From positions 38,564,001-38,628,000 of the forward strand of contig CM060734.1 in NCBI GenBank assembly GCA_030704615.1: DNA of 64,000 nt. The letters are read 5' to 3'. This stretch comes from Takakia lepidozioides (lineage: Eukaryota > Plantae > Bryophyta). This document shows positions 1 to 64,000 of this stretch, piece after piece; the stretch's first letter is position 1, and each line of letters opens with the position of its first letter. Position numbers and translations under genes: made by a program. The notes under the pieces are model-generated. The model was given only the letters and a program-made list of their open reading frames with translations, did not search any database and had not been told where the DNA came from.

Positions 1-1871
1 CAGCCAGCCCCAGTACCATTGCAATCCTCACCCAATGAGGTTGCAAACCCTTCACTCTAGCTGTAGTAACATCCCCCACGCTGAGGACTGCCGAGGCCAG
101 AAGCACTGAAATTAACAGAGGTTGCACAGGGGTGGATTCCACAATGAAGTAGTAGAGATCCCCAGCTGCCATAACTGCCCATCCGGCAAAAGTGACCAAC
201 ACTTCTATGGGCACTGCTGCAGCATTTATGACTGCTCCAAGACCCACCTGCAAGCATTGAAAGACTCGGTTGGTATCAAGATAGTTTTAAAATTTTACCA
301 CCTCATCCAAGACATTCACATGTGTGGTAGTCGCCATAACTGTGTGAAGACCAGAGGGGAGGTTTGGCTTTAGCCAAAGTTTATCCTCTGTGACTTCCCT
401 ACAGTGATAAGCTTCACTCAAGCACTCTAAGGTGCTGAGTATGAGATGGCTCCCTCTGTCAAATGATGTCTTCTTATTATTTTCCCTTCTGGATGCTTCA
501 GCTCTTGAAAGGTCGTTTGAAACTCAGTGCAAAGAGGAGGGAGAGAGAAGCTCTGCCTGGCAAGCATATCATTGGCCCCAGTGCAGCACAGTATAAGAGT
601 CAACGTGTGAAACAGTGGAACACTTCCTTTCACTAAATCAGTTTCAGCCCTGCACCTGTAGAATCAAGGGTAAGACATATCTCATAACTACACATTTGAA
701 GCCATAGATTATGAGGTTGTGTTGGTCCCACTTTGATTTTCAATCGCCCTTTGCAGAGAAAGCATCCCTCATTCCATTGTAACGATGGCTGGCAAGATGG
801 CAGATCTAGGTTAAGTCCCAGATGCAAAATGGAAATTTGACAATACTCACCGTTAATGCTTCAGCTACAACGAGGGCCAAATGGCTGGACCACAATACCC
901 AATGGGCTACCTCTCTTACAATGCTGGCACGCATTAAGACTACCGCCGCCAAAGCTGCCAATCCACAACAGCACCCAGAGTTAGTTCTTGCTGGCATGTA
1001 CAACAATCATGCGAGCAGCGAAGGATATCCTCCTGCAACCCGAAGAACCTTATTCCAAGAACTCTTGCGGCTGGCGGTCACGTACCTTTCCGTAGATGAC
1101 TCCCCAAAATACCCATTTATTGTTGCAAAAATGATTGACAATTTCATTGATCATATCCGGAAACTCATCTTTCCGGTCATCTTTTTTGGCAACATCCTGT
1201 CAGTATTTGCAATACTCCTCTCTCAGACAGGGCCTGTTACCTCATGACGACGCAAGTCCCATTCCAGTGGACGCCACAAAGAGCTCGGCAACAAGAAGGA
1301 AGCAATGTAAAACACTGTCCATCGTACATTGATGCGACTACTGACAAGTTTTTCTCGTTGCCCTCTTCCCCACTGCCTTTCTATGTACCTCTATGTCAAT
1401 TGCGCAGTCAGTCAAAACAAGATAGAAGGAAAGGCGAAACACCAGGTGGAATGAGGTCATACCTGCCGCCCAGAATAGGTAATTCGGACTTTCAACAGGG
1501 GGCTTTGATAATTCCTTAAAGAAGGGCGGTAACCTGGTCTGTTCTTCCACATCCGCACCAGCTGCTGGCTCCTCCGCTTTACCATATGTACTGGAAGCTG
1601 TTGGGCCCTCAGCGAACCCTAGTCCAAGAAACCGTCTTTTTGAGTGAGAGAATGCAAGGAATCGCGTCGACACGAGCCTCTGCTGAACCACACTTCCCGG
1701 GTCTTGTAGGCATTGTTTCCCGGGATTGCGATGCAGCGAATGAGTATTGAGGGAGGAAAATGTGCTGTTGGCCTTTACACGGATACTATGGGGACGAGCG
1801 GAAGGTCGAGGAGGGGCAGAGATGGGCCCAGCCCTGCTGAGCGCGCTTGGGCGCACCAGCCCGGCAGCCAT
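1..1871 (-). CDS. Probable plastid-targeted multi-pass membrane protein, 3'-partial (exons 1871-1463, 954-851, 247-<1)
   Basis: Exon 1 reads MAAGLVRPSALSRAGPISAPPRPSARPHSIRVKANST..., a Ser/Arg/Ala-rich transit-peptide-like start, and ends at donor G|gtatga (phase 1). Exon 2 (cag| ... |gtgagt) reads ALAAVVLMRASIVREVAHWVLWSSHLALVVAEALT. Exon 3 (tgcag|) reads VGLGAVINAAAVPIEVLVTFAGWAVMAAGDLYYFIVESTPVQPLLISVLLASAVLSVGD..., open to the window edge. Phases are consistent. From memory it resembles the At5g63040-type family (not verified). Confidence 0.7.
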
Positions 1872-2130
1872 AGCCAGCACTCGCAGAGCTTCTCGGGTTC
1901 AGGGGGTTTGACGGATGAGCTGCTGAGAGGCCGAAACAATCGACGAACGAAAACGTTGCCGGAAATTGACGAAACATAAACGAGGAGCGGAAAACTGACG
2001 AAGTCAGAAACGATGACGGAACTCACAGTTGGCCAAACCGCTGAATGAAGATTCTGTCGACAGAATGCGTCGTAGGACATATTCAAGTGTGAGAATGAAT
2101 CATTTCTGTGCATCCAAGTTACGTAGGCTA

Positions 2131-2262
2131 TGCATGGTACAACTAACGTGATGGTTAGTGGGGTCCACCTCTGCCAGTGCGCCACATATACAACTGGGCC
2201 ATACCTGCGATAGTGCCACGTTGAGGGATTCACTGCCACGTGCCGGTGAATACTGCCACCTG
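2131..2262. promoter_or_regulatory. ABRE/G-box cluster plus RY-like motif in a shared divergent promoter
   Basis: TGCCACGT at 2214, TGCCACGTG at 2234 and TGCCACCTG at 2254; the reverse complement ACGTGGCA is the ABRE core. TGCATG (RY core) at 2131-2136. About 360-490 bp upstream of the MFT ATG. Confidence 0.6.
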
Positions 2263-2619
2263 CAAGAATGGACCGACAGGTGCCCGGATAGTCGTCTCTT
2301 TCAAAGAGCTTCGATGGCGGGGAACACAAGCCTTTGCCTATTTTCTACCTGCTGCGCTTCGATTTGAGTTTTGGAGAGACGTGTGTGGCGAGAGAGGGAG
2401 AGAGGTGGAACGTAGGGAGGTTCTAATTGTATATCTTCACGTCGAAGTCTTATATTTCTGAAGCTTTGAAGTTCTCAAGAAGAAACATCAAGCCTGCAAG
2501 CTGAAGCTGAGGCGGAAGTTCTTGCAAGGATCACAAGTTATTTGGTCTAAAGTATTTTGAGGTTGATAAGAGGATCACTCAGGTCTGATAGGGGCAAGTA
2601 GAAAGGTGCGGTTTCTATC

Positions 2620-5031
2620 ATGGCACGTTCGATAGATCCGTTGGTGGTTGGGAGAGTGGTAGGGGAAGTCATCGACATGTTTGTACCAAGCGTGGATATG
2701 ACGGTTAACTATACTGCGCGCCAGGTAATCGGAAAACATCTGAGAAGCATCTGGTTCTTGATCTGAATAAGCAACTCTGTTGCTGTGAGATGAGATTGAG
2801 GTTCAGGCTTTGGAAGTGGTTACCGAAGCTACTTTTGGTTGCAGTCCTATAGTGCTGATGAAGGCGCCTTCAGCTTGAATGTGTGCAATGTTGAGAAGCG
2901 TACTCATTTGACTTCACTTTAGACAGTTTTCAAAGATGCCTGCAAATAGCCGGCAATGCTTGCTTCCAGTGTCTAATTATGTTCTTTTTGAATCACAATC
3001 AACCCTAAAATATTGGAAGTATTTGGCACCTCAAATACTTAGAAAATGCGGAAATAGACCCACAACATGTTAGGTCTCCTCTTTTTCAATAGAGTCCGTC
3101 TGGCTGATCAATTCTTCTAAACCTCCTTCATGGATAAGATGGTAGGGTGTCTCCTTTCCAAAGAATTTGATCATGTGCTTGTTATGTATGTATGGCAGGT
3201 GAGCAATGGTTGTCAAATGAAGCCTTCGGCCACTTCGCAGGCGCCGAATGTCCAGGTGTCCGGTCACAATGCTGATGGTTCTGCCTTCACCCTGGTTGAG
3301 CTCCCTATCCCTTCTTGTTCTCTCTATATTTCTCGAGCTATTTCTTTGTCAGTCGTATATAGATCTAACTACACAACTGTGTGACAGCGGGCATGCATTG
3401 TCCACGGCTGCTTAAAATACACGGAGGCAATATCATGATGATTTTTCAGGACAGATATTGACAGGAAAGGCTCGTTCGTGACCTGCATTCCCCTGGTAAC
3501 CTGTCTCCAGTATGATACACAAGTCAATAGATTTGCTTTGCACGGATTCTTGACATGTTTAAGCTCTCCACGGTACATTCGAAAGTAAACTGATTCGAAC
3601 GCCACTTTGTGTTGAAGCTAAATGCAGGCGAGCGGTTCGCTTTAAAGTCCTATAATTTGTTGCAAATGGGGATCTAAAAAAGTCAGTGCCGCGTGACCCC
3701 GGGTGACCAGTTTCGTCATATTCACAAGTTTACTTGCGACTAGACACAACTTAGCTACATACTATGTGAAAGTAGCAGTCAGGTCGTTCGTTGGCAAAGA
3801 TTACCTGGGAAAGAGATATCAAGTTGGAAACTTGGATAACATTGGGAAAGGCAAAGTTATCTTCCATTTACAACAGGACTTGCCCTCGACTGACATGTCT
3901 GGACTCTAGCCGTCAGTCACACGTGACATAAATCAGCAGCTCATCGGTATACATGCAACACCTGATCAACCTACCTATGTGGTCACTAGGGATTCAAACT
4001 TGTACTTCACGCAATATCTGAACCACGGTGATCATTGATGTGTGAAACCAAGCTCTTAATTAGTGGTGTAGTAGATTTGAGGCGAGTGGTTGCTGGTGGT
4101 TCCTTGCAGGTGTGCACTTGATCGGTGCTCAATCCTAGGTACGGGCCTTCAAGTTGGGTGCCCTGAGGTGGACGATTGTACCAATTATCTAGGACTTCCT
4201 TTCACAGTTGCTGAAAATTAAACCTCAGGACTCAACTAATTCGTACTGTGGTCCAGGAGGTTCCTTAGAGGTATTCTGGGTGCACAAAGGATTCCAATCT
4301 CTGCAAGTGACCTTTTCATAATGTCCACTATGAATTGATTTGAAACTAACTAACCAGCCACGTGCACCGTTCAATAATCAAGTCCGATATGAGAAGTGGT
4401 AAGAAACCTCTGAGTACTCCATCTCAAGATGGGCTCCCAGCATATAATGTACAACGGAAGGTGCGGCCTGAATGTGGTGAACAAATTTTTTTATGTGTAT
4501 ATATGTGTATATATATAACATATCTGTCACGAATATACATAGGAATCAAATGAAATTACTTCTGTTTTTCTGCCGACTGGTGCTCTGCTCGCCCTGCGGT
4601 TAGGTGCTTGGTTTGTCTCCAAGGAATTTTTGACTCTTTGTGTTTTGTTCGTCTATGACCTCTTCTAATTGAGATCTTGACAATCTGAGGTTTGATGTCT
4701 TGACGTCTGTTGAGAGAAGTACTGATAGCAGATCTGTTACAAAGGTACAGTCGCGGATACTAGAATCAGAACCTCATCTACATACAGCTGTTCCAGAATG
4801 TTAACGCTATCTAGGAGAGGAGTCTGATGTATGTCTCTATATGCATGTTATGCGGGTGCAGGTGATGACAGATCCGGATGCGCCGAGTCCAAGTGAGCCT
4901 TCCATGAGAGAATTGGTCCACTGGTATGCTCTTTCGAACTGAATAGGAAGAGTTATTCTGTACAAGTTGCAAAGGCCGACGTTGACATGTGCTCAACTCC
5001 TGGTAATCCAGCATCTAATGAAAATATCTCT

Positions 5032-5099
<68 letters not shown>

Positions 5100-6530
5100 T
5101 GTGCACAGACATGTAACATGTTGTGCACGTAATTATATGCCGCAGCATGAAGCAAGATGATTTTAGCTCATGCCCAAAGATCTCTCTCAGTGAGTTCTCA
5201 TTGTAGTAGTGTCCAACTGTTAGTCTCCCCCAGACTAACAGAGTGAGGCCAAACGCTCCGTACGAAAATCGGAATATTTAATCGATATGCTGTGGATATT
5301 GGTGTTGTTTAATATATGATATTATAACATGTCCACTAGCTGTCATAAATGCCACATTCGATACTTGAGACCAGGTTTAAAGTTTGGGTTGGCTGGTGCC
5401 ATGGCCGTTCTACATATGTTAGCTGTCGCTTATCGGATGACCGACCAATATGATCCGCGTTCACAACCAAACCACTGTGGTGCTGTAGCCACAAATTCGG
5501 AATCTAGGACCAGCAGGTGTCCAACAAACTCGCTTCTCTACCATGCCTGTCCCCAAGTCTACCAGGATGGGAGTTCTGAAGCAGATGCGGAACGTCAGTT
5601 GACAAATTGTCTTGTTGTGTACTAGAATTTACAAGCTACTAGATTCAAAGCTGTAGGACAGTTCAGTGAAAGCTCGCTGATGTTGCCGCCCTGTTGCCAT
5701 CGTTTGCAACTCGTGTCCTGGCGTGTTTCACGTGTATGCTGACAAAAAGTCGTTGGTTGATGCAGGATTGTAACGGACATTCCGGGAGCCACCGATGTAT
5801 CCCCAGGTAAGCACTAATAAACCTGATATGAGTTGTCTCAATTTTCATTTCCCTGCATGTTGTTGGGTTCGTGAGGGTGGAGAGAGACGTAGAAGAGGAT
5901 GAGCAGATAGTTTGGATTCTGTACTGATGCTGTTGGAGACTGAAGTATGTTTTATCTTTAGTCATTTTGTAGGATTTTACAGGTCCATGTTTCTTCTGTC
6001 TCGCCTGAGCATAACTAGCTGATGATCCATTACCCCTTACGTTCTCCATAAAATTAGTATGCGCTGCGTAAATGTATTGCCATCTTTATCGAAATATCTA
6101 TCGGCTGAGGCGCGTGGTCATCCTAGCACTTTCTAAGTACACATCTAGTACTAGTGGAACTTCTATGTCGCTGCATGGACTGATATGAGATGCGTGTGCT
6201 ACTCTCCTTGTGTGTCCTTATCTCTCGAGCTATCTTCTTTCCCATAATTTTCTCGTTTTTTCTCCAGACGACGCGTGGTTAAAGGAACGAAAGGGGGCGA
6301 TGCCTGAAGGAAGAGAGATAGTGCCGTATTTGGGTCCCCGTCCTCCCATAGGAATACACAGATACATTTTCGTGCTTTTCAAGCAGCCGCGCGGCCCTTT
6401 AATTGTGGCTCCGCCTCGAATGCGCAACAACTTCAACACCCGCAGCTTTGCTGCAGAACATGGGCTAGGCTTGCCAGTTGCAGCCACATATTTCAATGCA
6501 CAGAAAGAGCCTGGGAATAAAAGACGTTAA
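2620..6530 (+). CDS. MFT: MOTHER OF FT AND TFL1-like PEBP protein (exons 2620-2724, 3199-3294, 4862-4923, 5766-5806, 6268[or 6310]-6530)
   Basis: Reads MARSIDPLVVGRVVGEVIDMF..., DPDAPSPSEP, HWIVTDIPG, GIHRY and YFNAQKEP (the Pro near the C-terminus is typical of MFT). It has the canonical 62-nt and 41-nt PEBP internal exons. All introns are GT-AG and phase-consistent. Confidence 0.95.
5034..5099. repeat. (CT)n(AC)n microsatellite in MFT intron 3
   Basis: Directly visible perfect CT run 5034-5090 followed by AC repeats. Confidence 0.95.
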
Positions 6531-8273
6531 ATGGTGGTCATGGAATGAAATAACGGGACACAAGTTGAAAGTGGGTTGGTACTTGTTACTACAGAAGTTT
6601 GTCGCCAGGAGGAAGGATCTGGAAAAGTGGAACTATTGGAACTGCAGGAGCATCTCAGCAAAACATTCATCGTAGGTTTCATGGTCAACAGCTTTGTACA
6701 GCATTCTTTGAAGGGCATGCGGTTGAACTTTCCCGACCCTCTTAATGTAGTTGAATGCACATTAGAACTTATGGTGACCATCATGATATAAACTTGTTTT
6801 GATCGCAAACCGTGTCACATGTTTGGAAATTCTGACATGTGGTCATGTTATGAACTTGGTCTGTATAGCGGAAAGGCTTGCATCGATTACTCCCTAGCCT
6901 CCCGTAGCTATGGCTTATAATCAAATAAATAAATAAATGATGGCAACCAAAGTTAGCGTAATAAGTTTCTGTTTCTCAAGCGGGTGCTGCCCTCAACAAA
7001 TACAATTATAGATCCCTTAGAACATCACCACCCTTGAGCCCCAAAAACTCCCTGTAACACAAAAGATAGTGTCATCGATTTAGTCCCTGCTGGGTTCTGT
7101 GGCGCGGCAGCCCGACTCGCGTACACCCTTGTCCCTGAATCGCCCACGCTATCCCCGCGCATCTCGCCTCCCTTTGGCCGGAAGGGGCGAGATCTCCGCC
7201 AAGATGCTGACAGGCACGCGCTTGGTCAGTTGACTTGGATTCAGGGACGTTTACTGTGCGCAGAGTACAGCGCTCGGGTTCAGTGCACGGAACGATATTC
7301 AGTGCGAGCTTTTCACTGGATATAGGGTTCATTGCATGGGTGGGGACATTTCCGCCCACCATACCCTCATGTTCCGTTGGCAGTGTAGGATGGGGATGCT
7401 CTTACAACATAGATCTAGACCTTTTTGACTATTACCTTCATGATCTAAGCAAGGACACAGCCCAAGGTACTGCCTCCCTTTGCGCTTTAATGTGAATAAT
7501 TTTGGTATCCTTGAGCGTTCATTGGAATATGTCGCCAAAGTTTCATTAAAATAATTCCGCCAGTAGGGAGCTGGCATGGCGAAGTGGAGAGGTGGCAGTG
7601 CGGGTGGGAAGGTAAGGGACAAAAGGGAAAAGGGGAATTGATGGGTGGATAGATGGCCCCCAATATATGTAAGTAGTTAGTGTGCAAGTGTCAAATAGTG
7701 GAGTAGATTTCTGTAGGGAGTTTTTTCCACTGGCCACCTTGCCACCAACAAATCGACCCTCCCTCTCCTCCTCCTCCTCCTCCTCTTCAATCTGACCTAC
7801 ATTTTTGTTTTTTATCCTTTGCACATGTACACTGATATTCCGCGAACAGAGTTTACTTGGGTTGTGTATAGCATACCAACAGTCGTTACAATGCATGTAA
7901 TAAGCAGGGTGCCATATGGACGTCACCGTGGATCATTAGTAACTCGTACGCCATGCTTTGTGCTTCAAGTCTATGATTCCATATTCTGTCTCCAGGTAGA
8001 AGCGGGGCACAGCGCACTATTTAATCTTAACCCTTAAGCGACGAGAGCAGTTTTGGACCATTTCGCCAAAAACTGGGCCCCCCCCCCCTCATACGTGGCC
8101 CTGTATCTCCCTACCCCCTTTCATCCAGAGGGATGAACCGTTGCAAATTGTTCCCAGCTACCAGATGCTGAAGCACCCCAAAAATGGGCAAATTCCACCG
8201 TTGAATTTGAGATATTATAACGTATGCAGAGGGTGCATTTTCTGCTGAATGCAAATAATGGTCCTCAAAAGCA

Positions 8274-8525
8274 ATGACCCATCTTGAGTTCTCCCTGGCC
8301 TTGGCACATGCTCTCACGTCACACCCTGGAGTTGTTGTGCACTCGAACAGGGCCATTGTGTTGTCGTGCTCGCCTTCGAGATGGCATTCGTCTTTGCACA
8401 GTCCACTTCGTCGTGTGTGCACACAATGCAACATGCGGACTCACTACTTTTGTCCCCAGTGTGATAATGCTTTCTTATGTCTTGGTTCTTGTTGGCGTGA
8501 AGCACATCTCGTGAGGAGAAGGTGA
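8274..8525 (+). pseudogene. piggyBac transposase C-terminal fragment with Cys-rich zinc-binding domain
   Basis: MTHLEFSLALAHAL...RRVCTQCNMRTHYFCPQCDNAFLCLGSCWREAH matches the PGBD4-type pattern CxxC-T-Y-CxxC-LC-xxxC-(F/W)xxxH, preceded by the F-xx-LA-xL helix. Confidence 0.75.
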
Positions 8526-8583
8526 AGTGGTTCCTGTTCTAGCAGCCAATTTGGGACATCGACGTGGATGGTTACTGGCATTC

Positions 8584-8611
8584 GTGTGTGTGTGTGTGTG
8601 TGTATCAGCCA

Positions 8612-8643
<32 letters not shown>

Positions 8644-8660
8644 TGTGGGGGGGGGGGGGG
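8584..8660. repeat. (GT)n microsatellite and poly-G
   Basis: Directly visible. Confidence 0.9.
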
Positions 8661-10570
8661 AGAGGGGGGGAACTGTCTGCATATAAGGGCAGATCAGGGG
8701 GTTCGAATCCCCCTCAGTTCGAGCTTTTGTCGTGGGTTTCAGTCTAGTCTGCTCCCTGTTGGTGTCCTCGTCTTTGTCTATTGGTAGTTGAAGAAGTCCG
8801 AGGAGAAGGAACCATGTAGTTCACTGGCAGTTGGAGTCGGGTGGGTCACATGTTGGCAAAACAGGGAGACGATCATCGGGGCGGTTTGAATGACGTGGCC
8901 CTGCAAACACGAGGGAGTGAATGACGTGGCCCGGAATGCGTTGCCGGATTCAGTGGCAAATCCGGCAACTATATGCCTGAGTTGAAATTGGTCGGAAATC
9001 CTCCATCTTAGCACCATTTTTACTCCAATTTGTTGGATTTTTGGCCAGTGCACTCTCAATATAGGCATGCTCACACTGACCGTTGGCATTCCAATTTGGC
9101 CAACAATATGGGGACCTCCAGCATCTGATTTGCAAATTACCCATTTTGAGCCTTTGTTGGGACAGCTTGTCCAGTTTTCTAGGTTTTGTTTTTTTTGAGC
9201 CATTGCGGTACATATTCAGTCTAGCCGCTTGTTTTATTGGTAGTTGATGTGTGGCAAGTGGTGGGACCAAGGATTCTACGGGTTGACACATGTGGGGAAA
9301 CCTTCCTTCTAGAAGGTTGCAACACTGATTCACGGGAGGGAACGCTCTCCTCCCGGGGCTACATGGAGCATCTCTAGCGGTGGCCTTTAAATGTGCCCCT
9401 TATTGAGGCTTTGGTGGGCCCACTTCTTGTATAACCAAACAAATATCGGATCATGGCTCGTTAAATTTTCCTCTGCATAGCATTGCTCCTCCGGTAGAGG
9501 CCACGTGTTTGATGTTGGTTGTGCCGCACATGTCACCTATGATGGACCCCCCCCTCCAACAATGATACGAGTCCTCTATCCTCTGTCAGACTAATGGGCG
9601 GGTCCCACACAGATTTTCAGAAGCGTTTGGCGTTCCTTACAGAGAATTTGAAGAGCAGGCCCACTAGGAGACCTAGTTGTTCCCGGACTACTTTTTAGTG
9701 TTGCATGGCTAGAGTTGTAGCCCAATGTGATGGGCAAATACCACCTCCATTGTGGGTTCATCACAAATGTGTCCACCTTCTTGCTGGAAGACAATAGCCC
9801 TTGGGGGTGAAGACACACCATGAGGCGTCATATATATATATTGCATGGCTATTTGGCTGTTGGATGCTTTAAGCCTACAACTTGCTATATGTAGCAACTA
9901 CTTTAGTTGGATCTGCATGCAAGCCCCAAAAAAATGCAAACATGACAACCATAGCTATATTGGATTGTGGGTTTGGGGTTCAATCCCCGGTAGTTTCGTC
10001 GGATTTGGGGTTCTGTCCGGAAAATACACCCAGATATACTAGCTGGGTGGGTATCTGTGGGACTAGGAAGTGTGGATACCCTTCTGTTAGGGTATATTTG
10101 TATGATATATCAATATATAAGGGTCCCAAATCCTCCGGGCGGTTGATCCTGAAGGTCGGAAAGACGAAGGCAAATGGCCCGGCCAATGAGAAGGGCGGGT
10201 TGGGCTGCTGGGACGCCCGAATGATGAGGGCATGTGTCGATCATTGCGTAGAAATAGCGGAATGTTCTAGACGCTTCAAGAAAAACAACCAGGCGGTGTG
10301 CTCTGGAACATTCAAGAACTACCTACGATGAAAGTTTTGGAGCTTTGAAGAACAACGACAGGCGGCCCGCTCTTTGGAGAAGTACGATCCAGGAGTGGTG
10401 GGGCCAGACGAGGGGTGTGAGGTACGGTGGTGGGGCTCAGCGACCGCTACATAAGGAGCAGACTAGTGCCGAGATAGTGTGGGGCCGATTCACTTGCGTT
10501 AGGGTAGGAAATGCAAAGGATGAAAGCAGCGGCTAGGGAGAGGGCAAAGGAAAAATGCAAGAGCACTGAA

Positions 10571-11200
10571 AAATATTTGGAAGTTAGTGTCACCATCGGT
10601 GTTGGTGCAGCAGATATAGACGTCATAGAATTTCATGGACCGCGTATGCATCTCCGGATTGTGTGCATTGGAAAGGGTTGACACACTATTTCACCTTCAC
10701 CTGCAAATAGTTTGTACACTTTATGTTTCTAGCTTGTTGATGTTAAACAGGTTCATTACAAAGCCCTTTGTGGAAAAGACCTACACACTTTTATTGGGAT
10801 GGTTGGTTACTGTTTAAAGAATATCAACAAACCTGGTTTCAAATTCGTACATCACAATATCAGTGCCGAACAAATGCAGAATGGGCTTGATGAGTATGTC
10901 AAGTACGGCGCTTCATCAATTAAAAACCGAGCGTGTCTCACACATCAAAATCTACTGGAACACGCACAAATGTGGTCGAAGCACAAAATGAGAAGGCAAC
11001 TTGGTACTACCTTGCCCGTGTTCTATTTAACATGTTGAAGTCTAGTCACGTTATCCTGCAGCATCTTGGGTCATTCCGTTTAAAAATAACGGCATGGACT
11101 TCAACATAGCTCAATCGATCTGGAAGGCAATGCATGTGTTGGAAATGGTAGATGTAGTATGGATTTTTTTGGAATGTGGTACAGCTAGTTCCCGTTTACA
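10571..11200 (+). mobile_element. Replitron-like HUH endonuclease relic
   Basis: Frameshifted reading EVSVTIGVGAADIDV...FMDRVCISGLCALERVDTLFHLHLQIV (HUH motif at 10692-10700)...KALCGKDLHTFIGMVGYCLK (catalytic Tyr at 10808)...HNISAEQMQNGLDEYVKYG..KNRACLT. This matches the Replitron HUH motif order as I recall it. Element ends not identified. Confidence 0.7.
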
Positions 11201-11493
11201 AGAATTGTACTGTACTAAGCTTGCAGACAAAGCTACTGTTGAATTGGGTCTGTCCAGTTCTGTAGATTCCATACATAGTGTAGTTACTCCAATGCATATT
11301 TTGGTTGTTCAGCAGGTTCCCTATATCCCCGTCTTTGGCAGAACACTCGTCGGAATGAGTATGGATTTTAGATTAGTATATTTGTTTCCTTTCGTTCTTT
11401 TATACCCTTGTAACTTTCAAATGTTTATACTTGTAAATAAAGTTCCGGACCATCAAGTATTAAATCAAAGCGTTAATAATCTACAAATATTGA

Positions 11494-13035
11494 AAAAGCA
11501 CGGCTGAGCGAGGAGGGATCTCTCTCGGCTTTGGAAGAAGATGAAGGAAGACGATCAAAACCGTGCACTGCCTCTATGAAGATGAATGATCTTACGTACC
11601 TAGCATTTGAGAACGCGTTCACTATGCATAAGAACACATTCTCAAATGCTAGGTAGGTAAGATCACCTCCCCTTCTAAACGAGAGTATTGTCCTCAATAC
11701 TGAAGTGGGGATAATTCTTCTCTCATCGTCCTTCTCCCAGGTAGATTCCTCTACGGGGTAATTCTTCCACTTCATCAAGCATTCTTTCCAGGAACGATTC
11801 CTAAGACTTCTGATCTGTATCTCAAGAATCTGCTCTGACTCTGCCACGATCTTACCTTCTGGTGTCACCTTTGGTAATTCAGGGAGAACATGACTAGGGT
11901 CAAAGACATACTTTTCTCCAAGGTACTGTGGACCTTTCAGGATTATAAAGAAAGTTGGCAAAGTAACCTTTCAGCTAGAGTTGCCATCAGGATGGAGAAT
12001 ATATGATGTATTTCACGTTAGTCTCTTCAGAAAGTATGTCTCTGACCCCAGTTATGTTCTCCCTGAACTACCAAAGGTGAGATCGTGGCAGAGCCAGAGC
12101 AGATAAGATACAGATCAGAAGTCTTAGGAATCGTTCTTGGAAAGAATGCTTGATGAAGTGAAAGAATTACCCCGTAGAGGAATCTACCTGGGAGAAGGAA
12201 TATGAGATTCGAAAGAATTTAAATCCTCACTTCAGTATTGAGGACAATACTCTCTTTTAAGAGGGGAGGTGATCTTACGTACCTAGCATTTGAGAACGTG
12301 TTCTTATGCATAGTGACGCGTTCGCGCTGGGAACGATGAGAAAGAATAACGGGGTGATTTGTGAGGTGGCTAGCAATTACAGGAATGATTGAAGAGGCCA
12401 TACTGCAACGTGGAAGGGGGCGCTGTGCAGGAAAAAGCACGGCAGAGCGAGGAGGGATCTCTCTCGGCTTTGGAAGAAAGGAAGAAAGATGATCAAACGT
12501 GCACTGGGCTCTGATGATGAATAGAAAGATGCACGGTGTGGTGGTTGGGTGGACTGGACTGTGAATTCCAGTACTGTGCGTAGAACATGATAGAAGATCA
12601 GTTCATGTACAAAAGTTGACAGAGTAGATTATGAACGGAGGCCAAATAAGATCGGCGATCTGTAATGAAACGATCTGTAATCTGTAAATGTGCAAGTTGG
12701 AATAAGAAAGTGGTCTGGCTGAAGCAAACTTGTGGACAAGGACTGGATAAGAGTAGATGGAACGTAGCATTTGGTATCATGCTACGTTCCTTATCTTTTT
12801 TTTTCAGTCTCTCTTCATCAAGCATTCTTTCCAGGATTGATTTTTTCTGATCTGTATCTCAAGAATATGCTCCGGCTCTGCCATGATCTCACCTTCTGTT
12901 GTCACCTTTGGTAATTCAGGGAGAACATGACTGGGGTCAGAGACATACTTTCTCCAAGGTACAGTGGACTTTTCAGGATTAAAAAGAAAGTTGGCAAAGT
13001 AGCCTATTAGCTAGAGTTGCCATCAGGATGGAGAA
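11494..13035. mobile_element. Rearranged chromovirus (Ty3/gypsy) integrase-chromodomain-PPT-LTR fragments in both orientations
   Basis: ORF 11473-11961(-) contains KECLMKWKNYPVEESTWE (chromodomain). The + strand reads PRYCGPFRIIKKVGKVTFQLELPSGWRIYDVFHVSL (GPY/F module) from about 11918. PPT aagaggggagg near 12260. Confidence 0.85.
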
Positions 13036-15691
13036 CAAGTGTATAGTTTGGCAGAGGGGAAATAAGAGTATCCCCCAAAAGAAATTTCTCAGGAGCACTC
13101 TCACATAAGAGCTTGGAGACCAAACTGCAGCAAAATACCAAATGAATGCCAACATGACTTGGCCCTGCCACCCAAATAGAGCATGGCAGAGCTCCATTAG
13201 ACTTCAACCTAGAGCGAATGGCCTGAAATATCTGCTGCTCCGAAAGATCGAGGCGAAAGATCGAGGCCAAATTGGTAACCCAACAAAGTGTGGGAGCACA
13301 CTGCAGCCATCTCAGCCTCCGGTGCAAGACCCCAAGGCGGGCGGTGCACAATGGCATTTCCAAATAATATATGGAAATTGACACAACACCTACCTCCGAG
13401 CCCACATGTCACTAAATTTCAGAATTTTTGGATGTCTTTGGGAGTACCCGAATGATCTACAAAGAAGGTCTATGTGCACATTTCAGATCAGATTTTGGGC
13501 AAGTAGTCACCTTTGAGCAAAAACACAATTATTTTTATTCAAAATGCTGCAGTCCCAAGACTTTGTCCAAAATCATGGATTGAATCCATCCATGGGAGAT
13601 TCAGTGGGGCCGCCCCTTCTCACCCTCTAAATTCACAGTTCGGGAGGGGTCATCCGCACCTTGAACGAATGGCGGCCCCTGGCCGGCACCCCCTTCCAAA
13701 CCCACTTTCGTTGGGTTGCAGAACGGGCCCCAGATGCCATCGCAAGGGAAAAGGCCTCCCACCTTCGGGCAGCGGGCAGAGCCATAGCTTTCTCCCCTTT
13801 TGGCCAATGAATCTCTGCCCGCAATCTAGGGTACAATCTTCCTGTCGATTTGGACCCGGATTCAGAACGTTATAAGTACTTCAAAAAATGGCAAAAGGTG
13901 CCTGAGCGACCCGTAGTACATTAGGGGTTAAGGTGTTATGTATGTAGTACAGTATAGTACTATACTGTGGATGAACAGGGAAAAATGCCTGTCATCAGAC
14001 AGGTGGCCGGTTCTGAAAGGACAGATTCGATAACAGCGCTTACAATCCCTGGTTGTACAAGAACGAAGACCTCTGCTGTCACTCTAACATGAAACTCCCT
14101 CCATAGCCAGTTCGTGGGCCTTCTTCCTCTTCAGTCTCCCTGGGTCCTTGCATTTACCACATCTTCCTAACGCCTGATAGGGTGTTCCAATTCAATAGAA
14201 GTGCTACATGGACAGGATGGGAAAGCGAGCAACTCAGCATGTGCATCCAGCACCTAGACGTTGGACATTGGCCCATCGGTTCTCCACAGCTCCCTTGCTG
14301 ACCTCCCTGGGAAACACAGTCCGATTCGATCTTGCCAGTGATGAGGACTCAGATCAGAAGGGCGCGAGGCTTCAGGCTGAAGCGAGGATTCGAGAGGAGA
14401 GTAAGCAGGAGACCTATGCCAAAGAACCTGAACACAGAAGAGAGCTCTTCCGGAAGATGAAGGACACTGAGTATATGGTAGTGCGGCAGCTCTGGTAGCC
14501 ACACGGTAGGAATGTTAAAAAGGCAGACAAGTTAGCATGAACATTGAACCTCATGGTAGTGAGTGCCATAGCTGCCAACTGACCACCGATTGTATGTACT
14601 AGGTGATTTGAAATCCAACCAGATGCTGTCCAACAATTTTTTTCCTCAGAAGAGTAGAAAGAGTCTTACAAATTACAAAATATGCACTGGGCTTGTAGGA
14701 TCTCAGCAGCCATACCTCGGCAAGGTGCAGTGCCTTTACGTCAAGAAAAACCAACAACGGAACCAGCACATGCAATCCTGACTTAGAACATATCTTGTCA
14801 GCATAGGGAAATCACAACTTCCTCACGGTACTGCACAATGAACTGTCCCACCATGGGTATTGGTATTTCACAAATAAATCTTTAGTCTTGTACATTGGAT
14901 TCTAAGTGAACCAGGATTGCATTCCTAATGCTCAAGCACCCGGTTAAAGGGCCCTCTGTACCATGTCGGGTTCAATTACCACAATCTCAGCCTAATATTG
15001 TCCAACTGTTCTGAGGGTTTTAAGCGTCACCCATGTTTCTGTTCAATCTACAAAGTGAAAAAAATCCTTTGACCATTCACCACAAGTCCCCCAGTGGTAG
15101 AACCGGCATGTATTCCTCCCCAATCTATGTATATACATGTTGAGAGTCATCATTGTAACAATAATGTTGGGAGGGAAAGAGAAAAAGTATTTCCTTCTTC
15201 TTTACAAAATACCACTTCAAGTGGTTCAGCTTGATGGAACTCCATAGGCATCGCACTACCTTGATTTCCTGTTGAACACCAATGTCTCAGCCTTGATGTA
15301 CTGCACAGCTATCAATCTGGCCTGTACTCCAGCTGTTAGCAGTTCTTGGAGTGCCTGCACTTTCCCATGGCCATTCTGTCGTGTGAAGCCTCATAGAACA
15401 CATCCAAAGGCAATGCAGATGAACAACCACCCACAGCACAGCAGGGGAAAAAGCACCAACGCAAAGAAACCTCTAAGAAACCAGAGAGAGATCAGATTGC
15501 AATACTTACTCAGGCTCAATCATTGATGGCTCCTGCCACAAGGAGTTGTAGGACACTCTGATATGTGCCAACATTGCAGTGATAAGGTGATGCAGACTGC
15601 CTTCCCTTTGCACTCATGCAAAGCACACCAGTTCAAGATGGAAGGCCCGACTGCACTACCCTTGTAATCAGAGCACTGCCGCACACAACAC

Positions 15692-15931
15692 GGTACCAGG
15701 ACAACAGTAAGGACACAGCCAGCGGCAATTCAAGAATCATTTGCTCCCCCTTCAGCTTAAACAACCTCCCCAGATCTACTAAGCTAAGAAGGTTAGTCTC
15801 TCTACAACATGGTACCAGGACAAAAGTAAGGACACAGACGGCCGCAATTTGAGAATCATCTGCGCCCCCACTTCACCTTAAACAACCTCCCCAGATCTAC
15901 TATGGTCAAGAAGGTAAGTCTCTCTACGCAT
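15692..15931. repeat. Diverged tandem duplication, period 119 bp, downstream of the DEK1 stop
   Basis: ggtaccaggaca...aaacaacctccccagatctacta...tctctctac starts at 15692 and again at 15811. Confidence 0.85.
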
Positions 15932-16387
15932 CTCCTTAGCTGTTGTGCATGTGATGCCCTCAATAAGACTTACTTGAGTCGGCCACATCCAGGGTTTGAT
16001 TGTGCAAAAGTACGGACAAACAGGAGAAACAATGATACCCACAACAGGTTATTGTATTCAAGGTTAATCAGCCACTGTACCTATACCCGTCATCAAAAGA
16101 TACTGCAGATGTGGTGATTGAAGAAGGTAAAGTTGAGCACAAACCTTTCAGTAAGGCATACATTAAGTGTCAGCAGAAAACCACAACAGAGACTAAGAGC
16201 TTTTTCTTAAGGAAATAACCAGAAAGTGCACCAAGTGGAGGAAGTAATACCTGCTCTTGACAATTCAGTAGAGTAGGAGTGACTCCTGCACAAAAGAGTG
16301 TTGCTCCATCCCCAGAAAGAATTGCACATAATTGTCACATCCACTTCAGGAGCCAACCCCACATCTTGTTCATTCAGTGGTACTCTA

Positions 16388-19300
16388 CTAGAGGGGTTCT
16401 AGTGAAATGGAAGCTTTTGTAAACACCGAGAGCACAAACTGGGCTTCTTGCCCTGGCACCCAGGTAGTTGGCACAATTGTGTAGCCTTTTGGGTCAGGCT
16501 CCAGCAACATTTCACAAGACATCTCTCTTGTATTGACATAGTCTGTCCCTGAGACTGCTTCATGCATGTAGATATTGGGTCCTGATCGCTTGCCCCTAGT
16601 TTTAATAATTCGCATACCAATAAAGAAATTGGAGGATTCACCACTCGGATGGTAGTTGCTGAAGCCCGCACGGCGACGGGAAGAGAAGTGAACACCCTGA
16701 CACAAAGACCCTGATTAAAGCTTAACACGCAAATAAATATGAAATTGCTCTATCGGTGGAGCAATGCAACACACAATTGCACAAAAGATAGATCTCTGCA
16801 ACAAGTACTGGGTAAGGCCTATCAGTCACACTCTAGTCACTTACTACCTATGCTCCTGGTGACCACAGAAAACCAAATCCAGGAAAAAGCATTCACTGCA
16901 TTACACGCGCTTTGCAAGCACCAGACATGACCATGCAAACTCTAGAAATCTGTTCAGCTGTAGCAATGTCTTTTCATTTTAAACGTGTGCCAACATCCGT
17001 TAGAAACTTGAAGAAAAAGTGCTGACAAGCATTGCCAATGAAGCAGGCAAGAAGACAGGAGGGAGAAAGAAAGAGATGTACTTGTGTAAGAGTTACAAAC
17101 ACGTGGATAGGAAGACGGGCATCTGGGCCAATGGCCTTCAGATGAAACTGTGGATTCTGGTGCCAGGTGTCAAAATCTTGGCAACCCCCAGCAGTAGAAC
17201 CCCGCCATTGTCCACGCACAGAATAGCGCATCTCTGGTGGATAGATCCGACAGACATAGAGAGATCGAAAGTGCAGTTGAAAGTCTTGCCATGACATCCA
17301 AAATACACCATCTGCAGCCTGTCCAAGTTCTTACAACACAGTCAGCTATAGCAGCATCAATATCAGCAGAGGGAAAGGGAGGCCGGCACACCAGAAAAGC
17401 AGTTTAAAAACCAGCATTTCAAAGTACAATACCTTTGTGAGTATGATTGCATGGACAAGTAATATCCTTATGACTCGAGATATCTCCCTATTTACAATTA
17501 ATACTAACCAAAACAGAAGTACCGAGATAAAAGTTTCTGTGTAGGCATGTGTTTTAGCAAGACACACATGAGTACTCCATGTAACTCCCGGAAGTACAAT
17601 CTTGGAAGGTATAGTCGAACTTCTCACTGCAGCTTACCTGAGGAATGTACTTGAGCTTATGCTTCATTCGATCAGTCCACTCCTGCGACAAATCCGACCA
17701 AGGACCATTCCATTCGACCTCATTGGCCCAAGGGTTGCGAATTTGAACCAGCTTGTGCCCATCTACCTCCCGTACCTGAGAGTGTGGAGATGATTGAGTG
17801 CATAACAACCATGTTCAGTTAGAAAAAGACAGATGTAACAGAGCAACAAATACACAAATGCACACATCAGGTTACCCTGCCGGTAGCATTCACCCATAGT
17901 ACAGGGAGGTCCTCACAATTCTAGGCTTCATACAGTACACAAAACCTAACACCAATGAGAAAAAGTGAAAGACATGGTAGAAACACAAGCAAAAGGGACA
18001 GCCCAGGACCTGTAGCAAGGAATAGGCATGGCCCTGCACAATACCACTGGATGATACATGCACATCTGATCCTGAAGGGGTACCAGCCCCAAGCAAAAAA
18101 CCTTCCTCCTTAAACCGCTGCAGCTGAAACCACAGTCGCCCACTAGCAAGATCCAGCTGAGACGTTTCAAGAGTCATGTCAATTTCCTCCCCTGCACCAC
18201 CAGTCAAATCAACAAGTGCATCATGGACAACCCCGCCTTCCAAGGCTTCATAGGAGCCATGTAGTTTGGCATATGCTTTTTCAAGGATGGAGACCCATAG
18301 CTCGTTTTCCTTGCGGCTAGTTGCAAAAGCTGGCTTCCCTCGCCCCTCACAAGGAATCCAATCATCAACAACCACTGGCACCCACTCTCCCTGCACAGAC
18401 ACACATTGCACTTCAATGAACAGCACAAGCAAAGGCTATTACAAGAAACCAACTTCAACTACAACAGATATGTAACACCTGCGCAGAGCCTGAATGCACA
18501 ACACAACCTCAGCTACAAAGACTACCACTTATAAGCCTAATGGGCAACATCACTTCCCTACACTTCCTCCATTTTGCCTAAAACAACAGTACCATCCTTG
18601 ACGATAACATGGACAACTAGAGCAAAGACCAATTATTGTCATCCTGGGAACCCTCCTATTGCCCTCTACATCTCTTACTCTTGCCTTAAGCTCTTGGCAT
18701 TACTGTGGATGATGGAAGTTTGTTTCTCGTCTTCCCTCCCTGGTATGCCGCGTCTAATGAATACATTGCTCATGCGACACACACTTAGGAGCCACATCTG
18801 CTTTCAAGGGGTGTGGAGGCACTCATCCAGAATATCATAAAGGTACGAGATTGACCTGAATGCAAAACCGAACAGTGTATATCCCCTCCTCATTGTATTC
18901 AGGTGTGATCATGACATCAGCAATGCGTGATGCCTCAGTTAAGACGGCCAATGCACTCAAGAACCAGCAATCGCCCAGCCGACCCTGGCAGGAACGAGAA
19001 TAAATAGGTAAGATGCTGTGTCATAAAGAATCAAGAGAGACCCGTACACCCAGAAGCAGATACTGAGTGGCCTAGCAAGGCCCTTTGAAACTAGAAACTG
19101 TCCCTTTGTATTATCACTTACAGCACAAAGCTCAAGAAACGGACCCGTGCACAAGGACATATACAATGTTCATCTGGAGGGTGGACAGACCTGGCAAACG
19201 TCAGAAGGATTGGCAGTGCCTGCAAATAGACGAGGGAGCGAGTCGATGCCTTCTACACTGACTAACTCTTTGGGGCGCAACCACTCATTCACCACCTGCA

Positions 19301-22300
19301 GTCCATAGCAGCTATTTCACACAGACTCCTTCACAGGTACTCCCAGAACAACCTGAAAGAACAGAGGCCGTGCAGAAGCATTCACAGAAAGCAAATAAGC
19401 AACGTAAAGATAGTATTAAGCAGCAACTTAAGGCTTGCCTGAAGTTTTGCAGATGGATGATTGGGATCCAGAAACAAGGACTGATTTGTTGGTGGAAACT
19501 CTTGGTCAGTAAAATGACTCTCTCCCCTTGCTGCCAAAGCTTCTTTTACAGCCAGCTCAACTGCCCGCATCCGCTGAGTGACCTCCTCCTGTGTCTCTAT
19601 TTTTGGGCGTCGAAGCTTCCTAGACAAATAGTCCATATCTAAGGTCACAGTCTCCCTCTCTAATGCCTTTCTCTTCTCACCAGTTGTGGGCAGCTCGTCC
19701 CAGTAGATTTCATCTCGACCATACAAGTCAAGGTCATTATCATACCCCCAATCTTCAAACTGCCAACCAAAAACCAGCATGAGAAACTGAAAGAGAGCAT
19801 GGACAAACATTTATCAATATCAGTACAACAATAAGCAAGTATTCAGTTAAGCCGTCAAGATCATACCCCCACAAGAGGGAATAGAGTTGGAATTTACCAA
19901 CCAGGACATCCTCCAATTGAGCTTGGATACCGAATTCGTACAATAGTATAAATAGGACAAAAGCCAACATCACAGCTGACTACAAATTACCGCAACATCA
20001 ATGTTGAGACTTTGAGCAAAACATTTTTAAGTGGTGTTTACAGCAATACAGCCAGGCAATTGCAAGTTGCCTGAAAGGAAAAAATACACACCCGCATCGG
20101 TGTCTCCATTGGGGATGTCTGCCAATAGTCATCTGGTGAGTCCATGTCATTGTATTCTTCAGGATTTGTATTATTATGGACCATCATGATCTCATCCTCT
20201 GACAAGCAACGACCCCACATAAAGATGTCCATAGCCTGCATTCTTGACTCTGCTCCTTCACTATCAGATCGTCCAAACGCATCAAGGTCCATAGGGGGCC
20301 TAATACCAACCCAGATCTCCATTCCTTCCTCCAAAATGCCACCTTCCGTGTTCAATGGCATTTTCTCAATTCTCTTTTCCCCGTCAAAGTTTCCATCCAA
20401 AAATGCCACTGCCTCCCCAGTATCCATATCAATAGTGATTGCAACTGTATGCCACCTGTATAACATTAATAGTTTGACATTAGTTGCTTTGACAACTATT
20501 ACAATCTGAAAGCTCATCAGGGCTAAACACGTGGAGCCTCTATCTCAAATTTTGTCCATGTGATGACTGAATGTAAGAGCCAGACTTGTGGCCAGCCCAC
20601 AACATTCAATCACAATTGAAGCAGGAGAAGAATGAAATGACACTTTGTAATGTCCGAAGGGGCCCATGGGACAGGATACAACAACGAAATGACCATTTCA
20701 GGATACATCAAGTGACGCCCTCAGATCAAGTTGGTAAGTTACAAGGCACTCCAGATCTTCAAAGCTGAAGGGCTCTGCTAAGGAATGGGAATCTCTGAAC
20801 AGACAGTAGTATCTCTCGTGTATCTTGTAATATGCAGGCAGGAGAAGTGGCTCTGTTTCCACTTCAATCAAGACGAGTATTTTAAAACGTGTGTAACACC
20901 ATACCTTCCATCAGCAATACAAGTGCTTCCAATAAACCACTCTTTCTTGAAGGTTGTGTGGCCTGTCCCCTTTACCACAACACGGAGACCAATTTGTCCT
21001 GCCTCTAAGCCCTGTTCAGCACCTGCAACCAGGACTTCCCAACACTTCTGCGAGCGTGCTTCACAAGCCAAGACACAGACTGGTCCAGACTCTGGCTGCA
21101 CCATAACAGCAGCTGAGAAGGTGACCTTCTGGCCTCCACATACAGCAGGGTCGATGGGTCCACACAGACGCCCAATGCTGCGAGGCTCATCATCAAGCAC
21201 ACACGCAGTCCCTTGCACTCCAGTCTGAAAATATCCAATATAGTGTTAGAGACTGATGCATTAAAAAACATAATGCCAGATTATTAGGCAACCCAATATT
21301 CATCATGCCCTGAGAGTGTATATATTTGAGCTGCATCCTCATGATTCACATGATAAGAACTTGGTAAGAATGGGAGCCAACATACTAATTGAAGTTCATA
21401 GGCAAATCAGAGCCTTTGTACACAGTTTGACACCTACAGGAGGTTTCCTCCGTCAGGGCCTCAACATGCCAGAAAAACGCAAGCCGAGCGTCATTCTTAG
21501 TGTAGTTTTTCTACTAGAACATTCGAAGATCAGGTTTGTTATTGGAGTCATGTCTAGACATCACAAACCTGTTGGGCGCGTTGAGCTCTTTGTGCAATCA
21601 GTATGCGTCGAGCAAGGCTTGAGACCTGGTCCCTGGGCCGGCTTTCATCAAGTAAGACATCCCCACCTACAGCACGTACAGCAGCTGCCATTGCAGCCAC
21701 TTCCTTGCTGCCCACATCAGGTACACATGAGATGACGGAGGCTTCCATTTCTCGACGCCGTCGTTCCTCTCTCTCCAGCAAAGCCTTTCGTCGCTCTTTA
21801 CCGATCTCTTCCTCCTCCCGCCGTTGTTGCATGATTTCCTCCTCTGTTTCCTTCTCCCGCATGTAACTACAGGCAATGAGCAATAACATCAAGAATTGGA
21901 AAATAGAGTAGGAGTAACCCATCTGCAGTTACGATGGCCCCCTGTTCTATGTGGGCAGGTAGTGAAACAGTTGTCATTGTACTTTGGCAACAAAACATAC
22001 ATGACAACATGAAGAACAAACTGCAACATTGCACCAGAAAACAAATCAAAACCTTTTCAGTGTAGTGAGCAGGAATCGACTTCATTAATTTCATGATGAC
22101 AGAAAAGAGCCTCCTCTAAGACATCTCATATGCCCAAACGACAACTCAGTCACAGGGTGAAATACCTCAACCAAGCATCATAAACCACTTACTTCTCTTG
22201 CACCATCTCAAATCGTTTGCGGTCCTCTGCTGACCATTTTTTAATCTTCTTTGCACTGAGATTTGAGAATCCAATGCTATCAAGGAAAAGCCTAAGCCGC

Positions 22301-25300
22301 ACTTCATCCTGCAAGCAAGGTGGAACATAGTCATAAAAGACATATTTCCACTACCCTGATCACAAACCAAAGGGGCTTATCAACAATCGCAACCAACAAA
22401 GTATGAAGATGTTGTATGGTAGTACCTGCACCCTTTCAGCCCTTGTGGCATGTCCAAGCACTAAAAGCAGATAGCCTCCAAACTTATCCCACATGTAAAC
22501 CCACTCTGTATCAATAGCCTCCTCCAAAGCCAAAATTCGTGCGTGGGCACACAGCTTCCTTCTGTAACCTACATCGGCTGTGGAGTCGTAGTGAGAGACA
22601 AGGGCTGCAGGAGATTGCCACCAACACAAACCAGCAGCTTGTTCCTCATTTCGCAGCCGTTCTCGAAGCTTCAGTACATCAGCCCGAGGAAGAACAAAGT
22701 TCCCTGCCTTGTCACGGGTGATGGCAGCATCACCTACAAGCAACGCTGCTGAACTGGCAGATCTTTGGGGTGCAGAATACGTGCCTGACATTGCATTTCG
22801 TGTCTGACACATAGAAAAAAAATTTACAGTAGAACTGGATATGAGTAAACTCGTCACGGTAGTAGCAGCTGAAGACAGCTGACATCCAAGCTCCAGGAAA
22901 AAGGATAATGGTTATCTAAAAAGACTCCCTAAAGACCGCACACCTCCACCTGTACATTCAGAAATGAAGAAATTCAACTGTTAAAAAGAACCACATAACT
23001 ACACATATGGGACTACCTTTGTCGAGGAACGGGCAATGGCCTGGACAATTGTATCCTTCCTCAGAAACTGCAGCGCATCCTCCATCATCTGTGTCAAAAG
23101 AACCCTTAATTAGTTTTTCTTGAAGCACATCGATAAATTTGACAACTGAACAACTTAAAATGATTCAGTACTGCCAGAAGTGACTATAGAAATAACTTGG
23201 TGGGGAACTTGCGCAGTTGTGCAGTTGCTTAGAAGGTAGAACTTGAAGTTAAAGCAAGGCGAGATTTGGCGAAGTAATCCTGACAATTCACCTTCAGAGT
23301 TAAGTGTGGACGAGAAATGGCAAAGCCAAAGGCCACAACTAAAGTCACGGCTGACACCGCTGCCCCAGCAAAGGGAGGATATATTTCCAAGCTTGCTACT
23401 ACTCCCCACCCTGCCGTAGCTAATGCAGTACCATAGAGAATCAAAAAGGACCCACTGGAAAAATGCACACAACACCAAACATCAGTGAATGGCACATAAT
23501 TTTTATAAAGATTTCTAATCTACACAGCAAACACAGGTAAGGAATACCATTAAACCTAGTTCCCCTGTTATTTCAACACCCAACCAAACAACACTGGAGA
23601 AGAGTTCAATCAGACTCGCCTGACATTCTTGGCAGAATCTGCATGCGCATCATATACATATACAGGCAGGACGCGAGGCGAGTAGACAACCACAGCAGGT
23701 GATAGGAGGACCTGTCATTTTTCACAACTCCTCATTAATAGGTGTTTCCAGTTTCCACTCTACCAGACTCAGAAAAACCATATAGAAAACTTACAAAACT
23801 CCAAAATGAATCAATGCATTTCATCCTAAACTCGTCTTCTTGTCAACCAAGGCCTAAAAGAAGGTGAGAATCACTGGGCAGGTTAGTAGTGACTTTGTCT
23901 ACCAAAAATAATAGCAAACTCTTGGTGGATCCTTATCAGATCCAAACCCCAACACCACTTACAGTAAGGGATCGACCAGCAAGAAGACTCAAAAAGGCAA
24001 AATATCCAACCGAAGCTCCCACAAACGGTTCATCTGCAGCAGGCCAAAACCATATCTATGTAGTGTGGCAAGAAAAGTTCCTTCCTATCAATCGAGAGCA
24101 GACTGTAGATCATTTGAATGCAGAGAAGAACTTTAACATACATTCAGAAAGTGACTGTATAAAAGAGCAAAATGGACTAAAAAGGGGATGATGATTGGGC
24201 AAACCCATCAACCTAAAAAACCTCTGCACACTCAAAAGAGAAGTTTACAGCACTTAAATACTGAGGATCAACCTCGGCCCCACTTTGTCTCTGATACCAG
24301 AATCAAACAATTCTGGTAGCACCACAATGCCGGTCAGAAGATGCAGCTTTACAATCATCCACCTGAAGTTCCTGAGGGTCTCAAAGTTTTATTATCGTCA
24401 AGGATTGTTCCTGAAGAGAGATATCGGAGGGTTTCACACCTGCCAAGAGCCCAACAAGGAAGGCAGCCAATGCCAGCACAAATGCGACTAGGCAGACCAG
24501 AAAAACCTCCATGGGTGTCAAATAGAAGTCGTGGGAGGCCCAGTGATGGATAACACCAATGGTGAGCACTACTAGTAGCATAAAAAGGAGGAACGCAACT
24601 CCGACCTGCAATAAACACGATTTTTCCACTGGCAATTAGTAAAATGAAAAAGTCCACTAGGAGAGGATACAGACATAGGCGTTGGCAGGATACATGAAGC
24701 AAGACCACTCCATGACTCACCATCCAAGGATTGATAGTGGCAATCACTGCAGAGATTGCACCCAGTAATAAAAGAAGGCCCAACCCCACAAATATGTACA
24801 CCCCTTTCGAAAGCTTCCAGCCTTCATCCTTCCTGCCATGTCAAGCATTTTATCAGATAACCAACATGAGTCCACCTAAGCAATAACTGGAGAAGTCACC
24901 AGAACCATCTCTCGTAGAAAAGCTTCACACATTGTGAGTCATGAATGAGGTCTAGTGAAGAATCTTACCATTTGTAGACTCCACAACCAAGAGAGAAGAC
25001 AGCCGGTATACAGACTAGAGGTAACAGGGCAGCAAGGAAATCAGCCTCAATGGGGACTTTATCAACACGGCTTTGCACCACCCCCACATAAGATCCTCCA
25101 CAGAAAGTTACGAGTACCACTGCACGTTTCAAACCAACCAGACAAATAAGAAAGATAAGACAACAGAATGTCCCAGTAAGAATTTTAGGTGAGGATCAAC
25201 GACCTATTAATATATCCTGCTGCTGTCGACTCCAACATGCCAGCTAAAAACAGTAATTCCCCAACAAACACTCAACTGATGTCATGGCCACTAAAAACCA

Positions 25301-28300
25301 GCACTTTTTGCTCAACACTGTTAAACCGTGGATCAACAATGTACATATAAATGCTTTCAGTGAATCAAGGAGGAAAGAGGTTCACTACAACAAGCATATA
25401 GGAACTCTACATGCCTACCACACATCAGTCAAGGCTGCATGTGACTGGCACCTATGGCAAAGAATAGAGGTTAAGTGTACAATAAGAGCGTACTTGCGTA
25501 TATCTACAGCCAAATCATACCTATGAAGAGCGCAACACACACTGCCGAAGATAGAGAGAAGCGATACGTGGCAAACCAAGACACTGCTGGACAGATTCCT
25601 GTCAGAATGAGGGCAACCGCTGAGGCGATTGCCCATCCCAAATAGATTGACGAGGTATATGGAGACGTGAAACTTGTCTGATTACTACTCCACCCATGAT
25701 AATTGAGATCATTGAGGGGACTCAGAGAGATTATGATCCCCAAGGATAGTATGCTGCTGACACAGATTATGATGGCAAGTGTCATGACGTTATCCTGCAA
25801 AGACAAGAAGGTGGTCATTTCTCAGAGAATATGCCATACAAACAGTAACCGTATAGTTTAAGCCGTATATCACTGCCATGACTAAAACACATGTCCAGAT
25901 GCTATGCCACTGTAGTGAATAAAGGCCGCTTATCTGAAACGTCAAGCCCAGCTCCTTGAATCAAACCATCTCGGCGTGAGCCAGAATTAGTTTACGGTAG
26001 TACTCCAAAGAAAAATGAACTTTGACAGCTTAAAATGCGTAACTTGATCAATGCATGACAGGAAGCTGCCCAAAGAGACGGTTTTTCTTTACACATATCC
26101 TGATTCCCTTCATAACTCACCTCCTTCAACCTGCCCCGGTCTTGCGAATCTGTCTGGTAAGATTCACTTGAGGAAAAGTCCCCGTCCAAAGGAAAGTAAA
26201 AACGATAACCATTGTGCACCCACATGGGAAGTGCAATGGAAAGAGAGGCCACCATCAAAGGGACTGTTACAGCCAGGCCAAGAAGAATCGACGACTTGCT
26301 GAGCACATGGAGACATGGAGACAGACGTAAGTCAGTGGATCGAGGAGCAGGCAGGCCTCATCCATAGATGAGAATCTCAAAGGCTATGAAATGGCACTTT
26401 ATAACGTCTGCAGAAAGCTCAAAGCTTACGGGACAAAAGGAAACCAGAGGCTGAGGAAATATAGGCTCATTGTGTCTACCGACTAGAGAAGCGGCAACAT
26501 GCACATGACCAAGTGCTGACAATTTTCCAATCCGCTTATGTAAAGATGGTCTCCAAACTTCTATTCCAGCAAATTGTCAAACAAACTAATCTCTAGTGAT
26601 AGAATAATGTTGGGATGCAGTGATATGTTAAAAACTGAGGTCGGGGAAATTGCAAACCTGAGGAAGGCAAGGAGGAGCCCCACCACTGTGCTCAATAGCC
26701 AAGCAATAAATCCAAACTGGAACCACAAGCAGAAACCACTCATAGTGTGCAAACCCAACTTACAAACATTTACCCACAAAATATAAGCAAAATATACAAG
26801 AGAAAACCTCGAGTTTGTTAGCTATGTGAAATTGCTCCTTGAAACTTAGTTTACCATGGCTAGAAGAAAGGTTCAACATCAACCACAACAAAGTACTTGG
26901 CACGTAAGTAGCAAACTAACTTGCAAGGAGAGCTGGAATTGCATACAGTGAAACAATATCATATGGCTTCTGTGTTTTCAATTTGTACCTTGCAAGCCCT
27001 GCGTGTAAGCACCATTTCTTCTGCTTGTAATGAACGCAAAAAGGCCATGATAGAACACAGGACTGGAGAGAGTAGTAATGCCGAGAAACCAAATTCGAAC
27101 TGCAGGACAAAAGCAACTGTTTCAATTACAATAACAGACATTAACGTTCCTGACAGTCAAAACCTGTCAGCACTTCCAATGTTTCTTTCCGAGGCAAAGG
27201 GGTGACAATCTCTACAAACAAAAAACCTATGTGCTTCTTTGCACTATTTGTGTGGTTAAAAGCTGCTTCTTTTCTTCTTCTCTTTTAAGAAACGAGCCAA
27301 ACACCCCAGATCAAACTTCCAAAAACCAAAAACCTTGATGACTGCTAAAAGTCCATTCTGACAATCTAACAGGCAAGCAGTGCAAACAGACCCTGGAACA
27401 CAGCTAAACAATACAGTAGAACCACCAAAACCAAATGAACCAATCAAACCCCGAAGTTCAGGATGGATCGTGATCCCTCTTGTAATATGATGCTTCAATC
27501 AACAATGGAAAGGCCCTGAGCCATGTAAAGCAAAGTCTCAGACTCAGGAAACCAGGACTGGAGCTTGGTTCACTACACTTTGCAGTTTTCCCACCTTCCT
27601 CCTAAAGAGAGAGAATGTACTTATGAGACATTGTTTAATCATATGTGGAAGTGGCAGCAGCCCATAGAGGCAGCTCACAGACCAGGGTAAGGGCCTCCAA
27701 AGCATGGATTAGCCATAGCCTCTTAAAAGAAATGATACTATCAGAGAGACAGAGAGAGAAGGAAAGAAATTGATTGCATTCCCTCGATGCCCATACGTAA
27801 AAGTAACAAGAGAAAAAATTTCAACTGCAATCTTTGCAAGCCCACAAATGCCCACCCTACACCTGCTCTCTCTCTCTGGGCATTTTGACGCAATAATACC
27901 AATCCTCCTTTTCTTTCTCAATTTTCTTCTGTTTCAATCACTTTGTCCAAGGATGTTATAAATACAAATTTTCTGACCTGCTCATGTGTCACATTGATGA
28001 CCATCACTTTGGAAGGTCGGAAAACAGAGATAACAACAGTTTCCACCACGAAAATGACACTGAAGAGAACCCAGGCACGCTCCGGTGTACCTGCAAGTAA
28101 CTGTACAGCCCAACGGATCCTTTGCACCCACCTACCCCAGTATTGTCTTTGCAACTCCTCTGACCAAGAAATTGGCTCCTCAGCCACCATTGTTTGTGAT
28201 TTATTTTCCCCAGCAGTGGCTTGTTCAGTGTTATCTCTATAGTCTCTGTCAGCATCAAGGCTACTTCTTTGCAGCAAAGCCAAGATCGTTGGGTCCAACC

Positions 28301-31300
28301 CTTTCTCCTTGAGCATCACTGCAAAGTTGGGATCAAGCCCTTTGTCCTGGAGTAATGTGGTGAGCTCTCCTTCCCCGCCATGTGCCACAAAAGCAGGATG
28401 TCGATGTTGGAGCATGGATGTAAATTGAGGATCATTCAACCTCTTCTGGAACATCAAAGCTAAGTTGAAATCGAGCTCCTGCTGATCCATTGGAGATGCA
28501 TGTGGGCTACATAATTCTACATTCTGCACAGTCTCTGGTGCCATGCCTGACCCAAGGTAACAGAGCCGGTTGTGATCGATAGCATCTTGGTCTGGCAAAA
28601 TGGCTGGTTGACTGCTAGCCGGTTTCTCTCTCTCTACCATGCTATCCAGTCCAACACTTGGCCTCCAACCCTCAACTGTCGGAATGCTGAACCCTGAACC
28701 CAACTCTTCAATTGCCCCTGCTAATCTATGTTGGACTGCATCTGTGGCACCTGCTACTTCACCTGGGAACCCGGCATTTGCTTGACCTATAATTTCCAGA
28801 GCAGCTCCAATCTGCTCGGCTGCAACACTGCTGCTACAAACAGTGCTGGATGCACGCCCTTCCGAGACACTAGACGAGCTGCCTAGACCCCTTCTCCGAA
28901 AACCCTCTCGTAATCTAACTACTGTGGGTTCCAAAGCAGCTCTTCGAGCAGCTGAGGGATTCACAGCCGAAAAATGCCGAATCACCGCAGTACCCAATAG
29001 GACTGAGGCTACAACTGCATAGCCGATGCAGTGGCCCAAATACCTGTCCGTTATCACCCCCAACAAGAATCAGATCACACACATAGCCATAGTCTCGCTC
29101 TCATTATCTACCTCTCCTCTTCTGACGAAATAGGAAGCCCCTGTTATTAGAGAAGGCAATTCTTCAAATAAGACTACAGCTACATTGAGGAATTATAGCG
29201 AATAAAGATCTCTTCACCTCAACATCCCTTTCAATACAAAATAAGACATCAGTAAAGGACCTTTGAAGAGTACATACCAGTAGTGGACGCCAAAGCAAAT
29301 AAGAAAAATTCTGTAGATCCCAGCTACAAAGAGTGCCACAACGCGGCTCTTGAGCAGCTCGAAACCAAATAAGCACGCACCTACATTTATGTCTGTACCA
29401 AAAATACAGCAGAAATCCACACGTGATGCACTTTAGTGACCGAGACAGGAAACGGGAATCGGAAAAAGTAAATGTACAGGAGGACACTTGCAAACCATGC
29501 ATATGAACCCAAAAACCTCATGTCAGTTTAGCCAACTATGAGACAAGGGGCATCAAAGTGGCAAAATTAGCCGCAAACGGCATGTAATATGGTGGCAACC
29601 TCCATCAATATTATCCAGTAGTCGGGATAGGCAACCCAACTGATTATCAAGCAAATAGAACGAGCTTCACGCTTATACTGCAAGCAAAGAGCAAACAAGA
29701 TGCGACATGTTGTGGTGGAAGTACACAGCGACTCAGAACTGATCCTTGCAATAAAAGGAGGTTATGAATTACTGGATTTGGCTCTCACCAAGAAGAATGA
29801 CTGCAGCCGAGGTGACTCCACCAAGCCACCGCACCTTCCTTGCCGTGAGACCATAGAGTACTGAGTAGGTTACCAGAACTACAACAGACCCTATGTACAT
29901 TAGGACAAGGCGCCATCCACTGCACATCAGGGAGGTGAACTCCACTATCAGGAACCAACAAAATTTGTATGCTCCCATCTCTGTACCCCTCCCTTCCCTC
30001 TGTCACACAACCAGATAGAGTGATTACTCTTGACCCCCAGTGCATCCCTCTCTATGGGGCATTTTATTTCTATTTCTTGTGTTCGTTAAAGCATTAGTGT
30101 CCCATAAGCTCCCTGGACTTTATTGACATTTGAAAGCACCTCTTTTCTCTGTCTCCTGCGGACGTAACAATTTTTTCTTCTCTCTTCTGCCCTGCCACTT
30201 TCACAAACAGGATTCCAACTATAAAAGTTGGAAGTTCACTAAATCAGGTGCTATCATTGCCACCAAGACTGAAGAAAATGGCCAGCCTTGCCTTTCTTAA
30301 ATTTGACTCCCTGGAAAAGGATTGAGCGAAATAAGTGTTTGCCTGTTTTTCTTCTGTATGGCGGGGTCTCGCAGGTCAGGAGGCTCAGGCATACATGCCA
30401 CTGGACCAACTTCTATGGCTTCTGCATGGGCAAACTTGTAGGACCTTCTCACATACTCATCTACATCCAGGCTCGCTCCTGTCAGAGAACACAGAAAAAG
30501 AACCAACAATGGCAACAACTCAGTTATGGAAGCTCCCAGTGAGTAGACCCGGGAAAATCCTACAGCCCAGGCCTCACAGAACTTACCACCTATGGCATAC
30601 AACACATCAATGCCATAAGGTTACAGATTGCTGACAGCTTGGAACAAGTAGCACTGGAAGTGAAAGGATTGATCACCAAAAATTGTGTATCCTTCAAGAA
30701 TCTCTAACGATCAACTGAGAAGCAGCTACTCACCATGAAAGACCATTTTGCAGATAAAAAGCATGTTGATGCTCATGGCAATGGCTGAAACACCAAAAAA
30801 AAATGCCGAAGGCGAGTAGCGCACAGATGCACTCCGACCAGCTGTGACATATACTGCAGAAATCTCGTAGGCACATAACAAAGAGACTGCCAGCAGAAGA
30901 AGAACCGCAACAGCACCTGCAGTAGTACCCATTTCAATGCCAAAGCACCCATCATCAGTGCCATGCTTTTTTTAAACATGTAACATGCATATGCATTCAG
31001 TGGTAGTCGAGTTTGCAGTGCAACCTAGAGGTAGTTCTTTCCTAGACCCTGCATTGCAGTACTGAGGGCTGAAGGTATCAAGTGACCACCAAGGGTAATA
31101 GCGCAAAGGATCCACCAAGAAGGTGTGATATGTATCAACTTCTCTCCATACACAAAGAGGAGAGATGCATAAAGAAGAAACACCCATTTATGGCAGGTCA
31201 AAATGAGGACATAATTCTATAGGTTAAGTTTGGAATCATAAACCCTGCCTTGCCTACACAAGCACTGAGCAGCATGTGATTTAGCACTCCATTTACTAGT

Positions 31301-33271
31301 ATAACAGGGGACAAAGGCCCAGCCGGCGAAGGCAGCCTCAAGCATAATTACATCTCTACAGATGGGAACAGGCACCTGACATAACTATGCCACATGGTTG
31401 CAACAGAAGATTAAACACATGCTGCTGATGCCTTACCTACTGAACAAGAACACCATAGAGATGGCAAAGCAATTAAATAAGTCGGATACTATACAAGTCT
31501 CAACTCAGTTCAAGGACTGCCCAATAATAGATTTAAACGACATCCCAACAACCAGGTGACTGAGATGTGAGTGGGATCAACAACATACGCGAGCTTTGCC
31601 ACTGTGTTCTCCACCAAAGCATAATGGCATAAAATGCCAACAGTAGAGCAGTGCCCGGCATGACCACAGCAAGGCCAACTGTATCGTGGTCCAAAAGAAG
31701 AATCAGCCTTACTCCCCAAAGAATCAGAACCACAATTGGAGACAAGACAGTTGCCCACGCAGCAACCGAGAAAATTCCTGAAATAATACTTAGCTGGGGG
31801 CCTTGCAGATAATTTGCCCACTTCCGAGCATAAACCCAACTGCAAAAGTGCAAACGAAACCCCAAGAGAGGAAGTACGGATTAACGTTCCAGCACTTCGA
31901 TAATACAAATGCAGCGCACTATCTGAGAATCCATATGCAAGACAGAAACTATATCATCAGTACCAATACACACCAATGCTCGGAAGGCCTAGATCTGACT
32001 GAACATGTCTGTGCTCTGCAATAGCAGCAGCAGATAACCTTGGAAGAAGAGAGTGATGGCTTTGAATGGAATGAGATTAGAGCTCCAGAAGACACTGCCT
32101 TCCAAAAACTGGCCCCAAACCTAGAAGTTGAGGTCCAGCAACAAGGTAAAGTGTATGACAGCTTACATGCAATTGAACTTACACAAGGGATTTCAACACT
32201 CACAAGCTTCCACGACTATTCAAGATTATCTGAGGGAAAAAAACAGCCTAATGTCCCGTACATTAGTGACAAGGACATCATTGATGATAGCACCTTTAAT
32301 GATCCATCATTTTTATACCTATTCATGGTTCGAGTCTGACTCATGCACATAAACGTTACTGAGAGCGGATCAAGACAACACCAGGCTTCCCAATCATTTA
32401 TGAGAGGTATTCATATGACATCACTATCCCTGCTCAGACACTATGATTCATTGGAGTCTGAGTTACGGACTTCACAGAGAGCAGATCAACAGAACACTCG
32501 GTTTCTCAATTGAATCAGTCTCTTTCCACACCATAAGAGTACTGCATATGGATAGATAGGCCCTATTTGAGTTTTAGATAAGGAACCCTCTCACATTTCA
32601 AAGGAAAAGTGACCTGCACCTATGACTGCAGAATGGAGGAGAAGATGACAAGACGTGATAATAAACTGAAACAGCATCAGAGGAAATGAGGCTAGTGTAG
32701 GTTTCTCTATTCATAAAAGGTAGTGCTTTCTGTTCACCCTCTTCCAAACTTCCCTGCTGCCAAACTGTAGAAGCAATTGTGATTATCTTGCAGCTCGATA
32801 TCAGGACAAATGTGGTACTGTCTAGCAGCTCGTTCTCTCGCTCTCTCTCTCTCTATCGCTCTCTCTCTCAACCTGAGTCTGCTTGATTACCAAGGTATTA
32901 GCTGTCCAAGTAGATAATGCCATCGTGATCTCTTGAGAAACAATACTCTCGAAGGATTTCTTTGACAGCCATTGCAACGAATGGACTGAATTGACGAGGA
33001 AGATTATATGAGGCTTTGTTCAGCTTTTGCAGTACCTCACGGACGAAAGACAGATGAATGTTTCCAACTTGTACCATGAAGCAAAATGCCAGATAAACTT
33101 CACCTGCAGTCAGAATCAGGTGGAGGAGTACCTGTAGATTCTCCATGGGCGCCAATTTACAGCAACCAGAATGGTTACTGAGAGTGCGCTAAGCACACAA
33201 AAACTTGCGCCAAATACAGCACAGGCTATGACAACACTGTGCTGGTCTCCTCCATCTAAAGAGACCCCCAT
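16388..33271 (-). CDS. DEK1: DEFECTIVE KERNEL 1 phytocalpain (membrane domain, loop, linker/LG3, CysPc, C2L), 30 coding exons
   Basis: Exons: 33271-33132, 31839-31589, 30916-30734, 30478-30343, 29919-29789, 29392-29278, 29043-27978, 27099-26989, 26716-26658, 26298-26121, 25794-25521, 25119-24969, 24832-24721, 24605-24440, 24033-23963, 23711-23620, 23454-23292, 23088-23017, 22803-22426, 22308-22193, 21866-21569, 21224-20905, 20455-20092, 19759-19439, 19295-19191, 18984-18856, 18390-18010, 17775-17638, 17318-17082, 16696-16388. N-terminus MGVSLDGGDQHSVVIAC...VNWRPWRIYSW. Catalytic triad QGRLGDCWFL, QGHAYS, IRNPW. Ends ...FTKASISLEPL*. Confidence 0.97.
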
Positions 33272-34160
33272 ATTCCGATATTTCCACCTGCTTCATTCAC
33301 CTTTCCCAAGTGCAACCAATATTTTTTTAACTCCTGAACTGAAATGGACCGCCTGCCTGTCCTGTGGAAGCTTAGATCTACGCGCACATAAGCGTGAGGT
33401 ACCACCAAAGCTCGCAAATGCCAATCTCTTTTGAGGCAGGAAGTGCATATTAGATCTGCAAGACGCCGGCGTCGTTGTGATGCACATACAGAGAGAAGGG
33501 CGAACACTAGGGTTGGCAGTTGGAAGGCACCAACGACACTGCAACTCCATAGCTCAGGGACAGCAAGAAGCCCACCGATTTAGGTTGCGGATTGCTTTCC
33601 AGCATTGTGCGGGGGTCGAGAGGAGCGCATTAAAGTGAGCCTTGCTCCTGACTCCTGAGACCAGATCCGGGACCGACTATGAATGCGGAACGCAACGGGG
33701 CATGAATGCAGGCAGGGGCGTGCACAGACCGCATCTGCGGGCCCACGCCACGCTCCCTCACCCACCCTCCTCCCCCGGGCCAGCCTCTGATTCATCGGGC
33801 CAACCGGGCTCTTCTTTAACACATCCTCCCCATACTTCCGTACGAGCGGCTGCCATTGCATGGAGAAATCCATCTAACTACCCTGGTTCATCCACGTGGC
33901 TTACCGCCGATGTGATACCCTTCCGCCTCCCGGCGCCCTTTTTTCCCGGCACGGGTGAACGCTGTCCCCGCCAGACTGGATCTTGCCGGGTGGCCCGGCA
34001 GAACCCGGTGATGTTCACGGAAGGCCGTGGCATGGGACGTATGTATGTATGGCGGGAAAAGTGGCAGCTGCCCGATGACGGTGCCCGGGCCCGCCACAAT
34101 CTGAGTGGGGCTGCGCAATCCGAGTATTGTGACGGAATGTCGTCAACCTGCCTTGTCATA

Positions 34161-34168
34161 CACACACA

Positions 34169-34204
<36 letters not shown>
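34161..34204. repeat. (CA)5(CT)n tract upstream of DEK1 (GAGA-like on the DEK1 strand)
   Basis: Directly visible; about 0.9 kb upstream of the DEK1 ATG, next to a GC-rich promoter/5'UTR region. Confidence 0.85.
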
Positions 34205-34207
<3 letters not shown>

Positions 34208-37200
34208 GCAGCTCACAGTCTTCCAGGGATTTATGTGTCTGAGTGCACAGCCCAACTACATCTGAGTTTTCACTCCCAAGCACGAGACACAGGCACTCGT
34301 CTCCAAGTCTCAACGTCTCAAGTCTCAACCCATGCTGCCACTTGGCCCTTTTGTCGAACAATAGTCGAGGATAAACTGCAGCCCAACAAACCAAAAAGTC
34401 GTAGTAAGCATCGAATATCTACTTAACAATGCGTTTATCTTCATTTGTAAGCAGGCGACACCTACCGACACTTTCATAACTTTTGTAAGCTTTACATTTT
34501 GTGAAGAATAAAAATAAAATAAAAATTGAAGGACCCTATCTTGCCAGATATTTCTAAGACCTCAACACCTACCGACATGTTCATGTTCATAACTTGTCTA
34601 AAAACTTGACTGTTAGAAAAAGTAGAACTCAAAAAGTCATCGTCGGATGCCCAACGTAGACTTGATGTTGAGCTTGACAAATTTGAGCCTGAAAAGGCAG
34701 AGCAAGTTGCAATTGGGCCATCCTTGTCCCGGCCTCTACCTTTGTCGAAAAGTCTACGTCATCTACTGGTAAGCATGGCCCCGCACAAGCAACCCAAACT
34801 TCAACTCGTAGGCCCAAAGCCGGTGGAACTACTGTTGAGGCCCACGACCAAGGAATGGTAGTTGCTGACAATCCATCTGGCATCAATATCAATACTCAAA
34901 CCTCACATTACCAAATTATTTGCAAGTGAAAAGCAAACTTCATCAAAATTCGCCTATTACATTCACCCGGCTGGATAGGCACCCACTTACTTCCGACCTC
35001 AAAGTGTAAGACTCGTGCCCAACCACAATCACATATTTACCCGATTAAGAATATTAGCAATAAGTTCGAGCCCAGCTTTTGTCACGATTTCAGGGCTGCT
35101 GTCTCTCGAGTTTCTTTTCCAGAAAAAATTTCGATTCCACAGCATGAATGATGCAATTGCACGATAGCTAAGCTAATAAGTTGGTCTTTGCGGCCTAACG
35201 AGCAGGGGTGTCATGTTGCAGACTTGCAGGACAACGGCCAGCCTCAACTCGCGAAGGCCAGCAGCTGCGTGTAGCCGGAGAGTGCGGAGACGGCGGTCAG
35301 GTCAGCGTGGAAATCGCGGCGAATCGCAGGGCGAAGCGGCGTCGGCGGCGAGTAAGTGAGCGGGGATGGGGCGAGGCGTGGCGGAGCGGGCATGGGTCAA
35401 CAACGCAGCGCGAGCCCCGACAGATCCTCTCGCAATGCGCTGCTTCGCACGCGCCAATCACTTGGCAGGCAAACTTACTAATGGCTCTCGGGCGCGGATT
35501 AACTACTCACGAGTCACTAAGCACTACCGGGGAAGGGGCGGGTGAGTTACTAGTAAAAAGCCGGTGAACAAACCCGCGGCAACACCGCCCGAGGACTTGG
35601 GCGGGCAGGTGCCATGGCGGCTGCTGGCAGAGGGGCATGGGTCGCATGAGAGAGAGCATGGGGGGAGGGAAGATGGAGCGGGAAGGTGGTGACAGCTTGA
35701 GAACGCGTGGAGGCAGGTTTAGGCAGGTGCAGATTTAGCAAAGAGGGAGCCCGGATTAAGGGAGGGTGGGGAGATCATAAAGGCTGTGGTATATTGCGCT
35801 GTGGAGTCTAAAAATTGCAACCAGCTCGCACACAGGAGTACTTTGATGGGGGGGGGGGGCCTTCAAGTTGTCCTGATGAGCAGGGCGCCCCGTGACTGTA
35901 CTTTTACTCGCAACCATCCAGAGACAGGCCTTTACTTGCGGCGGTGTTTTGCAGCTTTCAAGTTTCACGTTTGTACTCGTGTGAATGCAGTTGTCTTCAC
36001 CAGAGTGTTAGAATGACAGTCAGAGGTGCTGCAATGCTGATGTACAGTGCATGATGCTCCGGCCTAAGTCCCTTCAGCCTTAAATCTCCTCCTTTCTTGG
36101 GTACAAAGCAGGACTTAGGTTGTTACACTCGAATGGGCACCATTGTTTCTCTTGATTCCATATCATGTTTTATCGACTGTAGGACAATATCAAAGTGGAA
36201 GCTGGGATGTCTCGCTGGCCTGTCCGCTTCAATGTCTACTGTGACTTATGACTTGGGTTTTTGTCCAGTAGAGTATCTTGAGAGCACCGGCTGCTTTACT
36301 CTTCTTTTTTTGTAACTTCCTGGATCTAACCCGTATTAGGTTTTCACGCCCACCAATTGATTACTATACAGGGCCAATAACCAAATAATCCTGAGCTTAC
36401 ATTCCTAGCACTAACTTTTGGGGGACTGACACATTGGGCGTGGCTGCTGCTAATAAGGGCCTATCGAGTAATGTGCACCTTTATAGTTGAATTCCATCAG
36501 TATATAGCCTGAGGTATTTGTGGAACAAGACATAGAACAAATTCCCAAAAATCCGGTCAAAGCCAAAACAAGGATTCTCGCAACCGACCTCTTTGACCGT
36601 ACCTACTGGTATTTTATTCTATCCTTTTACTGCAGGAGGAGGCGAAAGTGTCACCTACACGCCAATTAATTTGCCCTGGAATCTGCAGCCACCTGCGGAC
36701 AAGTCGAACAAACAACAACAATCGAGGTGGGAGCACTCATTCCAGACGTCAGTGCTCAGCAGAATTATCATTTGGACTCATCAGATTTGGCTGTCTGCAC
36801 TTGGGTTTGGCCAAACAAGTCACATCTTTCAAAGTAGATAACCGGAATGTTCCCATCGTCCTGAACAAAAAAGGATGTAGATGCCTACCAACTGTTATCA
36901 TACTCCATCTCACAACAACCAGCTCTCCACCCCAACAGGCCCTCATGATAAGTTATCCCGTGTGGGAGTTGAGTGCAGATGAGTGAGGGGACAAGATTAT
37001 GACCACTACCTAGCCTATCCAAGCTTGAAAAACAATGGCTTCATGCACTGGGCCTCGGAAATTTAATAAGGTGAAGACATGTGATAACTTACATTGCTTC
37101 CATTACTTCCATTCCATTGTGGAATGTGATAACTTACATATTGACTTCTCTGTACCTCCAGATGTCCATTAGTGGAATGATATGCATACATAATGTAAGA

Positions 37201-38660
37201 TCAGGTCCTAAAGGGGGGTAGTCAACCCATAGTCAATGTCATTTATGTTTCAAAGATTTCACTTCAGCGATCCTCAAATGAAACCCTAATAACAGAGCAT
37301 TTTCTCCCTCTCTAACAATCTGCCAGCCTTCAATGCAGCTCAAAGTTAGTTATTCTCGCAGTTGCTCACCAATCACATCAGCAGGGTTACTGCACACCAA
37401 AAGTGATATTTCATCACACCAACGCTTATGAGTTTTGTAGTATCAATGTACACAGAGTCCTGGCTCTCAGAATTTCAGAATTTGGCAAAGTGGTGCACAC
37501 ATTCATAGGACAAACCAACAGTACCTGAGCAATAACTCTCGCACTCCGTTCATTCATTAACACTCCAGCACAACTCCACTTTGACACCTCTTCAGCCTAA
37601 TCTGGGGTCCATTTGAAGGAGAACAAGTGAGGAGAAGTTAGTAGCTAGGAAAAGGCGAGGTTTGGTGGCTGCATGGCTGGCCTTGCTCCTTTATTCGGCT
37701 ACAAAACACATCATTCATGACATCGATGATAGTCAGTAATTTCCACCGCAGTCTTAACATGGTGATGATAGCTATTAATGTTGCCCCTCCTCCTAACAAT
37801 GTACTTGGTGGAATGTTAAATTACACCCTTGTCGTGAATGTACACGTGCCTCGAGGTTTCACAACACATGGGTACACATACATTCATGTTTAGAATCTTG
37901 TGTCTGGGAGCATGAATTTCATGCCCTGTCTCTGCAGCAGCGTTTCTTTTAAGGTATTTACATTGTAGCACAACTGGGCATCCATTAGAACCTTAGAAGA
38001 GCATGTCAGGCGCTTGTACAAAATGCGTAGTGGAAATGGCTGGCGATAATATGAGATTTTGAATGCGGGGGGAATGAACCTAAAACCTAGTAGACTTGTT
38101 GAGGCGAGAATTGACATAGTAAATTGGAGGGTTTAGGCATCGTTGGAGACTTGGCAGAAATTATGCCAAACACCACCAAAAAAATTTAAACCATCATTCA
38201 TAAGTAGAAAACCTTAAATTGGCTTAAATTGCGTTTCAGTCAATCTACTCTAAGTGGCATATTTGAACCCTAGCCCAAAACGACCTTGCCTAATGCTACA
38301 TGGCACATAGATAAGATGTATCAATGTTTGCAAGGCTCTTGGAAATACAAATAAAATTACCAAGTAACTTGGCTCACAAAGCTTGTAAACAGTAATGAAA
38401 ATTATATGTCACTATGTTTAGTTTTGTGTTTTATGGGAGGAAAAAAATGAAAGAATGAAGATGTGTTTTAGGCTTTTTTTTTTTAGGTCCTAAATTTGCT
38501 GACATGTGTCCTTTCATCCCAAAAACAATGAATAAATGACATTCTCATTCCGTTTTTGTAACCCTCTGCCACCCTTTTGATTATCATCCTCCTCCGCGGC
38601 CACCTTTTTCATATTTAAGAACTTTATCATCCAAACCAGGTTGCTATCAAAAAAACATTA

Positions 38661-38725
38661 AGGTGTTAGGATTCGAACACCAAGTCAATTAGATAGGTTA
38701 GGTGATCTCTACCACTAAGCTACCC
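38661..38725 (-). other. tRNA-derived remnant (Pol III box A/box B), SINE head or tRNA pseudogene
   Basis: Minus strand gggTAGCTTAGTGGtagag...ggtGTTCGAATCCtaacacc has box A and box B at tRNA-like spacing but no anticodon arm or full cloverleaf. Confidence 0.5.
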
Positions 38726-41700
38726 ATACTTATACTATAGAGAAATCACTACAAAGTCTATCTATACATACTATACTATACTTACCCATATATATATATA
38801 TGTACAAAAATGGGCAACATAGCTGGCTCCACGTCCTCCCGCGCACTCGGAATGCGGCAATGTCCTGCACGTGGTCGGTGGGATCTGGCTCCTCTGTTGT
38901 AAACTGTCTTCACTCAATATGGCACCATGTGCCTCCATGTGGCGGCCCCTCTAGCGAATGGTGGGCCCATCAGATCAGCTTTTGGCAAAAAGTGATGATT
39001 TTTCAGCCTCATTTCCCTTTACCCCTGTCGCCAAGACCCGCGCGAGGTCGAAATCTGGCGATTATTCGCCACTAAAAGAATGGCTGCTGTGCAGTGTGAT
39101 GTGAACGGACCATGACAGGCTGAATAATGAATAAAGCTAGACCCAGTCAAGTTGTACAACTGTGATACAGGCTTAACATGGATTGATTGAAGAGCCTGGG
39201 AGATTATGTAGGGGCAAAAGTGTGTGTGGGCCTCTAAGGGAATGGGTAAAGAGGAGCAGTGGTGAGAGAGAGTTGAGATGGGGTAAAGGGTTATGTGGAA
39301 ATGAATGGAGGGCGTGAACGTTGAAAGTGTCACAAAAGGGCACTGAACTGAAATAGCTAACGTTGTCTTGCAATCCTTCCTCATTGCATCTCCTCCTCTA
39401 GGAACTTGTTGCAGACGTATAGAGTAGATATAACAGACACCAGTAAATTAGCCTGGACTAGAAAAGTTTTTTATGAACTGTATGAAGACTTGCCACACAT
39501 GGCTCCTTTGCAAATTTCATTGATCACTTTCAGAAGCAGTGGATGTGGACCGCTGTCTTCTAGAGCCCAACAGTGTAGGCGATGTGCATACAGTGTCTTG
39601 AAGGTATTGACAACATCAGCAAGTACAAGGGCGGCTACGTTTCTTAGGTTGCATAGAGTTGAAATCCATGTCTTGCAATTCTTTGTTGGCCTAGCAGTGA
39701 ACCTGAGTGCCAGAGTGTGTAAGCTCCAAATTATAATTCTTCAATTTTGATTGTGGTCTGTAGTCTCACCTTTGTTGGCTCTCTTGTAGAGAGAGACTTT
39801 GCAACATGTTCAAGTCAATTGAGAAAATGTGGTCAAAGGACCTTACACCGTGTCAAGGCTCCAATTGGTGTGTTGTGCTGAGTCATGCCCCTCTCTCACC
39901 TTCCTCTTATGTTTTGCCAAAGCAAGAGAGCCCATCGCCGTGTTAGGCTTGTTATTGTAGCAAATGAGGTGATGGCCCTCGGAGAGTCTGAGATGCATTT
40001 GCACATGGTTCAAATCTACAAATTGTGACTGCAAAGATGGTTGCTCTTTCTTTAATGCGCTTGTCCAAGGAATTTTTCCACTATTAAGTGTATATTGAAA
40101 TGCAACCGAGCAATTCATCTTCAAGAAAAAAATTGTACACTTTTGTCTCAGCTTCGATGTTAGCTTCTCCCCATTACTCACTGAACCTTCAAGGACTTAG
40201 CTTTTTCTTCAAGAGATGCCACTGCGCATTTGTGAGGAAACCCAAACATCTCGCCCATCATAAGTATGTGTCAAAAAGTTGTTATGATCTCGACTTGCAA
40301 CAAAAGATGACGCAATCGGTTTCCATTTAAAATCTCTTCACTTTTAAAAACAAAATGAAAGATGGATTCCTGAAGAAGCAAGCATAATTTATAGCATCTC
40401 TTCATCACGAAGGTCTGGTTGGAAGGTGAACACATTGTAACACTATGAAGTAGGCTAACTTGGTTATCCAAACCTTTTGATAATGACTCAAAAGCCATCA
40501 CGTACCCACACATTAGGTTGACCAATGACACCTTCATGGCTTGGTTACTTATGATGGTGATATCGAACATACATAGAGATGATGACGCCAACCAAAATTA
40601 TGTAAAAATAAGCCTATGCCCCTTGCAGGTATTGTCCTTCTAGGAGTGGGCTCTACATATATAACCAAAACGTGGACAAAGCGACAGCTTGCCCACTTTT
40701 TATCTTATCTTTGTTGAGGATCACTTGAGTGAAGGATATAATGTTGATGATGTGGATAGCACGGAAGTAAGGTATGGTTGATTAGGCCAACGTTTTAGAT
40801 TGCAGATATGTTGGCAATGCACCCGGTCAGGGGCATCTACAAGGCAGTTTGTTAGCCACATTGTCTAGGGCTAAGATAAGTGGGGCATATTTTTCAAGTA
40901 GTGCGAGCCCTTAATATTTTCATACAACTTTTATCCAAGACTCTAATTACATAATATGATAGAGTCTTTGCGATTCTCCAAACCCAGTTTGTAGAATTAT
41001 ATGCATATGTATCTCCCACAAATAATTAGACACACCCAAGCTCTCCATCGGTGTTGCATTACTAAGAGTGAAAAACGGAAATGCAAATGCAAGGATATCC
41101 CTGTTACCACCATAAATCCAACCTTGTGGACATATCCACCATGGAAACACAAACTAGCCATTAAGGTAAAACCCTCAACACCTCTATCTATGGTGCCTCC
41201 ATGGAGTTGTCCCCATTAATATTTTTGATCTCTTAGAACTAAAATGTGACTAGCAGTGCAAGCAATCACTAATCTTATTTAGAGGGTTGCATCTGTTAAT
41301 TTATGTAACCTAGACCTAGTAACATGCAATATTTGTGGCTTTCGAGGGGTGATGTCCTCATAGGTTGATAGCCCACAATTAGCTCTAGAAGAAGACCAAT
41401 GTCTCCCACATACAGAGTATATCACGGCCAGGTCGAATCACATTCAAATAGCGTTGTGTCATGTGGTACAAAGCCCCATGTGGTTTTCCAACCGTCCTTC
41501 AATTTACAAAATGTCTTTTTGGACGCTCTAAATTGATATGGGGTTCTTGGAAAAGAAAACCTTGGCTTATGGTTTTTACATCTGTTGTGAGCACGCTACC
41601 AACTACATCGTTGTCCAATCCACACAACACATACAAAAGACACACATCATGTCCATCATAGCTAGGTTCACTAATTTCATTAGTATAAAAACTACTTGAC

Positions 41701-43099
41701 ACATCTCTCACTAATTGATAGCTTAGTAGATGGGTGTGAGGATCCTAAACTTGAATCTTGGTATGGCTGACACTCGATTTTTGGGCTATCACTTTAAAGC
41801 CTACCTTTGTTGTTGTTGTTGGATTGAAGTGGCCCTACTCCGAGACAATGAGGGTGCCAAAACAACACATTTTGGGGGCAAGGCTGTGAAGGGCTTGAGA
41901 AGTAGAAGATACTCGTTTTCGACATATACTTGTCCGTGTCTCTCTTTTAGAGATGGAATCGTACCGGTCCCACTGTTGTGAATAGTATAAATAAGGATCC
42001 AAATCTTGGTAGCGATCAAAAAAAAAAAAAAAAAAAAGAGAACAATGGAGCATCCAACTGGTCGGATGATAGGGGACGTGTGAATGGCTGATTTGCAAGG
42101 CCATGTGCTGAGTAGAGCAAATAATTATGAATCATCATGAGGCAATGGTCCCCCTTCTAGAGCTTTCTAGGAGGACCATAAGGGTAATATATATATATAT
42201 ATAGGACCTCCTCAGTCTGCTGGAGTGCAGGGCCTGTGGTGGGCTTTGGCTATTGGCAGCCCCCCTTACAAAACCTAAACTGGAAAAAGAACCATCACTA
42301 AATCAATAGAAACGTGTATTTTGTCATATTGATGTTCGAACCAAGCAATTTATCCATCTTTTAAATATGGCTGAGAAGATAGGTAAAAAAATGTTGACTC
42401 GGATTACATTCAAGTTCTGAATTCACTGTATGATCCTTGAATGAATTGAAACTCACATCTGATGGATGATTGAACTTTAAGCGAGCTAGAGACCTCACCA
42501 TGGTTCCATCATTTATGATTATGAGCTTGCTCTTTATTAAGAGGAATGAATGGTTCTCTATTATTCTCCAGATTATTTGTCAGTGGGAGAAAGCACATTT
42601 TTATGACTTATCATGTCACCTATATACAACAGATGGTCGGTCCAATGTACAATTTATTTAGTTAATTGATTGATACAATTGAACCCAAATTGGTCATTGG
42701 ACAATGGTCCAATTGATTGTGGGTTCAAACTAATATGGGCGTATGTTGGATGTCAACCATTATAGTCTATCTAATAATGCAACAATGTGAGGGTGCTTGG
42801 AGGCTTTAACATCATTTGGTAAGGGTCACCTCAGTTAGTCAATAGGTCAATTAATATCACTTAATGTGACAGTGCTTGGAGGCTTTTGAATCTTTGGGGG
42901 AAGGTTTGGACTATTGTTGGGCAGATTTTTTTGCATTGTGGCTCAATAGACCCCCCATGATTATGAACCCAAGCATATTACCACTTCACCGGCTGTCATT
43001 CTCAAAACACGAATTAACCAAGAAAAATATATATTCGTCAAATACTTACTAGTTTGACATATATTCACATTTTTTAGACTGATAAAATATTGTAAAATA

Positions 43100-43291
43100 A
43101 TTGAAATCGAGTAAATTTACCTTAAAAATAAAACCGGAGCCTAACCGGAAGTGATGTCTTTTTGCGACAATTAACTGGTAACCGCATGTTTAACAAAATA
43201 AATATGGGAACAGATAGGGAATCGTGTCTTGAAAGAATTGTGGAACTGGGACCAAAGGTTCTTTCACAAATGCAGGAACCGCCCAACACTG
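43100..43291. mobile_element. hAT-like element end (TIR ...ccgcccaacactg)
   Basis: Terminal sequence is the reverse complement of CAGTGTTGGGCGG, with subterminal AACCG motifs. The partner end was not found. Confidence 0.45.
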
Positions 43292-43434
43292 GTGGTCAGC
43301 TTCAAAATGGTTATTTATAAGAATGAAGTGACATCATACTTTACGCTTGATTCAGTTTTGTGAAGGCTATGAATCAAGCGTGACCCAGATGCTCCTGTCC
43401 TTTGTAGCTCGCTCAATGATAATGGGGATTATAG

Positions 43435-43812
43435 TCTAGGACATTGAGAATGAACTTGCTATGCAAAGAAACACCGCGAGTACTGCGAGTGAGAATACTT
43501 ATAACATCCATGCACACACAGAAATCTTGGAAAGTACACACAAAACGAACATCAGTAATTTGCTTAAACACCCGGCTGTCCCCCAAACCAAAGGTAATTA
43601 ACTTATATTAAAACCCCTAGGTTGGAAGCCTAGCCACATGCTCCAACATGAGAGAGCAATAAAGCTCTAAACAATGCCAACCATGCAAGATTAATTATTC
43701 TTGATACTATTATTCTAATTAATTCTATTTATTCTAATCTATCTAATTATTCTAAGAATTCTAATTAATTCTTGGGTAACCAAATAAATCCTAAAACTAA
43801 CATATTTCTACA
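43435..43812 (-). mobile_element. Possible solo LTR
   Basis: Ends t(c)tagga...tttctaca with near-matching flanks atag/atgg and LTR-like internal composition. Confidence 0.4.
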
Positions 43813-44467
43813 ATGGTCACAAGCAATAGGGCAGTGAATACCTCCACGCCTAATGAATAAGATGACAATGCACATTAGGAAAACCTTAGCCATCACAATT
43901 TGAGTAAACATTTTTGTTGCCTTCGCAGCCATGTCTGTGAATCTTCATAAATGAAAAAAAAATGGTTGGTCTACTATACTTACACAGTGTCAAAAGACTC
44001 TAATAGGTCCAAACACGATCACTGTTGCATCTAGTCATGCCAATTAGAAAGTATTGACATGAGTAATTATAATTTGTGTACAATAGAATAGCGTGAGATA
44101 TAGCATAAACTATTTAGAACATCAACCACAACTCATTTTTGCCCTAATCGACAGAGCATTTTTCCATTTGCGGCTTGTTTTACTAAATACATGATTGAGC
44201 AGATGCATAGTACAGGCAAGCCTTGCCCTCTTGTTATACGAGCCCCAAGACAATGGAGTTTAGGAAAAGACGTCTTTCTCAATATTGCTCATTATTTCTA
44301 GTGAATTCAAACATATATCACACAACTACTTCATGAAAAAGGTATAATTGAGATCACTTCTTACAGCTGTGCTCAAACTATATCCTTGTAGGTACGAAAA
44401 TGCCTTAAAGATGAATCTCACTCTAAGGCTCAATAGTTTTCCTTGTAATATCCACTCTACTTCTCCC

Positions 44468-45056
44468 TGTCAAGGACGAGAACATAACTGAACACAAACA
44501 AGAGATCAGACTAGAGGTACAAGACTAGACAAGAAGTCAAGGTCGGCGTGGCCGAATGTACGATGAGTAAATAAGAATCAAGACGATCTTTATAACAATG
44601 AACAAGAGTACAAGATATTGGAACACGACTTGAATATTGGAATGCTGGAAACTGGACTGGAGTACCAGATATTGGAAACTGGGCTAGAGTACTGGGAACT
44701 GGAAACAAGAGTAGCTTGAACTGGTGTTGGCAAGACTGAAGAGTGTCCAGTCTCACCTCCTATGGAGGTTGTTTGCTGGAGAAGTTTCCAAGATTAAACA
44801 AAGGTTTCTTGATGGAGAAGCTTCCTTAAACAAATGAGGTATCTTGATGGAGAAGTTTCCTCCAAAGGAAGCTTCCTGAGTAGTTTTCCAAGTTACTCTT
44901 GGTAATTTGATAAACTCCCGGTAACTTGATAAGTAATGGTAAATCATGGTAAATAATGATAAATCACGGTAAGTCATTGTAACTTTTGGTACCATGGTAA
45001 CTTGGTAACTTCTGGTATTTCCTCCTGGTAAGTTCATCTGGGCTATGTCCGTGACA
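44468..45056 (-). repeat. 3' LTR (589 bp)
   Basis: Aligns to 50219-50842. I counted 9 substitutions in the first ~290 bp (8 transitions), plus a 43-bp deletion and an 8-bp insertion. Confidence 0.95.
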
Positions 45057-45110
45057 TCACCCCATCCTCTAGCGCCGAGTTCCTCGAGGACGGTAAAATC
45101 TTGGACTTGC

Positions 45111-45512
45111 TTAGAGTTGGAGAAAATCCAAAATCCGACGAATGGTACTTGCCAAATATTCGGCTCTTCGTTCTTGACTCAAATGATTTATAGGTCCCTG
45201 CAACCATCGATAGTGTCCAACACCTTGAACTTGGGACCACGCAGTGATTTGAGCATTCTGATTTTCGAAGCTGCATTCAAACATGATTTCGTTGCTTTCT
45301 GGGTCCGAAGCCTCAACCTCCAACAAAATTATCAGACTTCGAGTAGGCTCCACTTGCCGTCGTACGGGGTTCAGACGAGGAAGTACGCGTCGCATTGGTG
45401 GCCCATCGTCTCGAGAGCGTCGGCGTGATGTTGAAGGTCGTGAGAATCGGAATGGCTGATCTGGTAGCTGGGTAAGCGACAACTCCAATGTATCTGGTTC
45501 ATGTGACTCCAT
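45111..45512 (-). CDS. Accessory ORF of unknown function between pol and PPT (133 aa, MESHEPDT...LDFLQL)
   Basis: Open frame within ORF 45111-45620, preceded by TATA motif CAGTATATATAG at 45561-45550. Confidence 0.5.
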   Translation of the reverse strand: MESHEPDTLELSLTQLPDQPFRFSRPSTSRRRSRDDGPPMRRVLPRLNPVRRQVEPTRSLIILLEVEASDPESNEIMFECSFENQNAQITAWSQVQGVGHYRWLQGPINHLSQERRAEYLASTIRRILDFLQL

Positions 45513-45658
45513 ACTGCCAATACAAGATGCAAGAGTGCTGGAAGTGTAGCTATATATACTGATGTGTGGGGCTCCTCCCTCCTTAGCGTGTATCAGGTAC
45601 ATTGAATGTGGAGTCTTCACCTTGAAGCTAACTTGACTGGCATCATCGTTGTGACGTC

Positions 45659-48600
45659 TTATTGACGTGTAGCTCGGGGCTTAGCTGGATATCGTTGATG
45701 AAACTCTTGGACTTTGTTAGATGCATTGGCGAGATTGGATGAAGGTTCCCACGTTCGTTCACTGATGTTGTAGCCTTTCCAATGTACGAAATACTCAAGA
45801 CGTTTATACTTGATGCGAGAGTCTAGGACTTCGTCGACTTCATACTCAAGTTCTTGATTGACTTCGACTGATGGAGGTGGTACGGAGACTCTCCCTGGAA
45901 TATTCGATGGATGATACAACTCCAATAATGAAACATGAAAGACTGGATGGATGCGCATACTTCGTGGGAGTTCAAGCCGAAAACTGACCGGATTTATTTG
46001 TCGAATAATTTTGAATGGTCCCAGGCGTTGATAATCCAACTTCCTTGATGGTCGCGAGGTTTGTATGTCTCGTCGAAGAAGCCACACACGATCTCCGACC
46101 TTGAACTGGGGTTGGAGTTGGCGACGTTGATCTGCATACTCCTTGTATTGTTTTTGAGCTTCTGCGAGGTAGAATGTAAGCTCCTTGTGAATCGTAACAA
46201 GATGAGTAGCAAGGTTTTATACAGCAGGGCTTCCAACAGTCTTCATGTGGAAAGGGTTTGCTCGAGGATGATGACCATAATTGGAGAAAATTAGAGTTTG
46301 TTGGATCAAAGAATGTATAGTGTTGTTGTAGGCAAACTCAGTCAATGACAAAACGTCCGTCCAATTGATAATTTATCGTACATCGAAGATACTGCTCCAA
46401 AATCTGGTTTACACGTTCGGTTTGACCATTAGTCTGTGAATGATTAGTTGTAGAAAGGTTGATCTTAGTATCCAATATGTGAAATAATCCCCTCCAGAAA
46501 TTTGATATGAACTGTGGTCATCGATCAGATACGATGTCCTTCGGGAGTCCATGAATGCGGTAGATATTATTGAGGAAGAGTCTTGCAGTTTCCTCGCCAG
46601 TAACTGTCTTATTGCATGGAATGAAATGTGTCATCTTCGTAAAACGATCTACAATAACAAGGATTGAATCAGTGGTCTTGGAGATTGGAAGGTCCGTAAT
46701 AAAGTCCATAGACACGGACGACCATGGACCCTTGGGAATGGGTAATGGTTGAAGGCCGTAAGGTCGATGTCATGGTCTCTTCGCTCTAGCACACGTGTAA
46801 ATTCTTATAAATTCTTTCACGAGTTTCCACATCTGCGGCCACCAATAGTCCCTGGATATCAATTCCATTGTTTTGTTGAAGCCGAAATGTCCTGCAGCCG
46901 GAAGATCATAACATGTTTGAAGAATTCGAAGTCGTGTAAGTCCTGGAGGTACATAGAGAAGTCCCTTGAACTAAAGTAAGTCATCTTTGAACTCCAAGTC
47001 GTTTGTAACATGTGGGTTGTCTCGAGGTCGATTTAGTTGACTTCGTAGTGTCATAGCGAATTGGTCACTCTTTAGTGCTTCCTGAATCTCCTTTATGATC
47101 TTGGCATCGTCATAGGTGGACATGGATAGCATATTCAATTGGAGATTTGTTGGTTTCAAGATGATGGATTTCTGTTGGTCAAAAGCTGCATCATCTTCTT
47201 TTGGCGCAATATACGATTGTCGAGAAAGAGCATCTGGTTTTCCTTGAAGATGTCCGAGATGGTAGGTAATAAGAAAATCAAACCTTGCTAGTGACATACT
47301 CCATCTCGCTTGACGTCGATTCAAAACACGAGCACTCATAAAATATTCGAGGTTTTTGTGATCGGTATAGACAGTGACCTGATGTTTAGCTCCCTCCAAT
47401 AGATGACGCCACTCCTCAAAAGCATCGATAATCGCTAGAAGTTCTTTATCATGGATTTCATAATTGATCTCCGCAGCGGAAAATTAGCGAGAACGAAAAC
47501 CAACAGGGTGGAGTCGGCCATCTGTACCGTATTGTGAGAGTACCGCGCCAAATGCAAAGTCCGATGCATCTGCTTCTAAGAAGAATGATTTAGATGGGTC
47601 TGCATGTACCAGTATTGAAGCCGTTGTAAATGCCTGCTTCAGCCTTTCAAATGTCTGGTCAGCCTTCTTGTCCCATACAAATTTGTCCTTCCATGTGAGT
47701 CGTGTCAATGGTGCAGCAATTTTGGAGTAGTCATTGATAAAGATTCTATAGAAATTTGCAAAACCCAGAAAACATTGTACATCTCGGACCGAAGTTGGTT
47801 TAATCCACTCGATGATGGTTTGTATTTTCTTCTGATCCATAAAGACGCCTTTGTCGGAAATAATGTAGCCCAAAAATTCGACCTCAGATTGATGGAAAAG
47901 ACATTTCTCTAACTTGGCATATAGTCATATTTCTCTTAATTTATCAAGGACAAGGCGTACATGGCGGCCATGTTCTTCTTTGTTCTGTGAAAATATCAAA
48001 ATGTCGTCCAAATAGATGACTACAAATTCATCTAAAAATTCTCGCAAGATGTCATTCATCATATGTTGGAAAATTGCTGGAGCATTTGTAAGACCGAAAG
48101 GCATAACACTGTATTCAAAATGTCCATACCTTGTTCGAAAAACTGTTTTTCATTCGTCTCCTTCTTTTATCCGTACAAGGTTATAAGCTCCTCTCAAGTC
48201 GATTTTGGTAAAAATCTTCGCTCGTCCTAGCTGGTCGAGAAGCCCAGAAATCAGCAACAACGGATAACGATTCTTGATTGTGACTTTGTTGAGACCGCGA
48301 TAGTCGACACACATGCGTAATGATCCGTTTTTTTTTTCCACAAACAAGATAGGCGCCCCCGCGGATGATTTGGAATGTCGGATGAAGTGCTTTGACAAAT
48401 TTTCATCAATGTATTCGCGTAATGCAACCAACTCCGTCTGGGATAAGTTATAGATTGGGCCGAATGGTGGTTGGGCTCCTTCTTGTAACTCAATTGCACA
48501 GTCATAAGGTCGATGTTCTGGCAATATGTCTGCATTTTTCTTCTCGAAGACATCTTTGAAATCTTGATATTGAGCGGGTAATGTTGAAGTATCTTTGTCT

Positions 48601-49172
48601 GTTGTGGTCTTGATCGGAGTCGCATAAATTGCAAATGCCACCTCCTTTTTGGTAGCTCTCATGAAGGCTCTAGCTCCAAGAAACAGGGGTTGAATACCTT
48701 TGGTACTTTTGCATTTTTGTCTTGACGAAATTTTTCGTGATTGCCAGTCGATGTCAGGATTATGAAGTACAAACCAGGGAAGTCCAAGGATCACATGATT
48801 CGTTGGAGACTGGATGACATTGAAAACAATCTGTGATGCTTGATTTTTAAGCTTCACTTCAAAGGGTCGAGTTTCATGGTCAACATTTCCTGATGCTAAC
48901 GGTCGTCCATCGATAACTTCAACAAGGGCCGAGAATTTCTTTCTTACGAGCGTTAAATTGTGTTGCTTCGCAAAGTATTTGTCACTAAAACACGCTGAAG
49001 CGCCCGAGTCCAAAAGTGCTTCTACGGAGATATCTCGATTTTGCATCCTGATCTTTACTAGAACTGTGAAACAAGATACAGGGTCTGGAAGTAGAAAGAG
49101 ACATTTTTTTGGTGAGGAATTTGGGGTGTCCAGCCGCATGGTCCCTACTGTGACTGGACATCTTCGTTTTCC
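45659..49172 (-). pseudogene. pol (protease, RT, RNase H, integrase, chromodomain), disrupted by stops and frameshifts
   Basis: [10 protein letters not shown]; [11 protein letters not shown]; YLDD near 48005; EADASDFA; VYTDHKNL; SMDFITDLP; GPFKI; EYEVDEVLDSR...YFVHWKGY...TWEP. Confidence 0.95.
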
Positions 49173-50180
49173 GACCTCCTCGTATCGAACACTTGAGTGG
49201 TACCCCGAGCTTTGAATCTTCTCTTGTTGGGGCAGTTTAATGCCATGTGATCATTTTCTCCGCAATAAAGGCATAATCCATTCGAGCGTCGTCTTTGTTT
49301 TTCATGTGGCGTCAATGGCTTGAATCGGACAGCATCAATCATTACCGGATGTTTGATGGATCATTGTATTTGGTGTCGTAGTAACAGCGGCATGGTGCGT
49401 CGTCGACCATCTAGATCGCTTCTCTTGACGTCTTTCGAACAAACGATTATCGCATGCAATGACTTGGGTGATGAATTCGCTCAGTGTACTCACGTTTGGC
49501 ATTGTCAGCAACAAATCTTTAATATCATCTTTTAGGCCACATCGAAACTGACTAATAAGGCTCTTCTCATTCCAGTCAAGGTCGCACGTAAGTTGTCGAA
49601 ATTCGGCAGCATAAACGGAAGCTGGACGTGCTCCTTGTCGAAGATTTCGTATCTTTGTCTCTGCAACTCTCTCTCTATCATTCTCTCCAAACGTTGCAGT
49701 GAACTCGGACATGAACGCTTCAAAATTGTATAGTAAATGCGAAATTTTCTCTAATAGCGGTGCAAACCAAGATAGGGCAGTGCCTGATAGAAGGGTACCC
49801 ACGAATCCCACTTGAATACCTTCATCAGAGTAGTGTTGTGGATGTAGTCGTAGGAACAATCGTACTTGTTGAACAAAACCGCGAAATCTTGATCTCGTCC
49901 CATCAAATTTCTCGGGCATGCTGACATTTGGTTCCCTTGTAATCTGTTGAAGATTTGGAGGAACCGTTGCAGTAGGATTTGTTGTAGTAGGGACTCGTAA
50001 GGTTGAAGATCCATTGTTCGACTCCTACAACTCTGAAATTTGTTGTTGCAAATTGTTGAGAGCATTGTCAAGGTCTTGAGACTGATCAGCTTGTAGTTGG
50101 GCAGTAGAGGCACGAAGTTCTTGCATCTAGAACTGAAGACTCTGCAATGTGGCGACCATTTCCGCAAATGTGCCTTCCAT
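49145..50180 (-). pseudogene. gag with CCHC zinc knuckle, disrupted
   Basis: MPEKFDGTRSRFRGFVQQ..., [29 protein letters not shown]; premature TAG near the 5' end and a frameshift near 49340. Confidence 0.9.
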
Positions 50181-50218
50181 CTTAAGTAACTAAGGAACAA
50201 ACTTGAATTTCGCCAAAC

Positions 50219-50842
50219 TGTCTAGGACGAGAACATGACTGAACACAAACAAGAGATTAGACTAGAGGTACAAGACTAGACAAGAAGTCAAGGTCGGCGT
50301 GGCCGAATGTACGATGAGTAAATAGGAATCAAGACGATCTTTATAACAATGAACAAGAGTACAAGATATTGGAACATGACTTGAATATTGGAATGTTGGA
50401 AACTGGACTGGAGTACCAGATATTGGAAACTGGGCTAGAGTACTGGGAATTGGAAACAAGAGTAGCTTGAACTGGTGTTGGCGAGACTGAAGAGTGTCCA
50501 GTCTCGCCTCCTATATATACTGGCTACTAAGAAGCTTCCCTAAGAAGTTTCCCCTATGGAGGTTGCTTGCTGGAGAAATTTCCAAGATTAAACAAAGGTT
50601 TCTTGATGGAGAAGCTTCCTTAAACAAATGAGATATCTTGATGGAGAAGTTTCCTCCAAAGGAAGCTTCCTGAGTAGTTTTCCAAGTTACTCTTAGTAAT
50701 TTGGTAAACTCCCGGTAACTTGGTAAGTAATGATAAATCATGGTAGATAATGGTAAATCACGATAAGTTATGGTAACTTTTGATAACTTGGTAACTTCTG
50801 GTATTTCCTCTTGGTAAGTTCTTCTGGGCTATGTCCGTGACA
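50219..50842 (-). repeat. 5' LTR (624 bp) with TATA box at 50512-50519
   Basis: Matches the 3' LTR; followed on the minus strand by a non-tRNA PBS-like sequence gtttggcgaaatt. Confidence 0.95.
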
Positions 50843-51034
50843 CTCCCTATCCTGCTTTGCTCCTTCTAGACAAGGAGAATCCATGGCCAAAACGTTGTAG
50901 AAAAAAAAACTATAAGCTCAAACAACACTTGTGTCACTCGACTGGAAAGGGCAACTTCTCTGTCATGTTTGCTTTAGAGGAATATCATGAATTAAGGTTG
51001 TGAAGCCCAAGATTCCGGTGGAGGGGGTTTATTC

Positions 51035-51350
51035 CAGTGTTGGGCGGGGGTATATGTTGACATATATACCCGGCCAGGTAATAATCAAGGTATCATATTA
51101 TTGAGACCCGCCACCCAAATTTTGGGTGGGCCCGACTTGAGTTGGAACCGGCGAGGACCATCTCGCCACTTACCTGGCCCAAGGTGGAACAGGCGGTGGG
51201 GGGGGGGGGCAACTTGGCTTACTACATGGAACCTAATTTGAACCTTGAAAATCAGCCGAGTAGCAACTTTTGAACACGACCTTGAGATTTTATTACAATT
51301 GAGCCGCATTCATGGGTAGTAATTATGCAGCTGCATAGGGTCCGCATTTT
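51035..51350. mobile_element. hAT-like element end (TIR CAGTGTTGGGCGG)
   Basis: Same 13-nt terminus as 43279-43291, facing away from it; GC-rich subterminal region. The other end was not found. Confidence 0.45.
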
Positions 51351-52889
51351 AGAGGACTGTTAGTCAAAGGCTTTTGGAAGAAAAACCCAAAACCTTCCAA
51401 GCTCATACTATGGAGTTGCTCCTATCTCTTTTCTTTTTCTTTTTTTCCCTTTTGTGGTCCTCTTAATTGTGACTCTTTGGATTTATTTTTCTTTTTTCTT
51501 TTTTTCTTTCTGGTCCTCTTAAAATCTTAGTATATCATAACTGAAAATCAAGTTAACAAGCGGCTCGTCGCGCGTAATAGCTCCTCCTTTTGGTGACTAC
51601 CTATTAGAGTATTATGATGATGTTATATGTTGGTAGCAAGAAATGTAATTAGGTAATTTTAAAGCAATAAATACAGGTTTATGGTCCGTCCAATATGCTT
51701 ATGTAACGTTGGTGACGTGCATTTGTCCAAACATGGTCTAGTTGAGATCCATAAATAGTAATAGAAAATATTGTTGGTTTTTTCAGTCGACTCGTAAAAG
51801 TTTTATATATGTCTATTTCTAAATAAATTCGTCGAATGAAGTATTGTATTAACATTCATTTTATTTAGTGTATCAAATATATTGTTTGTTATATTTGCAT
51901 ATCGTCTTGTAGTCATCTAAATCTCTAATCATCATCTAAATCTTGTTGAAAAGGTTCTAAAACCTCAGTTGAATGCATGGGGGTAATGGATAATGAAACC
52001 GGCATACTGCTTGATTTTTTTTGTACAAGCTCGTTTGTGTCGATGAATAGTTAGAATTGTAAATTATAAATGATATTATATAAGAAATATATGATAAATA
52101 ATAATGAAAATCTTAAGAGTATATGAAATATTTAAAAAATTTGATTTTACAACGTTAATGTTAGTAGATGTGAAATGGTATATAAATTGATGGATTTAGA
52201 GGAACTTGAAGGGATCTAAGATCTGAAAAAACAAGAGATTTTAAAAAATATGAAAAATACGGACACTATTAGACTGAAAAAAATCCTTTCATAATTAAAT
52301 ACTTAAATCAAAATAAAAACCTATATTTATTTATATATAGATATATAACAAATTTAAGAATAATTGGAAACTGATAAATATGAGTATTGTTTTTATAAAA
52401 TAGATATATTGATTAATTATAATTTTGTTTTTAATGACAACAATTTTGTTTTCAAGAAGATAACAACAAATTAACAACTAAATGAGTTTATAATAATTGT
52501 ATTAACTTCTAAATATGAAAATATCAATACGATAAAGACTTAATATATTGAAATTAAATTTATTTATTTATTTATTTATAATAAAAAAAATATTTTAATT
52601 TACAACTTAATTATTTGAAAAACTAATTCTTCATATATAAATTGATGGATCTAAAGGGACCTGAAGGGATCTGAGATCTGAAAAAACTAAAGGTTGTCAC
52701 AGTGCATTACCTATGATCGCAGCTCGGCAGTGTGTACAAACTGCCGCACTTTCTGCCAGGCTGTATGCATGCATCCAACCGCCCCAAGATGTGGACTTGC
52801 AATTGTCGTGCACCTAAGCATCGTGCCACAACATACATTGCTGTCCATCACACATTCTAAGCATACAATTCTAGAAAGTTATGCCACAA

Positions 52890-53256
52890 TGATAATGGAA
52901 AGTGAACACAATGGAATCCCTCTACTCATGAATCCACTCAATCACATAAACTAAGTCAAGCCAATTGCACCCTTGCTAAGGGAATCCACCCTACAAAGCC
53001 CTCACCACACTCCCTCTCAATACTTAGAGCTATGGAGGTGAGAGAGAGACTCATGGAGGCTCAACTACAAGAAGATGAGTCCTCCTCAACCCTCACAAGG
53101 GGAAAATCCATCCCCATGTCCCAAGTGAGGCTTGACACCTCACTTGGCATATGAGACAATGAAGTCTCAACACGCAAAATATAAATACGAATATCTAAAG
53201 TGTCCTAGTTAACTAGAAATAGGTAATTCTAGTTAACCATGACTAAAACCATGACA
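52890..53256. mobile_element. Solo-LTR-like insertion (TG...CA, 367 bp) inside the LTR of the DNMT element
   Basis: tgataatggaaag...aaaaccatgaca, flanked by 85-bp direct repeats 52804-52888 and 53259-53343. Confidence 0.55.
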
Positions 53257-53613
53257 GCTGTCGTGCACCTAAGCATCGTGCCACAACATACATCGTTGTC
53301 CATCACACATTCTAAGCATACAATCCTAGAAAGCTATGCCACAATCGCCCCCTAGCTGGTGATTAGGTCCCTCTAACACCGGATAGCCGACAAGTATCCA
53401 TCTCAATAAAATCATTGTTTGGTCTTCAATCGCACAAGTCCCAACATCTAAAGTCGATAGATCAAGAGGCCGGGTGCAAAAGTAGCCCCATCATTAGTCG
53501 TCTTTCTACAATCCATGATCTTCAGTTAAGTATCCATGGCATTGAAGCCCCACTAGCTAGGCCTTGGATCACTTGTCAGTCTCACCATTGTCATACCCAC
53601 TACCTCTGTCCAA

Positions 53614-53749
53614 AACATCGTGGACATAACCACTCTCCGCTAGCAACCTCCTCAAATGGCGGTGTTAAACATCTTATGTGCCACCCCCTTGAGCATTTGT
53701 CACACACCAACATGGTTGCGGCACCACCAGCATGCCCACATAGTACGCA
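53614..53749 (-). other. PHD finger at the integrase C-terminus
   Basis: CVLCGHAGGAATMLVCDKCSRGWHIRCLTPPFEEVASGEWLCPRC, a complete C4HC3 pattern. Confidence 0.92.
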
Positions 53750-56305
53750 ACGCAACCCTGCAAGTACCACCGCAAGGTTAGGATCTATCCTCTCATCCAC
53801 ATGTGGGAGGTGACATGGCGCACAATTGCGCACATGGTCCTTCCATACCATGCCATCTCGACCTTCCAGAATCAACACTCCTGAAGGTAACACCTCCCTG
53901 ACCCTTAGAATCACACATCATGTTGTGACATCCAAGGTCGTAGGTGCTGTCTGCTACAGACACACATAGTCTCCAGGGTTGAATCTCCGAACATCCGGTC
54001 GCTATCCGCCTCCACGTATGGTGACATACCTCAATGTGTTTTGGTGTTGGGCAATAGTAAGGTTCTCAAAAACCATAGGCATGACTCTCTTGAACAACTC
54101 TGCCCGGTGGTCACACGCTTGTGTCCACACATTTGGATCATCAAGGTCAAGGACTACTGCAGCCTCCCTGCAAATAGGCAAATCTGGCTCTCGGCCGAAG
54201 AGAAGAAAGTAAGGTGAGAAGGAGGCAAGTGATGCTTCGTTTGCTGAACCTGTAGCCCATAGCCAACCAAGGTAGCTGAAGGTCCCAATCTCCCAGGTGT
54301 CCCTTCTGCAAACCGTACTTGCGCAAACCCCTCTTGACTGTCTGAACAACTCTCTCCGCCAAGTCATCAGCCTCGGGATGATCCCGAGAAATAGTGCAGT
54401 GATCTATCAAAGCTTGCTCACACAAAGCCTGAAACTCCCCCAAGAACTATCTCCCCTGGTCCATGATTACCTCGGCTGACGCACCAAATTGGCTAAGCAC
54501 TCGATCTAAGAATGCATACGCAGCCCCCTCACTTGCCTTGTCAGGCAATGACACCAGCTCAATCCATTTGGAGAAGTATTCCACCATCACCAGCACATAT
54601 TTGTTGTGACGCATCGTCAGTGACAATGGTCCCGCGAAGTCAAGACTCCATCAATATCCCAATCCCATGATGGGTAAAGGATGCAATTGTGGAGTAGGTG
54701 CATTAAATGAAGCACGCACCTATCACACACCATGCACATTGTCACTAACTGTTGCACATCTGTGTGCATGCCCCGCCACCAATACTGCCCTTGCAGCAAA
54801 CTATAAGTGCGCCGCATCCCAAAATGTCCCAACTCCTCATGGGCATGGCGTACCAATCGCGCTCGTTGTGTTGGATGAGGCACAATCCTCACTCGTCCAT
54901 CCTCCCATATTCAGAGAAGGTGAGTCCCCTCCCACTTAAACCTCTTGGCCCGTTGTAGGATCCGATCTCTCTTCTTAACAGTCACACTGGCTGCTGTCTC
55001 TCAGGTACGAAGGTAGGCCAACACTGTTGCATCTTCATGCACATCCTTAGCACCACCAAGCTCCTCATTGATCTCTGGATCGTCATGCACACTATCTCCA
55101 TGACCAATCACATGGGATGGACCAGCTTGAGCTCCCATTGCTAGAATGCACAAAAAGGTAGATGCATGTCATCCTGGCACCATCTCCTCATCTGTCTCAC
55201 CATGCCACCGAGCTTCAGTATCATCATGTTCGCTCATGCATGGATTACGACTCAACCCGTCTGCATCCCGATTGACTACACCGGCTTGATGCACCACCTG
55301 GAAGTCATACTCTTGAAGAATAAGTGCAAGCTTCCCTGTAAGCTTGTTTGACTCCATCAACCACTTCAATGGTTGGTGATCCCTGACAAGGGTGAAGAGA
55401 TTATCATAGAGGTAGCATCTAAAATGTGCCATTGCCCATACTGCAGCTAGACACTCCCCTTCATATGAACTATATTTCGCCTCAACATCATTATTCGAGC
55501 GGCTAACATATGCCACTACGAACTCTCTTCCCTCATCATCCACATGTGTTGGCATTGCTCCAATCCCCAGCATACTCCAATCCGTATGTAGCTGGAAAGG
55601 CCGCCTCAAAACAGGTGCAGAAGTTAATCGAGCCTTAAGTTCCTCAAAGGCTTCATCCTGCTCCTCCTCCCACTGCCACTCCTGACCCACCTTGGTCAAC
55701 TTAGTAATAACCTTTGCAATGCTGCTAAATCCCTTGACAAACCGTCGATAGTAGTTTGCCAATCCCATGAAAGTGAACTCTGCTAATATCTATGGGGCGT
55801 GGAATGCGTGCAATGGCCTCCACCTTCGTCTTTTGAACACCCAATCCTCCAGGGTATATCATGTGGCCCAGATACTCAATCTGGCTGTGCAATTTCAACC
55901 CATGCGTTCTCAAGCGTTCAAACACCACCTGAAGGTGTCTCTCATGCTCCTCAACCGTGGCACTAAAGATGATGATATCATCAATGTAGCACCGGATAAA
56001 GTCTAGCCCCACAAGAATCTTATCTATGACCCTCTGAAACTCTAAAGGAGCATCTTTCAACCCAAACGGTAGGAACCGCCATTGGTACAAGCAATCCTTC
56101 CCATGTTTGTCAATCCCCCATAATGTCGTCTTTTGCTTGTCAGCCTCTTTGATTGGCAACTGGTAGTAACCGGATCGCAAGTCCAATGTGCTAAACACCT
56201 TTGCATGCCCAATGGCATCAAAAATCTCCTCTGGAGTTGGCATGGCATATCTATCAGACTTAGTCTGATGGTTCACAGGACGGTAGTCCCCACACATCCT
56301 CTTTT

Positions 56306-56487
56306 GGGCATGGGTTGTGTTCAATTGCAGGAGTAAGAATCTGTGATAAGCTGCACACTAAGAGTTTGGGTGGCGTAGAGATAGTAGAAAGGTGCTTTAT
56401 TGGCAGCTGCATAACTAGAACCTTGGACTGGGGTCTATGGCCTTTACATCTAATGTCGGCTTATGTGTTGCCCTTCGGCAGTGTCCC
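56306..56487. mobile_element. About 180-bp insertion interrupting RT
   Basis: Splits KKDIYGNWL / KRMCGDYRPVN; ends GGGCA...TGTCCC are short imperfect inverted termini. Confidence 0.6.
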
Positions 56488-56829
56488 TTGAGCCAATTGC
56501 CATAGATATCCTTCTTAGCTGGTATCACCGTTGCCGAGGCATACTCCCCACCTGACAACTCCACCAATCCAGCTTCGAACAACTCCATAGTCCGTGACTG
56601 GATCAAAATCCTCTCCATGTCACTATACCTGTAGGGCCTTCGAATAATTGGCGTGTCACTTGCCAAATGAATACAAATCTTCTGGCCCTTCAAATTCCCC
56701 AAATCCTTCAAACCGAAGGTAAAGCAATTTCTATAAGCCTTTAGAAATCGCTGGATCCTCCATCTCTCTCCTCCAGTGACTGTAGGTCCGATATCTGGTT
56801 CCGAATTGTCCTCAGTGACTGCAACCTTG

Positions 56830-57720
56830 GGTTCGGCGTGATGCCTCTGATAGAGCTGGCACAGCTGTAGTGCCGGTGGCAAACCCCATTGCGTGTTCTC
56901 ACTCATCCGCATTGGGCTCCACCAATTGCTGTAGCACATTGTCTCAAATCAACCCAAGACCATTGTCTCAAAAAGCATGAGACGAGGGAAATCTCATGAG
57001 TGTAGGCAAGGCTGTACGTGGCTGCCCCACTCAATTGACCACCGTCAAATTAGGTGGACGGTCATCATGTCGCACCCTTTGTGGTTGTTTCCCTTGGTCC
57101 AAAATGCCCTCAACCGTGAGATTGGGTGGCCGTTGAATGGAATTGTATGCTCTCTTGAGCAGCTCTGGTGGTGCAAGATTGGTCCACCACAATCGAGGTC
57201 GATGCGCCCGTGATCCCACCGCTGCTGCATCCAATAGCACGACCGATCCAATCCACGACCGCACCTGATGCACATTAGTCATAACTTTGGCCCGAGAATC
57301 CCCCATGAGAGGAACATTCTCCAAAATGTAAGCTGGAGGTTGCACTTGCCTCACTTGCAAGTCACGCAACACTCGCAACATCTCACAAAACAGATGCGAC
57401 CTTGCATCATGCAAACCATTACCATGACCTGCGGGAGAATGTCCTTGGCAAGGCTACCCTGCTATCACCAAGTCAATGGGACCATGCCGGTCCAAATCCT
57501 CCACCCCCAGCAAGGTAATGTCTGCTGGCAAGGCTTTTGATACCCTTGAATTGCTAAGAGAGACAACAACTCAGGATACCGGTGTGTGAGCAAGGCATGT
57601 GGCGCATAGAAATACGCCGAGCAATCTCATCCTTCTGCGTACTTTAATCCTAGCTTGCAACACTCCTGCAAGCCCAGTGCTCATGCCTCCAAACACTTCT
57701 AGCAAACAAATCTCTGAGTC
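56830..57720 (-). pseudogene. DNMT3-like C5 cytosine DNA methyltransferase domain within retrotransposon pol (inactivated)
   Basis: Motif I ICLLEVFGGMSTGL; II (partly deleted) KDEIARR; III PADIT; IV PIDLVIAG*PCQG (TAG at 57456-57454, probably from TGG); V GLHDARSHLF; VI YILENV; VIII LDAAAVGSRAHRPRLWWTN; IX EPNADE*EHAMGFATGTT...SEASRR. Motif X is missing. Confidence 0.92.
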
Positions 57721-60700
57721 AGGTGGTTGCTAGGTAATGGGCACTGTGTCCAATGGAGCTAACTGAGGAGGTCCCTGGAGGCGATGTCACTGAATTCCCC
57801 TCACCCACCAATGGAAAGGCCTCCTGCCATGCTTGCTGCACACACTCGCATGCTACTCGATGCAAATTCCCAACTGTACCCCCACAGTGAGCTATGCATA
57901 GGCACATGAGGAAGCAACTCAGCCTTCTATGCCAATTGCTTGTCCTCATCAGGTGGTATTCTATCATCAGCATGGCTATTGCCCTCCAAGAGCTCACCAC
58001 CCCAAGCCACCACCCCTGATAATGTAGCCAATGTGGGCATCATGTTCCTATGATCCACCGCTACATTCCCAATAAACCGCACTGGGAACAGTGCACGTCG
58101 GCCATCTCCTGACTGCCACTCCGGCCTGTAGGATGTCGTTTCCTCCCAAAAGTCCAGAGTAAATCCCATGGAATACAACACAGCCCCACCAACAAGCACA
58201 TCATATGACATCGCGTCCGTAACAATGGCTTTAGCTCTCATGACTGAGCCGTCCGTAGGATGATCCGGCTGCAATCGAATGAAGAGTTTATGGCGTGTAA
58301 TCCCTCGCGCCTTCTCTGAACCACCTAAAAATGTCTGAATCTGGAAAGGGCAAGGCTCCAAACAATACTCGCAGTGGCCTATACCTCCTCCCGGTTGGGC
58401 CACCAACTGAAACACTCTATCCTGCTTGTCCACCAGGACTACCCCAGGAGTCATCATGCTGCGCTCAATGGCTGGCCTAGCTGACAACTTCTGCAACCGT
58501 GCAGCTGCCGCTTGCCATGGCGCAGCTGTGGCTGATTTCACCCTCGAATCTAAGGCATCCATAGACTGCACCATCTGCTATCCCTGCAGATAGTGTCGAT
58601 GCATCACCACTCTCACAGAGTTTAGCTGCTAGTCTAAACACAACAGCTGGCCGAATCCCCGTCATTGCAAAAAACAATGGAGCTTGACAAACCGCCGTAG
58701 CCGCCCCCAACAATGTACTGGCTGCATTTTGCTATGCAGCACCACCCACTGGCATTTCCTGAGCCATGTCAACTCTCCCCATTGGCACTCTTGCAGGCTC
58801 TACCTCTGACACACTTGGACGAGCCGACACCATCGATGGTGTGGTTGGCACTGTCTCGGCCCATGTGAAAGACTGGGGAAGCCTTGTCTGTCGACTTGCT
58901 TCCCCTCTCTGGGGATCAAAATCCATATCTGCTCCCCTTGGCTCAGGAGCACGAGTTGTTGCTCGAGTGACAACAGCTGCAGAGTCCATATGCAATGGTC
59001 TTGCAAGTGCGGCTCCACACATGAAGCCCATACCAATCTGGTCTTCCTTAGGCATATGAGGTTGTGCAAGTGGAGCTTGAGCCTCAAGCCTTGGGCTGGT
59101 GCAACATGAGTAGTGGCCATGGCAGCAAGACGTTGCTCTAGCTGGGCAAGTCTATCCACCATGCCTTGGTCTTGACCTTGACCCTGACCATGTGCTCCTT
59201 GGTGTTGCTTACGACCTCCACCACAACCTCTGCCTCCTCTACCTCTCTGAGCTACATTGCCTCGTCCTTGGCCACCATTGTTCCATTGGAACTGGCCTGG
59301 TCGTAGCTCAGGATGCAGGTCTTAACAATGGGCCTCCCCATGCCTCAAACTCTCAGTAGGCTTTCGCTGGAACTCTTGCAAACTCCGCAACTTCTCCGTT
59401 CTCACCCCTTGGTAGTTCCTTCTCAACTCTTGGAAGAACTCCACAATTGGGTTGAAGGCAGGCATAGGTGTTGGTGCAATGGCAGGAGCTACAGTGGATG
59501 TCCCAACTAATCCTGATTCACTTGTTCCACTGCTGCTTGCAGAAGCCGTTGGTGTAGCTGCTGTCGTTGTTGTCGTGGATCTTGCTGCTGTGCCCCTAGT
59601 AATGGAGACATAGTCAGGTGACCAATATTGTCGCCACTCCTCAATCTCCACCTCATTTCCCCGCCTAAATTCATGGTAGTCGTCCATGGGCGGCCCTTCA
59701 AGGTGCTGGAATAGCTCCTTCCACGCCATAAAAGGCGTAAACAATTGTGGATTACGCATTTGCTGCAAATCACACCAACTATCAAACTCCTGTATGAAGT
59801 CATCAAGCTCGATGGTGCCCACAGCTCCAGAGTACCTACGTAGCCCCTTGGTAGCTCCATACATCTCCTCCATCGTGTCCCACAACAATGGTACGGAAAT
59901 GGCTTGCACCCTCGGCGAGAATCCTCCTGACTCCGAGTCTGACTTCTCCATGATGTTGGATTTCAAGAGCAAGGCACTAACTCAACTTCATGGAGACAAT
60001 CAAAGCGGGATCAATTTCTCAGAAGACACCGGAGGTGAAGGTGGCCTAAACCACACACCTCGTCTTGTGTACCCACTAGTATTGCTGGTGCTCGCACCGG
60101 CACTCCCCTCAGCAACTGGTGGCACCTCCGTGATGAAAACTCACAACCACACCTATTGTAAACATGTCTCTAATCCCCCTCTCCACAAGGTAACCGGGTA
60201 GAGAACCTGTTGCGGCCTATGGCTTAGACTAGTATTAGGTTCGTAACATAAACCTGCATCTGCATCTGCATCCACCGCAAACACTCATATGGTCTGCTGG
60301 TCATCAACCCAGCCTCACCATAAGATAAACTATGATGGTCTGACTAGTCGTCACCCCAGCCTCACCACCGACAGCACGCTCTAGGATTGGCCGGTGATCA
60401 AATCCGGACCAACCTCCTATGAAAACAAGCGCCCACACAAAACTGACATGGCGCACAGTCAAGCATGCAGATGTGGGGGGGATCCAAACACAAGAAAATC
60501 AAGACAGTAACTCCCCCACACCAAAAAATATTCCACAGTGTCGCTCCTGCAAGGACACCCCAGCCCAAACCCGGACTGACTCTTGCCTCTACCTACACAG
60601 AGGTGTTGGCCTACACAGAGGGTGGAAGACTACGGGGAAGATAGACTAAAGCAATTCCTAATCCCAGAATGCTCTCATCCCACTAGTCTCCCCGTATCTC

Positions 60701-60839
60701 TAAACGCTCTTGCTCATGACCAACAAACAGGACTACCTTCCAGGATCTCTCAAATAACTTTCCAAGAACCCTCAAGATGTCTCTCAAACAATCTCACTAA
60801 GGCCCCCAAAGCCTGTACAATTGGACTCCAAATAGTCCA

Positions 60840-61115
60840 CCAAGGCCCCAAGAGCCTGCCAAATCTTGGCCCTCAAGGACCCCAAATAGTCCTTCAAACA
60901 AGTCGCCAAAGACTCCTTAAGCTGGCCAAATATTGGCCTCCAAGGACCCCAAATAGTCCTCCAAATAGCTCTCCTACGGCTCCAAATGTTTGCCAAATAT
61001 TGGTCTTCAAGGACCCCCAATAGTCCTCCAAACAGTCCTCCAAACACCCCTTCAAGAGCTCTTCAAGTGTCTTACAAAAACTCCTCAAAGGACCCCCCAA
61101 AGATCCTCCAAAGGC
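60840..61115. repeat. Degenerate short tandem repeats (ggacccccaaatagtcctccaaa-like), probably retroelement UTR
   Basis: Motif recurs about 5-6 times. Confidence 0.7.
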
Positions 61116-61192
61116 AATACTCCTCCAAATACACCATAGATGTCATACACTTGTAATGAAAACGTATGGTGGGCAAAGTCTCTCCACTTGTA

Positions 61193-61386
61193 TCCATACT
61201 CTGTTCACAAAAGTGTATGTTGGGACAGAGGGAGTCCATACACTGCTCAAAAAACGTATGTGGGGCAGAGGGGGCCCATACACTGTTGACAAAAGAGTAT
61301 GTTGGGCAGAGGGGGCCCATACTCTGTTCACAAAAGTGTATGGTGTAGCAGAGGGAGCCCATACTCAGTTTGTTGAAGTGTATGGA
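61193..61386. repeat. Tandem array of 40-42-bp units with internal dyad (CCATAC...GTATG)
   Basis: Units start at 61193, 61235, 61275, 61316 and 61358. Confidence 0.85.
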
Positions 61387-63503
61387 GACTAGGGTTTGTA
61401 GAGTATAGTAAGAAACACCATACACATGATTGCTCATGATCCATGCTTCTACCCCAAGCCTTAAGGCATTTATTTAGTGGTGAGAAACACCTTCTTCATG
61501 GTATCTTCCCACCCTAACATGCATGCAAGATTGCATTGTCTTACCTTGCAATGCATTCATCACAAATTGACAAGTTCCTCTTGATCTCCTTGGAACTCAT
61601 AGCAAGATAATGTGCCCAATGACAAGCGCCAAGCCTTGCTTCAATTTGAATTTTGTATGCCATCTTCCATGTGCTTCCCTTTGGGCTAGTCATACACACT
61701 TCCACCTCTTGACCTAGGTGTTGTCTTCATTCACCATAATGTGTATCCACACCTCAATTCAAGAGCTCATCTTCTCAAACTTGAAGTCACAAGCCCTAAA
61801 GAGCATGTTTCACATAAGCATCACTTGCTTGATCAACCATCCACCACAAAACTTAAGCAAAAAGGGAATGAATACATGAGCTTCACCTTCCTCTTCCTTG
61901 TCTTGTCACATGCTAATGTATGGTTGAAGTTGTTATGCACGCCTTGAGCCACAATCTCCTTTCTTCATGAAGACCACCTCCAATGATCTCCCACATGTGC
62001 TCCAAGCTCTTCAATACTCTAGGCTTGGTTTCACATCATCATGGATAGAATTCTCTTCTCTTTGGAGTCATCTTGAGCTTCTTGATGCTCTCCAAGTGGT
62101 TGTTTTTGTTGTCTTCAAGCCCTAGCCTATGTAGCTCCTTGGCTTTTCAGCTTCCACAACTGCATGCACCACCTCATACACAAGGAATGAACTTGCTCAC
62201 GTCACCTTCTAGCTCTCCTCAAGCTTGAATTGGAAGCCATTCCCTAAACTCGTGCACATCCGAGCCAAATCTCTCCTCGCCTTCCAGATGCGGAACTCTG
62301 GACACCAGAGGCCTCCGCACACATGCTGACAGCCCTGGCTATCTTGTTGGGATCCCTCGATCTTCTTACAGCTTGCAACATCAACTCAGACTTATCGGGA
62401 CCATTGCCACCAACGCCACCCCGCAAGAACTCCCGATATCTCGTTTGTTGCTGTAGAGCTCGTATTTGATCAACTTCCCGTCGATACCGTAAACCTCTCT
62501 TTCAAGGAAGCCACTGGAAGCCTCAAAGTGCATAGTCCCATGACTTGTGTGTGGATTCTTGTTACAAATGACTGTGGGGATTATATTTCTACGCCGTTAG
62601 AGTTCGCACCGATACTAACGAGGCCATCCTGTCATCGTCTTCTATGTCCCAAACCGTTAATATGGAAGGTTGAGCCTAAACCCAGATATTTGAAAAGCTG
62701 ACATACCGTTAAAGAGTCTTCCAAAAACAGTTGTTAAGCAGTTATGTGCCTATACCGACCCAAGTGAAAAGATGGCGGAGGCGAAAGTATTGGAATCCAA
62801 TGTCATCCCAACTTGTTGAGGCACATGGAAGCCGACAATGCAATATTGAGTGCAGGGTTGTAGAAAATTCGGCGGAGAACCAATGATACGTGGCATGTTG
62901 TGCCGCATATGAAGAGTTCAAACCGGGAAAAACCAGCAGAAGCTAGCCTAATAACTCATCCATCCAAATCGAATTTATTAACCAAGCAATAGTAGTACTA
63001 ATGGCCATACCTAACTAGTTCAAGACGGCGGCCACTGCCGAAAGGACAAATGTGCATTTGTGAGGTGGACACGTATGCCATGAACACATGCATAACGAGA
63101 TCGAGGCCCCGGCTGGTACTAATCGCACGACGTCTCGCAGCCCAGTAGTTCGTGATATTAAGCTGGAGAGTATCAGGAGACTGAGTTCCCAACAAGAGAG
63201 TGGAAGACGTAGAAGATAGTATTCTTTTTTCACTTCAGCGAGAGACAAGAAGAAGGCGAGAGAGAGAATGAGAGCTCGCAAGCTCACATGACGATGAAGG
63301 AGATAGCAGAGGAGAGCGCGGCCCTGGAAATAGCACATGGCGGAGGAGGACCAGCCGCGCGGAGAAGCTAGTGAATGAGGGGATGAAACAGCAACAGAGG
63401 GCGACCCTGACGACACGGACACAGAGGAGCCCGACACCCTTTTGAGGAAGCGCAGGAAAGGAAGGAGAACCAATATATATATATATATAATATTATTTTC
63501 CAC

Positions 63504-63557
63504 TTGTGGCCCTCCAAAATTGAGTGCGTTGACGCACACAGTTTCAGAGGGCCACAA
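63504..63557. repeat. 54-bp imperfect palindrome, with the core repeated near 63670
   Basis: ttgtggccctc-caaaattgagtgcgt-tg-acgcacacagtttca-gagggccacaa forms a 26-bp stem with 4 mismatches. Confidence 0.8.
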
Positions 63558-64000
63558 ACGCAGCTGTGGTTCGTCCCCCTTGAGTCATGCTTCTGGTTTT
63601 GGAGGGTAGTTCATGTTTGCTGCCTGTCTGGACACGCTTACTTCCATTGGGCAAATCAAAACCCTTCACAACTGAGTGCGTTGACGCGCTCAATTTCAGA
63701 CGGTCTGGTACCGGATGTTTTGTCTGTCCTTCCATTGAGATTAGCTTCCGGTTTGGGGGGGGGGGGGGGGATTCCTCTTTCGGTGTCTGTATGGACATGC
63801 CCATTGGCAGCCAAGAATGGTGGAATGGTGTCAACAGCTTATATCTGACGAAGGGGGACTGTTCGGGACAAATGGTAATCTTCCACTCCGATAAAGGGTA
63901 GCATTCTTCTCTTGTCTGCTTCATTTTATTTTTCTGTTCACCCATCCACTCAAAGGGGTGAAGTTGCACTGTTCTTTTGCCCTTTTGTATGCATTCGCTC

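Follow-up and report, generated by a model that had tools for sequence, protein, structure and literature searches.

Why would a transposon carry an enzyme of the kind that silences transposons? A locus in a land plant raises this question, which is testable in Marchantia with existing mutants and methylomes. The locus lies in what we call the window, the whole 64,000-nucleotide stretch of Takakia lepidozioides DNA that was analysed, and a sequence-only reading had proposed here an LTR retrotransposon with a DNMT3-like DNA cytosine methyltransferase (DNMT) inside its pol. Our analysis confirms a decayed Ty3/Gypsy element with the order gag, protease (PR), DNMT, reverse transcriptase (RT), RNase H (RH), integrase (INT) and PHD finger. 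The explanation that we consider probable as a whole is that of a high-copy Gypsy family with the methyltransferase between PR and RT and a PHD finger in addition, whose cDNA is likely methylated by the element itself. Within this explanation, we place high confidence in the domain order, its conservation, purifying selection, kinship with a Klebsormidium element, split repeats, TG...CA ends and 4-bp target duplications.

The methyltransferase domain occupies 56833..57720 on the minus strand. Read as 57720-56815(-) with stops written as X, the region matches PF00145 at E 5.9e-13 (49.4 bits against a cut-off of 22), as the sequence-only reading had led us to expect. The nearest solved structures are DNMT3A (E 1.7e-9), followed by DNMT3B/3C and then by the bacterial HaeIII and HhaI, and a family profile searched against structures likewise ranks DNMT3A (E 7e-16) ahead of DRM-type enzymes (4e-9 to 2e-7) and HaeIII (3e-6), bearing out the proposed DNMT3 type. 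In the usual numbering of C5-methyltransferase motifs, motifs I to IX are all present, almost all of them in a single minus-strand frame from 57720 to 56833: EVFGG of motif I at 57699-57685, the catalytic PCQ at 57453-57445, just where it had been placed, ENV at 57321-57313, motif VIII (DAAAVGSRAHRPRLWWTN) at 57231-57178 and motif IX at 56898-56881, with motif II falling between two compensating frameshifts (about 57630-57530). Unlike in DRM, the motif order is unpermuted. The structure predicted from an intact homolog has low confidence (mean pLDDT 58), with Foldseek top matches that are all DNMT3; the target-recognition region is poor in this model and lies outside the profile alignment to DNMT3A.

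The window copy of the element is dead. Its DNMT domain has five in-frame stops, and motif X is deleted along with most of the DNMT-RT linker, homology stopping at 56833 and resuming at about 56800 in RT. Motif X is covered by 59 family copies, and the expected complete fold thus exists in the family but not in the window copy. Stops account for six of 290 DNMT codons, one of the six being an artefact of a short stretch in the wrong frame, against 14 of 1669 other coding codons (Fisher p = 0.10), so that DNMT decay is not significantly different from that of the rest of pol, in line with what had been claimed. Taken together, the data support a DNMT3-type, intronless domain integral to pol, and no captured spliced host gene.

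On either side of the domain, the remainder of the polyprotein follows on the same strand. The N-terminal part of gag (59343..59980(-)) is 61% identical to residues 1-172 of Marchantia Mp4g09160; about 170 gag residues including the zinc knuckles are absent at 59343, where contigs have loose ends, and the next match to Mp4g09160 is at residue 342. A frameshifted gag C-terminal remnant with the gag-protease linker (58573..59342(-), from tblastn of P0004) precedes an aspartic protease remnant, itself frameshifted near the active site (57940..58500(-), 43% identity to P0008 residues 104-309). The protease remnant has no Pfam match in the window, and the matching regions of Klebsormidium P0208 and of P0133 give a weak Asp_protease_2 match below the cut-off. 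Beyond the methyltransferase lie RT with YIDD (55782..56801(-), PF00078 E 1.8e-23), RNase H (55229..55639(-), PF17917 E 4.6e-26), the integrase with its zinc-binding domain and rve core (54234..54919(-), PF17921 E 2.3e-15 and PF00665 E 1.8e-12) and the C-terminal PHD finger (53603..53770(-), PF00628 E 2.2e-10), such that PR-RT-RH-INT with a DDE integrase stand in the canonical Ty3/Gypsy order. The window RT is split by an insertion of about 190 bp at 56300-56493 that is absent from other copies and over which contigs jump (56300/56305-56493). PDB matches of the PHD finger are to CHD4, KDM5B/5A, PHF21A, BAZ2A, UHRF1 and AIRE, and most of these fingers read unmodified H3K4.

Contigs of four public runs were mapped on the window, and their depth, summed in run X1 and not to be read as a copy number, reaches 47,000-490,000 on 52703-60722, compared with about 660-2,000 in the left flank and about 930-960 at 62728-63500 outside the element. 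At the right end of the element, depth jumps from about 800 to about 219,000 in the bin that begins at 52703, and this pile-up marks a high-copy family. Over the DNMT bins depth is about 70,000-74,000, roughly a quarter of that over RT-INT (206,000-490,000), and it dips likewise over the N-terminus of RT, over PR and over the gag linker. In each of two runs, one contig joins 53444 to 60211, a junction that suggests a non-autonomous derivative without any ORF.

The window family is old, high-copy and found in non-seed land plants. Protein searches returned 21 longer and 66 near-length homologs that are 37-75% identical, with Marchantia polymorpha, M. paleacea, Calypogeia fissa, Riccia sorocarpa, Sphagnum troendelagicum and S. 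fallax among the named sources. The best M. polymorpha homologs share 57-59% identity, the gene model MARPO_0091s0058 unites DNMT, RT and RH, and Marchantia copies of the family are annotated as ordinary genes (e.g. Mp4g09160, Mp8g17980). Among viral contigs, 30 pattern matches included no relative of the family. We further fetched 80 metagenome loci (L-numbers) via their DNMT, 75 of which belong to the family; L078-L080 are unrelated prokaryote-type methylases and served as outgroup only. As the loci were fetched through DNMT, copies free of it could not appear among them. PR lies upstream of DNMT in 52 of the 58 loci with room upstream, RT lies downstream in 54 of the 60 with room downstream, and both flank it in 40/48 at near-constant spacing, a fixed and intronless placement that upholds the reading of DNMT as an integral pol domain. 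In several loci (e.g. L003, L012, L023, L032) PR to INT runs in a single frame with stops present. A stop-free ORF across PR-DNMT-RT occurs in none of the family loci, all of which are decayed; P0133 is an uninterrupted 2188-aa zf-CCHC-PR-DNMT-RT-RH-INT protein, and the expectation of one continuous PR-DNMT-RT frame therefore holds for this protein and fails in every metagenome locus.

Purifying selection is apparent at several levels of divergence. Among 63 distinct copies the dN/dS of DNMT is 0.47, below one as had been predicted, and 0.41 on codons shared by three or more copies; the corresponding values for all and for shared codons are 0.50/0.56 in PR and 0.35/0.18 in RT, and on shared codons DNMT exceeds RT, RH and rve (0.41 vs 0.18-0.28). 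Decay after insertion inflates all of these within-family values, of which the 0.41-0.47 for DNMT is above the Ka/Ks < 0.2 published for the Klebsormidium element KnitGypsy-Dnmt3 (PMC5890265). Between diverged copies dN/dS is about 0.13-0.17: the DNMT of the window compared with the loci gives dN 0.33 and pS 0.74, that of L032 compared with the rest gives dN 0.31 and dS 1.8, and identity between the window and L032 is 0.66/0.81/0.39 by codon position. The catalytic Cys is kept in 63/64 copies and the Glu of ENV in 59/64.

The ends of the element have a layout of their own. At the 3' end of the window copy an 87-nt repeat, B, occurs twice, 455 nt apart: B1 (53259..53345(-)), which ends in ...CACGACA, is identical at 83/87 positions to B2 (52804..52890(-)), the right end of the element by repeat comparison and by the jump in contig depth. 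Between the two lies repeat A2 (52891..53256(-)), which starts with TGTCATG, in the same arrangement as in L036, L054 and L062. These three loci have the full layout A1-ORF-B1-A2-B2, with A of about 340 nt and B of about 113 nt, and B1-A2-B2 is present in the window, L015 and L064. Upstream in the window we found no A1 (best score 32 against a shuffled maximum of 36) and no primer site; the stretch upstream of gag at 60723-62326, which is repeat-rich with 67-nt and 41-nt tandem units and has an X1 depth of about 10,000-27,000, may be a 5' leader or another repeat replacing A1. Related elements begin with TGTCATG and end with CACGACA, and the 4-bp target duplication is perfect in eight of the nine loci with both ends and has one mismatch in the ninth. 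The left end is thus A and the right end B, without two identical LTRs at both ends, and because the repeats are split the family is not a canonical LTR element; from the original designation as an LTR retrotransposon the Gypsy gene order stands, and the canonical LTR pair does not. Such elements would escape LTR finders whose search depends on a target duplication around two terminal LTRs.

Further details of the repeats constrain how this layout could arise. None of 23 A1 copies has B upstream, and A1/A2 and B1/B2 are alike in divergence (5-9%). Clear right ends show a single B without A2-B2 in 12/17 loci. L024 (single B) and L064 (B1-A2-B2) have a common right flank, so the single-B form can be secondary, by recombination, or an assembly collapse, and an origin of single-B elements from one-repeat circles, which we had considered, is unneeded. 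The B1|A2 junction is a palindrome, GACA-GC-TGTC (53253..53262), that we propose as the integrase attachment site; it is shared by the window, L015, L022 and L054, with variant spacers in L036, L062 and L064. GC/AT differences between these spacers were discounted as covariation, as deamination could produce them. Right before B1, a block ending in a G-rich purine tract (53346..53378(-)) is near-identical in the window and five other loci; it is conserved between window and loci although the repeats have diverged, and is likely a polypurine tract. The 11 nt after A1 are unlike a tRNA primer site and are complementary, with at most one mismatch, to positions ~158-169 of A in 15/23 loci (19 distinct sites), against 0/92 control 11-mers, at a site 31 nt downstream of a TATA-like box; this evidence, like that for target duplication, comes from one closely related set of loci, the window host copy being without A1. 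Inside repeat A of L054 (1830-1860), a second primer-site 10-mer lies just upstream of the predicted start, with a hairpin across the U3/R border. L046:7707-12570, L047 and L007/L013:5332-5454 are rearranged copies with inverted internal pieces beside partial A/B repeats.

From this arrangement we lean, if only slightly, towards a replication path of self-primed cDNA, circularisation and integrase cleavage at the B|A palindrome. In this path, transcripts would begin some 170 nt inside A1 (A+169), and their 5' ends would self-prime, as in Tf1, by annealing to the 11 nt that follow A1; plus-strand synthesis would be primed from the purine tract ahead of B1. The resulting cDNA would carry two B+A repeats and circularise, with A2|B2 as the end-to-end junction; opened by the DDE integrase at the B|A palindrome inside U3, the circle would then be inserted as A1-ORF-B1-A2-B2. 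We infer circularisation because the integrated form is a circular permutation of the cDNA expected from the primer site and the purine tract. Cleavage of a palindromic circle junction is known from foamy-virus integrase (PMC1180852); we found no literature on self-priming combined with circle-junction cleavage, and, among the matches listed for split repeats in Gypsy elements, none describing this layout. A serious competitor, at somewhat less than an even chance and independent of the alternatives considered below for the domain itself, is that strand transfers directly make a linear A-ORF-B-A-B cDNA without any circle opened by integrase. The TG...CA ends and 4-bp duplications suit ordinary linear-end integration equally, and no circle was observed. 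However, given where the primer site (after A1) and the purine tract (before B1) lie, ordinary priming would place the cDNA ends at the start of B and the end of A, unlike the integrated ends, and it is precisely the start of B and the end of A that are joined at A2|B2. If true, the circle model would link LTR-type and DIRS-type replication.

As for what the enzyme does, a co-packaged methyltransferase would mark the element's own cDNA in cis, such that new copies arrive already methylated, and the PHD finger would tether the complex to nucleosomes with unmodified H3K4, much like the ADD of animal DNMT3. We give this putative function, cDNA methylation in cis with PHD tethering, an even chance. 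Cis marking of cDNA has been proposed for algal elements, and SymbioDIRS-Dnmt3 methylates CG de novo (PMC5890265). In the same work, the KnitGypsy-Dnmt3 domain gave no methylation in yeast, a result that its authors call inconclusive, and human DNMT3B likewise failed in that assay. The inactivity of the Klebsormidium domain in yeast could instead mean that the domain is kept for a job other than 5mC, be it RNA methylation, which de Mendoza et al. raised for a LINE-borne DNMT (PMC5890265), or binding and shielding of cDNA; we consider this unlikely, as copies of the family and their algal relatives alike have kept the catalytic Cys, ENV and motif I and as the negative assay extends to human DNMT3B. 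Improbable, too, is an active enzyme aimed mainly at host chromatin around the insertion, or at the genome in trans, in place of the cDNA. A PHD finger resembling readers of unmodified H3K4 would bring the enzyme to chromatin if both were in one complex, and two Marchantia gene models give, as annotated, a gag-PR-DNMT protein that stops soon after DNMT. These models are decayed copies, however, and their ends therefore prove nothing; selection on a selfish element would be expected to favour cis effects, and K. nitens, which has such elements, shows an ordinary methylome (PMC5890265).

Beyond bryophytes, a full HMMER scan with DNMT gave 496 clusters at E up to 1e-10, in which domain mapping distinguished two pol layouts, PR-DNMT-RT (42 rows) and RH-DNMT-INT (81 rows), with 125 fragments in neither. 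Named algae with the first layout are Klebsormidium nitens (GAQ93235.1), several Closterium strains and Mesostigma. GAQ93235.1, a partial protein without RT that our layout probes left in neither group, is zf-CCHC-PR-DNMT by Pfam and 35% identical to the window domain, and from this domain order we take it to be a KnitGypsy copy. A sister group has the order RT-RH-DNMT-INT-PHD (L075:828-5789, P0131, P0119, P0188, P0228 and others); Scenedesmus sp. PABB004 is the only named RH-DNMT-INT member, and L075, of this type, has 62% GC. The two layouts are unmixed in a DNMT tree of 175 rows, which excludes rows shorter than 200 aa, short fragments from bryophytes and six rows from Marchantia. In a careful tree of 47 hand-picked rows, whose bootstrap was not fully settled, a 100/98 branch splits them, and the window DNMT and GAQ93235.1 fall on the same side with PR-DNMT-RT rows only. 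A quick RT tree groups 54 DNMT-bearing RTs against six DNMT-free Gypsy RTs (SH-aLRT 91) and has one clade each for the land-plant group (100) and for RH-DNMT-INT (98), the latter type being monophyletic in both the RT and the DNMT trees.

Judged by its side of the 100/98 branch and its domain order, the window family is the land-plant branch of KnitGypsy-Dnmt3, described from Klebsormidium by de Mendoza et al. (2018). The sequence-only reading, which had cited that alga, thus overstated its case in suggesting a separate land-plant kind; since the family is the same, the finding is a range extension, which takes DNMT-carrying retrotransposons from one alga to land plants, the model Marchantia among them. 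Since the lineage appears to occur in both streptophytes and chlorophytes, the capture of DNMT is probably ancient. A single capture in the green-plant ancestor is what we infer and not what the trees display, because the root of the DNMT tree (three prokaryotic rows) is unreliable and host DNMT3s, none of which is among the 150 best matches, are absent from the trees. That absence and the somewhat denser, though not significantly denser (p = 0.10), DNMT stops do little for the idea that the window copy alone, in a single event, captured a host DNMT3 transcript or took up a nested insertion, a scenario of very low probability that is refuted by related loci carrying DNMT in the same place (40/48), by the same order in liverworts, Sphagnum, Closterium, Mesostigma and Klebsormidium, and by congruent RT and DNMT groupings.

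A more sweeping reading is possible, which we regard as doubtful. It would posit an unrecognised Gypsy lineage from the green-plant ancestor that had one capture of DNMT3 and one change of its place in pol (between PR and RT in streptophytes, between RH and INT in chlorophytes), and whose self-primed cDNA would be circularised and opened by the DDE integrase at a palindrome inside U3, a route undescribed for LTR elements. With the PHD finger, the enzyme would form a portable unit that reads H3K4me0 and writes 5mC, and the lineage would until recently have been a major repeat in some bryophyte genomes.

Comparison with described systems places the range-extended family more closely. KnitGypsy-Dnmt3 of K. 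nitens, reported to combine Gypsy domains with DIRS-like repeats (de Mendoza et al. 2018, PMC5890265), has in common with the window family an intronless Dnmt3 domain in a Gypsy pol, purifying selection and DIRS-like split repeats; the window family differs in residing in a land plant and in being very abundant in its host. The available text of PMC5890265 makes no mention of a PHD finger, ends, target duplication or priming signals for KnitGypsy-Dnmt3, and its species table, as available, includes Selaginella and Physcomitrella and has no entry for Marchantia or Sphagnum. Elements of the PAT/Ngaro group of the DIRS order, including SymbioDIRS-Dnmt3, share the A1-B1-A2-B2 split direct repeats (PMC4157794), and SymbioDIRS-Dnmt3 also has a Dnmt3 domain in pol, whereas the window family encodes a protease and a DDE integrase and shows 4-bp target duplications. 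Membership of the DIRS order was rejected, given an rve integrase and no tyrosine recombinase match in the frames scanned. Tf1/Sushi and the plant Tcn1 chromoviruses share a non-tRNA primer site complementary to the predicted RNA 5' end (PMC6317226), and the window family differs from them by its PHD finger, its split repeats and its lack of a chromodomain. The Chlamydomonas element Gypsy-7a_cRei, compared by description only, is likewise a green-lineage Gypsy with a PHD in the polyprotein (bioRxiv 2022.06.16.496473); its available description lists no methyltransferase and gives near-conventional LTRs. The Phygy non-chromoviruses of Physcomitrella are bryophyte Gypsy elements whose size is similar (mean 8.6 kb) and whose target duplication is also 4 bp long; they are described with a tRNA-Trp primer site and an NCGN target preference (PMC6317226). 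On that description we set Phygy apart, as 0/9 window-family duplications are NCGN and no tRNA-Trp primer site was found. Troyka, with CG...CG ends and, by its available description, restricted to animals (PMC12440569), is unrelated.

In the literature searched, with subscription journals and Repbase outside its scope, we found no description of the family from an embryophyte or chlorophyte, and the claim that it was new to land plants holds to that extent. PMC12344493 and bioRxiv 2026.05.21.726589 speak of 'streptophytes' in citing de Mendoza 2018, a wording that could hide awareness of land-plant copies. Retro-DNMTs go unmentioned in the available text of 10.1101/363937, 10.1101/2021.02.12.428880, PMC9915684 and PMC12885004.

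Other features of the window fit its land-plant setting or add to its repeat content. A PEBP/MFT gene at about 5500-6530(+), with a PF01161 exon, and a multi-exon calpain gene of DEK1 type at 16390-32300(-), matching PF00648, support the land-plant setting claimed from these neighbours, which we take to be MFT and DEK1 on recognition of their sequences. At 44467-50842(-) lies a near-complete chromovirus-type Gypsy element, presumably Tcn1-like, with LTR blocks that are 94-97% identical and with gag, protease, RT and a chromodomain; its RT-INT is about 30% identical to that of the methyltransferase-bearing element. Direct and inverted repeats are tangled around a chromodomain-bearing integrase remnant at 11470-13040, next to a fragment of a Replitron HUH endonuclease at 10733-11035(+) (PF21859 E 4e-8). 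Finally, a Cys/His-rich C-terminal fragment at 8259-8522(+), whose only match is a weak one to B-box below the cut-off, presumably resembles the end of a piggyBac-type transposase.
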